Source of the DNA: a virus
Length of the DNA: 64,000 nt
Strand: one strand, 5' to 3'
Virus record (IMG/VR): IMGVR_UViG_3300032291_002856
Span: 4,079-68,078 of that record
Shown here: positions 1 through 64,000 of the stretch, one piece after another
How the letters are laid out: every line of letters begins with the position of its first letter
Numbering within the stretch: position 1 is the first letter of the stretch
Notes under the pieces: model-generated
What the model saw: only the letters and a program-made list of their open reading frames with translations
What the model was told of the DNA's origin: nothing
The model's database searches: none
Translations under genes and position numbers: made by a program

Positions 1-2
1 AT

Positions 3-521
3 GCAGGCATCTTCTACGTATTTAACGCGGATGATGTAGAAGGTTTTGTGCCACCACAAGAAGAAATTTCTGAAACACAGCGTCTTGTCGATGCAGAATT
101 CTTTCTGCACAAGCAAAGTCCTAAAGTCGTATTCGGCGACCCGACGCGTGCATTTTACACGCCTAACCAAGATTTTATCAACATGCCCGAATTTGTAAAT
201 TTCAAATCGCCAGAGGCGTACTACGCCACCCTGGCACACGAATTGGTACACTGGACCGGCCACAAGTCTCGACTTGACCGACTCAGTAAAGACCGCGGCG
301 TTGAATACGCAATTGAGGAATTGGTTGCCGAATTCGGATCAGCCATGATTTGTAGCCACCTGGGTATAGCATCCGAAACTCGCGAAGACCACCAGCAATA
401 TCTCAGCCTTTGGTACAGCCGTATCAAATCAGAGCCAGATATTGTACGCAAATGTGTGTTAAAAGCCTCACAGGCATTTAACTATATCAACAGCAGCAGT
501 AATGCAGAGGAGACGGCATGA
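3..521 (+). CDS. ArdC-like antirestriction protein, C-terminal zincin/MPTase domain (5' truncated by window edge)
   Basis: The frame is open from base 3 (AGIFYVFNADDVEG, an ArdC-type YxVFN motif), followed by RAFYTPNQDFINMP, YYATLAHELVHWTGHKSRLDR (HExxH) and YAIEELVAEFGSA. Confidence 0.8.
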   Translation, partial: AGIFYVFNADDVEGFVPPQEEISETQRLVDAEFFLHKQSPKVVFGDPTRAFYTPNQDFINMPEFVNFKSPEAYYATLAHELVHWTGHKSRLDRLSKDRGVEYAIEELVAEFGSAMICSHLGIASETREDHQQYLSLWYSRIKSEPDIVRKCVLKASQAFNYINSSSNAEETA

Positions 522-727
522 GCAACGCAAGCTACGTAGCATTTGAACACGCGGTGACTGACATGAAAGAAGCCATCAAGAAAATGGAAAAGTACATCGA
601 CGGAGAAGAAATCTCGCCATCAGAATTTCTGTACCTCCGTCAACTGTATCTCCAATGCCAAGAATTCACTGAAGCACTCGACAGTGCAGTCAACGGCGGA
701 GACTTAAACGAAGACTTCACCTGGTAA
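518..727 (+). CDS. hypothetical phage protein
   Basis: 69-aa ORF with an ATGA overlap to the upstream gene and a GAGGAG RBS. Confidence 0.65.
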   Translation: MSNASYVAFEHAVTDMKEAIKKMEKYIDGEEISPSEFLYLRQLYLQCQEFTEALDSAVNGGDLNEDFTW

Positions 728-738
728 ACGTAATAGCA

Positions 739-764
739 GCGGGGGTAGAATTTCCTGCCCCCGC
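739..764 (+). promoter_or_regulatory. conserved intergenic GC hairpin, copy 1
   Basis: GCGGGGGTAG-aatttc-CTGCCCCCGC with no U-tract, just upstream of an AGGAG RBS. A near-identical element lies at 2394-2418. Confidence 0.55.
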
Positions 765-780
765 ACACTTAGGAGACACC

Positions 781-1242
781 ATGCACAACCACGATGCACC
801 AACAATCGAAATCATCAAGGCCGCAAAAGACACAATAAACGAGGAACTCTACGAGCGACTCGAAGGTATCGGCACAGCAGTAATGGACAAACTCAAATCC
901 AAGCACTCCTCCCTCGTAGAAAACTTCGATGACCGCGTCATTGAGAAGTATCTCAACAACGTACTGAATGGATACTACGACCCATTTGAAGCTCTGTATG
1001 ACGAAACCGAGCTAGAACTGGCCATCGAAGAAGCTGACCCGTATCTCAACGAGCGCACGTGCGACAACTGCACAGGCGCGTATGCAACCATTCGCTGGTC
1101 AGATGGAGAAGTCCAGAAGGTTTTCTTTTCTTTTATGCAGGTTAGAGAAGATGGTGATGATGAAGCCGTCTTCTATTATATGGAGGATAGAAATGACCTA
1201 TACGTAGGCTACAGTAACGGGGAATGGACTATCGTAGAATAG
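781..1242 (+). CDS. hypothetical acidic phage protein
   Basis: 153-aa ORF with an AGGAG RBS and one CxxC. Confidence 0.65.
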   Translation: MHNHDAPTIEIIKAAKDTINEELYERLEGIGTAVMDKLKSKHSSLVENFDDRVIEKYLNNVLNGYYDPFEALYDETELELAIEEADPYLNERTCDNCTGAYATIRWSDGEVQKVFFSFMQVREDGDDEAVFYYMEDRNDLYVGYSNGEWTIVE

Positions 1243-1249
1243 GTATCCA

Positions 1250-1555
1250 ATGTCAAACGCTCTAGAGTTTTTCAGGTTCTTTCTTGCTAAACCTAACACA
1301 CAATTGTCTATACAACAGCGGTTCGCATCGCTGTATGTCTGTAGACTCTATGTTCAGGAAGGAGGTGAGATATTTTCAAGACCGGACCTAAAAAACCACA
1401 GACAAATTCTAGAACGTTGGCGCAATAAACAGCGCGTGTGGGTACACCCAGAAGCAGACGCTATCGTGTACTTCCACGCGCTCGACTTAGCCAAGCATCT
1501 ACGACTAAGCTACACGTTGGCCGAACGACTCGACCCTGACAATCGCATGCCTTAG
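1250..1555 (+). CDS. hypothetical protein
   Basis: 101-aa ORF that fills the gap in a tightly packed + strand operon. Confidence 0.55.
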   Translation: MSNALEFFRFFLAKPNTQLSIQQRFASLYVCRLYVQEGGEIFSRPDLKNHRQILERWRNKQRVWVHPEADAIVYFHALDLAKHLRLSYTLAERLDPDNRMP

Positions 1556-1568
1556 GAGCACGTGCACA

Positions 1569-2381
1569 ATGCAAAAGCATCTATTGCCTATCAATCTCAT
1601 CGAGAATACCCAAAACGGTAAACTCAAAGGCGACTCCGTAAACTACAACTTCTTGACTACATATCAAGAAGTCGGCCCTAGCTGCCCAACCAGTTGCTGG
1701 TTTCATCCGGAATCCATCCATCTCACCGAACGTAAGCTCATCGGCCTCAATGCGTGCTATACTCTCAAGGGTCAGATGGCCAGACACGTATCCAAAGCCA
1801 AATTCGCAAATGCAGTGTGGGACGGCAACGAGCTCAACATCCTGCGTCAAGACCTTGGCTTCAAGTTCCTTATGCACGCCTCAGGTCGCAAAGCAATCGA
1901 CGGTATTCGCTGGAGTACCGGCGGCGATATTCTGCACCCCGACACTGGCGAGGTGTGGGATGACTTCGTAGACCTTATCATAGACGCAAACAACAAAGCA
2001 CTCGAGCTCGGTATCCCCACCATTGGCTTCACAGCCACATGGCGTATGCCAGGCGCCCAACGTCTTCGTGGCCACTTCCACGCATCGTGCCAATCAGAAG
2101 CCGATGTGCTCGAAGCTGTAGCAATGGGATGGACCGTAGCATACGCAGTGCCCAAAGGCAAAGTAGAAGAAGCGCTGGCATTCTTCAAACTTCACGGCAT
2201 TGACGGCTGCTGGTGCCCCGAGCAAGCAGGTAAAACAGACTCGTGTGCCAATTGCGGCATCTGTGCACGCTACAACGCCTACGTCCACAAACAACATCCA
2301 CTAGAGCCTCACTTCATGCGGTATCGTCGCAAAGACCGCAGTATCAACGTACCACGCTCTATCGTGCTCGTCAGCCACTAA
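1569..2381 (+). CDS. Cys-rich Gp88-like phage protein (possible Fe-S/Zn protein)
   Basis: AGGAG RBS. Motifs SCPTSCWF, ACYTLKG, IRWSTGGD, FHASC and WCPEQAGKTDSCANCGIC. Confidence 0.55.
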   Translation: MQKHLLPINLIENTQNGKLKGDSVNYNFLTTYQEVGPSCPTSCWFHPESIHLTERKLIGLNACYTLKGQMARHVSKAKFANAVWDGNELNILRQDLGFKFLMHASGRKAIDGIRWSTGGDILHPDTGEVWDDFVDLIIDANNKALELGIPTIGFTATWRMPGAQRLRGHFHASCQSEADVLEAVAMGWTVAYAVPKGKVEEALAFFKLHGIDGCWCPEQAGKTDSCANCGICARYNAYVHKQHPLEPHFMRYRRKDRSINVPRSIVLVSH

Positions 2382-2393
2382 TCATTAGTAATC

Positions 2394-2418
2394 GCGGGGT
2401 AGTTAATCGCTGCCCCGC
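2394..2418 (+). promoter_or_regulatory. conserved intergenic GC hairpin, copy 2
   Basis: GCGGGGTAG-ttaatcg-CTGCCCCGC, 15 nt before the ATG at 2434. Confidence 0.55.
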
Positions 2419-2433
2419 AAGAAAGACACAGCA

Positions 2434-2682
2434 ATGCCAATCAGCCAAGACATTCGTGACATCCGTCTTAAGTACGACTGCGTAGTGTTCGACTGGACTA
2501 TCACAGACGTGGCCAACCAACTTCGCCGCATGCACCCAGAGCTCAGTATCGAAGAAGCATTCGAGCGCGCATTGCCCTTCTGGAACGACAAACTCAAGAC
2601 GGCAATCGTAGCATCCGTAATCGTCGCAGGTATCGAAGCTATCGAAACATACATCAATGAAAGAGACTACACCAATGGGTAA
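2434..2682 (+). CDS. hypothetical protein
   Basis: 82-aa ORF in operon context. Confidence 0.55.
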   Translation: MPISQDIRDIRLKYDCVVFDWTITDVANQLRRMHPELSIEEAFERALPFWNDKLKTAIVASVIVAGIEAIETYINERDYTNG

Positions 2683-3070
2683 TCGCACAGCAATCGGATT
2701 CCGTCGCCTTCATTCAGACCTCAACACTGTGTATTTGTACATCCACTGGGATGACTACGCAGGTATCAAACCAGAATTCTCGCCCCTTGTATCCCATATT
2801 GTCAACCACACTCGGCCACGCTGGGATGACTATGTCTACGCCACCCGTATGGCCATCTCGCATGTCATCGGAGATGAATACAACAGCCAATTCGGTTATG
2901 GGGTTACGGCAAATCACTATCCAGACATCGACTACCCATCAATCGCAATCATCAGCTTCCACGACCAGTGCATTACCCGAGTAGAGGCCAACCCAACACA
3001 AGAAACTCCCGAGGTAGTACTGTGGAGAATCAACTTCATGCACGTACAATACAACTACATAACAGAGTGA
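2675..3070 (+). CDS. conserved-type hypothetical phage protein (MGxR...YxHWD family)
   Basis: ORF track gives 2657..3070. The likely start is MGNRTAIG at 2675, and VYLYIHWDD is a motif typical of small phage early proteins. Confidence 0.6.
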   Translation: MGNRTAIGFRRLHSDLNTVYLYIHWDDYAGIKPEFSPLVSHIVNHTRPRWDDYVYATRMAISHVIGDEYNSQFGYGVTANHYPDIDYPSIAIISFHDQCITRVEANPTQETPEVVLWRINFMHVQYNYITE

Positions 3071-3092
3071 AAAAAAAAGCTAGCAGCAATCC

Positions 3093-3131
3093 AGGCCGGG
3101 CATGCATTCGTGCGTGCCTGGCCTTTTTTTT
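3093..3131 (+). terminator. rho-independent terminator ending the early block
   Basis: AGGCCGGGCATGCA-TTCG-TGCGTGCCTGGCCT followed by a T-run. Confidence 0.85.
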
Positions 3132-3200
3132 GTGTCGACGATGTCGGCCGCGCTGCGGCGCGGCGGAGTTTCCACGCAGCCAGGCAGGACCCGTGCCTCC

Positions 3201-3765
3201 TTTCTTGGGCGCTTCTTTCTTTTAAATCAGTTTTCCCAGCCTCTCCCCACATTTGCACCTTTTCTTGGGCGCTTCTTTTTTGGAAATCAGCTTTTTCCCC
3301 TCATCTCAGCCAGGCTCCGGATCCACCGAGGGTGCATGAGGGAGTCGGTCGGACTATTTTCGGCCAGCACGCCAAGTTTCCCCGCGATTCGTGCCACTTT
3401 TGACGCGTTCTGCTGCCATTTGCTGACGTTTCGGCCACTTATGGGACGTTATGTCAAGTTAACATTGTGATTTTTCTCCCAAAACAAAAGTTTAATAGCA
3501 CATTTTCGCTCGAGATCGCCGGCCACAGGCGTATTCTGCTGCAAAATAATGAAAATGTCGGAATTCTGTCACACACTAGCTCATTCAGCGTCCCACTTTA
3601 TTCCTCTGCCATATAAAAGTGACTGGGTAGTCATCATACTAGATAACCCCCAGCCACTATGAATCCCATCCCCACTGCCTGCCGTTTCTTGGGCGCTTCT
3701 TTAATTGAATTTAGCTTTTCACACGTCCTCTTTTCTTGGGCGCTTCTTTTATTTAATTCAGCTTT
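3201..3765. repeat. four direct copies of TTTCTTGGGCGCTTCTTT with a trailing AA(A/T)T(C/T)AG(C)TTT-like motif
   Basis: Exact 18-mer copies start at 3201, 3261, 3685 and 3732. Confidence 0.9.
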
Positions 3766-4100
3766 GAGCTCTTTACCCAAATATCCATAATCCGTACCTT
3801 TTCGTATGGACTGTCCTGTTCTACTTCTATTCTCGCCTCTAAATCTTTTTTATGCAGAGAAAGTACATATCGTAACGTATACCAGTATGTTGGCTGTTCC
3901 TTTGAAATACTAATGTCACAGCGATCAGCCATTGCAAGTAATTGTTTTACTTGTGTTGCTTTTCCTAATTCTGACAGCCATAAAGATGCGGCATCTGTCT
4001 TCTTCTTCATACTTGATTCAGATATCTCTTGTGCAGTGCTAATAACGCTCATAGCGTAATCTTCTTCTGTCCAGAGTTCTTTTTGTATGTATTCTTCCAT
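3753..4100 (-). CDS. hypothetical protein
   Basis: 115-aa ORF with an AAGGA RBS. It is the last gene of the - strand arm. Confidence 0.6.
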   Translation of the reverse strand: MEEYIQKELWTEEDYAMSVISTAQEISESSMKKKTDAASLWLSELGKATQVKQLLAMADRCDISISKEQPTYWYTLRYVLSLHKKDLEARIEVEQDSPYEKVRIMDIWVKSSKLN

Positions 4101-4135
4101 CTTGTATTTCCTTATAATCAGTTCCCCGGGGGAAC

Positions 4136-4753
4136 TTATTCCTGAGTCTGCATACGAGTAGCATGGGCGACCAGTTTATCTGCATACCCCTTGCCTGGTA
4201 CTGCCCACGTTCCTTCAAGACCTGCAAGAGTAGGTGCACATCCAACAACTTTCGGTGGCAGTGGTCGTCGAGCTGTGTGTTCCTTCAAGAACTCTTTTTG
4301 TTCGTGTGTTCTCTCTGGTTCTTTTGTAGCGTATCCAAGTAACCGCGAAATATGTCCGGGGACACTTCCTCGATCCCATGTATCAAAACGCAATCCCTTT
4401 TTCCATATGCGAGCCTCGTCGTCATAAGACCATTCCCAGTATGACGCATCCTTTGGTAGGCTCTTTGCTGTTTGCCCTGTTACTCCAATACCAGCGGGGT
4501 TTCTTCTTGGACGTTTACTCCAGAAGCTGCTCAAGAAACCAGTCTCGTGAATCATCTGTGCAATTGCTATGCATGGATCTACTCCAATTAACTCGCCTAC
4601 AGTAAAGTAAGCGGGGATAATTACGTTCTCCAAATCGTGGCGTGTGTAGTTTGACGACACAGGCATACGCTCGAACACATACTCGGTTGCCTGCTTTTGC
4701 GTGCACCGTGCAGGTGCCATAACCTTTGAATCTCTCGTTACTGGCTCACTCAT
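4136..4753 (-). CDS. glucosaminidase (GH73-like) peptidoglycan hydrolase, probable endolysin
   Basis: GVDPCIAIAQMIHETG (catalytic Glu), RRNPAGIGVTG and GLEGTWAVPGKGYADK. Confidence 0.8.
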   Translation of the reverse strand: MSEPVTRDSKVMAPARCTQKQATEYVFERMPVSSNYTRHDLENVIIPAYFTVGELIGVDPCIAIAQMIHETGFLSSFWSKRPRRNPAGIGVTGQTAKSLPKDASYWEWSYDDEARIWKKGLRFDTWDRGSVPGHISRLLGYATKEPERTHEQKEFLKEHTARRPLPPKVVGCAPTLAGLEGTWAVPGKGYADKLVAHATRMQTQE

Positions 4754-5003
4754 TACTCTCTCCCTCTGTGTAATAAAGATCAGGACCCATTAATACCCAC
4801 CGGCCAGGCTTACCGTCGTCTTGATTCGCTTGGTTAACTATCTCAACGACGGCATCCACCATGTAGTCAAGCATCACGTCTGTGAAGTCGTCATCACTAA
4901 TGCCAAGAACCATGCCACTTGAAATATGCGGGCTAAGTTCTTTGAGCATTGCTCTCCGCCAATCACTTGCGTTTAGCTCGCTTCCTTGTACCTTTAGCTT
5001 CAT
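4746..5003 (-). CDS. hypothetical protein
   Basis: 85-aa ORF overlapping both neighbours in the operon. Confidence 0.55.
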   Translation of the reverse strand: MKLKVQGSELNASDWRRAMLKELSPHISSGMVLGISDDDFTDVMLDYMVDAVVEIVNQANQDDGKPGRWVLMGPDLYYTEGESNE

Positions 5004-5427
5004 CTACCTTATCTTCCTTCTCAACAACAGGAAGAACTGACTTCTTCTCGGCAGCTTCTTGATATTCTTTTTCAAAATCAACAGCGTTAAGCTCTAAATC
5101 AATCAATTCTTCCTCCGACATAATCAAATCCTCAATGTTCTCTTCATTAACCTCAGCAGGCTGCAGCTTAATGTTGTTGTATCGCACAAGCTCTGCAAGC
5201 AATGTTTTCGGATCACTGTCTGTGTAGATCATGTGATACTGCACGTAATTATAAGTTAAGCGAAGTGTAGAGGTAATATCATACAAAACTGAATCAAGTT
5301 CCTCTAAATCTTTTCTATTATAACTCAAATTTAGCAAGTTAGCTCGCAATCGTTCTGTGATAACGTCGACAGCTGCTTTTAAAATTTTAATCTGATCTAA
5401 CTCGCTGCCCATTGACTCAGTCGTCAT
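4963..5427 (-). CDS. hypothetical protein
   Basis: ORF track extends to 5451. The likely start is MTTES at 5427, after an AGGAG RBS. Confidence 0.6.
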   Translation of the reverse strand: MTTESMGSELDQIKILKAAVDVITERLRANLLNLSYNRKDLEELDSVLYDITSTLRLTYNYVQYHMIYTDSDPKTLLAELVRYNNIKLQPAEVNEENIEDLIMSEEELIDLELNAVDFEKEYQEAAEKKSVLPVVEKEDKVDEAKGTRKRAKRK

Positions 5428-5867
5428 GACTTTTCTCCTAAATACGACCACGATTTGTTGTTAAGTCTGCTCGGCTTCTCTGGTGAAATGTACGCACACA
5501 ACGGAAAGAACGCCTGATAAAACTCTTCGTCAGTATGAGGTAACGGCGAAACCGCAGTCTCGTCATCCCCCTCTTCCTCATCTATCTCCTTACCGTCCTC
5601 GTCGTACAGCGGCGAGTCTCCAAGGAGATTACCAATAATGTTACCAACGTATTCGTAGTCATCTGGAACCTTTTCTCCCTCGGTAACAATAATAACTGTC
5701 CGAGGAACACTAGTTGCAAAATCGTCGTTACCTTCAATCATTAACCAGACAAAGTTCTCGTACTGCTGCACTCTTACTTTACCAGCCGGCGGAATTGAAA
5801 TCTCAACCTCGCGTGGCATAGTCTTCTGAGCAAGATTCATTAAAGGCTTAATTCTAAACTGTTTCAT
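5424..5867 (-). CDS. hypothetical phage protein with an acidic insertion
   Basis: 147-aa ORF with an ATGA-type overlap to the downstream gene. Confidence 0.6.
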   Translation of the reverse strand: MKQFRIKPLMNLAQKTMPREVEISIPPAGKVRVQQYENFVWLMIEGNDDFATSVPRTVIIVTEGEKVPDDYEYVGNIIGNLLGDSPLYDEDGKEIDEEEGDDETAVSPLPHTDEEFYQAFFPLCAYISPEKPSRLNNKSWSYLGEKS

Positions 5868-5882
5868 AGTTTCCCTACTTAC

Positions 5883-6515
5883 TTACTTAGTCTTGCGGAT
5901 AAAAGAAGTTAGATCGTTAATCCAGTTCTGAATGTCAATCATCTTAGACGAACCTTCGTTCATGCCAGAACGGATTAAGTAGAAAATGTCCCAAATTTTT
6001 GTCCACACAATATCCTCAATTTGTGTCTTTGTAAGACCACCAGCTGCAGCAGGTTTTTTCTCCAGCTCTGCAATGCGTTTTTCCAAAGCCACCATTTTTG
6101 CCATTGCCTGACTCGATTGTGCGTAACCCCCTTCAGCCCTTTTAGTGGCCGTCTCAATCATTTTGTTCACCAACGCTAACTGAGCTTCGTTAATGTTGAC
6201 TACCGTGTTCGATACAGTTCCATCTTCAGGAATAAACCCGGGGATTTCCTCAAGCACAATTTTTTTCGACCCCGCCTGATTGTGCACAAAGAAAAGCTTA
6301 CCCCAGAGGATAGCAAGACCGCCGTGATCTCCCGGGTAAAACAAGACTTCTTGCCTTGTTTTCATTCCTTTTGCAATACGCCATACTCTAATACCAAAAG
6401 GCGAACCCGGTGTGGTTGCACCCATAGACGTGATATACAAAGCACCCGACTTGTCTGTAATAGTGTCGGTTTTTGTCGCTGTGTATGTAATTAAACCTGT
6501 GTCAATTTTTGCCAT
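5883..6515 (-). CDS. hypothetical protein (beta-rich N-terminus, coiled-coil C-terminus)
   Basis: 210-aa ORF with an AAGGAG RBS. Confidence 0.65.
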   Translation of the reverse strand: MAKIDTGLITYTATKTDTITDKSGALYITSMGATTPGSPFGIRVWRIAKGMKTRQEVLFYPGDHGGLAILWGKLFFVHNQAGSKKIVLEEIPGFIPEDGTVSNTVVNINEAQLALVNKMIETATKRAEGGYAQSSQAMAKMVALEKRIAELEKKPAAAGGLTKTQIEDIVWTKIWDIFYLIRSGMNEGSSKMIDIQNWINDLTSFIRKTK

Positions 6516-6525
6516 GCTCGACTCC

Positions 6526-7611
6526 TTACTTGTTTAATAAATTTTCAATACGTTTCCCAATCCACGTAATTACGGGAACTGGCCATGAGTTACCCAATGC
6601 CCTAAATCTTAAGTAGTCTGGGCATTTTTCAGCTGGCTTGCCGTTATAAGGTATCTTAGTGTAGTTGTCAGGAAAACCTTGTAAGCGTTCATACTCTGTC
6701 GCGCTTAAGTTTCGCACAAGAGAGTCGCTAACAGCAATAATTTGAGACTGATCAGTAGACAAAGTGAACGTCTTATTTTCACTCGTAAGGAATCCACTTC
6801 CGCCGCCAAACTTATCGCTAAGCCGCTCTCCTCCCTTTTCCCCCGTGTACCGTCCCTTTCCTCTAAACTTATAAGCTATCGCTACAGCATCTCGTCCGGA
6901 TACATCTTCTTCATTGCCTCGTAAAGGTAAACCGGCACTCGTTTTTGAATCTTCGCTGCTCTCCGTACGTAACCCTGCGCTGCTTTTAAACTCAAATAAT
7001 ACTTGCCCAATGTCGATGTCTTCTCGAGCACTTGCGACAACAAACAAACGTCTGCGTCGTTGGGCAAGTCCGAAATGTTGAGCGTCCAGTACTCTCCAGA
7101 CAACTGTTCTTTTCGGCCCAACAACCAAACCCGCGTCTGCCCACCTTCTGTTTGATAACGTGATAGGTTCTTGCTCTCCGGCAAGCTCTCCAACAAAACA
7201 ACCGAAGGCATTGTCTGGCGTGTTGAGAACTCCTGGCACGTTTTCCCAAAAAACAATTGCGGGTTGCTGTCCGTTTGATCCTCTAATTTCGTCAATTGCA
7301 TCGGCTACCTCGCAAAATTTTAAAGTTAAGTTAGCTCTTGAATCTGTCAGAGATTCTCGATTACCTGCAGTACTGAATGCCTGGCAAGGAGTTCCGCCGC
7401 AAAGTATATCCGGGGATTCAGCTACTTTAGATTTTATCAAATCTTCTAGGCCGAGCATGTCCCCGTAGTTTACTACGTCAGGGTAGTGATGCTTAAGCAC
7501 AGCACTAGGGAATTGATCTATTTCACAGTACCATTGTGGCGCCCATCCGAGCTTGCCCCATGCAACTGTTGCTGCTTCGATGCCTGAACAAACTGATCCG
7601 TAAGTTAGCAC
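6526..7611 (-). CDS. DNA (cytosine-5) methyltransferase
   Basis: Motif I variant SVCSGIEA, motif IV GGTPCQAFS, motif VI WENVPG, motif VIII QRRRRLF, motif IX ERLQGFPD and motif X LGNS. Confidence 0.95.
   Translation of the reverse strand: MLTYGSVCSGIEAATVAWGKLGWAPQWYCEIDQFPSAVLKHHYPDVVNYGDMLGLEDLIKSKVAESPDILCGGTPCQAFSTAGNRESLTDSRANLTLKFCEVADAIDEIRGSNGQQPAIVFWENVPGVLNTPDNAFGCFVGELAGEQEPITLSNRRWADAGLVVGPKRTVVWRVLDAQHFGLAQRRRRLFVVASAREDIDIGQVLFEFKSSAGLRTESSEDSKTSAGLPLRGNEEDVSGRDAVAIAYKFRGKGRYTGEKGGERLSDKFGGGSGFLTSENKTFTLSTDQSQIIAVSDSLVRNLSATEYERLQGFPDNYTKIPYNGKPAEKCPDYLRFRALGNSWPVPVITWIGKRIENLLNK
6882..7301 (-). CDS. nested alternative-frame gene, M.EcoHK31I beta-polypeptide-like
   Basis: +1 frame ORF lying entirely inside the MTase gene. 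It carries GEYWTLNISDLPNDADVCLLSQVLE...KYYLSLKAAQGYVRRA. Confidence 0.65.
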   Translation of the reverse strand: MQLTKLEDQTDSNPQLFFGKTCQEFSTRQTMPSVVLLESLPESKNLSRYQTEGGQTRVWLLGRKEQLSGEYWTLNISDLPNDADVCLLSQVLEKTSTLGKYYLSLKAAQGYVRRAAKIQKRVPVYLYEAMKKMYPDEML

Positions 7612-7644
7612 GCGCTGCTCCTTAGTAAGATACCGTAAAACGGC

Positions 7645-7729
7645 TGGTGCCAGAGACGGGAGTCGAACCCGTACGAGTGTTCCTCAACGGTTTTTAAGAC
7701 CGTAGCGTCTGCCATTCCGCCACTCTGGC
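7645..7729 (-). tRNA. tRNA-Leu(TAA)
   Basis: GCCAGAG acceptor, anticodon arm ACGGT-CTTAAAA-ACCGT, long variable arm, GGTTCGACTCC T-arm and encoded CCA. Confidence 0.95.
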
Positions 7730-7730
7730 T

Positions 7731-7794
7731 TGGTTGTCACCGGTTGGAATCGAACCAACGCCATTCAAGTCCCTACCACTGGGCGACGGTGACA
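7731..7794 (-). ncRNA. 64-nt tRNA-like RNA lacking an anticodon arm
   Basis: TGTCACCG-TC-GCCC-AGTGGTA-GGGA-CTTGAATGGC-GTTGG-TTCGATT-CCAAC-CGGTGACA-A-CCA. It has a perfect acceptor stem, a D arm, a T arm and CCA, but only a 10-nt linker where the anticodon and variable arms belong. Confidence 0.75.
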
Positions 7795-7800
7795 CTTAAT

Positions 7801-7876
7801 TGGTGGGCCAAGCAGGATTCGAACCTGCAACCAAATCGTTATGAGCGATCTGCTCTGACCTTTGAGCTATTGGCCC
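7801..7876 (-). tRNA. tRNA with CAT anticodon, most likely tRNA-Ile2 (lysidine, reads ATA)
   Basis: GGGCCAA acceptor, GATCG-CTCATAA-CGATT, discriminator A and CCA. It lacks the initiator features (C1:A72 mismatch, GGG/CCC anticodon stem). Confidence 0.9.
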
Positions 7877-7883
7877 AGATAAA

Positions 7884-7924
7884 TACCAGCGGAGCTCTAT
7901 TACCCCGCTGATATCTATTATACA
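7884..7924 (-). promoter_or_regulatory. putative -10 promoter box and leader hairpin of the tRNA operon
   Basis: TATAAT on the - strand at 7917-7922, followed by an imperfect CAGCGG...CCGCTG hairpin before tRNA-Ile2. Confidence 0.5.
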
Positions 7925-7929
7925 ATAAT

Positions 7930-8487
7930 TTAATCCCAACGGTCCCAAGGCGTACGAAGATAGTTATAGTATCCCAGGTAATCGTCCAGTTTTAAAAGAC
8001 CCCCGTATATGTAAGCCTGCTCAGCCATGATACCGTCTGCCACGTAGTCAAGCGTATAGCGCAAATATTTCATTACCTTACCGCGAACCATGTAACAAGA
8101 AGTATCGATGTTGCCGACACACGGATACGCGGTGGGCTCAAGTCGTACACTGTTGTTTCTCCACACTTGCCCCCACGTAATCATATTCAAGTGGCCGTAA
8201 TTTAAGTCCTTGACCGTATCATACCATCGAGGATGAATAATATTGTCGTCATCTAAGATGTAAATCCAGTCTTCATCGTTAAATTCAATTGAGTCAAGTG
8301 CGTAATTCCGATTAGGATTACCAGCAAAACCTGTGTACGGAGAGTGCAACACAACAGCGTTTTCAACTTCTGGCTTGTCCTGCACAGACTGGTCGTATAC
8401 AACTACCCAACGGCACTCTTTTGGAATAGACGCGCCGATTTCTGCTAAGTTTTCCGGGCGAGTGCAGGGTGTAATAATGTAGATCAT
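7930..8487 (-). CDS. glycosyltransferase, GT-A fold (GT2/GT43-like)
   Basis: IYIITPCTRPENL, NRNYALD and WIYILDDDN (DxD). Confidence 0.8.
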   Translation of the reverse strand: MIYIITPCTRPENLAEIGASIPKECRWVVVYDQSVQDKPEVENAVVLHSPYTGFAGNPNRNYALDSIEFNDEDWIYILDDDNIIHPRWYDTVKDLNYGHLNMITWGQVWRNNSVRLEPTAYPCVGNIDTSCYMVRGKVMKYLRYTLDYVADGIMAEQAYIYGGLLKLDDYLGYYNYLRTPWDRWD

Positions 8488-8500
8488 AAATTTTTCCTTC

Positions 8501-9304
8501 TTACTCAGCTAAATTTTTCATAAACTCTGAATTACATCTGTTAATTTGGTGCAAAATAACGTACAGCTCTCCAGAGTCATTTAGTATTTTATTATCTTGA
8601 ACGTTTAGATCGTCAAAAGAAACACTATCCAATGTCAGTATTTGAGAACTTTTGTATGGTAGGATTTTTGTAGAACCTGCGTGTGTGTGGTTATAAATGT
8701 AAATATTGTACAAGCCTTGGTCCGGAACGTTTCTAAAACCTGGCTTATTCTCCCGCGCGTCGGCGTAGAATTTTAAGTACTTCACGATACCGGCATACTT
8801 ACCTAGAGTCGTACCTGCACACACTACTGGCTGATTTTCAAAATTCTCAATGTTGTAATCAGCCGCGGCAGACGCCTGTTCAATCCAATGCCTGTTTAAA
8901 CCTGAACTACTATTGCTTCTGTCCGAGAGTATGTTTCGTTCCGCGGCACAGTACAGCTGCTCTTTAAACTCTATAGAAAACGGATCACCCTGGAAAACAA
9001 CGTCGTCTAGATCACTAAACATTATCTTATCGACGTCTTCAGCAGACCATTTAGACAGTATGTCGTAGTAAATTTCAAAACGATTTAACATCAACTCGTA
9101 CTTAAAGACAAAGTCACTGTAAATTTGAAAGTTGTATTCAGCGCACAGATCCTCCAGCTCCTTAAATATTTTACCCCTCTCGCACAATATAATTACTTTG
9201 CAATCCTGATTGTACTTTCTTAAGCTCTTTGCAAAATAGTATATCCCACCCTTGTCAGTTTTTAAACTGTTGTACCCACTATAAACACCAAAGATGACGT
9301 TCAT
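8501..9304 (-). CDS. putative nucleotide-diphospho-sugar transferase (GT-A fold)
   Basis: RFEIY, MFSDLDDVVFQGDPF, CAGTTLG, DQGLYN and ILHQINR. Confidence 0.7.
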   Translation of the reverse strand: MNVIFGVYSGYNSLKTDKGGIYYFAKSLRKYNQDCKVIILCERGKIFKELEDLCAEYNFQIYSDFVFKYELMLNRFEIYYDILSKWSAEDVDKIMFSDLDDVVFQGDPFSIEFKEQLYCAAERNILSDRSNSSSGLNRHWIEQASAAADYNIENFENQPVVCAGTTLGKYAGIVKYLKFYADARENKPGFRNVPDQGLYNIYIYNHTHAGSTKILPYKSSQILTLDSVSFDDLNVQDNKILNDSGELYVILHQINRCNSEFMKNLAE

Positions 9305-9366
9305 GCTGCTACCGCCTTTTACATTTTTAAATATGCCAAGATTTTATTTTTCCACCGAGTAGTGGT

Positions 9367-9442
9367 TGGTACCGGCGGAGGGAATCGAACCCCCGACAAC
9401 CTGCTTAGAAGGCAGATGCTCTATCCGCTGAGCTACGCCGGC
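9367..9442 (-). tRNA. tRNA-Arg(TCT)
   Basis: GCCGGCG acceptor, TCTGC-CTTCTAA-GCAGG, GGTTCGATTCC T-arm and encoded CCA. Confidence 0.95.
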
Positions 9443-9450
9443 ATAGTAAC

Positions 9451-9486
9451 AGTACCAACGACTTTCATCGTTGGTACTATTATACA
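9451..9486 (-). promoter_or_regulatory. putative -10 promoter box and perfect leader hairpin upstream of tRNA-Arg
   Basis: TATAAT on the - strand at 9479-9484. An 11-bp perfect stem AGTACCAACGA/TCGTTGGTACT spans 9451-9478. Confidence 0.55.
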
Positions 9487-9490
9487 TTAC

Positions 9491-9757
9491 CTATTCGGGA
9501 GTCTCAGTTGTTTCTTCAGCCTTCTTGTCAGCTATCAATTCTTCTAGCGTTTCAATCGGACTCAGAGCGTACACCATATTAAAAACGCCTGCTTCGCAAT
9601 CAGGGCAGAAAGATACAGGAAGGATACCAATCCATCCCATAACACCCCATTCTTCCTCGTCGTAGGAAGTACCGCAAATCGAACAGCCTTTACCCATAGG
9701 GTGCAATGGATCTTTTTCCGGATTGTACTCCGGGTTGTTTGTAATATTCTCAGTCAT
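9491..9757 (-). CDS. small zinc-ribbon protein
   Basis: CSIC...CPDC. Confidence 0.6.
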   Translation of the reverse strand: MTENITNNPEYNPEKDPLHPMGKGCSICGTSYDEEEWGVMGWIGILPVSFCPDCEAGVFNMVYALSPIETLEELIADKKAEETTETPE

Positions 9758-9758
9758 G

Positions 9759-10202
9759 TTACTTACCCCACTTTCCTCGTCGTAAAATAATCATAATAAT
9801 TGCGTAGCTAGCCAGGTCCATGAGAGTATCGTCTACTGACTCATTCTTTGGTTCCTTGGGCTGCGACCATTTACCAGTACCAATGTCCCACCCCATCAGA
9901 TTCATAAGGCGAGCTGTCTTATCCCACAGGCGAACAGCTACTCCTTGCTCGCCAGCTCCTTTAATGTTCCATGATGAGTAGTCGGCTGTCTTCTTCTTGT
10001 GCATCTCGAGTAAGCTATCTAAGATGGCTTGAAACTCCTTGGTCTGCTCCGGAATAAGGTGCTCGTTCTTGGGCATATAGCCGGTAGACTTAAGAAGCGG
10101 AACGAAGTCCTCGCTGCTAAACTTGTCACTAAGGCCGTTCTGTGCTTTTTCAAGGGTTTTACGAGCCTCATAAACTTTACTCAACAAATCAGGATCATGC
10201 AT
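9759..10202 (-). CDS. DUF1599 / nucleotide modification associated domain 1 (Nmad1) protein
   Basis: KKTADY, GVAVRLWDKTARLMNL and ESVDDTLMDLASYAII. Confidence 0.8.
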   Translation of the reverse strand: MHDPDLLSKVYEARKTLEKAQNGLSDKFSSEDFVPLLKSTGYMPKNEHLIPEQTKEFQAILDSLLEMHKKKTADYSSWNIKGAGEQGVAVRLWDKTARLMNLMGWDIGTGKWSQPKEPKNESVDDTLMDLASYAIIMIILRRGKWGK

Positions 10203-10881
10203 CTTTATTCTCCAATAATGAAATTTCTTGCAGCGCTACAAACTCCTGCTGAACCAGGCTCCACGCTTGCTGAGCAATCACGCGATGCTCTTCTTGCGTA
10301 TCTAACTTACAGCGAACGGCACAGTAATGAAGCCAAGAACGAAGTGTACCGTTAACGTACATGCGAGAATTAATCAAGCCCTCGGGGAGTATGCTGCGGG
10401 CCACTTCTTTGGCTACGCCGTTCTGTATCGCCCAGTTATAAGTACGTGCCACTTCAGCCTGAAGGGCCATTTGCTTTGCTTCCCAGGCGTCATGTAAATC
10501 CTGATCGTCGGTATGCAGACTGCTTTGACGATTTTTAGTGTCTTGCAAACGCAGATCTCGAGTGATCATGCCTAAATCATCTAAGGGATTTGCGTACCGT
10601 TGACTGAATTCTTGAAAAGAAAAACTACGATGACGCAAAATCTGCCGAGCGACGTCACGAGTTGTGTTAATCTCCATTACCACATTAACCATTTCAAACG
10701 GAGACCAGTGACTGTGCTTGACGAGATAGCGCAAAAGCTTAGCTGCTGTTGCGTGGTTTTCTTGATTCGACGGGTTAGACACTCGAGCGGTGTAGGCTAA
10801 GAACTCAGCTACTGTAAGGTCGATAAGCTTACCAGTTGGCTTTGTAATCGCAATCATCTCTACTGATCCGCGCACTGACAT
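10195..10881 (-). CDS. thyX: FAD-dependent thymidylate synthase
   Basis: HWSPFEM, the ThyX motif RHRSFSFQEFSQRY, EVARSILP and TQEEHR. Confidence 0.95.
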   Translation of the reverse strand: MSVRGSVEMIAITKPTGKLIDLTVAEFLAYTARVSNPSNQENHATAAKLLRYLVKHSHWSPFEMVNVVMEINTTRDVARQILRHRSFSFQEFSQRYANPLDDLGMITRDLRLQDTKNRQSSLHTDDQDLHDAWEAKQMALQAEVARTYNWAIQNGVAKEVARSILPEGLINSRMYVNGTLRSWLHYCAVRCKLDTQEEHRVIAQQAWSLVQQEFVALQEISLLENKDA

Positions 10882-11093
10882 TACTTGCCTCCTAAAAACA
10901 ACATAGGGTCTACATCAAAGAACTGCGAAAGCTTAATAGCCTCTACTACTGTAGGCTTGCGATTGCCGTCTAACACTGTCTTAAGTGTGTCGACAGTAAC
11001 GTCCATAAAATCCGCTAGCTCCTCTACAGTAGCCTCCGACAACTTAAGCTCTTGCTTAATCAGCGTGTGTACGGTACTCATTGACTCTATCAC
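10881..11093 (-). CDS. XRE/Cro-like helix-turn-helix protein
   Basis: TVEELADFMDVTVDTLKTVLDGNRKPT...KLSQFFDV. Confidence 0.8.
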   Translation of the reverse strand: MIESMSTVHTLIKQELKLSEATVEELADFMDVTVDTLKTVLDGNRKPTVVEAIKLSQFFDVDPMLFLGGK

Positions 11094-12124
11094 CGTCCTC
11101 TCAAATAAGTTAAATACTCGCAGGCCAGCTTCAAGTCTGAATTATACCACAATCTGCCGTCCGGTAGGAAAATAATCGCTCCGCAACCGGTACTAGCAGT
11201 CTCCGCGTAGCCAATTTCTTTTGAGAACGCGTCAATTTTTTTATAGGCGCCCGTTAAAACCGCTAACCGTTCCTTGCCGTGCTTAATAAAAGGACGTAAC
11301 AGCGTTCCAATGTGAGTGTGTCCGCCAACGCCGATATCAAAAGGAGCGGTCAATCGATCAAACCCTACCTCAATGCCGTGAGTCGGATTAAAAATACTAC
11401 TATGCTTCCATTTGTGGCGAACAAGAGTTTCCCAATGCGCGCTGCCGCAAGTAATAGTTACCTGTGCCTCAAAGGGATCATAGATCACATGAGTCTGACC
11501 AAGCAAGGATGGTATGATGTCGATGCCAGAAAGCTTTGTGGTCCAGTTGTCGTGGTTACCACTAACCACAAGCAAAAGCTTTTCGTGAATAAGCTCAAGC
11601 CATCTACGAAACATAGCAATCTCAGCATGAAAGCTGACTGCTTGGTTGCGCTGAAGCCCTTGTAGTTTTGAAACAATCCAATTGTCGATACCATCTCCAT
11701 GAAATGCTGCGTACATTCCAGGCGTATCGCGAATAAGCAACGTGTCTTTCAAAATAGCTGAGTAGTCAGTGCCTATATTGCCTATGTGCAAGTCCGATAA
11801 AAAAGCAATACCGGTTGGCTTCGACTCTAGATGTATGTACTGTTTTTTTCGATGGTCCGCTGTCTGCCTGTAGTCGCTGTGAGCCGCAGCGGCAGCTTCC
11901 CACATCTTATCTGCTTGAGCAGGGTCATACTTGTTTGGGTCGACAGCCCTGATTATCGGAAACTCTACGTCTGCTTCGTCAGACGCAAAGCCCGCAAGAT
12001 GTTCCTGAAGAGCCGTAATTGCTTCCTGTTCCGTTGCAAATCGGCCACCGTGAATCATCTTCTTTTGAACGCTATCCCACCATCGTATACCGTATCGGCC
12101 GTTGCTAAAGTAAATTCCCTTCAT
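11090..12124 (-). CDS. calcineurin-like metallophosphoesterase with an N-terminal AP2-like domain
   Basis: SDLHIG, HGDGID, SGNHD, RHK and GGHTH. N-terminus KGIYF...RYGIRW...GGRFATEQEAI. Confidence 0.8.
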   Translation of the reverse strand: MKGIYFSNGRYGIRWWDSVQKKMIHGGRFATEQEAITALQEHLAGFASDEADVEFPIIRAVDPNKYDPAQADKMWEAAAAAHSDYRQTADHRKKQYIHLESKPTGIAFLSDLHIGNIGTDYSAILKDTLLIRDTPGMYAAFHGDGIDNWIVSKLQGLQRNQAVSFHAEIAMFRRWLELIHEKLLLVVSGNHDNWTTKLSGIDIIPSLLGQTHVIYDPFEAQVTITCGSAHWETLVRHKWKHSSIFNPTHGIEVGFDRLTAPFDIGVGGHTHIGTLLRPFIKHGKERLAVLTGAYKKIDAFSKEIGYAETASTGCGAIIFLPDGRLWYNSDLKLACEYLTYLRGR

Positions 12125-12132
12125 GATTCCTC

Positions 12133-12561
12133 CTAGTTGAGCTCTAGGTCCTTTTCAGGTAGTTCTGTAAAGGTGTCATAGTATGCTCCAAATACATTCT
12201 GAGCTGCTTGCTGTAGCTGCGGAGGTATACTCTTTAGCACGCTTTTGTCATGCACCTCAAGCTTTCTTCCAAGAAGCTCGAAAGAAAACTTGAGGATATC
12301 CTTAGTAACTCCAATATGCAAATCTCTGCGAGTCGCTATTTCAAATATTGAATAACCCTCGCACCAGTCTTGAAGTATCTTTAACGATTGAGGATGGTTG
12401 TCTAAAAGAAAATGGCTATTTGCTTTGACAACCACCTCAATGTTAATTCGATCCTCGTCTGCTAATTTATTAGAAAACCAGTCTCTAAACATCTCCCGTA
12501 AAAGTAAACGACTCTTCATTGGCTTCCTCAGGCCAGCAAATATCTCGATGCGCGCAGACAC
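12133..12561 (-). CDS. hypothetical protein, possible sigma region-4-like HTH
   Basis: EGYSIFEIATRRDLHIGVTKDIL resembles a C-terminal HTH. The start may be MKSR at 12519. Confidence 0.45.
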   Translation of the reverse strand: MSARIEIFAGLRKPMKSRLLLREMFRDWFSNKLADEDRINIEVVVKANSHFLLDNHPQSLKILQDWCEGYSIFEIATRRDLHIGVTKDILKFSFELLGRKLEVHDKSVLKSIPPQLQQAAQNVFGAYYDTFTELPEKDLELN

Positions 12562-13246
12562 GGTCGCAAAAATAGCTTCGTTCTATTTTAGAGTACGCAG
12601 TGTCGTTGAGTATCGACGTCAGCATGGCTTCTAGATTTTTTATTTTCTCATCGTAATTCTCCATGACTCTTGCTTCTAAAAGTTCAGAAGTACGCAAGTG
12701 GTGCCAGTAAACAGCTTTAGGTTTTTTACCAAACAGCTGCTCGTAAGCCCACACGTAGATCAGTAGCTGCGGATTGACTGCTAGCTCCGCATGCGTAGGC
12801 TTTTTCGACGTGCTCTTGTGGTCAACAATTTTCTCGTCAACTGTGATCATGTCGATAAAGCCACGCATAAGAACTAACGGATTTTCTGAAGGAAAGGGCA
12901 GCTTAAATCCATACTCGATATGAGATGGAGAGAATTTTTCCCAGTCCATGTCGCGCACAATTTCACGGCCAAGTTGCGAAGCCTTCCCAATAAGATGAGT
13001 TGCAACTAGTCCATTCTCGCTGTTGACTGCTGAGGCAATAGCCTCATTGTAGTAACGCGAGAATACCTGCACAGGTGCATCCTTGCCGTCGCCATAGTAA
13101 TGTTCGATTGCATGGTGCAGTGCAGAACCCATAACCGTATAGACATGACGATTACTAGTCAGTCCGTCTATGTACTGTAGCTTGTACAGCTGAGCACATG
13201 TCTTGTAAAGATTGAAACGAGAAGCACTAAACTCAGGTAGGGTCAT
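12485..13246 (-). CDS. PD-(D/E)xK (RecB/Cas4-like) exonuclease
   Basis: FSASRFNLYKTC, GSALH, IEYGF, RGFIDMI, IVDHKS, QLLIY and C-terminal CxxxCxxxxxC. ORF track start is 13270; the likely start is 13246. Confidence 0.85.
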   Translation of the reverse strand: MTLPEFSASRFNLYKTCAQLYKLQYIDGLTSNRHVYTVMGSALHHAIEHYYGDGKDAPVQVFSRYYNEAIASAVNSENGLVATHLIGKASQLGREIVRDMDWEKFSPSHIEYGFKLPFPSENPLVLMRGFIDMITVDEKIVDHKSTSKKPTHAELAVNPQLLIYVWAYEQLFGKKPKAVYWHHLRTSELLEARVMENYDEKIKNLEAMLTSILNDTAYSKIERSYFCDRVCAHRDICWPEEANEESFTFTGDV

Positions 13247-13589
13247 TAGCTTGTCCAATCGGCGAATCAAATCGCATTTTTATTGTGTACGCCGAACTTG
13301 CAAACATTGACTTAGCATACTCAAGAGACTTAACGTACGCCTCGTGCTCAGCAAACTGAGCTTTTAGCTCAGCAAGCTCGTCAAGCAGCGCGGATGTTTC
13401 TGAAATCTTACGAGATCTTGCTACATTGCTGCGAGGCTTGTCCTCTTCAACAGCGATTTGCTGCTCGATACGCTCGATGTCCCGCTCTTTGAGAATAATC
13501 AACTGCTTGAGTCTCCCAAAACCTTTGTAAGCTTGCGTGACTTCGTAGTAATCTGGGCAATTTTGTACCCAAGTCTCAAGATCTCCCAT
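13233..13589 (-). CDS. hypothetical coiled-coil protein (UvsY-like position next to the recombinase)
   Basis: 118-aa helical ORF between RecA and the nuclease. Confidence 0.55.
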   Translation of the reverse strand: MGDLETWVQNCPDYYEVTQAYKGFGRLKQLIILKERDIERIEQQIAVEEDKPRSNVARSRKISETSALLDELAELKAQFAEHEAYVKSLEYAKSMFASSAYTIKMRFDSPIGQANDPT

Positions 13590-14541
13590 CTAAGTCCTCC
13601 CTAATACGCTCGTCGACTTCCAATGCTATCTGCTTCATGTCGTAGATAAGGACGCAGTTATCCATTCCCTGCGCTTTTTGCCCCTTGTACTCATACCAAG
13701 CACCAGCTTTCTGAATTATATCATACTCTAATGCCAGCGACAATACATCGTACTCAGGTCCAAGACCCTTACCGTTGAGCATCACGTATTCGCATTTTTG
13801 ATTACCGCCGCCCTGTTTATTCTTAGCTACCGTCACTTGTATGTACAGCTTGTCTTCGTCAGTTCGTATCTTAGCAAGCTCGAGAGTAATCCGGCTGAAA
13901 TATCGCAAAGCGTACGGCCCGTAAGGTTTCTTTTCGCTTCTGGCCATAGTCGATATGTTTGCGCGGTACTGATTAATAAATATAAACAGAGCGTTAGCGT
14001 TATCAACTAAGCCAAGCAGCCGCAATATCCATCGAGACAGTAGATTAGCAGAGCCTGCCATGCGTGCCGGGTCATCGATTTCTTTATCAAATTCGTCTTT
14101 GGTTATGAGAGCAGGAACGCTATCAAAGACTACTACTTGAATACCTTTTTCCAGCAGATGCTCGATTACAGGCAAGCCTTGCTCCGCATAGTCAGGACGA
14201 TATACAAGCACCTTGTCGAGGTTGACACCAATCTTACCGGCGTAGACAGAATCAAATGTCCGTTCAAGATCGACAAACAACGAGTTTACTGTTCGTTCAA
14301 CTTTACCGAGTTGGATAGATACTTCTTTTATTCCTTGGCGCTGGGCTTGAGCTATGTAGTCAAGAGCCAGTGTTGTCTTGCCGTGCCCCGGCTGAGCCAA
14401 GAGCTGCATGATTGTGCCACCGCGTACGCCCTCAGAATGTCCAAGGGCTCGGTTAAGTGACTTAATAGACGAGGGATAGAATTGATAAACCTGCGCGTCA
14501 CTGCCTACAAGCATGCCGTCCAGGTTAAGCTTCTTACTCAT
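13576..14541 (-). CDS. recA: RecA/UvsX-like recombinase
   Basis: SSIKSLNRALG, Walker A QPGHGKTT, FVDLERTFD, VVFDSVPAL, FINQYR and KAGAWYEY. The likely start is MSKK at 14541. Confidence 0.9.
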   Translation of the reverse strand: MSKKLNLDGMLVGSDAQVYQFYPSSIKSLNRALGHSEGVRGGTIMQLLAQPGHGKTTLALDYIAQAQRQGIKEVSIQLGKVERTVNSLFVDLERTFDSVYAGKIGVNLDKVLVYRPDYAEQGLPVIEHLLEKGIQVVVFDSVPALITKDEFDKEIDDPARMAGSANLLSRWILRLLGLVDNANALFIFINQYRANISTMARSEKKPYGPYALRYFSRITLELAKIRTDEDKLYIQVTVAKNKQGGGNQKCEYVMLNGKGLGPEYDVLSLALEYDIIQKAGAWYEYKGQKAQGMDNCVLIYDMKQIALEVDERIREDLDGRS

Positions 14542-14782
14542 TTGCTGCTGCCTTTTCGATAAGGGGAACAAAAAACTCAGGAGACTTCATTAGCGTAGCC
14601 AAAGCAAGTGATGCTTTTTGATACGCTGCCAGCGGACTCATACCGTAGAACAATTCGTTCTGATCCGGGATGTCCTCGCAATCAGATGTTTGTACTATGT
14701 GAGCTACCCATTTGTGGTGCTCTTCCGGATCCGGTTCCAAGTTCTTAAAAACAAAAATCTCCATCTCAATTGTAAACGGCAT
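14534..14782 (-). CDS. hypothetical protein
   Basis: 82-aa ORF with an AAGGAG RBS. Confidence 0.55.
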   Translation of the reverse strand: MPFTIEMEIFVFKNLEPDPEEHHKWVAHIVQTSDCEDIPDQNELFYGMSPLAAYQKASLALATLMKSPEFFVPLIEKAAANE

Positions 14783-14791
14783 ACATTCTCC

Positions 14792-16738
14792 TTACTTGTC
14801 GTACTTCATTGATATAGCGGGGTCAACTTTAACGGTCAGCCCCAGGTTGGGAAGAACCTCGCGAGCGGATTCCTCCATTGCTTCCTTTAGTATCATACGC
14901 GCAGTTTCGGAATAGTCAAGTGTGCTTTCGACAATGATTTCGTCGTGCACTGTCGAAACAATAACGGCTTTCTTCATGTCAAGCCTATCAAAGGTCTTAA
15001 CTAGCGCGAGCTTAACCATCGTAGCCGACAGCGCTTGAATAGGGAAGTTGGCCGCTTCTCGTTCCGCAGCTTCTTTCTTCCACTTAATCGTGAAGTCTTC
15101 GGACTTCCAATAACGCTTTCTACCGTAGCTGTCGGCTACCCAACCATTAACAACTGCTGACCTTGAGCTTTTCTTCAACCATGCAGTTGCCTGAGGAAAC
15201 ATCTTTTTCCACTGGTCAATAATAGCCTCGCCCTGTGCCGAATTGTACTTAGCGCCGACAGGAGCGAGCTTAATAGTCATCTGTTTAGCTAGATTGTCAC
15301 CGCCTACGGAATAAGCAATCGAGTAGTTAACCATTTTAGCTGCCTCTCTCCATACTTTGTAAGGGTGTTCTTTTTTATTCTCGTTTGTAATGTCCTTTAC
15401 ATCGAGTACGTGCTTGGCTACGTATGTATGAAGGTCGTCCAGGTTAGCTATAAGCTGCTCGTCTCCACTAGCATCAGCAATGATCACCAACTCAATAGTC
15501 GAGTAGTCGGCGATAATAAGGCGGCGGCGGTCATTCGCAACCGCAAATGCATGGCGGATACTATCCTTTATTCCAAGGTCCTTCATCTTTTGATCAGACG
15601 GAAGATTCTGTAGATTAGGACGGGAGCTACTAAACCGACCGGTAGCCGCTCCTATTTGATTAAACGTGCAGTGAATGCGATGAGTAACTGGGTTCTCCAT
15701 TTCCTGCAATCCTTGAACGTACGTAGAGTACAGTTTGCGAGCGCCCACTAAGTAAGCATAAGAATTTAAACGATAGTTATCGTAGCGCCCATATGCTTTG
15801 ATAGAGTCGATCAAAGACTCATCAAAGTTACTAGTGTCGACTGCATGCTTGTGTGCCTGTTTTCTGTTCTTAAAATCCCATTCAGTAACTACGCGCGCAT
15901 TCAGACTCTCTAAGTCAACGTCTACTGAATTGAAGTACTTAAGCATCTGCTGATTCGAAGAAGTGTTGGCCGCCGAGTAGCCGTCACGAGAAAACACAAT
16001 CTCCTCGGCTGACCCAGATTCAATAATCAACCGCTGCAGCATTTTTTCCGAATTGTCGATAAGAGTCTCAAAAGTGGGCTCGAGTTTCTTCAAATGCTCT
16101 GCATTAAAGGGCATTCCAAAGTACTCCATCATTGCCACAACCTTCACCAAACGTGCCTCTAGTTTGTAAGGGTTCTGCATGTTCTCGCGCTTTACTTCGG
16201 CAATTTGCTGAGTAAATATACCTCGCAAGACAACGACATCTGCAACGGCATACTCAAGCTGCTCGCTGGTAATTTCTGAAAACGTGCCGTCAGTGAATTG
16301 GTCCCTGACTGTCTTATCAAGGTCAATGTCCAAACGCCGCTTGGCAATGCTCGCCAAGTCGTTACGAGTTCCAATCAGTCCGGCAGTTAACATAGCCTCT
16401 ACTACACGAGTATCGTGAATAGGGTCAACTATGAACTTACCGAAGTGATAAAACACCTTGATGTCAAAACTCGCATTCTGAAAAACTTTAACGATGCTTG
16501 CGTCAGTTAACAAAGTTGATAAACTTTTTACACTGTCGACAGGCAGCGCAGTGTAGTCGTAAACAAATACCTGCTCAAACGTAGCAATCTGAATCAACAG
16601 AAGCTTAGACTGCCGCGGGTCCAGACCGGTTGTCTCGGTGTCGACAAAAAGTCTACGAGGTAGACGATCAAGTTGTTCCGCAATCGTCTCTAGAGACCGC
16701 TCAAGCTCTTCCATAGTTCGCACATGCTTAATCGACAC
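14792..16738 (-). CDS. polA: family A DNA polymerase with 3'-5' exonuclease domain
   Basis: Exo I DTETTG, Exo III YAVADV, TGRFSSSRPNLQN, motif A DYSTIEL, motif B REAAKMVNY and motif C VHDEI. The likely start is GTG at 16738 after GGAGG (track 16777). Confidence 0.95.
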   Translation of the reverse strand: MSIKHVRTMEELERSLETIAEQLDRLPRRLFVDTETTGLDPRQSKLLLIQIATFEQVFVYDYTALPVDSVKSLSTLLTDASIVKVFQNASFDIKVFYHFGKFIVDPIHDTRVVEAMLTAGLIGTRNDLASIAKRRLDIDLDKTVRDQFTDGTFSEITSEQLEYAVADVVVLRGIFTQQIAEVKRENMQNPYKLEARLVKVVAMMEYFGMPFNAEHLKKLEPTFETLIDNSEKMLQRLIIESGSAEEIVFSRDGYSAANTSSNQQMLKYFNSVDVDLESLNARVVTEWDFKNRKQAHKHAVDTSNFDESLIDSIKAYGRYDNYRLNSYAYLVGARKLYSTYVQGLQEMENPVTHRIHCTFNQIGAATGRFSSSRPNLQNLPSDQKMKDLGIKDSIRHAFAVANDRRRLIIADYSTIELVIIADASGDEQLIANLDDLHTYVAKHVLDVKDITNENKKEHPYKVWREAAKMVNYSIAYSVGGDNLAKQMTIKLAPVGAKYNSAQGEAIIDQWKKMFPQATAWLKKSSRSAVVNGWVADSYGRKRYWKSEDFTIKWKKEAAEREAANFPIQALSATMVKLALVKTFDRLDMKKAVIVSTVHDEIIVESTLDYSETARMILKEAMEESAREVLPNLGLTVKVDPAISMKYDK

Positions 16739-17042
16739 AGCGCACCTCCAAAGTGTAGGCATCGAACATAAACGCAATCCCTTTGTGCACGGCTACTAAG
16801 CGACAGTCCTCAAGTACGACAACAAGAGCACCGGCATCGCAGACAAGTCGTATACACTTCGGAGTATAGGACTTACCTTCAGCACTCTTTCTCTTAGTTG
16901 GCGGATTTACTAACGCGGTTAACTTCTGCAGCTCTACCGACAAAAGTTTTGTGCTGAACTCTAGCCCGTCGAACCGAATCAGCACCTCTCGTCCGCAAAG
17001 CGGATCAAGAAGTGCCTGTTCTGGAAATTCTTTGCGCTTCAT
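16728..17042 (-). CDS. hypothetical protein
   Basis: 104-aa ORF coupled to its neighbours. Confidence 0.55.
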   Translation of the reverse strand: MKRKEFPEQALLDPLCGREVLIRFDGLEFSTKLLSVELQKLTALVNPPTKRKSAEGKSYTPKCIRLVCDAGALVVVLEDCRLVAVHKGIAFMFDAYTLEVRCVD

Positions 17043-17644
17043 ACGTCCTCTATCATCTCCTTAAACCGTTCCAAGGTCATAAGATAATATACCACGTAGT
17101 CAACTAAGACACAAACAACGCCGGGTGGTTCTTTGCATAGTAGAGAACGTTCTAAAGGCATTGCAAAAGTCTTTGCTTTGCTCTTACTGAAGTCCAATAC
17201 ATGCGGAGTTTCTACGACGTTCTTTACTACTTTCTGCAAGTCTATCGACCTGATCAAAACATAATCGTCTTGTCGCGCATGATATCTGTAAACAAGCATT
17301 CCAAAGACAGCGCTCATTTGCTGTGCTTCTAAATGAATCTTAGAAAGCCAGGCCTTGCTTATAGATATCGACGGCCCGTGACGATCAAAAAGTTCAGTAA
17401 GCTTGCACTCAATCACGTACCTACCTGGACGGTTGCTAAACAAGACCGTCACGTCTCCTTTAGTACTGCCCGCTCCGGACTGAGGAGTCCTATCTCCTCC
17501 CAAATACTTAGCAACTCTACGCTCCATAGCCTTTGCTCTTTGACGATTAAGGCGGTTGCGTTCTTTACGCTCCGCCTTCAATTCGTCTAGAGCAGCTTTA
17601 CTAGTTATGGGCTTGCTGACTACTGAACTTTTGCGTACTCCCAT
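17039..17644 (-). CDS. PD-(D/E)xK Holliday junction resolvase-like endonuclease
   Basis: AMERRVAKYLGG...SGAG..KGDV...IECK. Confidence 0.75.
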   Translation of the reverse strand: MGVRKSSVVSKPITSKAALDELKAERKERNRLNRQRAKAMERRVAKYLGGDRTPQSGAGSTKGDVTVLFSNRPGRYVIECKLTELFDRHGPSISISKAWLSKIHLEAQQMSAVFGMLVYRYHARQDDYVLIRSIDLQKVVKNVVETPHVLDFSKSKAKTFAMPLERSLLCKEPPGVVCVLVDYVVYYLMTLERFKEMIEDV

Positions 17645-18806
17645 TAAATATCACCGTGCTCATTCCAAGTTTACCGTTACGGTTCTTGTGAAATTTTAAA
17701 CTTATAGCCCTGTTACCATTGTCGTCCGAGATGTCATCAATTGGTGCCATTTCAATGACGGCGTCAGCTACCTGCGCTACCTCTCCGGAATCGCGTACGG
17801 CATCTAATCCTTCGCGTCCTTTTGTCATTTGACTAAGGACAACGACAGAAATGTTAGCTTCTTTAGCGGCTTCTTTCAACGTCTGTGCCACCTCGCCAAG
17901 ATCGTTATTGCGGTTACCCATCGAAGAGTGCCTGACAATCTGTAAGTAGTCGAGAAAAACTACCTTACAGCCTAAGCGTGACGCATCTCTGATTTCTTTT
18001 CGTATAGTTGACAAGCCTACCGTGGGGTCGTCTATTACAGACATCGGCAGGGACTGCAGATACATAACCGCTTGCTCAATTTTATCAGCTTGTTCCTTTG
18101 TTACTCTGCCAAACTGCAGAGAACTGGCGTCTAGCTTGAGTAAGTAAGCAACCCAGCGAGAGATCAACTGTTCTTTACTCATCTCAAGAGAAAAGAAAAG
18201 AGAACGGGTGTTGTATTGGCGGGCCATTTCTAGCATTGACTGCCCAATTAAAGCCGTCTTGCCTGTGCCTGGCTTTGCCATAATGATGTTAAGCGTCTTA
18301 GGAAGCCACTCGCCACCAAGCATCGAGTCTAAAAACTTAATGCCGGTGTGAGTAAATTTGTAGCTTCCGTCAACTTTTTGATTCAGATCTCCAAGCATTC
18401 TTTGAGCACCCGGCACCAAGGTTGTGTCGTGGGCTTGGATAATCGGCGGGAAGTTTAAGACCTGCTCAACCTTCTCCTCATTCGGATAATACTGCCTAGA
18501 CTCAAAATCAAGCGACTTCGCTGCCTCAAATAACTGCCGACGACGAGCTATGATACCTAACTCGTCAATCACTGCTTGCTGATTCACCGTAACTTGCACA
18601 AGCATTTGAGCAGGCACGTCCCCAGCAAGAGCCATGCGCATAACTTCGTAAGAACACTCACCATAACGAACATATGCTTCTTTCATTGCCAGGATAATAT
18701 CCTTGCGCTCGTCTGTAAAAAGCGCAGGAGTTATCATGTGAAGCATTTCTGGGTTACCCATAAGCGATGAAAGCAATCGCCACTCAGCGTCCGTGTCGTA
18801 GTACAT
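17601..18806 (-). CDS. dnaB: DnaB-like replicative helicase
   Basis: AKPGTGKT, FFSLEMS, FLDYLQ, LSQM, RDSGEVAQVAD and KNRNG. Confidence 0.93.
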   Translation of the reverse strand: MYYDTDAEWRLLSSLMGNPEMLHMITPALFTDERKDIILAMKEAYVRYGECSYEVMRMALAGDVPAQMLVQVTVNQQAVIDELGIIARRRQLFEAAKSLDFESRQYYPNEEKVEQVLNFPPIIQAHDTTLVPGAQRMLGDLNQKVDGSYKFTHTGIKFLDSMLGGEWLPKTLNIIMAKPGTGKTALIGQSMLEMARQYNTRSLFFSLEMSKEQLISRWVAYLLKLDASSLQFGRVTKEQADKIEQAVMYLQSLPMSVIDDPTVGLSTIRKEIRDASRLGCKVVFLDYLQIVRHSSMGNRNNDLGEVAQTLKEAAKEANISVVVLSQMTKGREGLDAVRDSGEVAQVADAVIEMAPIDDISDDNGNRAISLKFHKNRNGKLGMSTVIFNGSTQKFSSQQAHN

Positions 18807-19716
18807 ACGGTCTCCTTAATAAGCGTGCCCACTCGTTGTACGGTAGAGCCTTGTCTACTACCAGTCTAAGCTCTTCTGGACCCTTTGTCAATAAGTAAGT
18901 ATCCAGATCCATCTTTTTTTCCTTACCCAGAGGCAGTGTTGCTACCTTTAGCTCGGGAATCTTAGAAGCCAGCTTATCAATCGCCTGGTTTACCGACTCC
19001 CTTACCGAAGGATCGTTTTGAGAGTCGAACAAGACCGTTTGAGAACCTTTAGACATCGTACGAATACGCCATCTCCATGTAGATATTCCAGGTACTCCAA
19101 CAGTGGAAAACCCAAACTGAGCAGCCACAATTGTCTTTATTTCGCCCTCAGTTATCAAGTGGTCAGTCGCCAAGGAATTAGCGTTGTAAGGCCATTCCGA
19201 TGCTCCTCTAGCAGCAGTACCTCCAAAAGGTCCTTTATACTTAGGATCTGAATTGTCGACTGATCTTGCTCGTATGTCTACAACTTCACCACTAATTGGA
19301 TTGAAGTAAGGAAATGTCAATCTCCCTGCAAGGACTGGGCTGTGGGCTGAGTTGTATAACCCACTGCGTATACCTAAATCAGCAAAAAATCTACCGTGCC
19401 TGTCTGACTCGGGACAGTACCCGATACAATACTTCTCAATACTTTCTTCACTGATTCCACGCGACAAAGCGTAGCGAAGAGCCGCACCGTCTAAGCACGA
19501 GTGATAATACTTAGACACAACAGTGTAGAATTCGCGTATCTCAAGCAATTCGGCGGAGTCTTTTGCAAAAGACACGGTAGAGTCTTGATCGTTGTCTGAC
19601 TTTGTCGGAGTTGACCGATAACCGCAATTAAAGCAATAGCTTACATCGTTGTCTGGAGTGACATACAAATTGTCTCCACCGCATTGAGGGCAGTCTGTTT
19701 TGTATCCTCGTGCCAT
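18784..19716 (-). CDS. DNA primase (Zn finger + Toprim)
   Basis: CPQC...YCFNC, YALSRGI, RLTFP, PKY, ITEGEIK, LFDS and KMDLD. Confidence 0.88.
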   Translation of the reverse strand: MARGYKTDCPQCGGDNLYVTPDNDVSYCFNCGYRSTPTKSDNDQDSTVSFAKDSAELLEIREFYTVVSKYYHSCLDGAALRYALSRGISEESIEKYCIGYCPESDRHGRFFADLGIRSGLYNSAHSPVLAGRLTFPYFNPISGEVVDIRARSVDNSDPKYKGPFGGTAARGASEWPYNANSLATDHLITEGEIKTIVAAQFGFSTVGVPGISTWRWRIRTMSKGSQTVLFDSQNDPSVRESVNQAIDKLASKIPELKVATLPLGKEKKMDLDTYLLTKGPEELRLVVDKALPYNEWARLLRRPYVLRHGR

Positions 19717-19726
19717 ATCCACCTCA

Positions 19727-19763
19727 AATAAAAAAGCTGGGCGGTGTTTTCACACCGCCCAGC
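19727..19763 (-). terminator. rho-independent terminator after the SSB gene
   Basis: Perfect 12-bp stem GCTGGGCGGTGT/ACACCGCCCAGC followed by a T-run on the - strand. Confidence 0.85.
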
Positions 19764-19772
19764 AGTTTAAAC

Positions 19773-20648
19773 CTACTCGTCAAACAACGTATCCGCGCTA
19801 GGGACTGATGCGGTCTTTGACTTTGGACTATCGATTGCGGACTTTACAACGTCTGCAACATTCTTAGAAGTCTCGAGCAACCGAGGCATTGCAGTGATGT
19901 TGTAAGCGCGCAGTACTTCCGTGTAATCCATGCCCTTAAGGAGGTCCTTAATAGCATCAGGTGGGAAAGGTTTAGCGTAGCCCTCAATGTCGTACATTGG
20001 CAGACTCAGCACATCAGAAGGAATAGGATCACGATTAGCACCGACGTAAACTGCGCGATTGGTGTTAAGGCCCTTCCCACGAGTAACAATTTCGATGTCT
20101 ACCATCGTGATTGGAATCAACTCGTTCGTGTCGTCATCAAATACTGACTTACTAAGTTCCTCAATTTCATTAAGGAGGCCATTCCGACCTTGTCCTGAAG
20201 AAACAGAGCCTTCCAGCACTTGCACCTGCATGTTACGCTCAGGCTTCTTGCCAATAACCGGAACTACTTCGCCACTCTGTGACGTCAGATATTGATTCTG
20301 ATTGTTTCCGTAAATCAACGAGCCGTCGTCAAGCTTCACTACCATGCTTTTGTCAAGCACGTTCATAAAGAACCGGCGTCGAACGCCGTCGTTATACTGC
20401 TTAGGAAGCAGAGAACGAGCCGAGTAATCAAGAAAGATTCGACGCATAACATCAACCTCTCCCTTTTTAGCCGTAATCCACACAGACAGTACTGTCTGAC
20501 CCAAGAGCGGTTCACTTGTGTTTTGTGGATCAGGAAGAAACCGAATCACACGCTTACCTTCGCGCACGTCAATGAATGGATTTTTGCCGTTTGATGAGCC
20601 TGCCGTCTGCTGTTGCGATGCCCCGCCAATCATCTTACCGAATGCCAT
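19773..20648 (-). CDS. putative single-stranded DNA-binding protein
   Basis: RVIRFLP motif, DIEIVTRGKGLNT, acidic tail DTLFDE and position beside the primase. The likely start is MAFGK at 20648. Confidence 0.65.
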   Translation of the reverse strand: MAFGKMIGGASQQQTAGSSNGKNPFIDVREGKRVIRFLPDPQNTSEPLLGQTVLSVWITAKKGEVDVMRRIFLDYSARSLLPKQYNDGVRRRFFMNVLDKSMVVKLDDGSLIYGNNQNQYLTSQSGEVVPVIGKKPERNMQVQVLEGSVSSGQGRNGLLNEIEELSKSVFDDDTNELIPITMVDIEIVTRGKGLNTNRAVYVGANRDPIPSDVLSLPMYDIEGYAKPFPPDAIKDLLKGMDYTEVLRAYNITAMPRLLETSKNVADVVKSAIDSPKSKTASVPSADTLFDE

Positions 20649-20794
20649 TGTCTTTCTCCTGCATTGCGACGAGTTCTCTCGCCATAGAATTAAGTTCGTC
20701 AAGCACTGCTTTCCGTACTTCGCTATTGATATTACCACTAGCCTCGAGCCGTGTCAATAGTCTCTTGGCATATTTCTTTGCCAACTGCTCAATC

Positions 20795-22012
20795 TTATTT
20801 AAATTCTCCATTTATAATCTCCACGAATTGCTGAGCAATCACAGGCCACTTAAACTTTTCCTGATTGATATGCTTCATTCCCTTCGCTCCAAGAGTTTTT
20901 CTGTATTCTTCGTCAATAAACAGTTTATGCAGAGAAGCGACTGCACTTTCCATTTCAGTTACATGGTGAATCGTGTTAAGGCCCCGATCGGTTAGCGAAG
21001 GGAACGGATAAACATCCATGTAATGAGCGTTACCTTCAGGCCACTCGGCCAAGGCAGAGTGATTTGGTAAGATAACTGGAACACCTGCCGCCATTGCTTC
21101 GGATGCTGGTAAGCACCAACCTTCTGCAGCTGTTGTGGTAAAGAAGACGTCCGCGGTATTGTAAACCAAGTTCAACTGCTGAGGACTAAGCCCCGCATCA
21201 GGACGGAGATTTGGTGACGAAATGGCAAGACGATCTTCAATTCCGAGGTACTCGCACCATTGAATGATGTCAATTCCAAAATCTTGCAAAGCGCCGTGGT
21301 AATAGATCTTTACCTGCTTTGGAAGATTGTAACGCTTGACCCACTCAGCAAAATAAAAGAAAGTGAGATCCAAACGTTTACGAGGCTGATTGCGCTGCAA
21401 ACACAAAACAATATAGTCGTCTTCGCTCAGATTCATCTGATCTCTGACTTGTTTGCGACTCAGATTCAGCTTGTGAAAAATCTCAGTGTCTACTCCGTGC
21501 GGCACAACCGCGACATTGCTCAAGCCGAGGTGCTTGCCGGCATTGTCAAATCTGTACTCAAGTTGATTTTTTCCGAAGTTAGTGTAAGTGACCACACGGT
21601 CGTAAAGGCGGAGACCGTCAACAAAGTCCTGTTTAATGTTTTCAGCATCAACAGGAGTGTACACAAAAAACTTTGTATTGAGGTCAGGATTTTGTTCTTT
21701 TAGGTTAGTAAATATCTTTGCGTAGTCCATCGCAATCCAAGGATCGTTGAGAACAAACAGGATGTCTGGACGAACTTTCATCAAGATTTCGCCAAGCCTG
21801 GTTTTTCCCCAAATATCGCCACCGCTCCCGCTAGCCGGATACACACGAAGACCGTCCAATAAAGGACTGTAGTCACCGTAGAAATTAACAGCTAGCACAT
21901 GCATCTCATAATGCTTTCTGAAGGTGTTAATCAGATTATTAGCAACAACACCAAAACCAGTCTGAACCGGAAAATCACCCACAAAAAGCATTTTTGGAAT
22001 TACCTTACCCAT
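20795..22012 (-). CDS. glycosyltransferase family 4 (GT-B)
   Basis: TGFGVV, VPHGVD, RNQPRK and EGWCLPASEAMAAGVPVI (ExxxxxxxE). Confidence 0.9.
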   Translation of the reverse strand: MGKVIPKMLFVGDFPVQTGFGVVANNLINTFRKHYEMHVLAVNFYGDYSPLLDGLRVYPASGSGGDIWGKTRLGEILMKVRPDILFVLNDPWIAMDYAKIFTNLKEQNPDLNTKFFVYTPVDAENIKQDFVDGLRLYDRVVTYTNFGKNQLEYRFDNAGKHLGLSNVAVVPHGVDTEIFHKLNLSRKQVRDQMNLSEDDYIVLCLQRNQPRKRLDLTFFYFAEWVKRYNLPKQVKIYYHGALQDFGIDIIQWCEYLGIEDRLAISSPNLRPDAGLSPQQLNLVYNTADVFFTTTAAEGWCLPASEAMAAGVPVILPNHSALAEWPEGNAHYMDVYPFPSLTDRGLNTIHHVTEMESAVASLHKLFIDEEYRKTLGAKGMKHINQEKFKWPVIAQQFVEIINGEFK

Positions 22013-22020
22013 AGAGCCTC

Positions 22021-22605
22021 CTAATAAATTTTAGTTCCAATAATAGTATTCAAAGGCTGTCTTGTTGCTTTTGGCTGTGCTATTCTTGTCTTGAATAACG
22101 TCTCAAGCTCAGACAGTAAATGATCAAGGACATGGTTCATTGACTTAGAACTTTCCGTATTGGTGTATCTAATGTCTTCAGTAGACCAGGAAACAAACGT
22201 TTGTGAGCTAGACGTCAACTTTGCTAAGTGAATTAAGTAAACGGCTGTAATTGTTATTGCTTCTTCGTCAGCTTGCTCAATAATAGGCGGACTGGGTTGC
22301 TCAAAATCTAAAAAAGGATTGCGAAAAACATCGTTTTCTTTTAGACTTGTTGGCATAAACGCATACCCATTAACTGTACTAGCCCAGAAATATCCTTGCT
22401 GAGCCGCGTTTGCAGGCTGCTCCGGAGCAATTAATCCGGAACTCCATATCTGATACTTAGCTCTCCAACGTTTTTGCAAAAATTTAACAGCGTTGACTAT
22501 CGAAGTTCTTACAAGTGCGTCTGAATTAGCAGTTCCATCAAAATCTCCTAGTCTCAACTTTATCCCATCGATGAGATAGTCCATATTTGTTACAGTAATT
22601 ATCAT
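22021..22605 (-). CDS. putative head-tail connector/adaptor
   Basis: LIDGIKLRLGD...SDALV N-terminus and SWSTEDIRYT, typical of gp6/gp15-like adaptors. Confidence 0.5.
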   Translation of the reverse strand: MIITVTNMDYLIDGIKLRLGDFDGTANSDALVRTSIVNAVKFLQKRWRAKYQIWSSGLIAPEQPANAAQQGYFWASTVNGYAFMPTSLKENDVFRNPFLDFEQPSPPIIEQADEEAITITAVYLIHLAKLTSSSQTFVSWSTEDIRYTNTESSKSMNHVLDHLLSELETLFKTRIAQPKATRQPLNTIIGTKIY

Positions 22606-22636
22606 CTATATCTCCATAATTATAAGTTTTTTAATT

Positions 22637-22963
22637 CTATCTGTCAAGCGGTGGTTGTGGCCACGTAACGTTTCCCCATCCTGCGGTGGCAACAAGAGCT
22701 GGCAGATCTCTAAGAGCCTGTCGATACTCTCGCCACTCAAGTAGTTTGTCAGTGGTTAACCCGGTATCCGGCAGCTGAGTCCAGTCACTCTCGTACAGAA
22801 ACGTGTTGCGTCTCGTCCGGAGTTCTCGCAGGGCTTGCACAAACGTAAAAGGTTTCTCTTGGACAACACTCCCCTCGGGCAGAGGGGCAGAGTATGGCGT
22901 ACCATACTCATCCCAATAACCAAACGTAATTGTCTCTGGGTCATAAATTTTAAAAATAATCAT
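22637..22963 (-). CDS. tail fibre assembly chaperone
   Basis: LRTRRNTFLYESDWTQLPD...WREYRQALRDLP...WPQPP. Confidence 0.85.
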   Translation of the reverse strand: MIIFKIYDPETITFGYWDEYGTPYSAPLPEGSVVQEKPFTFVQALRELRTRRNTFLYESDWTQLPDTGLTTDKLLEWREYRQALRDLPALVATAGWGNVTWPQPPLDR

Positions 22964-25482
22964 TATACACCTATAGCCTGGAATATATTCATAATTGGGG
23001 ATGGTGCTGCGAAGGCTTCATTACTGACATTTAAAGTTGTGTTTGATGATGGTGTAAGAGTGACTTTGTAGGTTGAACCGGCTGAAGCCCAAAATCCAAT
23101 GTTGAAGTTAAAAATGTAGCCCCCACCAGTACTTAAACCAGCCCCGTGTAAAGTACTTACGTAGTTAACAGTCCCTCGTGTCAAACTCATACGAAGACTT
23201 GTCAAGTTAGCAACTGTTGCAAAAGTTGCTGAAAACATATAATAACCAGCATTGTCTATAGTAATGGTGTCGGTAGAGACTGATATATTTTTAGAACGAA
23301 CTATACCATTCGATGTATCCCACACAATAGTTGTACCAGCAGTCGTAATTGCTAGCGTAGCGGTTCTTCTGACTGTAATATAGCCCATGGCATCGGAGGT
23401 TAATTTACCGGTGCTTGAGACTTTAAATCTGTAATCACCTGCACCATCATTAGCCACGTTTAAGGTATCCTCACCATATAGGTCTGTGGTTGCAGTAACA
23501 GTTCTGCCGTAGACATTATTCAGCGACGTAATATTCCCGTTTGTCGATATGTCTCCAGTTGTATTTACTATTTGCGCTACAGCTGGCGCTGCTCCTATTA
23601 AAAGGTTCCCCTCCACTCTAGTATTTCCAACAACATCTAACGTGCCTGCAATATGAGTATCCCCACTTGCTCCATTAACTCTAAAGACGTGAGGAGGGGG
23701 ACCCACGTGTAGAGTTCCAGTTGTACCGTTTACGGTAAATACGTGATCGCCGGGCCCTACATGTAGATTTCCAGAAGCGTGTATGCGACCGAGTGTATTT
23801 ATATTTCCGTTAGATGCGTCTACTGTGAATGTGTCGGCGGTGTTGTTGTTTAGTAGCAGTCGATCTGGACCTAGTTTGTATCTTACTGTGTCGTCACTAT
23901 CAAACCCAATAAGAGCCCCCGGGGTTATATTCGGTTCGGGAGGATTTGGAGTTCTCCTTAACTGTAAATTTGCATTGTAAATATTAACGGCAGCTGAGTT
24001 CTCGACTCCGCTTGCTGGAAAGTTGAAATTAGTTATGCCGTTTAAGGCATTGTTCTCAATTTCCAAAGCGGTTGTCCCGTCTAGTTGTAAAACTGCTTGG
24101 GGGTTTGTTGCGTGAAAAGCGCCATTATACAAGGCCATACCGACAATATTACCACCACCTCCACTACCAGCAATTCGAAGTGTGTCTGTAATAGATGGTA
24201 AATTACTATCAGCGACATCCCCAATTTTTATGCCGGTACTATCTAATCTTGCTTTACCTGCCGAAATGTACCCACTTGGTACTGTGATGTACCCGTTTGT
24301 TCCTACCGTAACACCGCTGTTCACTACTAAAGTACCCATTTTAGCAGCGACTGCATCAAGCTGTGCGACATTAAGCCTATCTGCTGTAATTCCACTTACA
24401 GCTATATTGGTTGAAGTAATGGTGCCAGCTGTTATCAGTTCGCCGCTAATGGTATTAGCTTGTATTCGATCACCAGTAATCGTATTAGCTGCTACGTGAT
24501 ACGCAGTAATCTGACCGCCTACAATGTTACTGGCATAGACAGAATCATCGGCGAGCTTTCCGGAAACAACAGCGCCTGAGGCGAGTGCTGCGGCTGTTAC
24601 TGCCTCTGCTCCGAGTAGCTCTGCGGTAATCCCGCTAAGCACAATCTTTTCGGCTGTGATTACTCGAGCGGCTAGGTTGTCTGCAGTGATGCCGCTTACT
24701 GCTATTTGAGTTGCAGTGATTGTCCCGGCGGCTATCTTGTTTGCAAATATAGTGCCATCGCGAATAAGTACTCCGGAGATTGTACCGTCAACAATCTTAG
24801 ATCCGTCGATGCTCTTAGCACCTATAAGTTCAGGCCCAACAACAATACTGTCGGAGACCTGCAACGCAATGGTATCGATCAGTGACGCACTAACATGGTA
24901 CGCTTTTATTGACCCGACTTCTAAATCAAAAGCTTGCACAGTCTTTCTTGGCAGCATTTGACTTAACGCGTAAGCACTTGAGCCTGAGTGCGTAACAGTA
25001 ATTGCATTAGCGACTACTGGAAATGGAAACGATATTTTGTACGTTCCTGGCTCAGGAAGAGAGATCCAGTAAGCTTCGGGATTTTCGGGAGTGTCTGCAG
25101 AGTAACTAGCTAGAAGTAGATCATTATTCTGATTTTCTCCCGATACCGTATACGGAGCTGAAATAAAAGCCGGATTTGTATCTGCAAGGTATTCACTAAG
25201 TTGCACGTAAACGTTAGTTGAGCCACTATAAACAGTAACAGTCAGCCCTCCAAATCGCTCGCTAACGTCAGAATAGATAGCGGTTTTGTGTAAACCCGCT
25301 TCGTAAAATAACCAGTTGTCCGTTCGATCATCGTACAGATTATCCGAGCTGAGAGATCCTGTAGTAACGGGCCACGTTATTCCTAAAGGTAATTGAATTT
25401 GATACCTATTGAAGCTTTCGGCATATTTATATGGAGCTCCTGATTCGCTGTTATGAATTTTATCAAAATAATCTTCTATCAT
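22963..25482 (-). CDS. tail fibre / receptor-binding protein
   Basis: Long run of ~10-aa ITA(D/E)KI-type beta-helix repeats, tandem LHVGP..HVF.VNG repeats and a C-terminal jelly-roll-like head. The fibre chaperone follows it. Confidence 0.8.
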   Translation of the reverse strand: MIEDYFDKIHNSESGAPYKYAESFNRYQIQLPLGITWPVTTGSLSSDNLYDDRTDNWLFYEAGLHKTAIYSDVSERFGGLTVTVYSGSTNVYVQLSEYLADTNPAFISAPYTVSGENQNNDLLLASYSADTPENPEAYWISLPEPGTYKISFPFPVVANAITVTHSGSSAYALSQMLPRKTVQAFDLEVGSIKAYHVSASLIDTIALQVSDSIVVGPELIGAKSIDGSKIVDGTISGVLIRDGTIFANKIAAGTITATQIAVSGITADNLAARVITAEKIVLSGITAELLGAEAVTAAALASGAVVSGKLADDSVYASNIVGGQITAYHVAANTITGDRIQANTISGELITAGTITSTNIAVSGITADRLNVAQLDAVAAKMGTLVVNSGVTVGTNGYITVPSGYISAGKARLDSTGIKIGDVADSNLPSITDTLRIAGSGGGGNIVGMALYNGAFHATNPQAVLQLDGTTALEIENNALNGITNFNFPASGVENSAAVNIYNANLQLRRTPNPPEPNITPGALIGFDSDDTVRYKLGPDRLLLNNNTADTFTVDASNGNINTLGRIHASGNLHVGPGDHVFTVNGTTGTLHVGPPPHVFRVNGASGDTHIAGTLDVVGNTRVEGNLLIGAAPAVAQIVNTTGDISTNGNITSLNNVYGRTVTATTDLYGEDTLNVANDGAGDYRFKVSSTGKLTSDAMGYITVRRTATLAITTAGTTIVWDTSNGIVRSKNISVSTDTITIDNAGYYMFSATFATVANLTSLRMSLTRGTVNYVSTLHGAGLSTGGGYIFNFNIGFWASAGSTYKVTLTPSSNTTLNVSNEAFAAPSPIMNIFQAIGV

Positions 25483-25498
25483 CTATTAACCTCACTAC

Positions 25499-27823
25499 TC
25501 ACGATATTGTAAAAGTGTGAACAAACACTAACCCTGTGTAAAATTTCTGACTTGTACTTGCAAACGACACGTATTGCATGGTATACAGATTAAAATTGGT
25601 TGTCTGTGCAATTGGAATTAATCCGGTGACTACGTAGACACTGTAAAAACCTTTCGGTATTGCTGCTTTTGCAGGAAGAGCTAAAATCGATTTAACAGCA
25701 TTCTGTAACTTAGTGCGCGATAAGGTAAGTTTAAACAGATCTGTGCTTGGTTCGTATACGTAACTCTCGTAGTAGTCTTTTAAATTTCTAATTTTGCTGT
25801 TATTAAGGCTATAACGCCAGTCTTGTCCAGCAGGAGCATGTCTAAGAATTATGTATCCCTTTTCCATAAAAAACGGATTTGAAGATTTAGCATCTTTATC
25901 ATAACCTGCCAAATAATTTAAAACACGATAGGAAAACAATCGAGTTCCGTTTTCGTTAAACTCAATTGTTTGACTTTTCAAGTCAGGTACGTCAGGAGCG
26001 TTAGCAAAAAGAACGCCGCCGGCAGCAGTTTGCAAATACTCGCGCTCATGAGCAGCCGCTGTCTGTATGTTATTAAATCCAAACAGTTGAAATTTTGGAT
26101 AATGCGGTACGTTTGGAAGTAACAAAGGGTTTTGAGTATCGTCGTAGTAAGTATCATAACTAGCTTTTTTAATTCTTCCCGTCAAAAAAATGCTTTGAAA
26201 GTAATTCGAAATTGACAAAGTTATGTACGAGCATTTTGCAATCATATACAAAGCTCTTTCATCCATGTTCTGCGGCCAAGTAAACTCGAGCCTGTAGCGC
26301 ATGCCGCTATCAGTATCGCCTACTTCTTTCAGCACTACTGAACATTTTACTAAATCTGCATTTTTTAAATAAGTATTATTTTTGGTAGAATTTCTTTGCG
26401 AATAAACCAGAAATCCTGTATTCGCGTCTTGAACTGCACTTGCTTTGTAAATTTTAGTAGTTCCGTTCGCTCCTGCAAGTTCTGTAGTTCTTCTTGTTTT
26501 CTTCAAGTCACTTAAAAAATCTCCAAATATTGACGCGGCTTCCACCGCGGAGCTGTAATTTATAGGATTTCTGTCGTCTCTACCATCGTCTTCCGATCTG
26601 AGAAACAATTGAAATTTGTACTTGTACTGAAGAGAAGCTAGATTTCTAACGCTTGAGGTAAACTCAACTGAAAACTTAAACGGATTATTTTCTAAAGATT
26701 TTTCTTTTTTTATAACGTGCCCAAACGAGTAGCTGTGCACAATCAGACCGTCTACTCTACCCAGCCTAGGCGTTGCCGTAAAGCTGTCAAACAAAAAGTC
26801 GTCAATAATGGGGGAGGTGTCATCATTTATAAAATAATCGTATGTAAAAGTCAATGAAGGGAAGGAAACGTCGTACCCACTGTGCTGAGAACCCGCATAA
26901 TCTTTTGCAAGCAAGCTTGTTTTGTATTCTGTAGATGTTAAAGAACCTACCTCTATCATAGGAGTTTCTTGAAATTTTTTAGGAGACCCTGTAAAGTAAC
27001 CCTTGATTCTCATTTTTCCCCTAGCTCCAGCTTTATACTCAAAATTAAAAGCGTCCAGAGCCGCGGTCATGCTAAAGTTATAATCGACTGTTGTATTTTC
27101 TAAGTCGATTTGAGATCTGTATTGCGGCAACATCCCGTCAAGTGTAATAATCGTATCTAATATCGCACCGGGCTCTTCAGCGTTAATATAGTAAATTCTA
27201 AGCTTTGCTGGAATATCTAAAGTGTAGAGCTCCCTTCTTACAAAAAGCCATAGTAACCTAGAATAATACTCCGGATTACTAAGCAATTCTTCATCTGCCA
27301 GAGGATCATTTAAAAAGTAATTATACGCTTCTTTCCAAGAAGTTTTAAAGATGTAATCGAAGATTGAAACTAATCCAGGTATAGGAAAGTAAATTGAAAA
27401 GTTGACAATGGTTGGAAGCTTTAATCCTTTTATCTCTGAGTTTTGAGTAATGTCTATGTTGAAAGTTCCGCCAACTTTAGGAACATTGTAGATTTTTGAT
27501 TTAGCTTCATTGCCCCCGTTAAGAAAGTCAAATTCAATCTCCATTCTATCCACAGCTTCTAATGTAGCTAAGTATCCATAAAGCTTAAACTGCGCCAAAA
27601 AAGGCTTTAAGGACAGATTAGTCCCAATTGATAAAGTCGTGCCTACTGTTGTAATCGTGTTAGGTATTGCTCTAAAGAACGTAAGAGTGTTTGCCGGGTT
27701 GTCCGGAAACTGGGTTAAGTTCGAGGCATACATGCTATCTTTTAAGTACTCGTTAACATCCGGGTACTTAAGATCTTTATTGTAGTCTAGGTCGATTCTC
27801 CTAGCTGATCTGTTTTTAGTCAT
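25499..27823 (-). CDS. putative tail structural protein
   Basis: 774-aa aromatic-rich ORF in the tail-tip module. Confidence 0.55.
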   Translation of the reverse strand: MTKNRSARRIDLDYNKDLKYPDVNEYLKDSMYASNLTQFPDNPANTLTFFRAIPNTITTVGTTLSIGTNLSLKPFLAQFKLYGYLATLEAVDRMEIEFDFLNGGNEAKSKIYNVPKVGGTFNIDITQNSEIKGLKLPTIVNFSIYFPIPGLVSIFDYIFKTSWKEAYNYFLNDPLADEELLSNPEYYSRLLWLFVRRELYTLDIPAKLRIYYINAEEPGAILDTIITLDGMLPQYRSQIDLENTTVDYNFSMTAALDAFNFEYKAGARGKMRIKGYFTGSPKKFQETPMIEVGSLTSTEYKTSLLAKDYAGSQHSGYDVSFPSLTFTYDYFINDDTSPIIDDFLFDSFTATPRLGRVDGLIVHSYSFGHVIKKEKSLENNPFKFSVEFTSSVRNLASLQYKYKFQLFLRSEDDGRDDRNPINYSSAVEAASIFGDFLSDLKKTRRTTELAGANGTTKIYKASAVQDANTGFLVYSQRNSTKNNTYLKNADLVKCSVVLKEVGDTDSGMRYRLEFTWPQNMDERALYMIAKCSYITLSISNYFQSIFLTGRIKKASYDTYYDDTQNPLLLPNVPHYPKFQLFGFNNIQTAAAHEREYLQTAAGGVLFANAPDVPDLKSQTIEFNENGTRLFSYRVLNYLAGYDKDAKSSNPFFMEKGYIILRHAPAGQDWRYSLNNSKIRNLKDYYESYVYEPSTDLFKLTLSRTKLQNAVKSILALPAKAAIPKGFYSVYVVTGLIPIAQTTNFNLYTMQYVSFASTSQKFYTGLVFVHTFTIS

Positions 27824-30369
27824 TAGGGCACTCCCATAGTCTCAGCAGCGTAATAAATGTCACCCTGCAAGTAATAACGCTCACCGTAGTTTAACCCAGG
27901 CAAAGATTGAAATCCAATTACTACGGTTTCTATATCCTCTCCAATTAAGCCTTGGCTGCTGACGTACGTAATTTCTAACGGTCCTGGAAATAATTGATTT
28001 TTCGGATTGTCGCGAAAAATTTTAGTAAAGCCGCCCCAACCAATTGAGATATTCTTTCCGCGCACTACTAAGTAGTCGGCTTGGCGATTACTGGAGAAGT
28101 AAACAACTGCCTGCTCCATGTTGTAAAACAAAGTATCTGCACTTTTTTCTCCAACTGTGAGCATTTCCGTTCGGCGTAGCATGCTTTTCGGTTTAGTCCA
28201 AAAAAGAGGAATGTACTTGTACGTGTGATCCTGCTTGATGTAGTTATAAACTTCGATTAGTTTAGTGTTCACCGCTTTTAAAAAGTTAATTATCTGCAAT
28301 GCAGTAACTTCTTGAAAACTTTCAAATCTTTCTATAGGAGTACGCACAAACCCAGAATCTTTTCGACTTACTTCGGCCAACCTAAAAGTAGAAATATAAC
28401 TTGCTTTGTTGAAAGCCCCAGCTGCTTGTTCATTTTGATACCTCAGACCACTAGGAGTACTGAAGTAAGCTCCTTTTTGTCTCCAGTTTGGAGAAGCTTC
28501 TTTTAGATTTACAGTAAAATCAGTGTAGCCATCGCTTTTCGTATACTTGTAATCTGAGTGAGTTTTTATACCTGTGTATTCTTCGTACATTGCTGGGTAA
28601 AAATAATCTTCGTTAGAAGTTTGAGCTTTCAGAGCGAAATCAAAACTGTCTACGTAGTAGGCGGCAGTAGAGTCCGCCTTCGTATTTCCTTTAGGACCGA
28701 AAAACATTGTCTGCTCTTTGCCTGCAATAGTGCCGCCCAAAGCCGTGTAGTAGGCAACGCCACCGTCTCCTAAAAAACCAGGGCGAATGAAATAAAAACC
28801 CCACCAGCTATCTTGAGATTTAGGCTGCTCTCCCGCCATGTACAAGAATTCTCGTGGGTTTGGATAACCAGTTGGTGTGCTCAATCCCTCAGGAAGAATG
28901 CTAGTTTCTACAGTCGTCGTATCACCTGTTTTATAGTTCTTATATTCGTAAGAACCAATAAAATTAACAATACCCAGTCGAGCTAGCAAACTATTTGTTT
29001 TGCGCTGTTCCGGATCAAAGTTAGGGTCTTCGTAGTTTAGCCATGCTGCAGGAACAACATGAGGATATCCTGCTTTTGGTTGCCTGTTTGAAGTAGGCCA
29101 GCCTGAAAAACTGTAAATAAACACAGGGGCGGTCGAATTACTGTACTCAAATCGAGGTTTGTGTATGGTCGACACAGGTGTTACTGCTCTGCTAAGCTGG
29201 CATTGCATAGAGAAGGCAGTAAAAGTATTAACCGCGACATTGTAAGAGATGTTGACGGTATTCTTTAAGTCAAATCTACGAGGTAAGTAGTAACGAGCTT
29301 CTGCCGAGTTCCAATCGTGTACTAAATAATCTTCCCAAGTGTTCAATCCCCATTTGTTTAACCCATCGTAGACAGTAAAATCATATCTGGAAAAAATCGG
29401 AAAGTAAGAAGTTCCTACCATAACTTGATCCCAGAGAGAAGCACGTAAAGGATTGTCGTACTTATTAAAATAGTCTACCAGAGCCTTCTGATTACTCGCT
29501 ATGTCAGCCACTTTGCTGATGCTAGTAATTGAATCATTTGTTATATTTTTCCAATCAACGTCGATAAGCTCGTGCCCAATGTTCGCGTAAACCATACTGA
29601 AGTAAAAACGTCTACCAATGTTTGTAACTGGCTTGTAGTTACCTGTAGCCAGTTTTATTTTTACAGAAACAACCTCACCTTGAACAAATCCAAAATCCGT
29701 AATGTCGAGCGTGTATTGATGATAATTTTGAACAGTCTTAACTGGATACGGAGTCCAAGTCTCATTTGGATAAGTAACGTCATCCTCTATGTTGTAGGCG
29801 TTTCTCGAGGGATGCGAAACTTGCTTTACCGTACCCGAACGTATTTTTGAATAAACCCACTTACGCACGTACTTAGGGTGTTTTTGAATTATTTGATTTA
29901 GAGGAAGATCAGTGTACCGTAACATTAAAAACAACCCAACTGTGTCATTTGTTACGTCTGCAGTTGTTTTATCTTTAAGGTTTGGTAAGTACTGCTCTCT
30001 TATCTTGTCAAACTCTTGATATCCTCTAAGTTTACCAAAACCTGCTTCAGCCAGCGGAAATGTTTGAAACCCCAGTCGAAGCGTATGCATTCCCTCTCTG
30101 TAAATAAAAGATCCTTCCCAAACGTCGACATCGGATATAAGCTGAGACGGCAGCGAACCAACAAACGTAGCAGGATCCCCCGATTGCTTTCCCTGATTGA
30201 TAAGAGAGAATGCCGGGGATGCTAGTTTCCAGTGAGAAAGAAAAAGCTTGTCAGGTCCTTTAACAATCTGTTCTAAAATCTCTGTATTCTGCGCAAGGTT
30301 ATTGAGATCTTGAGCAGATATTTCCTGACCTAAGTATATTTTAGGTACACTTGCTAATGAAAATATCAT
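27823..30369 (-). CDS. putative tail/baseplate protein
   Basis: 848-aa ORF. The N-terminal GQEISAQDLNNL motif is typical of fibre/baseplate attachment segments. Confidence 0.55.
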   Translation of the reverse strand: MIFSLASVPKIYLGQEISAQDLNNLAQNTEILEQIVKGPDKLFLSHWKLASPAFSLINQGKQSGDPATFVGSLPSQLISDVDVWEGSFIYREGMHTLRLGFQTFPLAEAGFGKLRGYQEFDKIREQYLPNLKDKTTADVTNDTVGLFLMLRYTDLPLNQIIQKHPKYVRKWVYSKIRSGTVKQVSHPSRNAYNIEDDVTYPNETWTPYPVKTVQNYHQYTLDITDFGFVQGEVVSVKIKLATGNYKPVTNIGRRFYFSMVYANIGHELIDVDWKNITNDSITSISKVADIASNQKALVDYFNKYDNPLRASLWDQVMVGTSYFPIFSRYDFTVYDGLNKWGLNTWEDYLVHDWNSAEARYYLPRRFDLKNTVNISYNVAVNTFTAFSMQCQLSRAVTPVSTIHKPRFEYSNSTAPVFIYSFSGWPTSNRQPKAGYPHVVPAAWLNYEDPNFDPEQRKTNSLLARLGIVNFIGSYEYKNYKTGDTTTVETSILPEGLSTPTGYPNPREFLYMAGEQPKSQDSWWGFYFIRPGFLGDGGVAYYTALGGTIAGKEQTMFFGPKGNTKADSTAAYYVDSFDFALKAQTSNEDYFYPAMYEEYTGIKTHSDYKYTKSDGYTDFTVNLKEASPNWRQKGAYFSTPSGLRYQNEQAAGAFNKASYISTFRLAEVSRKDSGFVRTPIERFESFQEVTALQIINFLKAVNTKLIEVYNYIKQDHTYKYIPLFWTKPKSMLRRTEMLTVGEKSADTLFYNMEQAVVYFSSNRQADYLVVRGKNISIGWGGFTKIFRDNPKNQLFPGPLEITYVSSQGLIGEDIETVVIGFQSLPGLNYGERYYLQGDIYYAAETMGVP

Positions 30370-30378
30370 TTTTTCTCC

Positions 30379-32139
30379 TTACCACGAAAGATACCTTGTT
30401 GCATTCTGCGCATATGTCTCACCAACTACAAAGAATTCTTCTCTTGTTTTTATATCTGAGACATCAACACATGTAATGTTCATATACGCACCCGTCTTGT
30501 TTACTTGTACTTCAGTAACTTTGTGCTTTTTGTTAATAATGTCATATGTAAGACTGTTTACTGTAATTATATCGCCTACCCCGACTGTCGGATTGAACAC
30601 GAGGTTACTAATTGTGATAACTGGCCTATGTCTCTTGTGTAGGTATTTTACTACGTCGAGTAGCCTTTGCGCTTGATCCCTACTCTGCACGTATTCGTTG
30701 TCTTGAATACGCGCCTCCCTTAATCCACTTGGTATGATGCCCGTGTTTATTAAATCAGGAAATTCTAAAGGCACGTCTTGCTTCAATGTTTGCGCATCAC
30801 CGGCAATAACTGGAACACCGAATAAGGTAATCTTAGAAAGATACAAAGCTCTGCCAGCGTCTCTATTCTTGATAATCATTTTTATAAACTGCCCGGGTGT
30901 CTTTGTTACATCTCTTTCATAAGTCCAATTGCTAGTCGCAGGATCACCTGTCCAAGTATACTTTCTCTTTGCAAAGTACAGCGGACTCAATTGCGGAATT
31001 TTTAAAGAAACAGTCGCCGTGTCCCCATTATAGTCCACAGCTTTGATAAAGTCCCTACTTTCAATAAATTCGTCAATTCCGAAATAACCACCCGACTGAG
31101 CAAAAGTAATACCGGACCCGTAGTAAGTGTTGTTTGTCAGACGATCTACTGGCTGCTGCAATTCGACTTCGTGTGTATATTCCTCATTGTACGGTAAGTA
31201 CTTACCAATAGGTGTATCCAGTACTGACTTATTTGCTCCGAGATACCTCGGTGAGAAAGTAACAACTACCTTACTAAACCCTACAGCCGCGTCTTCGTCG
31301 TATGTCAAAGTAGAAAACATCGAGTCGTTTACTGTATAAGTAGGATTTGTGGCCGGCACAAAAGAATGCGGATTTATGCATTTAAGAATACCAGTACGCG
31401 TTTGCAAAAGCTGACCACCGGCTGCCGAAACTAATGAAACCAGATCGCTAGATATATTTTCCTGATTTAGCCAAGTAAACTTTGGAACAATAGGAGCATG
31501 ATCGCAATCATACCAAAACCTAGCAACAGGATCGTTGTTAACGTAGTGATCTTTGTACTTATACGGCCTGCCGCCGAGTAGCCAAAATACAGTATTAACT
31601 GTACCAGCAAAAGATCCTTCTAAAGTAGTTGGATCTTGAGCAGCCGCGTACTGGCCCCACAATCCGCTAGTAGCAATACTCCAGGTAGAAGAAGCATCCG
31701 GAATATCTGGGATAAACGTAGAAACTGGCTTGTCTCTCCACAATGGGGTAGAGTACTTGTAATATTTTAAAAGCTCCCCATAACCCTTACAGGAAAACTT
31801 AACTGAGTTCATGCTCTCAGTACGAGATTCTAAGAATCCAGCAAACGCCGTGTAGTAATTTACACCGTCTGTGGAAAAGTAGACTACAATGTTTGCTAAT
31901 CTCCAGTTAAAAGTTCTGCTGGTAAATACGGGCGCAGACTTTTTAACTAGTTCTGCAGCAGCTTCTGGAGGATTAGTGACACCTAAACTTGCCCCTCCTA
32001 AGAAATCAATTGCAGTTGTTTGTCCAGTAGAAACGTCAATTACCGCGGAATCGGGAACGCGGTATTGAGAATTGGTTATCTGGTGAATTGGTACAGTTAT
32101 AGGAGCAATAAATAATTTGTACTTTAAAACGTACGTCAT
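30379..32139 (-). CDS. putative tail tip / hub protein (Tal-like)
   Basis: Second gene after the tape measure gene. FAGFLE...VKFSCKG and C-terminal IQDNEYVQS...VGDIITV fit hub proteins. Confidence 0.6.
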   Translation of the reverse strand: MTYVLKYKLFIAPITVPIHQITNSQYRVPDSAVIDVSTGQTTAIDFLGGASLGVTNPPEAAAELVKKSAPVFTSRTFNWRLANIVVYFSTDGVNYYTAFAGFLESRTESMNSVKFSCKGYGELLKYYKYSTPLWRDKPVSTFIPDIPDASSTWSIATSGLWGQYAAAQDPTTLEGSFAGTVNTVFWLLGGRPYKYKDHYVNNDPVARFWYDCDHAPIVPKFTWLNQENISSDLVSLVSAAGGQLLQTRTGILKCINPHSFVPATNPTYTVNDSMFSTLTYDEDAAVGFSKVVVTFSPRYLGANKSVLDTPIGKYLPYNEEYTHEVELQQPVDRLTNNTYYGSGITFAQSGGYFGIDEFIESRDFIKAVDYNGDTATVSLKIPQLSPLYFAKRKYTWTGDPATSNWTYERDVTKTPGQFIKMIIKNRDAGRALYLSKITLFGVPVIAGDAQTLKQDVPLEFPDLINTGIIPSGLREARIQDNEYVQSRDQAQRLLDVVKYLHKRHRPVITISNLVFNPTVGVGDIITVNSLTYDIINKKHKVTEVQVNKTGAYMNITCVDVSDIKTREEFFVVGETYAQNATRYLSW

Positions 32140-32606
32140 ATCTCGATTAACCTAAAAGAAACGTTGTAAAAAGCCCGATTTGTTAAAGTTACCTGGTTAG
32201 CGGCCAATTCCTCGCTGTACGTATTAGGCTCGGGTATAACATTAAACTTTGTTATTGCGCCGGTCTCTCTGGACTCAAAGCACAACCATAAGACAGTACC
32301 TGTGTATTGAGTTGCGTAATAAAAAGTCTTAAGCTGCTCTACTGTGTTTATCGCTATTGGTGAAGTAGTAGATTTTGGAATTAATTGCCAAGATAAATTC
32401 CAGCTATTTTTAAAATTTCTATGCAAGTAATTAACTGAACCATCGACAGCTTCAATTAATTCTGCAATATTTTTAACAGAGCTGCTTACGCTGCTCGGTC
32501 TTAACTCAGTAATATACAAAGTCGTGTCAACAGTACCACTTATGTATATTTTAGGAGTCATTAAACTTACTTGTATCATTGTCCCTCCGTATGGCAGGTG
32601 CTGCAA
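32136..32606 (-). CDS. putative distal tail protein
   Basis: Immediately follows the tape measure gene. AVDGSV...WNLSWQ...YNVSFRLIEI. The start may be at 32579. Confidence 0.55.
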   Translation of the reverse strand: MQHLPYGGTMIQVSLMTPKIYISGTVDTTLYITELRPSSVSSSVKNIAELIEAVDGSVNYLHRNFKNSWNLSWQLIPKSTTSPIAINTVEQLKTFYYATQYTGTVLWLCFESRETGAITKFNVIPEPNTYSEELAANQVTLTNRAFYNVSFRLIEI

Positions 32607-32659
32607 TTAACTTACAGCACCTGCCATTAATTTTACCATACTTTGCAAAAATTTAAAAC

Positions 32660-35600
32660 TTAAGGTACAACTACTCCAGACGCGGATGTCTCTGGTGTAC
32701 TAGACACTACAATCTTTCCGTCATTAAGCACAATAACTCGTAAACCGTCTTTTCCATCATAAGTTCCTTTATACAAATCAAGTCCTGAAGGCAAGCCTCC
32801 ATTTGGATTATTTGGATCCTTAGGGTTTGAAGTAAAGTTACTTCTTGCTGATGCTGCAACTGCTTCCATAAATTTTGTATACCTGTCGCCTTTTTCGTCA
32901 GGATACAACATTTTTGCAGCTCTCATAGCACCATCCATTGCAATCGTCATAGCAGCTTCAGGTCCTGCAATTTTTTTACCACTTGCATCTTCAACTTCAA
33001 CACCGCTGTTATATGCAATAGTGGCCGCCGCGTTTGAAGTGCTTAATTCCATAATTGCGTTTAATCCGGGCGCTATTGACAAGGGTACTTGAGCTGCTAT
33101 TTCGGTAGCTGCTCGAGCAAAAGAAGTAACCATGTCTGTCCTAGATTGCTCAAATTTTATATAAGCTTCTTCGTACTGAGTCTTCATGCTTATTGCAAGA
33201 TCTTCAATAGATCGTTTTGCACCTGCAGAAGCGCTTTCGACACCAATCAGTAACTGTTTCCATTGCTGGTCGGATCCTTCAAACCAATCGTCTTGTAAAT
33301 CTCTAAGAGCGTTGATGGTGCGAGTAGCTGCATCCATTGCATCTTTGTTGTCTCGCAATGCTTTTTCGTTTTCTGCTATCGATTGTCCTATAGCTTGCTG
33401 TGCTACTGGATCACCGCTAGCTTTTTTCATATCTTCCTGAAGTTTCTGTCCACTCAGAACTAAGCCTGACCGTTGAAGCCTGAGACCTTCAAGATTTTTT
33501 TCTTGTTGTTTAATACCGGAAGCTCTTCTTATTCTTTCTCTAGTTCGATCATCCACCCACTGGTAGCCTTTAAGTGCTCTGTCTGGGTTATCATTTAACT
33601 CTATAAATTCATTCTCGGCTGCTGTTCTTTCCTCTGGAGAAAGGCTCTTGTCTTTTGATCTTGCCAATGCTGCTTCTTTTCGTATGTTCCTTGCTGGAAT
33701 TATTTTTGTTTTCCAAAACTCCTCGTATTCGTCAGAATTTGCAGGACCTTTAGTTTCAAGTTCTTTAAACAGATCTTGCATTTCTGTATCGGCTTTGCCA
33801 GTTTTAGTCTCTAAGTAGCCTTTTATGTTGAACTGAGCAAGATGCTCGACTTGAGCTCTTTCCTCTTTGTCTTTTGCGTTTATAGCCTGTCTTTGGTCTT
33901 CTGGAAGTTCTGCAACATTAATTGCTTCTTGCGTGGTTGCTTCGCTCATCCTCTTGTTAACTTCAGCCTGAGACGCCAAAACCATCATTTGATTTACGTA
34001 TCCTCGGTGAATCCCGATTAAGCTGTTCATCCCACTTCGATTTATGTCTTCAATAGATCTCGCGTTTTGTCTAGCCATGTCTTGCATTTGCCAATTTTGC
34101 TGCATTCCTCTTTGAGCCAACTGCGTCGAAGCCCCCGTAGCCATGTTGTATACTTGCAGCAGTTCGCTCTCTTTGAACTGAGACATAAAATCAGGGTTTC
34201 TCATGAAATCTTCAACAAAACTAAGAGTACCTCTGGGTCCTTGTGTGTAACCGTATGTAGTCGTCTGCCCGTTGGTTGAAGGCCTTGTCTGCATACCTGG
34301 CAAAATTTGGTATTGCATAGCAAGTTGCTTAAAGTCGATTCCAGTCAGCTGCATTAAATTGTCTATTGCAAATCTTGGATTACCTTGACCCATGTTCATC
34401 ATAATTGTTCTTGCGTTATCTCCGGCTGCTGCTATAGCATCGGTGAAGTTTCGGAATGTGGATTTGAATTGAACATCAAATGAGTAAGCAGAGGAAGCCA
34501 GTTGCTCAAAAGCTTGAGCTGAGTTTTTCAACTTATCTATATTTTGCTGCGTTGTTGTTCTTAGCTGCTCTATTGCTGCTTCATTGCCGCTATCCGAAGC
34601 ATCAATCTCAAAACCGGATACAAAAGCCAAAGCTTTGTCTACATCTGAATACTCTGGAATAGTCGTTTCGGCTTCCCCTGCTGTACCTGTGTTGACAGAA
34701 GACGGCATTTTAGGAGGAATGTACATTTCAGCCATTGTTTTTCCTAAGCCGGTAAACGAAAGAAGTGCTGCATTCGATGTTAAACCTACGTACAAAGACT
34801 CACGTAACTTTGTACTTTCATCCATAAGCGCATCAGAATACTTTTTGGATTCCTCAAAATACGTACTTCTGTTTTGATTCTCAGGCAGACTTGCTTGTGC
34901 AATAGCTGCATTTATATAAGCTGTGTCGTTTTCTTTAAGAGCTCTTACCACTTCTTGATGAGTTGTGGGCCTTAATTCAGTTTGAGGAACAGCCTCAACC
35001 TTTACTTTTGGTCTCAGTGTGAGTGGATCGAGCTCTTGAACGCCTGTTTCGGGATTTATTACTGGAACGCTCTTTAGTAAAGTTTCTCCAGTTGGGACTT
35101 CAATTAACTCACCCTTTTTAGCTAGAAAATCAATTGCTTCGATAGTGCGCTTATCCGCAATCACGTTGTAAGTCAATATGGATTCATTGGCAGTCTTTGC
35201 AGTCTCTGGACCGTAAAATACTTCACCTGCCGCAATAGCCTGGTCACCTTTTAGTTTGCCCATTGACTGACGCGCTAATGCTTGAGCAGTACGCTCTGTC
35301 AAACTGACTGTTTTAGAAGGGTCATCTAAACTCGGAACTCTCATAGCAAGAGCTGTTTGTTGCGTTTCTGTAAGAGTTGAAGCATTTGTTGACAATTGAT
35401 CCATGTACATCTGCTGAGCGCCGTAGTACGTCTTACTAAACTCTGTAGTCGCTGCAGCAATTTCTTCTTCTAATTGAGCACCGAATTGGCCAGTAAATTT
35501 AATGATTTCTTTTCTGTCAAACGTACCCGCAATTATATCTTCGATGTCTTGGTTATTTACTAAATTTTCAGGATTCTTTGCGCGAGCTGGAGCGTTCTTT

Positions 35601-38600
35601 AGCATCTCGTTATTGTATTTTTCTGCTGCCTGCTCAACCATTGTTCTGCGAATTTGCGGTGCGTACAGAGTTTCTAAGTCTTCCCGCTTCATCTGCACTT
35701 CTGTCTCTTTTAATATTTCTTGCCTTTGCTCAACGCTTGTATCCGAGTCAAATGCCGCACGGTTTAAGCTCATTCCTTTATATGCACCGTATGCGCCGCC
35801 AATTAAAGCGCCACCTGCTATACCATACGGACCGGCAATAGTCCCTATTGCCGCTCCTGCTCCCGCACCTAGTATAATTGAGGGCAACAACCCAGCAATA
35901 TTGCTTCCGTTCATTCCGTACTTTTTAGTAAAGACGGCATCTATGGCTTGCTGTGTTGGCTGCAACGTAGCACCGTAGCCCATTGAGGCAGCAAATTGAT
36001 TGACGGCTCCAATACCTTGGTCAGCCGCGCTTTGACCAAGAGCTCGATACCGATCCAAAGCTGCTTTTCCTTCAGCAGTTAAGTTGTCATAACCTCCGAA
36101 GTCGTTATACTCGACTTTGCCTTCAGCAAGAAGTTTAGCAGCTAAATCGTACTCTTCTCCAGTTTCCTTGTCACGGACAAGGGCCCTAACTAGAGGTCTT
36201 CCGTATTTCGCGTCTTCTCCGTATCCACCAAAGATTCTAATTTCTTTGTTCGGGTCTGCTTTTATGGCTTCTATTTCTTTCTTTACAGCAAGACCTTCAG
36301 CGGAACCTTTTTCCGGAGCGTCGATTCCTAAAAACCTACCTCTTACCTCAAGTCCATCTTCAAGATTCATGTTAAAGGTATCGCCGTCCAAAACTTCTAA
36401 ATTCTTTACTAGAATTTCTTGGTCGTCTTTATTTATTAACGCTTTATTTGCGTCGTCTAATTGATCTTTTAACATTTCTGGAGTAGTGTTTAACGACCCT
36501 AACTGCACTCTTGAAGTGACAAACTGCTGATAACCTGCGTAGTCAGTCTGCTCTGATATTGTCTGCCTAATTGCGCTTTCTTGAGTTATACCTGTAAGCA
36601 TTTTTGCCCTAACATCGGCTTTAAATGAGTCTTGTTCTTCCGGCGTCATCTGATTTAATCTTTTGTACAAGGTTGCATTAACATTTTGACCGGTGCTTTC
36701 CTCAATTAATTTGTTTTCCTTGACCATCGCTTCATTTGCATTTGCAAGCATTGCGTCAAGATCTTGCATAAAAGTTGCAGAGTTGAGGTCAAGATCCTTT
36801 ATAACTTTTCTACCGTGTGCAGCTTGAGTAAGTACAGAGTCTCCTCGCTTAGCAACTCTTTCTTTTAGAACTGTGTCGGTTGTATCACGCCTTGAAGTTT
36901 CAGCCATAGTCGAGTCTTCACCGACAAAGTAATTAAGAATTGGTTCTAGGGCGCCTACTGCAATTTTACTAAAGCTTAATTGAGCTGCTTCGAGCCTGCC
37001 CAACATTTTGTCATATTTAGTTGCCATAGAAGCCGCTTGATCTTCAATCAAACGGTCAGTCAAGCCCATTCCGCTAAGAAGAGCGTCAAGGCTGTCAAGC
37101 ATTTCTGTAGCGTCGCCTTGTTTAATGTTTGAAAGCGCCGATCTGCTAATTTCAAATCTTCTCGACAAAGAAGACATGTTACCCGAAAGAAATTCTCTAA
37201 TTGCTATTTGCGCGCCTTCGGTGCCCTGAGCAGGGTCGAACGCAGCTAATTTACGGGCGACGTTAAACGTTTTGTTAATGTCGACGCCGTAAGAATTTGC
37301 TAAAGGAATGAATCCGGTAACTTGTCCAATATTCTTAGTCAACGTACCGCCAAACAGCTTTTGCTGAGTAAGCGCGGCCTGCATGGCGTTTCCGTAAGTT
37401 TCGGGACTAAGCGCTAAAGTTCTGGCACTGATCATTGTCTTTTCAGCATTTAATGCGGGTCTCACTGCTTGATCGATTGCGTCCATTATCGCGGTCGGTG
37501 CGTTAAACGCGGCTGTTGCCCAGTAATTAATCTGTTGTGCTTTTTGCGTAAAATGCGAAAATCTACTAGCCAAGGTTGATTGATTTCTTGCAGATTTTTC
37601 CTCATTAAGTGTTTTCTGCATTGCAGTCAACTCTGCAGTAGTGAGGTCTACTCCAGGTCCCCTATCTGCTTCTCTAGTAACGCGATTAAGGATTCTTTGT
37701 CTTCTATTGACATCAGTTATTCCTTTCTTATCTAAAGCAGCGTTAGTAGCGTCTATTCTTCTTTGATATTCAGAATCGCCTCCTGACAACTTCTTTTGTG
37801 TGTATGCTAGGTCTGCAGCAGAAGCAGTTCGTAAGTCTCTTCGTACTTCTTTTCCAAGAAAATTGACACCGTATGCTTGTAGGTTTCCAGCAAGAGAGTT
37901 ATAAAGAAGTCCTCCTTTTCCTCCGGTAATTTCGTTTGCATAGCCTTTCAACAATCCTCTTCTTGTTATGTCTTGTCCGAATGTATAACCAAACAAGGAC
38001 TGTTGAGTAGTGTTTGCTTGTAATCCTTCACGGAGTGCCGAAAGCCGACGATTAGTTTCCTTCTCTACATCTTTTGCGGCTCGGTCTTGTTCTTCGCCTG
38101 CAAAACCTGCAAGAACACCGACTTTTGCAGCTGCTGCTCTGACTTTTGCTGCGCGTTCGATTTCTTCTGAAGTTTTAGTTGTGTCATTTTGAGTAGCTTC
38201 GGCTGCCTTGTCCAATGCTACCAAAGCGTTTTGCAATCGACTTAAATCTGTAGCTAAGTCAGCAATATTTTTTCCCGGCGCGTCAAGGCTACTGAAAATA
38301 GCTTGAATGTCGTCGGCTTCTTGCCCGTATCCTCCCTTGTTTGCAGTTTGCAGCAACTCTTTAAAACTATCGTTGTTGTCAATAATTGATTTAGTCGTTG
38401 TTTGAGCAATACCGGTAAGTTCTCTTTTACTTACTCCGACACCCGCACCACCAAGAGAACCCATATTTTGTTCGTATGCATTTCTTGCTGCTCTTAATTG
38501 CTGCACTGCCAGCAAACGGTCGGCGCCGAAATTACGGGCACCACCTTCACCGAACTCGCCGCCAACTCCAAATGGAAGGCCGCCGCCTCCACCACCACCG

Positions 38601-41600
38601 AAACCACCACCTGCACCAGGAATAGCCAAGCCTGGGAACATGCCAAAGAAGCCTGCTCCGGCGCCAGCAGCTGGCGTAGTCGCTGCAGTTCCTGTTGTTG
38701 CAGAACCTGTTTTATATATTGGGCCGAATGGTCCTATTCCTACTAATGTTCGTCCAGCGACTATCGAAGCCGGAGTAGTTGAAGGAGCAGACGCAGCAGC
38801 AACCACTGCCGCATGAAGTGCCGTTCCTGAAACACCTGAGGCACCTGAAGCAGGAGCTGCGTGAGCTCCTGTAGCAGAACCGCTTCCAGAAACTGCCAAA
38901 CCAGCTGCAACAATATTTACTGGGGATCCTGTTGCTGTTACTGTATTTGCGGTAATGTTTACTGGAGAACCTGTGGCTGTTACAGTAGTTCCTGAACCTT
39001 CTCTTCTTCTGCCTGTCTTTCTTCCACCTCTTCGTCGTCCGCCTTCTTCGCCACCGTCTTCATCATCAGAAGGTGGAGAACCTCCACCGCCACCGCCTCC
39101 GCCTGAACCGCCAGAGCCTGATCCAGACCCCTTTGATCCCTTTCCGGAATCAACGGCGTAAATGTCTTCTCCTTTTTCAAACCGAGCAAGCAATTTTGAT
39201 TTTTCAGCTCTTTGCGCGTCGGACAAAATTTCTTCTGGGTAGGTAAGGAGTTCTTCAATTTCGTCACGTCGTTGTGCTTTTTGCCATTCTGGATTATACG
39301 GTCGTTTATTTTTTAACAAACGGTCTCGTATTTTTTGAGCCCTTGCTTGCCGAGATGCTGTTTCTTCAGCTGTCATAGGACCCATATCAGAAAAAAGTTT
39401 TTTCTGTATGGCTGTTTCTACAATATCAGTCGCCATTCGCATTCCTGCACCTGGATCTGACTCAGGTGAGTAGTTGCGAAGTTCTGCTAAATTAATGTAG
39501 TCTTTCGGTTGTCTGTCTAATCTGTAACCTTTTGGAGTTTGTACAGTTCGAGGAATGTCTCGTTGCCGTGGTACGTTGACTCTTGCAAGCAACATAGCAC
39601 GTTCTTCTGGATCTGTAATACTCTTGCTGTCCATCCAGTCTGTAACTGACTTAACGGCTTTAGCATACTCTGGATTTTCTTCTTTTGAAAGCAGACTGTA
39701 AGCCCTTTTTCGCATTGCATCGCTTACAGGTCTGCCAGTTCGAGCAGCTCTTTCGTCAAGACGACGGTCAATCTCTTTTCTTCTAGCTACAAGTGCTGGA
39801 TTCTCCATCACTGCGCGAGAAGTATCAGCAAACATTGCTTCAGGGTGAACCTTATAATATTGTCTTCTTTCTCTTTCGGCTACTCTTGCTTCTGTTTCAG
39901 GCTGCCTTATTTTACTTTCTACTGACTTTGTTTTTCTTCTGCTTTCTCTGCTTGCCGCGAGTTGAGCGTCGTAGTCGTCTATTCTTTTCTGCTCAGCAGC
40001 GCTTATTGGTTTTTCACGTCTCGCCATTATCTTAGCGGGTATGGTAATCTTACTTATAAGCTTTTGCAGATACGCTTCTTTCTTGTCTTCGTCAGTCAAT
40101 CCCTTAATTCGATTTAGCCTTTCTTTCGCCTCCTGCACTGCCGCAAGATATGCAGGATTGTCTACTTCTACTGTTGCAAGAGCTTCGCCTTTTTCTTTTG
40201 CTTTTCTTTCTCTCTCTGCCACAGCTAAATCAGTCTCAGGTCTTCGTTTTTTACTTTCAACCGACTGGCGTTGTTTTCTAGGAACACGAGCGGCAGCGTA
40301 TTTTTCAACATGCTTATCAATTATCTGGCGTTCTCTTTCGCTAATTGCTTCGGTGGCTGGAACAGTAAGCTTAGCAGGAACAGCAATCCGGTCAAGAAGA
40401 TTTTGTAAATAAGCTTCTTTTCGTTCTGGACTAATTCGACCAGCAATTTTTTCTACTCTTTCTTTTGCTTCTGCGACTGCCGCCAAATATTCAGGATTGT
40501 CGGTCTCAACCATCTTTACAGGTTTAGCTGCTTTTGCTGCTTTTTGTTTAGCTTCTCTTGCTGCAATTTTAGCATCAGTTATAAAAGACCTGTCTGCGAG
40601 TCTTTCAGCGGATTCATTTCTTTTTCTTGCAATTCTTGGAGTGTCACGGACTAAAACATTTTTACCAGTTCCCACATCTGGGAACATTCTCCATGTACTT
40701 GTTCCGGATCCCTCATCAACGCCTCCAGTAAGCAAATCTTTAAAGAATTTAGAAGTACTTTCTTTGAATTTTGAAAATCCTGAAATAGGAGGGGCACTTT
40801 GCTTAGGAACAGTAATTTTGCCTATAAGCTTCTGTAAAAACGCATCTTTCTGACTCTCAGTTAATCCAGTAGCTTTGTTTACTTTTTCTCTAGCAGCCTC
40901 GACTGCTGCAAGATATGCGGGATTGTCAATTTCCGGTGTCTGTCTTTCATACGTTGGGACTTGATAACTTGCGCCTTGTTTGCTTGCTGTACGAGCGTCA
41001 AAGGTCAATCCTCTTATGTACTTAAGACGACCTTCAAACTCTTCCTCTCGAATTGCTGCATCTTCACGTCGTCTAGTTACTTCGCGTATTGATCGAATTT
41101 GAGATTCCGCCTCTTGTTCTCTTTTATCACGTCTTTCTTCTGCTATCTTAGCTCGACGAGCAACGGCAGGATTACTCATGTATTGTTTTTCTTCTCTTGC
41201 AGCAACTCTTGCATTTGTTTGTGGCTGTCTTCTTTTGCTTTCTATTGATTTTGCTTTTCTTCGTCTAAGCCGCTCGTTTGCTATTCGCTGATCGTTTTGA
41301 CGTTTTGCGTTTTCGTCCTGTACCGGCCTAAGGGCAGAGTCGAGGTTGTCTTCTCGTATTGATCTTCTTATAGCAGCAATTTTAGCGTCGGCCTCCGCTT
41401 CTCTGTCTTCTCCTATTTTTTCAGCAATTCTTATTCTAGTTCTTTGCTCGTTTTCTGCAATCTGTTGTCTACGTAATTCTCTTTCTTCTGCAATAGTTGC
41501 GGGCTGTTCTCTCTCTGTTGTTTGAAATAAAGGCATTTGTCCAACGTCAACGCCTTCATTTGTAAATCTTCTGTACCCTGCTGAAACGCGTTGTCGAAAT

Positions 41601-44600
41601 AACTGAAATTCTGATAATGGATTATCCTGCCCTACATAGCTAAGTGGCCGTCGTAAAGGGTCAGTGTCAGGAACCGGGCCGGGTAAGTTAAACTGTCGTC
41701 TTGGGCGGTCTCCTTTTCCTGCTTCATAGTCAGCGTGTATACGGTGAAAACGAGCAGCTGCACTTCTTCTACGTTCTCTTAATCGTCGGTTGTTGGCATC
41801 CTCAGCCCTATTTGCGGCATCGGTTGCGTTCCTTATCGGACCAAGTTGATCTTGATATTCCTGTTCTCTTTTTAAACCTACTATGTTAGCAATTCCAATA
41901 TCTGCCTCTTCTTCTCTCCTTGCGCCTCTTTCTTCGGCTACTCTAGCTCGACGTGCGACAGCCGCGTCACTCATGTATGCTTTTTGTTCTCTTTCGGCAA
42001 TCTTTGCGTCTGTTTCTGCTCGTCTTCTTTTACTTTCTATTGACGCTGCTTTTCTTCTGTTAATTCGATCTTCATCTATTTTTTTCTGTCTTTGGTCTTC
42101 TAATTGAATACCTTCAGGAGTTGAAGGTGGTACGACGGCCCCTGCATCGTAATTAGTGTATACAGCTTGAATTTGCTTTCTTCTAATATTTCTACGTCTA
42201 GTAACTAACCCTCTTTGTGCTGCCTCGCTTCTTCGTTTAGCTTCCGCTTCTCTTCTTCGAACTGTTTCCGCTGATTGTCGAGCTGGTTCTTCAGCTGCAA
42301 GTTGTTCTGCTGTTTTAGTGTACTCTTCTTCAGGCTTGTTTGGATCGGGAGCAGGAAGTAAAAATCTTCCGCTTGCTTCCATAAAAAGCCTATTTTGGAC
42401 TTTTTCAACAATTGGGAGAGTGGCGGCATTAGCTTCATTTTCCCTTGCAGCTGCTCTTTCTTGCGTTTCTTTTATTCTTTGCCTACCTCTGGCTATTATT
42501 TGACTCAAGGTAGCAAATTCTGATCTTTTGACACGTTCGTCAGCTATTGCTAATTTTTGAGCTGGATCGGTAATTCCTTCTGCTTCTACTTCTCTTATAG
42601 TTATTTGCTTATCAATTGCGTATCTTCTTCGCTGACGAGCTTCCCAAAGTCGTTTCGCGGTTTCTCTTCTCTCTTCAGTGTTTCTTTCAGCTTTTGGATC
42701 TGACTTAGGAATCGAAGCTACTCCTGGATCAATACCCGCTCCTCCAAAAAGTGAACCGTACTTATTTATATATTCAGGTCTTGTAGGATCACCGTATTGC
42801 GCTCTCATTGCTGTGTCAATTCCGCGCGGAGGATTCTCTCTTTCCAACCAGGCATCGATTAACCTTGCCGGTATTGGGTACTTTGCATCCACATTCCGTT
42901 CCGCGTAGTATTTACGGAGTCTATCCATTAGTTTTTGATTATTGGCTTCGTCTCCAGGTAGTGGCGCATAAACATTTCTTTCTTGCTCTGTAAAAAACAA
43001 AGGATTGCCTTTTTCGTCTCTTCCAAAATCCTCTTGCTCATAAGTTCTGATGTTTCTAGTCAGTCTGTCAAGTATTTTTTTTCTTTGTCTTTTGCTTCTT
43101 TTTTTAGGTTTTGAGTCTAAAGCGGCGTTTATTTCTTTTCTTCTCTGTCTGCGATTTTTGTCTACAGCCTTTTGTCCATTTTCTTGATCCGCTAATCGCT
43201 CGGCCTCTCTTTTTTTATCGATTTCAAGCAGCTGTCTTTCTCTTTCTTGCTCTCTCATTATTTCTAAATCTTTAACTTCTGATTGCACTTTAGGCTCGTC
43301 AAATTCTTGAAATTCTTTTATAAAGTCAGGAATTCCTCTTGCTACGCTTGGATTGATGCCGTAGCTAACTTCTGGAACAGGCATATTTTCTGCTTCTCTT
43401 GCTTCTTGTTTTGCGTCTTTTTCTCTTTGCTTAGCTTCCAGATATTCAGGAGAATTTCTGTATAACGCGTTAATTTGTCTTTTTGTTCTTTTTACTGGTT
43501 TTGCCGCTTCCCACCAAGCTAAAGGCCTGACTCTTCTAGTTAACCTTTTAAAAATCTTATCTCGTCTTCTTTGGTTTGCTTCGCTATTAGATCCAAAATA
43601 ACGACGGCGTTTTCCTTCGGTAGCTTCTTTAAACTCTTTTCTATCTAAAGCCGCGTTGACTTCAGCAATCCTGTCTGCATTTTCTTTGTCTCTTGCAGCA
43701 ATGGCCGCGTTTCTATCTTCTTCTCCCAGCCTTTCTAGAAAAAGTTCTTTTGGATCTTCCTGGCTTTTATCTTTTGCTTCCGCTACAGCTGTATCTCTTT
43801 TCAATAATTGTGCGTTTTCAGTGGCACTTCCAACAAAAAACTCAACGTTTTTATATGGCGTATTTTCAGTCAGCTTTGTAATTTCTTCTCTCGGTTCTAC
43901 GTCGGCAGCCCTTGGATGGCGCATGTGCCTAAGGTACAGTCCTTGCGCTACTGCCCGCATTTGCCGAACTAGATCTCTACCTGCGTTTGTTGTTGTCAAG
44001 CTTTGAACATGTTCAGGATTTTTTGTATCCATTTTTCTAAATTGCTCTGTTTGCTCTGGCGCTAAAACCGAAAATATAGCTTGCATGTCTGATAAAAATT
44101 TAGCGTCTCCTAGAGAAGGATCTCTGCTTGACTGTCTTCCAAAGTCTTTTAGCTTTTGAAGGATTCGCAATTTTCCAATTATTGGTCCAAGGCGACGAGC
44201 TAGTGGCACATCTTCCTCTTTTGCTTGCTGCCTTGCTTCAACAACAGCCTCATTAGGCCTGTCTCTCGTAGCCACGTTAAACATTTCGGCAATTGCAGGG
44301 TTTTCTAAGTATTTATGACCTTTTGTATCAGCCATGAAAGTAGAAATTTGCTCAGCCATCGCTCTGTTTTTTGGATCTTTAGCGGCTGCTTTTAAATAAC
44401 TTTCTACTGATGCCGTGTCACCAAAGTCTGTGTACCTTAGCATGTTTGCCATGCCTGGAGTCACGCCGCCAATAAGTTTTAAAGCTTTTTCCCTAGCTTT
44501 AGGATCTCCTATAGCAGTTGCTAGTAATTGCTTTAATCCTTTGTTGTCTCCTTGAAATTTTTGAAACTTAGCAATTAATTTGTCTAGCGGACTTCTATCG

Positions 44601-47600
44601 GACCGGTCGCGGGGTTTGTCTGACGCAGTAACCATTGCCGCGGCCGGATCGTAGTTTACTGCGTTGTCCTGCCTGTTTCCGGATTGTAGATGCCTCAAAG
44701 GATCTAGTCCAGCAGCTATTTCTGCTTGATATTGAGACCTGCGAATAAGTTCCGCGGTTGTAAGACTTTTTTCAGGCGCTCGCAAAATACGGTCTATTTC
44801 TTCTCTTTGTTCCTCAAGGTTAACATGCTCACCTGCTGAATAAGTTCCCGAACGGTACGTAAATTCTCCTGGTCGTTCTTCTAAAGTAAAATCTCTGTCT
44901 GCTTGCTGTTGTTCAGCTAGCTTGTCACTGATCGATAAATCTTCACGAACGCCTGTATCGACAATCCCTTCTCTTTTGTGTCTTTGTACAACAGAGTCGT
45001 TATACGCTGGAGACGGCATACGGCCTAGTATAGCTTTTGCTAAACTACTTATACGGAATCTCAGTGTCTTGGCCATTGATATAGGGCTGACTGTAGAAGC
45101 TTGGTTGCGTGAGTTTTCTAAGTGATCAGTTGTCCCCATTACCCGCGCAATTCTATCGGCCATTCCTCCAGAAGTGTGCAGTATTGGTAAATTCTGTCTC
45201 AATGCATCAGGAGCACTGACAAGAGTGTCTACTGACGGAACGTCTTCTCCTCCTTCTGCTAAGGCAGGTACTAGAACCGGTCTTAAAAGTTTCGAAAGCA
45301 TTGAAAACTGTCCAAACGAATCCGTGCTTTTAAATTCTTTAGATCTTGATAATGTTCTAACTCTCGCTAACATCCGCTTGCTTAATTTAGAAAGCATTGG
45401 CGACGCAGCTTCCATTTCTAGAGCCAAGGCTCTATTTGGATTTTTAGGGTCGTAGGCATTAGCGTAATCCAAAATAGGGAAACCAGAATACTCGGCTTGC
45501 TCAAGTAGCTGTATACTGGAAAAGAAATTTTTTAATTGACTTAACGGGCTTGGCAGTTCTCGTGCTTTTCTTGGATCTACTTTTCCATCTTTATCTGTAA
45601 TATTGCGTGCTGTTTGCAAGCCTTGAGTAAAATTTTGATACTTGGAACTGCCGCCAATTAAACCAAATCCTGCCAATATACTGTCAGTAAATTTGTATTT
45701 ATTTTGTTTAATTTCCTCGTCTACTTTTAGTTGACTTTCCAGACCGTCATCTAAAGGTAATCCTTCTCGATTATTTTGAGCGATTACTTGCAAAGGTGTA
45801 GGAGAATCAAAAAGCACAGGCATATCAGCTCTTCCAAGACGTCTTAGATAGTTTAATGCCCTGTTCGCCACAGGTCGAACATTTGTCACCATATCGCGAA
45901 ACGAATCACGTCCAAATCCGTAACCAGCAACGCGCGTAATCATTTCTTCAGGATCGTTTTCTATCCCAGTGATACTTGCTTTCGGATTTGCAATCATATC
46001 TGCAGGTACGGGTCTTGTAGGTTGGATAACTACTGAAGAAGGCCCTGCTGGCACATCTTCTTCTTTATAAGGCTCAAAAGAGATTTGCCTTGCTCTTGGA
46101 TTAGTTACTTGTCTTTTTATTCTATCGGGTAAGTCTTTAAAGCTCCATCCTTCTTTAGCTTCCCACGCCGCAATTCCCTCAGGTGTGCTAAAATCAGGCT
46201 TGCTTACCGAGGTTACTCGATACCGTGATCCGGGCAACTCTGGAATTTCTATTATTTGACCAGGTTTATAACCCCCACCAGCTCGAGTCGTAGCTGTTCT
46301 AATTCCTTGTTCAACAAGCTGAGATGTAGTTGTTCCAGTTAGGTATCTAGCTTTTAAATCTTCTCTCAATTGACTCTGAGCCATGCTATACTTCATCGGC
46401 ATTGTTGCGTCTGTTGGTCTAGATCTACCTAAATTAGGATTTAACGCCAGAGCTTGCTTCTGTATATAATTTTCTATATCTTGCGGCGTGTTGCGAACAT
46501 CCTTATCATTTTCATCTCTTTGGAGATACCCATCCGGCATGTGCACATCCGCGTTTAATCCTAAAGCAGCCGCAGCAACAGATCCGGCAATGTCTGTTCC
46601 AGTTTGCCCACCTGACACAATTGTACTTAACTGTGGATACTGAGCTTTGACTATTTTTAAAATATCATAAACGTTTCGATTAACTTGATCTTGAGAAACT
46701 CCCGCTTTTTTCCAAGCCGGCATAGCATTTCCTGAAACATTAAGAGAAGTGGCGCTTGTCGCTTTTAGAGATTCTACTAACCTAGCTGCTATTTGTTCGT
46801 TACTTTGTCCCTCGTCACTTACTAAAACTCCGCCAGCCGCTTTTACAGCCGACGCTGTTTTTCTTTCTCCAGGGGTTGCATGGTCAGCTGCGTAAGACAG
46901 TGTTACTGGAGCGGCCGCAGCGTTTCTCTCTGTCCTGCGCGGATACGATCCCCCAGTGCTTACACTTACCAATCCTCTAGTTGTTGATGGACCTACTTGA
47001 ACTACAGTAGGCTTTTCGTCAAGTTTTGCATATGCTCTTTGTTCAGCTCGAGCAGCAGCTAAAGCTTTGCCAGCTTCTTTTCTGGATTCTGGAGTTCCTG
47101 CTACAGCGTACTCTTCTTCAGCTCTTTTTACTCTTTTTTCTAGATCGTCTTTAACTCTTTGATGAAGAATGCCTGCTAACGATGTCTCACTTTCTTTTCG
47201 AGTAACTCCATCAGGAGTAAACAAATTTTGAAATATTTCTTTTACATTCAATCCCCGCAGCATTCTAATTTGATCTTGTGTAGATGCACCGCTACTTGCT
47301 TGTAGCTTTTCGGCTAAAAACGCAGCAAAAATACCTGCAAATGCATTTTGAGCTGTTGGTCCACCAAACACGCCCAATGATTTACCTTCTCTACCGATGG
47401 CTCCTCTTGCCGTTGTATCTGTAGAAGCTCCTTGTACTAGGGGACCAAACCTTGACAAAGCGGCCATTATAGATCTTGGAATCTTTGATGAAAGATTTGT
47501 TCCGGCTGCTGCAGGGTTTGTGGTCGGACTTACAACTCTACCTGACCTCAAATCTTGAATTGCGTTCTGTAAAATTGAGTCCATTGTCCGAGTAATGTCG

Positions 47601-48712
47601 TAATCAACCCCTTCTTGGAAAAGTTGATCAGTTGCTGCCGACTCCATGTAACCTCGTGATATGTCTTGCCCTACACGTAAGTCTTCGTTAGTTCCTTTCC
47701 CTACTCGAATTCCAAGTCTGGTTTTAACAGAGTCTTTAAATTTTCCCCACGTATTGTGCAAAGACCTTCTTCTCGCTCTGCCAGAAGCCCGTTGTTCAGC
47801 ACCTGCTGTAAGAGAGTCTCCGAATCCTTCACCGTCGTCTCCAGAACCAGGCCTTTCAACATAGTTTACTTTGCCTCCATAACCCATTTCATTTTCAAAA
47901 CCAACGTCAGATAACTGACTTCTCTGAACAACCGGACGAGCAACTGCTTTTCTAACCATCTGTTTGACAGTTCCTAGAACCTGCCTAAACGACTGTATAT
48001 TGCCCATTCTCTTAGTTGCTTGTTGGCCCGCTGCCATGAAACCGTCACCAATATCCGCTACAACAGTAGTCAAAGCTTCTTCAAACGCATCGACTATCGC
48101 ACTCACCGGGCTTCCTGGTTTTATACTCTGAAGTAAACCGGCGCCTCGGTTACTTCCGGCAGCAGTTTGTTTTTGCGCAATTGAGCGGATTAACGCTCTC
48201 ATCTGAGATATTTCTGGCTTAGAAAGTGCGTTAACATCTGAAGTTTCTGTAAGAACGTTCGATCTTTTTGGAGAAGGCCCTTCTCCTTTGTAAAGCCCAA
48301 AAGTATTAGGAGTTGTTATACCATATTGTCCCGGCAAATCAGGTTCTTTTGCGGTTGACGATCTTGATCCTCTAGGAGCAGCTCCAGAAGGTCTTGCGGC
48401 AGTCGTGACAGCGTTTGCTTGCTTCGCTGCATTTGCTTCTTGCTGCATTAAAGCAATACGCTCTTTAATTAACTGATTAAGTCTTTCGTTTGAAGCTATC
48501 GCTTCTTCGACGTCCTCAACACGAATTTGGGCCTGTCGTTCTGATTTTCGACCTATAACTTCTCCGGTTTTGGAGTCTTTTACTGTAGGCTCTAAATCTT
48601 TAGTGTTAATTCCAACACTGTCTAAAAGTTTTTTAGCTTCTGGGACTGTCTGAATAATATCATTCAGCATAGTCAACAAGCTTTCTAACTTAGAAATATA
48701 GCTGTCTGACAT
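32660..48712 (-). CDS. giant (5350 aa) tape measure protein with SLOG-like, ASCH and thermonuclease domains
   Basis: Lies between the tail assembly chaperones and the distal tail gene. It has a TMP core (AAFDPAQGTEGAQIAIREFLSGNMSSLSRRFEI), a glycine-zipper hydrophobic segment and embedded IVSGGQTGTD, GIRTATTR and DGDT...RFLGIDAPE...KYGR motifs. Confidence 0.85.
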   Translation of the reverse strand: MSDSYISKLESLLTMLNDIIQTVPEAKKLLDSVGINTKDLEPTVKDSKTGEVIGRKSERQAQIRVEDVEEAIASNERLNQLIKERIALMQQEANAAKQANAVTTAARPSGAAPRGSRSSTAKEPDLPGQYGITTPNTFGLYKGEGPSPKRSNVLTETSDVNALSKPEISQMRALIRSIAQKQTAAGSNRGAGLLQSIKPGSPVSAIVDAFEEALTTVVADIGDGFMAAGQQATKRMGNIQSFRQVLGTVKQMVRKAVARPVVQRSQLSDVGFENEMGYGGKVNYVERPGSGDDGEGFGDSLTAGAEQRASGRARRRSLHNTWGKFKDSVKTRLGIRVGKGTNEDLRVGQDISRGYMESAATDQLFQEGVDYDITRTMDSILQNAIQDLRSGRVVSPTTNPAAAGTNLSSKIPRSIMAALSRFGPLVQGASTDTTARGAIGREGKSLGVFGGPTAQNAFAGIFAAFLAEKLQASSGASTQDQIRMLRGLNVKEIFQNLFTPDGVTRKESETSLAGILHQRVKDDLEKRVKRAEEEYAVAGTPESRKEAGKALAAARAEQRAYAKLDEKPTVVQVGPSTTRGLVSVSTGGSYPRRTERNAAAAPVTLSYAADHATPGERKTASAVKAAGGVLVSDEGQSNEQIAARLVESLKATSATSLNVSGNAMPAWKKAGVSQDQVNRNVYDILKIVKAQYPQLSTIVSGGQTGTDIAGSVAAAALGLNADVHMPDGYLQRDENDKDVRNTPQDIENYIQKQALALNPNLGRSRPTDATMPMKYSMAQSQLREDLKARYLTGTTTSQLVEQGIRTATTRAGGGYKPGQIIEIPELPGSRYRVTSVSKPDFSTPEGIAAWEAKEGWSFKDLPDRIKRQVTNPRARQISFEPYKEEDVPAGPSSVVIQPTRPVPADMIANPKASITGIENDPEEMITRVAGYGFGRDSFRDMVTNVRPVANRALNYLRRLGRADMPVLFDSPTPLQVIAQNNREGLPLDDGLESQLKVDEEIKQNKYKFTDSILAGFGLIGGSSKYQNFTQGLQTARNITDKDGKVDPRKARELPSPLSQLKNFFSSIQLLEQAEYSGFPILDYANAYDPKNPNRALALEMEAASPMLSKLSKRMLARVRTLSRSKEFKSTDSFGQFSMLSKLLRPVLVPALAEGGEDVPSVDTLVSAPDALRQNLPILHTSGGMADRIARVMGTTDHLENSRNQASTVSPISMAKTLRFRISSLAKAILGRMPSPAYNDSVVQRHKREGIVDTGVREDLSISDKLAEQQQADRDFTLEERPGEFTYRSGTYSAGEHVNLEEQREEIDRILRAPEKSLTTAELIRRSQYQAEIAAGLDPLRHLQSGNRQDNAVNYDPAAAMVTASDKPRDRSDRSPLDKLIAKFQKFQGDNKGLKQLLATAIGDPKAREKALKLIGGVTPGMANMLRYTDFGDTASVESYLKAAAKDPKNRAMAEQISTFMADTKGHKYLENPAIAEMFNVATRDRPNEAVVEARQQAKEEDVPLARRLGPIIGKLRILQKLKDFGRQSSRDPSLGDAKFLSDMQAIFSVLAPEQTEQFRKMDTKNPEHVQSLTTTNAGRDLVRQMRAVAQGLYLRHMRHPRAADVEPREEITKLTENTPYKNVEFFVGSATENAQLLKRDTAVAEAKDKSQEDPKELFLERLGEEDRNAAIAARDKENADRIAEVNAALDRKEFKEATEGKRRRYFGSNSEANQRRRDKIFKRLTRRVRPLAWWEAAKPVKRTKRQINALYRNSPEYLEAKQREKDAKQEAREAENMPVPEVSYGINPSVARGIPDFIKEFQEFDEPKVQSEVKDLEIMREQERERQLLEIDKKREAERLADQENGQKAVDKNRRQRRKEINAALDSKPKKRSKRQRKKILDRLTRNIRTYEQEDFGRDEKGNPLFFTEQERNVYAPLPGDEANNQKLMDRLRKYYAERNVDAKYPIPARLIDAWLERENPPRGIDTAMRAQYGDPTRPEYINKYGSLFGGAGIDPGVASIPKSDPKAERNTEERRETAKRLWEARQRRRYAIDKQITIREVEAEGITDPAQKLAIADERVKRSEFATLSQIIARGRQRIKETQERAAARENEANAATLPIVEKVQNRLFMEASGRFLLPAPDPNKPEEEYTKTAEQLAAEEPARQSAETVRRREAEAKRRSEAAQRGLVTRRRNIRRKQIQAVYTNYDAGAVVPPSTPEGIQLEDQRQKKIDEDRINRRKAASIESKRRRAETDAKIAEREQKAYMSDAAVARRARVAEERGARREEEADIGIANIVGLKREQEYQDQLGPIRNATDAANRAEDANNRRLRERRRSAAARFHRIHADYEAGKGDRPRRQFNLPGPVPDTDPLRRPLSYVGQDNPLSEFQLFRQRVSAGYRRFTNEGVDVGQMPLFQTTEREQPATIAEERELRRQQIAENEQRTRIRIAEKIGEDREAEADAKIAAIRRSIREDNLDSALRPVQDENAKRQNDQRIANERLRRRKAKSIESKRRQPQTNARVAAREEKQYMSNPAVARRAKIAEERRDKREQEAESQIRSIREVTRRREDAAIREEEFEGRLKYIRGLTFDARTASKQGASYQVPTYERQTPEIDNPAYLAAVEAAREKVNKATGLTESQKDAFLQKLIGKITVPKQSAPPISGFSKFKESTSKFFKDLLTGGVDEGSGTSTWRMFPDVGTGKNVLVRDTPRIARKRNESAERLADRSFITDAKIAAREAKQKAAKAAKPVKMVETDNPEYLAAVAEAKERVEKIAGRISPERKEAYLQNLLDRIAVPAKLTVPATEAISERERQIIDKHVEKYAAARVPRKQRQSVESKKRRPETDLAVAERERKAKEKGEALATVEVDNPAYLAAVQEAKERLNRIKGLTDEDKKEAYLQKLISKITIPAKIMARREKPISAAEQKRIDDYDAQLAASRESRRKTKSVESKIRQPETEARVAERERRQYYKVHPEAMFADTSRAVMENPALVARRKEIDRRLDERAARTGRPVSDAMRKRAYSLLSKEENPEYAKAVKSVTDWMDSKSITDPEERAMLLARVNVPRQRDIPRTVQTPKGYRLDRQPKDYINLAELRNYSPESDPGAGMRMATDIVETAIQKKLFSDMGPMTAEETASRQARAQKIRDRLLKNKRPYNPEWQKAQRRDEIEELLTYPEEILSDAQRAEKSKLLARFEKGEDIYAVDSGKGSKGSGSGSGGSGGGGGGGGSPPSDDEDGGEEGGRRRGGRKTGRRREGSGTTVTATGSPVNITANTVTATGSPVNIVAAGLAVSGSGSATGAHAAPASGASGVSGTALHAAVVAAASAPSTTPASIVAGRTLVGIGPFGPIYKTGSATTGTAATTPAAGAGAGFFGMFPGLAIPGAGGGFGGGGGGGLPFGVGGEFGEGGARNFGADRLLAVQQLRAARNAYEQNMGSLGGAGVGVSKRELTGIAQTTTKSIIDNNDSFKELLQTANKGGYGQEADDIQAIFSSLDAPGKNIADLATDLSRLQNALVALDKAAEATQNDTTKTSEEIERAAKVRAAAAKVGVLAGFAGEEQDRAAKDVEKETNRRLSALREGLQANTTQQSLFGYTFGQDITRRGLLKGYANEITGGKGGLLYNSLAGNLQAYGVNFLGKEVRRDLRTASAADLAYTQKKLSGGDSEYQRRIDATNAALDKKGITDVNRRQRILNRVTREADRGPGVDLTTAELTAMQKTLNEEKSARNQSTLASRFSHFTQKAQQINYWATAAFNAPTAIMDAIDQAVRPALNAEKTMISARTLALSPETYGNAMQAALTQQKLFGGTLTKNIGQVTGFIPLANSYGVDINKTFNVARKLAAFDPAQGTEGAQIAIREFLSGNMSSLSRRFEISRSALSNIKQGDATEMLDSLDALLSGMGLTDRLIEDQAASMATKYDKMLGRLEAAQLSFSKIAVGALEPILNYFVGEDSTMAETSRRDTTDTVLKERVAKRGDSVLTQAAHGRKVIKDLDLNSATFMQDLDAMLANANEAMVKENKLIEESTGQNVNATLYKRLNQMTPEEQDSFKADVRAKMLTGITQESAIRQTISEQTDYAGYQQFVTSRVQLGSLNTTPEMLKDQLDDANKALINKDDQEILVKNLEVLDGDTFNMNLEDGLEVRGRFLGIDAPEKGSAEGLAVKKEIEAIKADPNKEIRIFGGYGEDAKYGRPLVRALVRDKETGEEYDLAAKLLAEGKVEYNDFGGYDNLTAEGKAALDRYRALGQSAADQGIGAVNQFAASMGYGATLQPTQQAIDAVFTKKYGMNGSNIAGLLPSIILGAGAGAAIGTIAGPYGIAGGALIGGAYGAYKGMSLNRAAFDSDTSVEQRQEILKETEVQMKREDLETLYAPQIRRTMVEQAAEKYNNEMLKNAPARAKNPENLVNNQDIEDIIAGTFDRKEIIKFTGQFGAQLEEEIAAATTEFSKTYYGAQQMYMDQLSTNASTLTETQQTALAMRVPSLDDPSKTVSLTERTAQALARQSMGKLKGDQAIAAGEVFYGPETAKTANESILTYNVIADKRTIEAIDFLAKKGELIEVPTGETLLKSVPVINPETGVQELDPLTLRPKVKVEAVPQTELRPTTHQEVVRALKENDTAYINAAIAQASLPENQNRSTYFEESKKYSDALMDESTKLRESLYVGLTSNAALLSFTGLGKTMAEMYIPPKMPSSVNTGTAGEAETTIPEYSDVDKALAFVSGFEIDASDSGNEAAIEQLRTTTQQNIDKLKNSAQAFEQLASSAYSFDVQFKSTFRNFTDAIAAAGDNARTIMMNMGQGNPRFAIDNLMQLTGIDFKQLAMQYQILPGMQTRPSTNGQTTTYGYTQGPRGTLSFVEDFMRNPDFMSQFKESELLQVYNMATGASTQLAQRGMQQNWQMQDMARQNARSIEDINRSGMNSLIGIHRGYVNQMMVLASQAEVNKRMSEATTQEAINVAELPEDQRQAINAKDKEERAQVEHLAQFNIKGYLETKTGKADTEMQDLFKELETKGPANSDEYEEFWKTKIIPARNIRKEAALARSKDKSLSPEERTAAENEFIELNDNPDRALKGYQWVDDRTRERIRRASGIKQQEKNLEGLRLQRSGLVLSGQKLQEDMKKASGDPVAQQAIGQSIAENEKALRDNKDAMDAATRTINALRDLQDDWFEGSDQQWKQLLIGVESASAGAKRSIEDLAISMKTQYEEAYIKFEQSRTDMVTSFARAATEIAAQVPLSIAPGLNAIMELSTSNAAATIAYNSGVEVEDASGKKIAGPEAAMTIAMDGAMRAAKMLYPDEKGDRYTKFMEAVAASARSNFTSNPKDPNNPNGGLPSGLDLYKGTYDGKDGLRVIVLNDGKIVVSSTPETSASGVVVP

Positions 48713-48721
48713 GTATTACAC

Positions 48722-49120
48722 CTACATAAACATTTCAAAGATTGCAGCTTCTTTTTTAAGATCTGCATCTTCTTGTTCTTTTATTTTCTTTAATTTTCTA
48801 CGAATACTAGCATCAACAGCGTGTTGTTTCGCGCTGACTAAAGCGTTCATTTCTAAATGCGTTAAACGCCCTATCTTTTGGGCGTTTAACGCGGTCATCT
48901 GATGGTCAACTAGAAAATGATCAATCCACATTCCTAGTTCTTGATGACTGTTATTGCAAGTCTTAATCAGATGATGAATCCCCTCCAGACGGCTCAGGCT
49001 CACGTAAGGCGTTGTCCTTGTTGAGTGCCTCGATGTATTTATCGAAAGCATCCTTCGATACTTTTCCAAGCGTCCAAATGTTTTCTGCAAGCTCACGGAC
49101 AACCTCCCCATTCGCGTCAA
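48722..49120 (-). CDS. putative second tail assembly chaperone ORF (GT-like position), start uncertain
   Basis: Overlaps the upstream chaperone in the +1 frame and ends just before the TMP start. An internal Met lies near 48930. Confidence 0.5.
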   Translation of the reverse strand: MTRMGRLSVSLQKTFGRLEKYRRMLSINTSRHSTRTTPYVSLSRLEGIHHLIKTCNNSHQELGMWIDHFLVDHQMTALNAQKIGRLTHLEMNALVSAKQHAVDASIRRKLKKIKEQEDADLKKEAAIFEMFM

Positions 49121-49385
49121 GTAATTTTTTCGCCTGAGCCGAGTTCAATTTTGGGCGAATTAATCCTTCAACAATTGTGTTTATTGTAAACTCAATTGTA
49201 TCAGTTTCCCCTGATTTTTGCGAAAGCGTGTTGATCTTCTCCATCTGAGCATAGCTCAGAGCACGAATTCTCAACCGTTTCTTCAAACCCTTGATTGTGA
49301 GGTCTACTTCAAGAAGCGAATCATCAGTGAGTAAGTCATCGACATTCTCGTAATATTCCCCAGAACCAAATGCGTAATCTAGCAT
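48963..49385 (-). CDS. tail assembly chaperone
   Basis: Between the tail tube and TMP genes. RLRIRALS motif and AAGGAG RBS. Confidence 0.7.
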   Translation of the reverse strand: MLDYAFGSGEYYENVDDLLTDDSLLEVDLTIKGLKKRLRIRALSYAQMEKINTLSQKSGETDTIEFTINTIVEGLIRPKLNSAQAKKLLDANGEVVRELAENIWTLGKVSKDAFDKYIEALNKDNALREPEPSGGDSSSD

Positions 49386-49402
49386 AACAGTCTCCTTTAA
49401 AT

Positions 49403-49445
49403 AAAAAAATAAACCCTCTCCGATAACATTTTATCAGAGAGGGTT
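49403..49445 (-). terminator. terminator after the major tail tube gene
   Basis: AACCCTCTC...GAGAGGGTT stem followed by a T-run on the - strand. Confidence 0.7.
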
Positions 49446-49482
49446 GCATTTGACAAGCACTTACAATTAATTATTAAGCGTC

Positions 49483-49920
49483 TTAGTCGGTGTAGTCGCT
49501 GCCAGTTGAGGTGTCGACTGTGAAGCCACCATTGTCCATGAAGTCGAACGATACAGTCACCTGATCGTTTGCGGCGTTCGTGAGCTGGTAACCAGTCAAG
49601 ATAGCTGAAGGAATGACCATGGTGTAGCCGCCCTTCGAAACAAGCTTAACGCCGATGTATTCACCGGAGTTTGAGATGTTGATCAAACGAGTGTGAGTCG
49701 TCTGCTGGTCGATCGGAAGCGTTACTTGAAACGAACCGTTAACACGCTTCGTGGTGGTGAACGTGTACATCTTACCGTTGTCGTTTAAGAAAGGACCGGC
49801 GTCGACCTGTTGGGTCTGCAAAGAAGCCTGCCACTGTGAAACAAACTTAACGTTGTCGTAGGCAGTGCCTGCGGCATTCTTAATCTTTAAATAACCCTCA
49901 ATACCTTTAACAATTGCCAT
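49483..49920 (-). CDS. major tail tube protein
   Basis: MAIVKGIEG...QWQASL...VTVSFDF, with a strong C-ending codon bias like the capsid gene. Confidence 0.75.
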   Translation of the reverse strand: MAIVKGIEGYLKIKNAAGTAYDNVKFVSQWQASLQTQQVDAGPFLNDNGKMYTFTTTKRVNGSFQVTLPIDQQTTHTRLINISNSGEYIGVKLVSKGGYTMVIPSAILTGYQLTNAANDQVTVSFDFMDNGGFTVDTSTGSDYTD

Positions 49921-49933
49921 TGAAGTAGTTCTC

Positions 49934-50350
49934 CTAATTTAGATTTGGTATTACTATAAATCCGGCGTAGTCGTAGAAGTCAAACGAGATTGTGACTCGG
50001 TCGTTTGCCGCGTTTGTCAACTGATAACCGGACAGAAGAGCAGAGGGGATGATCATCTGATATCCACCTTTGCTTTTTAACTTGAGCTCGAAATATATCC
50101 CGCTGTTCGACAAGTTTATTAACTTGGTATGAACATTGGAACTTGAAGATTCTTGCGTAATCTGAAATGATCCCTGAACTCGTCGGCTAGTAGTAAAAGA
50201 ATACATTTTGCCGTTGTCGTTTAAAAAGGGACCAGCGTCCACTTGTTGCGTTTGCAGTGACGCTTGCCACTGCTCAGCAAAAGGAACTTCTTCTTCGCCT
50301 AAATCGTGTTTTATAATAATCTGGCCTTCTACGCCTTTAACAATACTCAT
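49934..50350 (-). CDS. tail tube protein paralog
   Basis: Shares QWQASLQTQQVDAGPFLNDNGKMY and GYQLTNAAND with the adjacent gene. Confidence 0.75.
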   Translation of the reverse strand: MSIVKGVEGQIIIKHDLGEEEVPFAEQWQASLQTQQVDAGPFLNDNGKMYSFTTSRRVQGSFQITQESSSSNVHTKLINLSNSGIYFELKLKSKGGYQMIIPSALLSGYQLTNAANDRVTISFDFYDYAGFIVIPNLN

Positions 50351-50353
50351 TGC

Positions 50354-50782
50354 TCACCTCGGAGTGATGAACGTTTCAAATCCTACTGCCGCTGTGTAGA
50401 CAGCGGTTGTGTTTATTCTTTCAACTGGGAACGAGTAAGTTTTGTAAGGATAGAATTGCACATCGTACGGTATAGCAATATTAGCTATACCCGTTACAAG
50501 AATTGGATCAGAAAAGTTATTAACAAGTTCTCCTAACGAGTCTGCCGCACCGGCCAAACTATTAGAGATAGACCGCATAGTAACTATTCCTTTCCAAGCA
50601 GTCATGTTGAGCATGTTATAGCTGACGCCTAAACTACTGTCGCTCTGGTAAACCAGGTACGGGTACAGTGCTTCTGACGGAGCCACGTTAAAAAATACTC
50701 TTCCTGCGTATTGCCCAGAAATCTGAACAATTGCTCGTGCGATGATTCTCCATATATTCGGATAAAGCGCGTTAACTATCAT
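50354..50782 (-). CDS. tail terminator / completion protein (DUF3168-like)
   Basis: GRVFFNVAPSEALYPYLVY motif, directly before the tube genes. Confidence 0.7.
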   Translation of the reverse strand: MIVNALYPNIWRIIARAIVQISGQYAGRVFFNVAPSEALYPYLVYQSDSSLGVSYNMLNMTAWKGIVTMRSISNSLAGAADSLGELVNNFSDPILVTGIANIAIPYDVQFYPYKTYSFPVERINTTAVYTAAVGFETFITPR

Positions 50783-50796
50783 TTTGTTCCTTGTTA

Positions 50797-51381
50797 CTAT
50801 TTCAAAATGCTACCAATTTGCTGATTGACGACTTTTTTAACACTCGCCTCAAGCTCTGCATCGGTAAGCTGTTGAAATTTTTTTTGAACCTGCTGAACAA
50901 GTTCTTTCATCATTCCCTTTACTTCAGAAAGCGTTGCTTTTTTTGTTGAATTATCGACCGCTTGTTCAATAATAACTTTTAAACTAGGTCCGTCAATTTT
51001 GCCAGACTTTATGATTAAACTGATTTCATTCGACATTTTATATAACTGCAGAATTGAATCGTCAATAAGCGCCGCTTTTAGCGGGTTCTGCACTGTGTCC
51101 TGATCAACCAGTTCTTCTCCAGTATCTTGCTTGACTTGCTGATTTATATTTTTAAACGTGTTCAATCGGTCATTAAATTTTTTGTTTTCTGATCTTTCTG
51201 ATTGTTTATTGCGGCGATCAGTCATTCTGATTTCTTCTTCAGGACTAACGTCGTTAAGGGAGAACAAATACTCTTCCACATTTTTTAAAACTGTGTGTTC
51301 TACAATTTTGCCTAAATGCTTAGGAATGGAATTGTACTCTTCTTTGTATCTTTGAATCTTCTTTATAAGCTCTTGAATCAT
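50797..51381 (-). CDS. hypothetical neck-region protein
   Basis: 194-aa ORF between the head closure and tail terminator genes. Confidence 0.5.
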   Translation of the reverse strand: MIQELIKKIQRYKEEYNSIPKHLGKIVEHTVLKNVEEYLFSLNDVSPEEEIRMTDRRNKQSERSENKKFNDRLNTFKNINQQVKQDTGEELVDQDTVQNPLKAALIDDSILQLYKMSNEISLIIKSGKIDGPSLKVIIEQAVDNSTKKATLSEVKGMMKELVQQVQKKFQQLTDAELEASVKKVVNQQIGSILK

Positions 51382-51752
51382 TTCTGTCGCTCGACTGAGA
51401 TGATAAACGCCCCCATAAGCGAATGCTTGATGGGGACGTCTACTATATCGTATACAACGCTGTCAAATACTAACTTGTCTTTAGTCGCCACTTCAACGCT
51501 AAACGGAAGTTGGATTTTCGTGGTTTGCTGATTTTTTAAAATCTGCACATCCTCATCTTGATTCGTAAAGGACGATAGTGTTTTTCCTGACTTGTTAATT
51601 ATGCGGCATTTTATATTTGTCTGCTCGGTGAACTGCTCTGTGTACTCACCGTCAATTGTTGAATATCCGGTAAATACTCTGAGTGTGCAACTGTCGAGCA
51701 TAAACGATTCAGCTTGCTGACGTATGTAAAGAGCTGAACTAATCAGTGTCAT
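51378..51752 (-). CDS. head closure / stopper protein
   Basis: MLDSCTL...IKCRI...IQLPFSVEVATKDKLVFDSVVYDIV. The likely start is 51752. Confidence 0.65.
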   Translation of the reverse strand: MTLISSALYIRQQAESFMLDSCTLRVFTGYSTIDGEYTEQFTEQTNIKCRIINKSGKTLSSFTNQDEDVQILKNQQTTKIQLPFSVEVATKDKLVFDSVVYDIVDVPIKHSLMGAFIISVERQK

Positions 51753-52248
51753 CCTGTGCCGCCTTAATTCGAGCGTCAATCGCTTGAATCTTTTTAATCG
51801 GTTTGTTTTGGTTAACAGCTGCTTCGCGTACGCGCTGCAAAGTTGATAGAGCGGTAAGGGAGTAAAGGCGCTTGTTAAATTCAGTCATTGACTTCAATTC
51901 AACAATTTCATTAATTTCTTCGTCAGTTAAGAAGTTTGTAAGATCAGGTTGTAGATCAGCTTCGTTATACTCCTTAAGTAGTCCATTGACAAACAAACTT
52001 TTGTTCATTCGTTTGAACAGCTTGTCTTCTAACTCTGAATAAAGTTCAATAACTTCGTCTTCGTAAACAAACGCGGAGCGTCTTTTTGTGTCAAAGTCAA
52101 AACTTTCTTCTTGTGTTGAAAGAGTCCACCCGACATTTTTTGAACTATCGTGAGGGTCTACACGGTCTCCAGCAACAATGTGAACTGGGACTTTTGCGTA
52201 CCGCTTGTAAATTGTCTCAAACGCTGGGTAAATATTGTTCTTAGCCAT
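51739..52248 (-). CDS. hypothetical protein after the capsid gene
   Basis: 169-aa ORF with an AAGGA RBS. Confidence 0.6.
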   Translation of the reverse strand: MAKNNIYPAFETIYKRYAKVPVHIVAGDRVDPHDSSKNVGWTLSTQEESFDFDTKRRSAFVYEDEVIELYSELEDKLFKRMNKSLFVNGLLKEYNEADLQPDLTNFLTDEEINEIVELKSMTEFNKRLYSLTALSTLQRVREAAVNQNKPIKKIQAIDARIKAAQDDTD

Positions 52249-52268
52249 ATCTTTTTCCTTTATTAGTA

Positions 52269-53213
52269 TTAAACTACCTTAATAACGCCAATGTTTTCTG
52301 GCATGTCGACCACAAGGCCGTACTTCTGCCATGCGTGCAGTACATAGTCCGCAGGCTGAATCGTGGTATCAGTGTGCTCTTGATATTCGACGCCACCGTA
52401 AAGAAGAATTTCGCCAGCGTTCTGACCGATAACCAGAATCTGATTTTCGGGAAGAAGCGGTTCACGAGGCGTTGGCAGTTGATTACGAAATACTTGAGGC
52501 GTTTCGATAATAGGAATGCCTTTGTAAGTCGTAACTCTATTAGTATTCAAAAATTCAATAAGCTTTTCAGGAACTGGATACGCAATGTTGCTGCCGCCGC
52601 CAATATAGGAGTATTCGCGGAAACCGGAAAACTCATAAATAGGGCGAATTGCACGACGAACGCCGACAATGGCTTTAACGTCACCAGCAGTGTACATCAC
52701 ATTCTCAATAAGCTGATCAAGCTCAGTGTACTTAATTTTGTTAGTCTCGACATAGTGCGAAGGGGTGGCCGCGGTTGTCCAAGTCGAGGTAAGCAAGTTG
52801 AACACGCGTGCAACCAGCGTCTCGATGATGTCGTTCTGCAGTTGCTTTCTCATCATGTCTACCGTGATGTGAGAGCCCTCCTGAACATTCATCAAGGATT
52901 CGCGAACACCGCCAATCAATTGATCGAAGACAAAGCTGTGGAAGTCGCTAACAGTTGTTGGCTGACTGACCAAGTGCTGCGTGCCTGCGACCATTGACTG
53001 GACTGAGTACTTACCGCGACGCAGTCTTCGAATGGTCGGATCACCGACATTAACCTGCCGAGTAGGCATAAAAGCGTTAAAAATATCAAGACTGAGGAAT
53101 TCTGGCTCAATCAACTGTACCAACATTTCAGCAAACGCTGATTTACCACCTGGAGTAGTTCCTGCCGTTTTGGCAAGTTCAGCTACACTTTTCAAAAGTT
53201 CTTTCTTATCCAT
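52269..53213 (-). CDS. major capsid protein (HK97-like)
   Basis: 314 aa with strong codon bias, downstream of the protease/scaffold and decoration genes. YKGIPII and C-terminal YGLVVDMPENIGVIKV. Confidence 0.8.
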   Translation of the reverse strand: MDKKELLKSVAELAKTAGTTPGGKSAFAEMLVQLIEPEFLSLDIFNAFMPTRQVNVGDPTIRRLRRGKYSVQSMVAGTQHLVSQPTTVSDFHSFVFDQLIGGVRESLMNVQEGSHITVDMMRKQLQNDIIETLVARVFNLLTSTWTTAATPSHYVETNKIKYTELDQLIENVMYTAGDVKAIVGVRRAIRPIYEFSGFREYSYIGGGSNIAYPVPEKLIEFLNTNRVTTYKGIPIIETPQVFRNQLPTPREPLLPENQILVIGQNAGEILLYGGVEYQEHTDTTIQPADYVLHAWQKYGLVVDMPENIGVIKVV

Positions 53214-53222
53214 TATTTACTC

Positions 53223-53753
53223 CTAGTGCATTATGATGTACAGCATGTCGGTATCTGGCTGATAACGATCAACTGTAGCAATCTTATAAGAATCGTTAGT
53301 GGTGTAGGTGAGCAAGCCGGAAGCACCGACAGCGACACCTGCGCCGGGTACCTTAATATCAGCCGAGCTGACAAAACAATCTGCAGTAATGCCGACCTTG
53401 CCGTGATGGAGAGCAACAAGCTCACCGCTGTACATGATAGGCTGGCGCCACATGGAACGAGGGACTAAGTACATCTTCTTTTCCAGAATCGGGTCGCCGT
53501 AAAGATTACCGTTATTCAGATTGTAACTCTGAGTACGAGGAGCCGTGTACCAATCGGCATACGTTGGACGAGGGAAAGAATCAGGCGGGAAGAAAGCAAT
53601 GAAAACGCCATAACGTGTGTTTGCTGATGCATACGTCACATTTGGCAAATCGTTGCGAACTCCCGAAGCGCCGACCACAACGGCACGCCCTTCCATAATT
53701 TCGGAAGCGGCGACACCTTGGCGGCTGTACTGTGTAGTTACGATAACTGCCAT
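53223..53753 (-). CDS. putative capsid decoration/cement protein
   Basis: 176 aa with high-expression codon bias, directly before the MCP. IMEGRAVV motif. Confidence 0.6.
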   Translation of the reverse strand: MAVIVTTQYSRQGVAASEIMEGRAVVVGASGVRNDLPNVTYASANTRYGVFIAFFPPDSFPRPTYADWYTAPRTQSYNLNNGNLYGDPILEKKMYLVPRSMWRQPIMYSGELVALHHGKVGITADCFVSSADIKVPGAGVAVGASGLLTYTTNDSYKIATVDRYQPDTDMLYIIMH

Positions 53754-53785
53754 TTAATTATCCTCTTTTAAATTTAGACTGTAGT

Positions 53786-53998
53786 CTAGGATTTGTTTTT
53801 TAGCAAACGCTTTAGGCCTTCTGCTAAAATTCTTGATTGTTGTTTTTCTGCCTGTAGTTTTTCCGAAATAGTTAGACCCATCCAGTAAGCTTGAGCTTCT
53901 TCAGCTGTTTCAAAACACTGCATAGGTTTTTCGTCACCTTCTCGGTATACGCAGTAATCGAAGACTCGATTTTCATTTTCTCGGTATTCGTACGGCAT
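53786..53998 (-). CDS. small head-module protein
   Basis: MPYEY...YCVYREG..KPMQCFETAEEA, a type often seen next to prohead proteases. Confidence 0.55.
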   Translation of the reverse strand: MPYEYRENENRVFDYCVYREGDEKPMQCFETAEEAQAYWMGLTISEKLQAEKQQSRILAEGLKRLLKNKS

Positions 53999-54005
53999 TA
54001 ACTAC

Positions 54006-55592
54006 CTACTTATCTTCTTTTTTAAGTTTTTTAAGTTGCTCTGCTAACTCCCGCGGAGTTAACGGTTTGTTGTAATCTCCACGAGGTTCGGGAATCACAG
54101 AGTTGTTTGCGGAAGCGCTTGCTTCTTGCTTAGGCTTAGCAGGCACACTCTTTTGAAAATCTTCAACAATTTTTGAAAGAATGCTGTCTTCCAGAGACAG
54201 GTAAAAATCAAGTTTTTCGGAAATTTCACTTTCGCTGAAAATAGCAGAAAGCTTCCGAGTTACTTCATTTTTCCGGGCTTCGGCTTTGGCGCGTTGCTCG
54301 GCTTCTTCATAGGTTTTGATTTGGATCCGTAACTCATTGAGTTCCTCCTCTTTTTTTGAGAGTGACATAGTCAATTCATCAAGCTGTTGTTTATATTCTT
54401 CCATTTTTTCCTTCTCTTCTGCTACTGAAAGCAAAGGTGTTCTGTCTCCGTAGGCAGGATTGTCGACAATACATGTACCAGCAAACGTAATATCGTTTAA
54501 CCAGCGTATACCGTCGATTTCTTCCGCAGACGTGTAGTAAACCTCCCAAGAAGTTCCTATAAATTCACTTTCTTCGGCGCGTGATTTAAGCAAGTCATAA
54601 ACTGCAGGATATTCATCTTTCCAGATAAATGCTCTTCCTTTAATAACGTCACGGCCTTGGTAAGTATCAGCAAATGCTTCGACAATAGCCCCAACAGGCT
54701 TAGCTCCGGCGTGACCGCCAAAACCAGCCGAAGAAGATGCTATTTTTATAGGAGTAAATCGAGAGGTTCGAATGACGTTGTTTATTTCTGATTTTTTAAT
54801 TCCTTCGCTATTAGCGTTAGGCTCGAAATCAGTCAAGACAACTTCGATTTCTTTAATGAAAGGATGATCAATGTTTGAAACTTCTGCAAGTCTTAAACCA
54901 CCTTTCAATGATGCCGAACTTTTTTTGTCAGCTGCGTCCATTTGTCTTACTAAACGAGCAAACCAAGATCGACCGGAAGCCCCTCCCCAAAGTAACCAAG
55001 ATACCCAAGCAGGAGAATCTTTTGGAGCATTCGCAAATCTAGCGTTTCTTCCAAAAAATCTATTGCCCATTCTTGCTCTTTCAGGACTTACCGAATCTCC
55101 AGACACATACTTTCTTGCCCAACCGACTGTAGCAGGTTCTAGTCCACCTCCGCTTAGTCCTTCCTCATGAAGAGCAAGTCCACGCTTTGCAGCAGATTTT
55201 ACTCCTGCTGGGGGAGAAAAACTAATATTGGCGTATTTGGCAGCAGAGTATGTTTGGTTGTTTGTCTCGTCCTCCTCAGTTTCATTAGATTCTTCTATAT
55301 CTGGAAGATCCGGAATTTGCAATTCTTCGTTTTCAATTACCCAGAATTTACAAATAGCCTCGTCTTCTAAAACACCTCGAACGACTGAACAGCTTTTACT
55401 ATCTTTTGCGTAGAAAGCGCAGTTTCCACATACAATTCCCTTAGCCTTAAAAGGATTAAGACTGGCTGGAGTGTAGTGAGATCCCTCACTGTCAATACCT
55501 TGACCAAACTTTCCGAACTCGTCAACTATCTCTAATAGCTCCTGTACTAGCTCTTGTTGACGCGGGCTAAGATACTCATTTTCATCTTCCAT
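54006..55592 (-). CDS. multidomain prohead protease / scaffold
   Basis: N-terminal Cys4 motif, a PPAGVKSAAKRGL...WLLWGG domain, a protease-like core (PNAN, GGH...VGAI, GTSWE, GTCIVDNPAY) and a coiled-coil scaffold C-terminus. Confidence 0.75.
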   Translation of the reverse strand: MEDENEYLSPRQQELVQELLEIVDEFGKFGQGIDSEGSHYTPASLNPFKAKGIVCGNCAFYAKDSKSCSVVRGVLEDEAICKFWVIENEELQIPDLPDIEESNETEEDETNNQTYSAAKYANISFSPPAGVKSAAKRGLALHEEGLSGGGLEPATVGWARKYVSGDSVSPERARMGNRFFGRNARFANAPKDSPAWVSWLLWGGASGRSWFARLVRQMDAADKKSSASLKGGLRLAEVSNIDHPFIKEIEVVLTDFEPNANSEGIKKSEINNVIRTSRFTPIKIASSSAGFGGHAGAKPVGAIVEAFADTYQGRDVIKGRAFIWKDEYPAVYDLLKSRAEESEFIGTSWEVYYTSAEEIDGIRWLNDITFAGTCIVDNPAYGDRTPLLSVAEEKEKMEEYKQQLDELTMSLSKKEEELNELRIQIKTYEEAEQRAKAEARKNEVTRKLSAIFSESEISEKLDFYLSLEDSILSKIVEDFQKSVPAKPKQEASASANNSVIPEPRGDYNKPLTPRELAEQLKKLKKEDK

Positions 55593-56356
55593 TAAGCACC
55601 TCTGACCAAGTGCATTGAAAACGAGCCTACTGCTGTTTCGTCTAACGTAAACGCAATAATAAACCCGTTAACAGGACTTGCTAAAATTGGAACACTGTAA
55701 ATACCGCCAGAAACAGCAACAGGATCGGGAAAAAATCCGTATCGGGTTTCTGCGTAAAGTTCGTATGAGTTAATAAGCAAATCATCATCGAGAAATCCCA
55801 GATCTGCGTAAATTTTTAATGTTCCAGCTGCGGCAGATTTTATGGAAAATGAAAGCTTTCTCCATCCAGATCTAATCATCGGCACATACACAAAACGAGT
55901 GCCTAAACGAGCAGTATCAAAGAAATCGCCACTTGAAACGATAGGAGCCATTGTGTACTGATCAAAGCTGTCTTCGCTAACGTAGATATCGTCATAACCG
56001 TCAGAAAACGAAGGAACAAGTTCGTTTACTCTTCCGTCTCCGGCAGTCTTTAAACCGCCTTTTACAGTAGTTCTTAGAACAGACAGCTCCGTATCTAAAA
56101 GCTCAATTCCACTGTTTTCGATGGCTTCAGAGTAGTAAGCTCCTCCCATAGGAAAAACAGTTTGACCGTTATTGAAAGTCTTTATGTAAGACCCGTCCAT
56201 AATTACAGAAACAGGAACCGGTGCGTCAGAGGTACCTATTGGATTTCCGCTAGCAGTAGTCATTACAAACTGCTGATAATGAGTTGTTGTTAATCCTCCA
56301 GTAATTTCTATAGTACCGATAGTCGTTGTTGTATTCGACGGTATATTAATTGCCAT
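55592..56356 (-). CDS. hypothetical, probable virion protein
   Basis: 254-aa beta-rich ORF with a GGAGG RBS, first gene of the late operon. Confidence 0.55.
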   Translation of the reverse strand: MAINIPSNTTTTIGTIEITGGLTTTHYQQFVMTTASGNPIGTSDAPVPVSVIMDGSYIKTFNNGQTVFPMGGAYYSEAIENSGIELLDTELSVLRTTVKGGLKTAGDGRVNELVPSFSDGYDDIYVSEDSFDQYTMAPIVSSGDFFDTARLGTRFVYVPMIRSGWRKLSFSIKSAAAGTLKIYADLGFLDDDLLINSYELYAETRYGFFPDPVAVSGGIYSVPILASPVNGFIIAFTLDETAVGSFSMHLVRGA

Positions 56357-56367
56357 AGTCTTCCTCC

Positions 56368-56405
56368 ATTATACTCTCTATACTTGTCAATAATTTTTTG
56401 TCAAT
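56368..56405 (-). promoter_or_regulatory. putative promoter for the structural operon
   Basis: The - strand reads TTGACA-aaaaatta-TTGACA-ag-TATAGA-gag-TATAAT-GGAGG: two -35 boxes and two -10-like boxes, but no 17-bp spacing to the TATAAT. Confidence 0.45.
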
Positions 56406-56782
56406 TTTATTCGGTTAATGATTGCGCGAACACTTTCTCGAGAAACAGACAAACCAGCCGAATTACAAGCTTTAGTTATTTTTCTAACTGACTGATCTTC
56501 GGTATAAATAGACTGAATAAATGATTCAATTAACGGAGTTGTTTTCGGTCTTCCTCTAGGTCTTGAAGCTCCAAAATAAGATTTATAGTCTTTGCTTATA
56601 AAATCTACATCATAGTTTGCAGACTCCGCTTTTGTTATTCTTTTTTGAACTTGTTCTAGTCTAACGAATTCAGAAAACCATTCTTCAGAGACGTAAGGAT
56701 TATACATGTTGCGGCAAAAAGCGCAAAGAAAATCGTTAGGTGCCTTTCTATTATCACAAAACAAACATTTTACATATCTCAT
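56387..56782 (-). CDS. putative DNA-binding regulator (Zn finger + AT-hook + HTH)
   Basis: CLFC...CAFC, RPRGRPK and SVRKI...GLSVSRESVRAII. Confidence 0.65.
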   Translation of the reverse strand: MRYVKCLFCDNRKAPNDFLCAFCRNMYNPYVSEEWFSEFVRLEQVQKRITKAESANYDVDFISKDYKSYFGASRPRGRPKTTPLIESFIQSIYTEDQSVRKITKACNSAGLSVSRESVRAIINRIKLTKNY

Positions 56783-56909
56783 AAATCACCGCTTGACAAA
56801 TTAAAATAGGCATATTTACCCACAATCATAATAACATACAAGCTAGTTGTTTTAACGCAATCAAGCTTATTCTAATCAAACTCTAATATAAAGGAGAAAA
56901 TCTGCTTGT

Positions 56910-57000
56910 ATAATTAACAAAGAGAAAAAAAAAAAGAAAGCATATGTTTACATATTAAGTTTATGTACTTATGTTTTTCTTTTTTTTTATTATTGATTAT
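56910..57000. repeat. AT-rich imperfect inverted repeat in the divergent intergenic region
   Basis: AAAAAAAAAGAAAGCATATGTTTACATA ... TATGTACTTATGTTTTTCTTTTTTTTT, with flanking ATAATTAACAA / TTATTGATTAT. Confidence 0.6.
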
Positions 57001-57021
57001 ATCTATAAGCTATGTTACAAT
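56993..57021 (+). promoter_or_regulatory. sigma70-type promoter for the MazG-RNR-terminase-portal operon
   Basis: TTGATT-17 bp-TACAAT with an extended TGn. Confidence 0.7.
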
Positions 57022-57056
57022 GTTCTTGGTTTAATATTATCTAGGTGGAGGAAAAA

Positions 57057-57398
57057 ATGGAAGAAAACTTAATGGACTGGGATCAGTATCAGGCTTTTAT
57101 TCGAACTACTAAAAAGTATGATGAGCGTTTTAAGCTTATTTATCCTGTTTTAGGCCTTGCTTCTGAGGCAGGGGAAGTAGCGGGTAAGCTTAAGAAGATT
57201 TTTCGAGACCACGGAGGACACGTTGACGAGCTTCAACGTAATAGACTGATTGACGAGCTTTCTGATGTTCTTTGGTACGTTACCGCTTGTGTTGACGACC
57301 TTGACTTCACTCTAGAAGAACTTGCTAAGTACAATGCGGCTAAACTTTCTGAAAGAATGCAGAAAGGAACAATCCAAGGGGACGGCGATAATCGATGA
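57057..57398 (+). CDS. MazG-like nucleoside triphosphate pyrophosphohydrolase
   Basis: LGLASEAGEVAGKLKK...DELSDVLWY...KLSER...GDGDNR. GGAGG RBS before the ATG at 57057. Confidence 0.9.
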   Translation: MEENLMDWDQYQAFIRTTKKYDERFKLIYPVLGLASEAGEVAGKLKKIFRDHGGHVDELQRNRLIDELSDVLWYVTACVDDLDFTLEELAKYNAAKLSERMQKGTIQGDGDNR

Positions 57399-57676
57399 AG
57401 TTTACTGTGTACGAATGGGTGGAGAGCAACGGAAACTTTCGCATAAAGTTTACCGTTGCTTCTAACAAACAAGACAGATTAGAGCCATACGATATAACAA
57501 TTCCGTTTACTGGGGAGGACCCTCAGCTGTTTATGAGCAAACTGCGGAATTACATGGTTTCGCATGTTTCGTATATTGATAATTTAAAAGCCGCTAAAAA
57601 TGTACTCAGCGGCTTTACGTTTACAGACCCGACTGTTCATTACTACGAGAATATAGGAGATAACGATGTTACTTAG
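57395..57676 (+). CDS. hypothetical protein
   Basis: 93-aa ORF coupled to its neighbours. Confidence 0.55.
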   Translation: MKFTVYEWVESNGNFRIKFTVASNKQDRLEPYDITIPFTGEDPQLFMSKLRNYMVSHVSYIDNLKAAKNVLSGFTFTDPTVHYYENIGDNDVT

Positions 57677-59816
57677 TAAGTCATTTTTAAACAAATTTGA
57701 AGACAACCCACAATGGCCGAGCTTGCTCGGTCAGTTTGTCTATCTGCGTACTTATAGTCGGTATTTGCCAAGCAAACGACGACGAGAAACCTGGAAAGAG
57801 ACTGTTACTCGTGTTGTTGAGTACAGTATGAGTCTCGATACGATGACAGACCGACAGCGTCAAGAAATTGAAGCACGTGATCTTTTTGAGGCTATGTATA
57901 ATCTTTCAGTTTTTCCAGCGGGCCGCACGTTGTGGACCGGTGGTACTGAAGCTGCTAAAAAATACCCGCTTTCAAACTTTAACTGCTCATTCATGATTGT
58001 TGATGACGTTCAGGCATTTCTGGACGCGTTTTATCTAATGATGCTCGGAACTGGCGTGGGTTTTCGCGTACTGCCGCAAGACGTCGTTAAATTTCCGCCA
58101 TTGATCACCGGCGTAACCATTGAGCACAAAGAATACAATGCTAAGCGCAAAGCAAACCGCGAAGAATTGTCGCGATATGCTATTGATGGCGATGTAATGC
58201 ATCTTTCAATAGGTGACAGTAAAGAAGGCTGGGTCTGGGGCTTAGAAGCTATTTTTGAAGCCTTCTTTCAAGGTTACAAGAAGATTGTTGTTGACTACGA
58301 CAGCGTTCGTCCTGCGGGTGAACAGCTAAAAACATTTGGCGGTCGTGCTAGCGGTCATGAAGCATTGCGCGATATGTATGAAAAGATTGTCAAAGTGCTG
58401 AACGAAGGCACTGACCGTCTTTCGACGCTGCAGGCTATGGATGTAATGAATTTAATTGGCGAGGCAGTCGTTGTCGGCGGTGTTCGACGGTCTTCTGAAA
58501 TTACTCTGTTTGACATTAATGATACTGCTGTTCTCGACGCAAAAGTCGACCTCTGGTCCGATCCCGCCAAAGAAGACAAGCGGTTTCGCTCAATGAGTAA
58601 CAATTCTGTTTACTTTACTGAGAAACCTACCAAAGAGCAGCTTACGCAGCTGTTCAGCCGTATCCTGAATAACGGTGAGCCGGGTTTCATTAACGCCGAG
58701 GCCGCAGCAAAACGCCGTCCTTGGTACGCTGGTACAAATCCTTGTGCTGAAATTCTTTTGGCCGACAACGGTGTGTGTAATCTTAGCGAAATTAACGTTC
58801 GTAACTTTGTCAAGAGCGATGAGTACGGCGGTTACCTCAATATGATCGAGCTTGAGCGGGCAGTGGTGCAGGCCACGCGTCTCGGAGTTCGTATGGCCAC
58901 ACTCGAGCTTGAGCTTCCTCATTGGAATAAAGTACAGCAGCGAGATCGATTGACCGGAGTCAGTCTGACTGGTTATGTTGAAGCATTTGACGCGCTTGGT
59001 GTCTCGACTACCTCAGAAGACTCGAACGCTATTCGCACCATCGACCGAGATGGTGCAGGCCGCTCACGTTTGAAATTTTACACGTTGCGTGAAATTTTAG
59101 CAATTATGAATACGGTTGCTCAAGAAGCAGCTTCGGGGTACGCTGAAAAACTACGTATTCCGGCACCGCTTCTGGTTACGACTGTTAAGCCGTCAGGCAC
59201 AATTGCTCAACTTCCAACAGTGTCGAGCGGTGCTCACGCGTCATACGCCCCGTACTATGTTCGTCGTGTACGAATCTCTTCGAAAGATCCACTGGCTCAA
59301 GCTATGCGCGAATCGGGATACCCAATCTTCCCTGAAGCCACATCATGCATGCCTGAGGTTTTTGCTGCCATGAGCGATGCAGATAAAGAAGCAACGCTTA
59401 AAAGCGCGCTGACTTGGGTTGTTGAATTTCCGATTAAAACGTCGGCTAAGAAGGCGTCGGCAACTGAGAGTGCGGTTGAGCAGCTTAATCGTTACTTTAT
59501 TTTGCAGAAGTACTGGACCGATCACAACACATCGATTACGGTGACTTTCAGTCCAGAAGAAGTTAACGACATTATTGATTTACTGCTTAGTAAGTGGGAG
59601 AACTACATTGGTGTGTCATTCCTTCCAAAGTTTACGACTGCTTATCCGTTGATGCCGTACGAGGCAATCGACGAACTCGAGTACGAGCGCCGGTTGGCCG
59701 GGGTCGCGGGTGTAACAGGCTCGTCTATCATTGAACTTCTTGAGAAACACGAGAATGTTGAAGTTGACGATGACCTGGGAACTGACTGTGAAGGCGGCGC
59801 CTGTCCAATCCGGTGA
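57666..59816 (+). CDS. nrdJ: class II (adenosylcobalamin-dependent) ribonucleoside-triphosphate reductase
   Basis: YLRTYSR, PAGRTLW, NFNCSF, VGGVRRS, TNPCAEI, TTVKPSGT and C-terminal CEGGACPIR. Confidence 0.95.
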   Translation: MLLSKSFLNKFEDNPQWPSLLGQFVYLRTYSRYLPSKRRRETWKETVTRVVEYSMSLDTMTDRQRQEIEARDLFEAMYNLSVFPAGRTLWTGGTEAAKKYPLSNFNCSFMIVDDVQAFLDAFYLMMLGTGVGFRVLPQDVVKFPPLITGVTIEHKEYNAKRKANREELSRYAIDGDVMHLSIGDSKEGWVWGLEAIFEAFFQGYKKIVVDYDSVRPAGEQLKTFGGRASGHEALRDMYEKIVKVLNEGTDRLSTLQAMDVMNLIGEAVVVGGVRRSSEITLFDINDTAVLDAKVDLWSDPAKEDKRFRSMSNNSVYFTEKPTKEQLTQLFSRILNNGEPGFINAEAAAKRRPWYAGTNPCAEILLADNGVCNLSEINVRNFVKSDEYGGYLNMIELERAVVQATRLGVRMATLELELPHWNKVQQRDRLTGVSLTGYVEAFDALGVSTTSEDSNAIRTIDRDGAGRSRLKFYTLREILAIMNTVAQEAASGYAEKLRIPAPLLVTTVKPSGTIAQLPTVSSGAHASYAPYYVRRVRISSKDPLAQAMRESGYPIFPEATSCMPEVFAAMSDADKEATLKSALTWVVEFPIKTSAKKASATESAVEQLNRYFILQKYWTDHNTSITVTFSPEEVNDIIDLLLSKWENYIGVSFLPKFTTAYPLMPYEAIDELEYERRLAGVAGVTGSSIIELLEKHENVEVDDDLGTDCEGGACPIR

Positions 59817-59834
59817 CAATTAATTAAGGACATT

Positions 59835-59874
59835 AGTAGCAGATACTGTATAGTTTTATGCAGTATTTGCTACT
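59835..59874 (+). terminator. long intergenic hairpin (weak terminator or processing site)
   Basis: AGTAGCAGATACTGTATA-gttt-TATGCAGTATTTGCTACT with only a short U-tract. Confidence 0.5.
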
Positions 59875-59887
59875 GTTTGGAGGATAA

Positions 59888-60538
59888 ATGGCTAAGAATC
59901 GAAGGTTTGACGAGATTTTAAAAGATTATTCGGATAAATATGACTTAGCGACTCTATCTTCTCCGAATGACAAAGCCAACTTAGAAATGCTTATCAACAA
60001 TCAAATTATTGTTGAAAGTGTTCAATCAAAACTGCAAGAGCTTACCCAAGACGATCCTGTTGAGAACATTGACATGATCCAGCGGCTTAGTTCTTCTTTA
60101 AAAGACATCATTGAAAGGAACTTACAGCTGGAAAGAGCTTTGGCTCTTGATAGGAAAACAAGAAACCAGAACAACTCGGAATCAATTGCGGAGTATTTAG
60201 TAAATCTAAAACAAACCGCTCAAGATTTTCTAGAACGTCGGCTTGTTAAGCTATACTGCCCAGACTGCAAAATACTTCTTTCTAGATTCTCCATTGTGCA
60301 CGATCATAGCTTTTTCGACATTCGTGTTAACTGTAACCAGTGCAATAAACTTGTAACGGCGAGCAGAGAAGAAAAAGATATATTCTTTGACATCAAAGAC
60401 GCAAGCTGGAGAAGAAAGCATAGGTACACGGTGAAGCAGTCTAAGGCTGCGGAGAGTACAGAGTCCGATATTGAAGACGACTTAATTCTTGGTGAAGACT
60501 CCGAGGGAGAGGAAGACAATGCTGAAAGCCAAAATTGA
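59888..60538 (+). CDS. putative terminase small subunit with Zn ribbon
   Basis: Directly upstream of TerL. Helical N-terminus, CPDC...CNQC and an acidic tail. Confidence 0.45.
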   Translation: MAKNRRFDEILKDYSDKYDLATLSSPNDKANLEMLINNQIIVESVQSKLQELTQDDPVENIDMIQRLSSSLKDIIERNLQLERALALDRKTRNQNNSESIAEYLVNLKQTAQDFLERRLVKLYCPDCKILLSRFSIVHDHSFFDIRVNCNQCNKLVTASREEKDIFFDIKDASWRRKHRYTVKQSKAAESTESDIEDDLILGEDSEGEEDNAESQN

Positions 60539-63113
60539 AGACGCTGATTTAGCGTTTTTAGAGATTATCGAAGATCCTGTTTGGTTAAACGAGTTTCTTC
60601 GCTCCACTAACAATGGCGACATGAACAAAGTCAACTGGTCTCACCAGGAATTTACATTTCGTCCCTACCAAAAAGAAATTTTAACTGATCAAAGCAAGCA
60701 CATCGTCATTACTGGTGGAAGAGCTATTGGAAAGTGCCAGCCGGCATCTGCTCGAGTTTACACCAGTGCGGGTTATGTTCCGATATCGCATCTTCTAAAG
60801 CAACCTTCTTTTGTAACTTACGGATACTCCACAAATGGAGCGTTTACTCAGCGTCGAGCCTTTCTGAGAAAGGACAAATGGAAGAAGTGCTACTCAATCA
60901 TTACGCAAAGCGGTCAGCAAGTAAAAACTACTGACGTTCATCCAATACTAACTCCTCGAGGCTTTGTGCTGATGGGGGATTTAGTTGTTGGCGACTTAGT
61001 TGCAGTTATGAATCGACTTCCCACGGATCACTGCGTATACAACACGCTGAGCTGGGCAGAACTTAGAATACTAGGGTACTTAGCTACCGGAAGCGTTTAT
61101 TTTAAACCGTCTGGTGCAATTATTCCAAAATATAGAAAAATCGAGGTAGAGCTTCAAGAAATAGCATCAAAGCTTTTTCTGGATTACCGCAAAGACGACA
61201 CTGGAAAGATTTTTATCGAGCGCACTAAGGCTGGCGGAGTACGTCATTACATTAATCAACTAAAGATTGAATTAGGCGCCTTTGGGAAGGATTATCGCAG
61301 AGTCTTTAAGCTTGACTGGCTAAAGACGCAAAAACTCGATAATATTCGCACATTTATCGAGGCTGCCTATGGCCAGCATGGCAATCTATCACTAGACTCC
61401 GTAAAGATTAAACTCTTTAATAAAAAATATGTTCAAGACTGGCAGGAACTTTTACTTTACTTCGGTGTTCGAACAAAAACGTCGAAAGTAGCTGATTGTG
61501 CAGACGAGCACCATATTTTTGATATTGACGACTCGCAATGGGTCGTCGAAACGTACGATAAAAGCGCTGCTCACGCTTTCTGGACAAACTTTAAAGTTCC
61601 TGGAGTTTCAGTAAGTCTGAAAGAAACTTACGAACCGCCTTTAGAGTGGTATACATGGGAGCCCATTGTCTTTAAGCAAAAACATGGTATGCAGTTAACA
61701 TACTCTGTTCATGTTTATCAAGACGAGACATATATAAGCGAAAACATTATTGTGCACAACTCGGTAATCCTTGAAGATCTTTTAACGTATCAAGTTTTAA
61801 ACTCTGGAGTTGAGTTCCCTGTAACTTCGGAGCAGCTTTTGGTTACTCCGAATACTAGTCAGATGACTCCCTTACTCGATAGACTTATTATCAAGTTTAC
61901 TACTTCTCCGTTCTTAAAAGACTTTCTAAACAACAACGTCAACAGATCCAAAGGAACGTTAGACTTTCAATTAGGTTCTAGACGGCATAGATTAAACGCG
62001 CGTATTGCTGGTAGCCGCGGAGAGAACAACTTGGTCGGTCTGCACATACCAAAAATTACTGGAGACGAGTTTCAACTTTTTCCAATGACTGCTTTTGATC
62101 AAATGCAACCGACACTAAATACTTGGGAACCTCGTGTTCAAGAACTCTATACCGGAGTTCCAAATGGAATGCGAAATACAGCTCTTTATGTCCTAGACGT
62201 AAAAACACCTAAATTTAAAAAATACCGAATACCTGCGCCAAACAACCCCTACTTTACAAAAGCTGACTGGGAAGACGCAATTATTAAATTTGGCGGAGAA
62301 TCTTCAGATACGTTTCAACAGCTTGTACTTGGAAAGCATGGTTCGCCGTCTTTTCAAGTTATATCGAGAGACCAGATGAAGCTTACTCCTATAGATTTCT
62401 ATTCCTTTCGATACACAGCTTCCGATAAGGAAAAGGGAAAACAGTACGCAGAGGCACTTCCTATTGTAAAACTAAAAAACGTAGAAAGTACTCTGTTGGC
62501 CATCGACCCTGGTTTTAGCGACCCCACAATTATTCAATTAATGGGCCTGAGTGAAGGATCCTGGAAGTGTCTTGCTCGTTACCGGCTTCAGCGAATTGAC
62601 TATCCAGAGCAGGAACAGATTATTGACTATTTGGCTCGCTCGTACAATGTTTCTAAAATTTCAATAGACATCGGTGCCGGTGGCGGCGGTGCGGGCATTA
62701 TGCAGAGTTTGAGAACTCGTCCTGAGTACTCCTCGTTTGACTACGAAACCAGAATGGAAGGTGTTCAATTTAATGAAAAAGTGAACATAGCCAGCTTAGA
62801 CAATAATCTTGAAATAACTGAATCCTTTAAAGCTTGGGCAACTGGCGAGCTTATTAAATACATTGCCAGTGGGTTTTTGGTATTCTCGGAAATAGACGCA
62901 GAGGGTGTTTCTCAACTTGAGAGAGTAGCGCGGCAGAAAAGAACTTCCGGTCACATGCATTACTATGTTGTTTCCACAAGAGGACATGGAGAAAGCAACG
63001 ATGACCACATCTACGCAAGTTATCTTTGTTTTGTCGGCGCTTTAAGGTCAGCCGTCCCTGCGCCAAAACCTTTGGCTATTGGTCGAGCTTCGTCGCATTT
63101 CACAGTGAGGTAA
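60519..63113 (+). CDS. terL: terminase large subunit (intein-containing)
   Basis: FRPYQKE, Walker A GGRAIGK|S split by the intein, Walker B-like ITGDEFQ, TGVPNG, nuclease LAIDPG and C-terminal NDDH. The likely start is 60519 (track 60489). Confidence 0.9.
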   Translation: MLKAKIEDADLAFLEIIEDPVWLNEFLRSTNNGDMNKVNWSHQEFTFRPYQKEILTDQSKHIVITGGRAIGKCQPASARVYTSAGYVPISHLLKQPSFVTYGYSTNGAFTQRRAFLRKDKWKKCYSIITQSGQQVKTTDVHPILTPRGFVLMGDLVVGDLVAVMNRLPTDHCVYNTLSWAELRILGYLATGSVYFKPSGAIIPKYRKIEVELQEIASKLFLDYRKDDTGKIFIERTKAGGVRHYINQLKIELGAFGKDYRRVFKLDWLKTQKLDNIRTFIEAAYGQHGNLSLDSVKIKLFNKKYVQDWQELLLYFGVRTKTSKVADCADEHHIFDIDDSQWVVETYDKSAAHAFWTNFKVPGVSVSLKETYEPPLEWYTWEPIVFKQKHGMQLTYSVHVYQDETYISENIIVHNSVILEDLLTYQVLNSGVEFPVTSEQLLVTPNTSQMTPLLDRLIIKFTTSPFLKDFLNNNVNRSKGTLDFQLGSRRHRLNARIAGSRGENNLVGLHIPKITGDEFQLFPMTAFDQMQPTLNTWEPRVQELYTGVPNGMRNTALYVLDVKTPKFKKYRIPAPNNPYFTKADWEDAIIKFGGESSDTFQQLVLGKHGSPSFQVISRDQMKLTPIDFYSFRYTASDKEKGKQYAEALPIVKLKNVESTLLAIDPGFSDPTIIQLMGLSEGSWKCLARYRLQRIDYPEQEQIIDYLARSYNVSKISIDIGAGGGGAGIMQSLRTRPEYSSFDYETRMEGVQFNEKVNIASLDNNLEITESFKAWATGELIKYIASGFLVFSEIDAEGVSQLERVARQKRTSGHMHYYVVSTRGHGESNDDHIYASYLCFVGALRSAVPAPKPLAIGRASSHFTVR
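60735..61760 (+). mobile_element. 342-aa intein with a degenerate LAGLIDADG domain
   Basis: Begins CQPASARVYT, has block B TTDVHPILT and ends IIVHN before Ser+1. Removing it restores GGRAIGKS. Confidence 0.92.
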
Positions 63114-63116
63114 AAG

Positions 63117-64000
63117 ATGGATAAACCACTTTCTAAAACAGTAGCAGGTTACACACCTAATCCGATATTTACGTACAATTTAAATACGGTTGGCTACTAC
63201 GATCCTTTGACTCGTCCTTTCGATAACAGCAAAAAATACAGCTATCACGAGATAGTCAAGTACTGCCGCTACTTTTACGAAAAAGACACAATTGCTAGAA
63301 CGGTAATTAACCGAATGGTTAATCTAGCGATTACACGGTTGAGAAACCAAAAAGAAGAAAAAGACGTTAACTCAGCTTTTTTTGATGCAATCGCTGAAAG
63401 AATTCAGCCGTTTTTAAAACACATGGCCACTGAGTACTTTGTTAATGGAATTGTGGTTCCTGCGTTTACATATAAAACTATTATGATGAATAAGTTAGAC
63501 CCTTCTCTAGGGCGTAAGCGTGTCGAGATTCCAGATCAGTTCTGGGTCCGAAATGCGGCTAACATACAGCTTCGTAAACGACCTACCAGCATGCAAAGAG
63601 CGGTTTATCTGGAACTTCCACAAGACGAGATAATGTTTATTATAAACAAGGGCAAAAGATCCGACGGCACTGACGACACCGCTGCATATAAGGAACTACT
63701 TAAGCAGTTTCCAGAATATGTTCGAGCAGTTCAAGAAGGTCAGCGAACTTTTCCTCTTGAGGATGCGAATCCAATCTACTGCGACATAACCTCGTATAAC
63801 GATTATCCCTTGCCTTACTTGCAAAACGCTTTGTCGGCCATGCAACATAAAGAATACTTGAAACTGATGGACAAGACAATTGTATCTCGCTCTATCGAGC
63901 TTCTTAGGCAGATTAAAGTAGGTAGCGACGAGTTTCCTGCTACTGATGATGACATTGCGGCTACTCAGCTGGCAATTGCAGAAGCAGCTGCTTCAGGTGA
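63117..64000 (+). CDS. portal protein (3' truncated by window edge)
   Basis: Open frame MDKPLSKTVAG...CRYFYEKDTIARTVINRMVNLAI...EYFVNG directly after TerL. It is absent from the ORF track because no stop falls within the window. Confidence 0.75.
   Translation, partial: MDKPLSKTVAGYTPNPIFTYNLNTVGYYDPLTRPFDNSKKYSYHEIVKYCRYFYEKDTIARTVINRMVNLAITRLRNQKEEKDVNSAFFDAIAERIQPFLKHMATEYFVNGIVVPAFTYKTIMMNKLDPSLGRKRVEIPDQFWVRNAANIQLRKRPTSMQRAVYLELPQDEIMFIINKGKRSDGTDDTAAYKELLKQFPEYVRAVQEGQRTFPLEDANPIYCDITSYNDYPLPYLQNALSAMQHKEYLKLMDKTIVSRSIELLRQIKVGSDEFPATDDDIAATQLAIAEAAASG

Follow-up and report, generated by a model that had tools for sequence, protein, structure and literature searches.

What a phage tail gene coding for 5350 amino acids is for is the question raised by this locus, at which an open reading frame (ORF) at 32660..48712 of the window (the whole stretch of 64,000 nucleotides analysed; all features named below lie, like this ORF, on the minus strand) takes up 23.6% of a 68-kb viral genome. 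Its source is an uncultured phage known from metagenome runs of freshwater and lake origin. The first-pass annotation had read the product as a tape measure protein (TMP) pointing either to an exceptionally long tail or to a cargo delivered with the DNA, had put it forward as the best candidate for an undescribed system in the window, and had allowed for an assembly join behind its length.

Integrity of the Giant Gene

The 5350-aa ORF exists as annotated, and an independent contig, G001, keeps the same frame open across 4813 aa. The Gly-rich linker of the gene is moreover bridged by contigs from two further sequencing runs, X2 (record 2, spanning 34464-41412) and X3 (record 7, spanning 34489-40066 and 40143-41231); this run-contig evidence was drawn from runs other than X17-X20, which had small word shares and of which two were RNA-labelled. 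Comparison with G001 gave dN/dS ratios below 1 (0.03-0.62) in 10 of 11 segments, on both sides of the hinge, while aa 581-760 form a segment free of any substitution. In-frame insertions and deletions amounting to 72 aa net distinguish two variants whose DNA is otherwise 97-98% identical and whose amino-acid identity over the whole alignment is 92%. A megablast search of the gene against GenBank phages gave no match. Nothing was found in favour of an artefact of assembly or gene calling by which at least two genes would have been wrongly fused. Gly-rich low-complexity DNA is prone to misjoins, and it is here that short contigs stop or diverge, with loose ends at 38579-38614 in X3; however, the open frame of G001, the two contigs of other runs that cross the hinge, the 28 full-length relatives described below and the dN/dS values below 1 wherever substitutions occur exclude an assembly join, and the artefact can be regarded as already practically refuted.

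Position and Identity of the Tape Measure Protein

The gene occupies the TMP locus proposed for it, with a tube/chaperone set on one side and distal tail genes on the other, in an order shared with relatives, the functions of these neighbours being themselves putative. Upstream, two tandem paralogues that are 66% identical (49483..50350) are assigned by position as the putative tail tube gene. They are followed by a chaperone-like pair (48722..49385) made up of an ORF with a weak XkdN-like match (48963..49385) and an overlapping ORF in the +1 frame (48722..49120), both of which are kept upstream of the TMP gene in relatives; no slippery site could be assigned for this pair, and an A-run stands at the start of the +1-frame ORF. 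Downstream lie three putative distal tail or hub genes coding for 156, 586 and 848 aa (27823..32606), which directly follow the TMP gene in relatives too. No family match was obtained for the putative genes of the tube, hub and capsid. The gene order, from the putative tube through the chaperone pair and the giant ORF to the three downstream genes, is constant across the relatives' loci, and is the same where the ORF at the TMP position codes for only 1046-1845 aa. No sheath-sized ORF is present upstream of the giant ORF, and we infer a tail that is apparently non-contractile.

Similarity to accepted TMPs was found in a single block, in which aa ~3810-3926 match the annotated TMP of phage D6E (E 2e-11, 37% identity) and the TMPs of four Clostridium phage records (E 8e-6). 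These matches cover 11-13% of the 870-aa query, and the core has no detectable homology in GenBank phages beyond them; in phiCT453A the matching TMP gene comes after sheath, tube and XkdN-like genes. When the core model was compared with BFVD, 22 of the best 50 fold matches were to proteins bearing a tape measure or minor tail name, the TM-scores of the matches to TMPs being very low (0.07-0.27). The general features of a TMP are present as well, namely a glycine-zipper segment and a mainly helical build in the two parts covered by AF2 models (68% helix at aa 3401-4340, pLDDT 63; 58% helix at aa 766-1620, pLDDT 61; both of middling confidence). The tape-measure models of Pfam, NCBIfam and PHROG match no part of the protein, and Pfam is equally silent on the annotated D6E and phiCT453A TMPs to which the block is similar; the identification therefore rests on synteny, on a block of ~100-190 aa and on these general features. 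This silence of the curated models would also fit another kind of internal virion protein, or a polyvalent ejection protein, encoded within the tail cluster, and 37 other giants, mostly free of cysteine, carry a SLOG enzyme domain without this core, so that giant ejected proteins of other kinds do exist. However, the position after tube/chaperone-like genes is shared with the 1046-1845-aa proteins bearing the same block, and this position, the BLAST and fold matches to named TMPs and the helical build with its glycine-zipper segment together make it very unlikely that the protein is something other than a TMP.

A Conserved Core and a Variable Front Half

The same bipartite build was found in 28 giant relatives of 3660-6198 aa. 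Residues 3401-5350 are common to 24-28 of these relatives, except for an island at aa 4341-4620 (34853..35692) that is common to 1 of 28, and residues 1-3400 are common to only 2-6 of them. Among all 29 giants the core measures 1799-2065 aa, compared with 1753-4164 aa for the N-terminal extension, and 27 of them have, upstream of the core, a Gly-rich patch with 17 or more Gly per 100 aa. These data bear out the division at a Gly-rich linker that the first-pass annotation had drawn, and the low-complexity linker that it had seen at nt ~38550-39150 corresponds to a Gly/Ser/Ala-rich hinge with 28-29% Gly (aa 3191-3400; 38513..39142) where the variable part meets the conserved one.

The core opens with a helical conserved part (aa 3401-4095; 36428..38512), delimited by conservation and the AF2 model, which includes the most conserved block of the protein (aa 3740-3935; 36908..37495). 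This block of ~190 aa, to which the matches with annotated TMPs belong, is the only part that the giant shares with the annotated TMPs of cultured phages and with the 1046-1845-aa same-locus proteins of related tail modules; the latter gave no matches to PHROGs or Pfam. It contains F3825-D3826-P3827 at ~nt 37240, in agreement with a recognisable TMP core placed earlier at aa 3825 (nt ~37230). Downstream of a staphylococcal-nuclease (SNase) domain (aa 4096-4235; 36008..36427) lies a glycine-zipper hydrophobic segment (aa 4266-4313; 35774..35917), the only strong membrane-like stretch, where a glycine zipper had been noted at nt ~35780-35890. The conserved C-terminal part (aa 4621-5350; 32663..34852) follows the variable island and is common to 28 of 28 relatives. 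A scan with the core profile of one genome per prokaryote species gave 430 pattern matches, none of which was confirmed as a prophage relative.

The SNase domain inside the core had been overlooked in the earlier annotation. It is recognisable by profile (E 1.1e-13 against the PDB, residues 8-119), by fold (TMt 0.63-0.74) and by invariant residues, and thus combines the OB-fold with the residue set of the SNase family (PF00565): D4109, D4111, T4112, R4126, D4131, E4134 and R4172 are identical in 29 of 29 giants, a set which we take to comprise the Ca-binding and catalytic Asp/Asp/Thr, Arg, Glu and Arg. Judging from these residues, the SNase-fold nuclease of the core looks catalytically active. 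A literature search on tape measure proteins and thermonucleases gave, judging by titles and abstracts, no paper on a TMP-embedded nuclease.

The front half begins with an N-terminal leader of assumed helical character (aa 1-100; 48413..48712) and a Gly/Ser/Ala-rich region without a family match (aa 101-576; 46985..48412), each common to 6 of 28 relatives. Behind the SLOG cassette described below, a small alpha/beta domain (aa 766-885; 46058..46417) recurs in 6 of 28 relatives, and further giant proteins have it too. An ASCH/PUA-like fold considered for this domain was unsupported, the best row (2dp9, probability 0.28, TMt 0.42) being too weak. A mostly helical, lineage-specific region (aa 886-1620; 43853..46057) common to 3 of 28 relatives leads to an E/R/K-rich region (aa 1621-3190; 39143..43852). 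In this region a second optional cassette lies at aa ~1806-1964, aa ~2134-2600 form a mosaic stretch, and aa 2160-3040 include internal repeats that have diverged. The repeats were detected by chunked BLAST; a tandem repeat finder returned two trivial arrays only, because the repeats are too diverged for it. For the model of aa 766-1620, Foldseek gave 0 matches in the PDB at E <= 0.001, and look-ups of aa 766-1620 and aa 1-580 in the protein atlas provided no usable lead. The SLOG domain is the sole recognisable enzyme domain of the 3400-aa front half, most of which is without a known fold. The embedded globular domains noted by the first-pass annotation are present as this cpYpsA SLOG domain (aa ~585-760) and the alpha/beta domain, while its description of ~3200 N-terminal residues as R/E/K-rich holds for aa ~1601-3190 (21-44% E+R+K per 100 aa) but not for the first 1600 aa (13-30%).

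Exchangeable Enzyme Cassettes

The cpYpsA-type SLOG cassette (aa 577-764; 46421..46984) was identified by Pfam, PHROG and invariant residues. Its score of 29.5 bits against PF12694 lies above the cut-off of 26.2 and involves only model positions 1-35 of 145, and the match to phrog_10774 (E 2.7e-29) extends over positions 12-175 of 179. The domain contains the GGQTGxD motif and keeps 18 of the 18 columns that are invariant among 24 stand-alone homologues. Exactly aa 580-765 are missing from the relatives P0002 and P0003, and the domain stands at another position in P0009 and P0015. Similarly, in a contig from run X2 position 46420 is joined in frame to 46985 with 12 letters between, and in one from X5 position 46431 is joined to 46978. 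The SLOG domain is therefore an in-frame cassette that is present or absent among near-identical natural variants, and the earlier idea of a front part acting as an exchangeable payload gains from its absence, its movement and its polymorphism in natural populations.

Other relatives appear to carry other enzymes. Of the 29 giants, 16 show a DEDDh motif triplet, and a profile built from 11 DEDDh regions matches ~190-aa exonuclease chains (E 8e-9). A Pfam search of 14 N-terminal regions found RNase_T in one and NUDIX in one, and precomputed Pfam assignments list PF08719, PF00929 and PF13672, each on single members. Judged by such motifs and profiles, the predicted cargo of relatives is a DEDDh-like exonuclease in many cases and a NUDIX, NADAR or PP2C domain in others, in place of SLOG, and the enzyme domains recur at differing positions within unrelated front halves.

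Absence of Cysteine

None of the 29 giants contains a single cysteine over its whole length, compared with 108 Cys in the 13,981 residues of the 47 other ORFs of the window. The two small cultured-phage TMPs that were checked are also without Cys. Among the other SLOG-bearing giants, 34 of 37 are Cys-free, compared with a content of 0.93% Cys in stand-alone SLOG proteins. The absence of Cys marks the TMPs of this lineage, not the cargo as such, and the front half excludes cysteine as strictly as the core does. The literature search gave no cysteine-free TMP among the matches listed, one of which is a paper on tail-tube disulfides. These observations suggest the absence of Cys as a sequence mark of tail-threaded proteins.

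Discussion

We consider it probable that this TMP is both a ruler and an injection vehicle with exchangeable cargo, comparable to gp96 of Thermus phage P23-45 but loaded with a different cargo. The rear half (aa 3401-5350) would represent a conserved module for tail building and membrane penetration, composed of a helical ruler around the ~190-aa block, the SNase domain, the glycine-zipper membrane segment and the conserved C-terminal part, whereas the front half beyond the Gly-rich hinge would consist of helical, partly E/R/K-rich repeats bearing in-frame enzyme cassettes. The whole protein would run through the tail lumen as a largely extended thread and would set a very long tail. Tail length scales with the TMP at 0.15 nm per residue, and the predicted tail would thus measure ~290 nm if the core alone is the ruler and ~800 nm if the whole protein is. 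Upon infection the TMP would be ejected ahead of the DNA and its core would insert into the envelope, while the N-terminal end, next to the DNA, would exit last and bring the enzymes into the cell. There they would act before phage gene expression, most plausibly on nucleotide-based host defence signalling. Such a target would be consistent with the proposal, made in PMC9503650, that viral YpsA-like SLOG domains degrade cADPR-like defence signals. The stand-alone cpYpsA/YpsA-like SLOG proteins (PF12694; PMC9503650), which are described there and are common in phages, have the same domain, whose invariant residues are kept here; in contrast to them, the copy of the giant is Cys-free and sits inside a predicted virion protein, and its action would therefore precede any phage gene expression.

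The length of the protein could instead be all ruler, with 5350 aa measuring ~0.8 micrometres, a front half grown by repeat expansion and domains that are idle after ejection. The diverged internal repeats of the E/R/K-rich part, the 72-aa net in-frame indels between near-identical variants and the mostly helical build of both modelled pieces would fit such an origin, as would the range of the ORF at this position in the tail-module lineage, from 1046 to >5000 aa, and the extraordinarily long tail that, according to PMC10770324, accompanies the 5,002-residue TMP of P23-45. However, a domain serving as mere filler would not be expected to retain its active-site residues, and here the SLOG domain keeps all of its invariant residues and shows no substitutions relative to G001, the SNase catalytic residues are invariant throughout the giants, and the enzyme domains stand at varied positions in unrelated front halves, so that we regard a pure ruler as decidedly unlikely.

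A processed polyprotein would be cut at or near the hinge, so that a core of ~1950 aa would measure ~290 nm and the front half would be packaged elsewhere or act in the producing cell. Other phages are known to trim their TMPs by proteolysis, and the tight length range of the core compared with that of the extension, together with the nearly universal hinge, would suit a cut at this site. Furthermore, three shorter proteins, P0183 (2327 aa), P0184 (2610 aa) and P0187 (2759 aa), have their initial Met within the architecture of the giants, near the hinge, P0184 matching P0009 from residue 2699; they may be split or shorter forms. Against processing, no protease domain was found in the giant protein, no internal in-frame ATG or GTG preceded by a Shine-Dalgarno-like motif of at least 5 nt occurs inside the gene (a weak test), and the front half is under the same strict exclusion of Cys as the core; we therefore consider this explanation unlikely.

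The reading of the TMP as ruler and vehicle has a worked precedent. According to PMC10770324, gp96 of P23-45 is a TMP with an N-terminal virion RNA polymerase, and was shown to be both ruler and injection vehicle. Like gp96, the giant is a TMP of ~5000 aa that joins an enzyme-bearing N-terminal part to a TMP part with a membrane segment, its gene takes up a large share of a mid-sized genome, and its enzyme is proposed to act as the DNA enters. In contrast to gp96 as described there, the cargo is a SLOG domain (an exonuclease, NUDIX and others in relatives) on an exchangeable cassette, and the core holds an SNase where a metallopeptidase is described for gp96. A virion RNA polymerase of the gp96 type was considered for the giant and rejected, as no D.D.D motif occurs in its 5350 aa and aa 1-1800 have no match in the PDB. 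Because of this precedent, calling the locus an undescribed system was too strong, and to choose between a long tail and a cargo was to pose a false alternative.

A second comparison is offered by the polyvalent proteins of phages and conjugative elements (Iyer et al., 2017; PMC5512222), described in that paper as large, virion-associated multidomain proteins in which unrelated enzymatic domains are combined and shuffled between relatives, and proposed there to be injected with the DNA and to do their work at the very onset of infection. The giant likewise has two domains of unrelated predicted activity, SLOG and SNase, in one polypeptide, and it is encoded among virion genes within the structural module. 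However, the polyvalent carriers treated in that paper are head- or portal-associated (MuF and portal fusions), whereas the carrier here is the TMP itself, and its front half consists mainly of helical repeat, not of enzyme domains in a row; tape measure, SNase and SLOG have 0 occurrences each in the main text of PMC5512222. Our literature searches found no paper on a giant, largest or unusually long tape measure, and nothing relevant on tape measure and SLOG among the matches listed. TMPs of ordinary length, such as that of mycobacteriophage TM4, reportedly bear an embedded lytic motif, an enzymatic domain used during entry. Unlike such TMPs, whose domains attack peptidoglycan, the giant carries domains that would target nucleic acids or nucleotides, and it is 3-5 times longer.

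If the giant is indeed a ruler and vehicle with exchangeable cargo, it would extend the single worked case of an enzyme-TMP fusion, that of P23-45, to a family with exchangeable cargo represented in several freshwater and lake studies, and would link tape measures with polyvalent injected effectors, which are kept apart in the literature searched. It would also provide candidates for enzymes acting before phage gene expression, namely a SLOG domain with a possible role in destroying nucleotide-based defence signals and a family-wide nuclease in the channel-forming part, and it predicts tails among the longest known. More tentatively, and with less than even confidence, the TMP may be a general Cys-free injection platform whose cassettes come, go and change position even between phages that are nearly identical, each variant delivering a different preformed counter-defence enzyme beside the DNA through a tail of 0.6-0.9 micrometres that would rival the longest known. 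Were this so, the exclusion of Cys over thousands of residues would be a signature for spotting ejected phage proteins.

Authenticity and composition of the giant gene

The uninterrupted reading frame at 32660..48712 (-) encodes 5350 aa and takes up 23.6% of the genome, the source viral record being linear, 68,078 bp long and of an estimated completeness of 89%. The first-pass annotation had described it as a bipartite tape measure protein (TMP), with an R/E/K-rich N-terminal region joined by a linker to a TMP core. A Gly-rich stretch (aa 3191-3400, 28-29% Gly), a highly conserved block near aa 3825 and a glycine zipper (aa 4266-4313) were all found where they had been placed, whereas the R/E/K-rich character held for aa ~1601-3190 only, the first 1600 aa being of ordinary composition. 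Diverged internal repeats occupy aa 2160-3040. In the following, aa 1-3400 are called the front half, its Gly-rich end the hinge, and aa 3401-5350 the core.

That so long a frame might result from an assembly join, as the annotation itself had considered, is contradicted by independent data. In G001, a separate viral contig whose copy of the gene is 97-98% identical in DNA, the frame stays open for 4813 codons, up to the contig end; the two genes differ by in-frame indels (72 aa net, all inside aa 2264-2435), and identity falls to 54-73% at aa 2201-2600. The dN/dS relative to G001 was 0.03-0.62 in the 10 segments, out of 11, that had substitutions; the segment with the SLOG domain had none. 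When contigs of four other sequencing runs were aligned to the gene, one of run X2 spanned 34464-41412 and one of X3, from a different study, 34489-40066 and 40143-41231, both crossing the hinge. The 20 runs listed for the hinge surroundings represent 13 studies, and at least a fifth of the sampled words were present in 16 of the runs (X1-X16), mostly labelled freshwater or lake water. Given the open frame in G001, the hinge-crossing contigs and the dN/dS values, an assembly join can practically be ruled out. Inside the E/R/K-rich region lies a mosaic stretch (41412..42312, aa ~2134-2434), where an X2 contig skips 801 nt and has 396 other letters in place, and where G001 is 54-73% identical with in-frame indels between flanks of 97-100% identity.

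Probable tape measure identity and gene neighbourhood

None of the curated TMP models matches the giant protein, and the sources name the giant proteins only by automatic labels such as 'hypothetical protein' or thermonuclease-family endonuclease, never as tape measure. Searched by tblastn against 50,697 GenBank phage records, aa 3401-4270 matched seven, all at genes annotated as tape measure. The matches to annotated TMPs run through aa ~3810-3926 (cultured phage D6E, E 2e-11; Clostridium phages, E 8e-6), and in phiCT453A, also cultured, the matching TMP gene comes after those for the sheath, the tube and an XkdN-like protein. Metagenomic loci that are more distant but keep the flanking genes encode proteins of 1046, 1049, 1067, 1613 and 1845 aa at the TMP position, which have only aa ~3694-3931 in common with the giant protein. 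An AF2 model of aa 3401-4340 (13-row alignment, pLDDT 63) comprised 68% helix and one beta domain, and 22 of its best 50 BFVD fold matches were named tape measure or minor tail protein, at very low TM-scores.

Along the direction of transcription, small ORFs are followed by two paralogues, an XkdN-like ORF, an overlapping ORF in the +1 frame, the giant gene and five further ORFs, and tblastn found these genes, in strongly conserved order, beside the homologous ORF of relatives' loci. Since most neighbouring genes have no Pfam or PHROG match, their roles were inferred from this order. The tandem paralogues (49934..50350 and 49483..49920, both -; ~140 aa, 66% identical) are putative tail tube proteins; in relatives' loci both match a single place, the only one found there, which points to a lineage-specific duplication. 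The 140-aa chaperone-like ORF (48963..49385, -) has a weak XkdN-like match and overlaps the +1-frame ORF (48722..49120, -) by about 160 nt. Both frames and their offset are kept in relatives, resembling G/GT-type frameshift pairs; an A-run occurs at 49125-49130, but a slip site could not be placed. Downstream of the giant gene lie ORFs of 156, 586, 848, 774 and 839 aa, the last with tail-fibre-like matches, and no ORF upstream is large enough for a sheath. We interpret the locus as a tail module of the non-contractile type in which the giant gene occupies the TMP position.

The structural module is flanked by a ribonucleotide reductase gene (57666..59816, +; phrog_367, E 5e-175) and a glycosyltransferase gene (20795..22012, -; phrog_2170, E 1.7e-40). 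Elsewhere in the window, an 874-aa ORF (60489..63113, +) matches the RNaseH-like domain of terminases (E 7e-6) and, below the Pfam cut-off, an intein splicing domain (E 1.7e-5); judged by these matches, it may encode a large terminase subunit into which an intein is inserted. Three tRNA genes (Leu-TAA, Met-CAT, Arg-TCT) lie at 7645..9442 (-).

A conserved core behind exchangeable, putative cargo

A length-restricted homologue search with aa 3420-4420 recovered 28 proteins of 3660-6198 aa, and additional giant ORFs were found in 13 viral and 9 metagenome loci; a search of prokaryote genomes (one per species) found no relatives. In iterative segment-wise searches against the 28 relatives, aa 3401-3700, 3701-3960, 3961-4095, 4621-5000 and 5001-5350 were common to all 28, aa 4096-4235 to 27, aa 4236-4340 to 24 and aa 4341-4620 to one, and each segment within aa 1-3400 was common to 2-6. 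Core length is 1799-2065 aa (median 1936) across the family and extension length 1753-4164 aa (median 2940), and 27 of the 29 giants (this protein and its relatives) have a Gly-rich patch ahead of the core. Three shorter proteins, P0183, P0184 and P0187, have a Met start inside the giant architecture and could be split genes, in which case a separable front half would be favoured. Two metagenome loci (L030 and L031) belong to one 76.6-kb contig, in which the giant gene leaves one end and resumes at the other; this points to a complete genome of about 77 kb that is circular or circularly permuted.

Searched exhaustively, aa 1-1200 gave 750 proteins at E <= 0.001, and among the 150 listed nearly all matches were restricted to aa ~585-760, the SLOG domain, in ~180-aa stand-alone proteins or within proteins of 2000-4800 aa. 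This domain matches phrog_10774 over its full length (E 2.7e-29) and Pfam cpYpsA partially, slightly above the cut-off, and it keeps 18 of the 18 columns invariant among 24 stand-alone homologues, GGQTGxD included. The model of aa 766-885 is a small alpha/beta domain (pLDDT 64-85), which recurs in 6 of the 28 relatives and in other giant proteins and for which a fold search identified no fold; the remainder of aa 886-1620 is modelled as helical with disordered linkers. The relatives P0002 and P0003 align over aa 15-579 and again from aa 765 (P0003: 748) on, lacking exactly the SLOG segment, while in P0009 and P0015 this segment and its neighbouring domain lie some 1900 residues into front halves that are otherwise unrelated. 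In natural populations, the 564 nt between 46420 and 46985 are replaced in frame by 12 others in an X2 contig, and an X5 contig connects 46431 to 46978; near-identical phages are thus polymorphic for the presence of the SLOG cassette. Another stretch, at aa ~1806-1964, is likewise optional. The enzymes differ in other family members: 16 of the 29 giants, this protein not among them, have a DEDDh-type motif triplet, and a profile of 11 such regions matched ~190-aa exonuclease chains (E 8e-9). Pfam searches of 14 front halves gave RNase_T in one and NUDIX in one, precomputed Pfam assignments of single members include NADAR, RNase_T and PP2C, and most front halves received no family assignment.

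A predicted embedded nuclease and the exclusion of cysteine

The core profile matched staphylococcal nuclease (SNase) chains (E 1.1e-13 over residues 8-119), as did the beta domain of the core model (TMt 0.63-0.74), and D4109, D4111, T4112, R4126, D4131, E4134 and R4172 are invariant in all 29 giants. The domain lies about 30 residues upstream of the glycine zipper; the simplest guess for the role of this family-wide SNase next to the membrane segment is an attack on host nucleic acid at entry.

Cysteine is absent from all 29 giants, as compared with 0.77% in the 47 other ORFs of the window (108 per 13,981 residues), and from the small related TMPs and two cultured-phage TMPs checked. Because the exclusion holds for front half and core alike, it suggests, indirectly, that both may share one physical fate, being threaded through a channel that is narrow and a compartment that is oxidising. 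Stand-alone SLOG proteins contain cysteine in 80 of 96 cases (0.93% overall). Among the homologues of aa 1-1200 (P0032-P0172), 37 other giants (2010-4783 aa, with 2000 aa as the lower limit) have a SLOG domain but not this core; 34 of them are cysteine-free, and additional families of ejected virion proteins may be represented here.

At 0.15 nm per residue, the value of textbook helix geometry, a tail measured by the core alone would reach 290 nm and one measured by the entire protein 800 nm. The nearest parallel studied in detail is gp96 of the Thermus phage P23-45. Its N-terminal ~1200 residues are reported to form a virion RNA polymerase that occurs in virions within the full-length 5,002-residue TMP, and the authors propose that it acts at the pore during DNA entry (PMC10770324). 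By analogy, the giant protein would measure a very long tail and bring its N-terminal enzymes in together with the DNA. For viral YpsA-like SLOG domains, degradation of cADPR-type defence signals has been proposed (PMC9503650). The polyvalent-protein concept fits the giant protein in its proposed way of working, and the main text of its source makes no mention of tape measures, SNase or SLOG (PMC5512222). In summary, the initial observation is confirmed and extended and its interpretation partly supported: the protein represents an already described type, in which a TMP carries fused enzymes that, as in the precedent, would be injected. It is a novel form of this type, marked by exchangeable putative cargo, a predicted nuclease embedded family-wide and the strict exclusion of cysteine.
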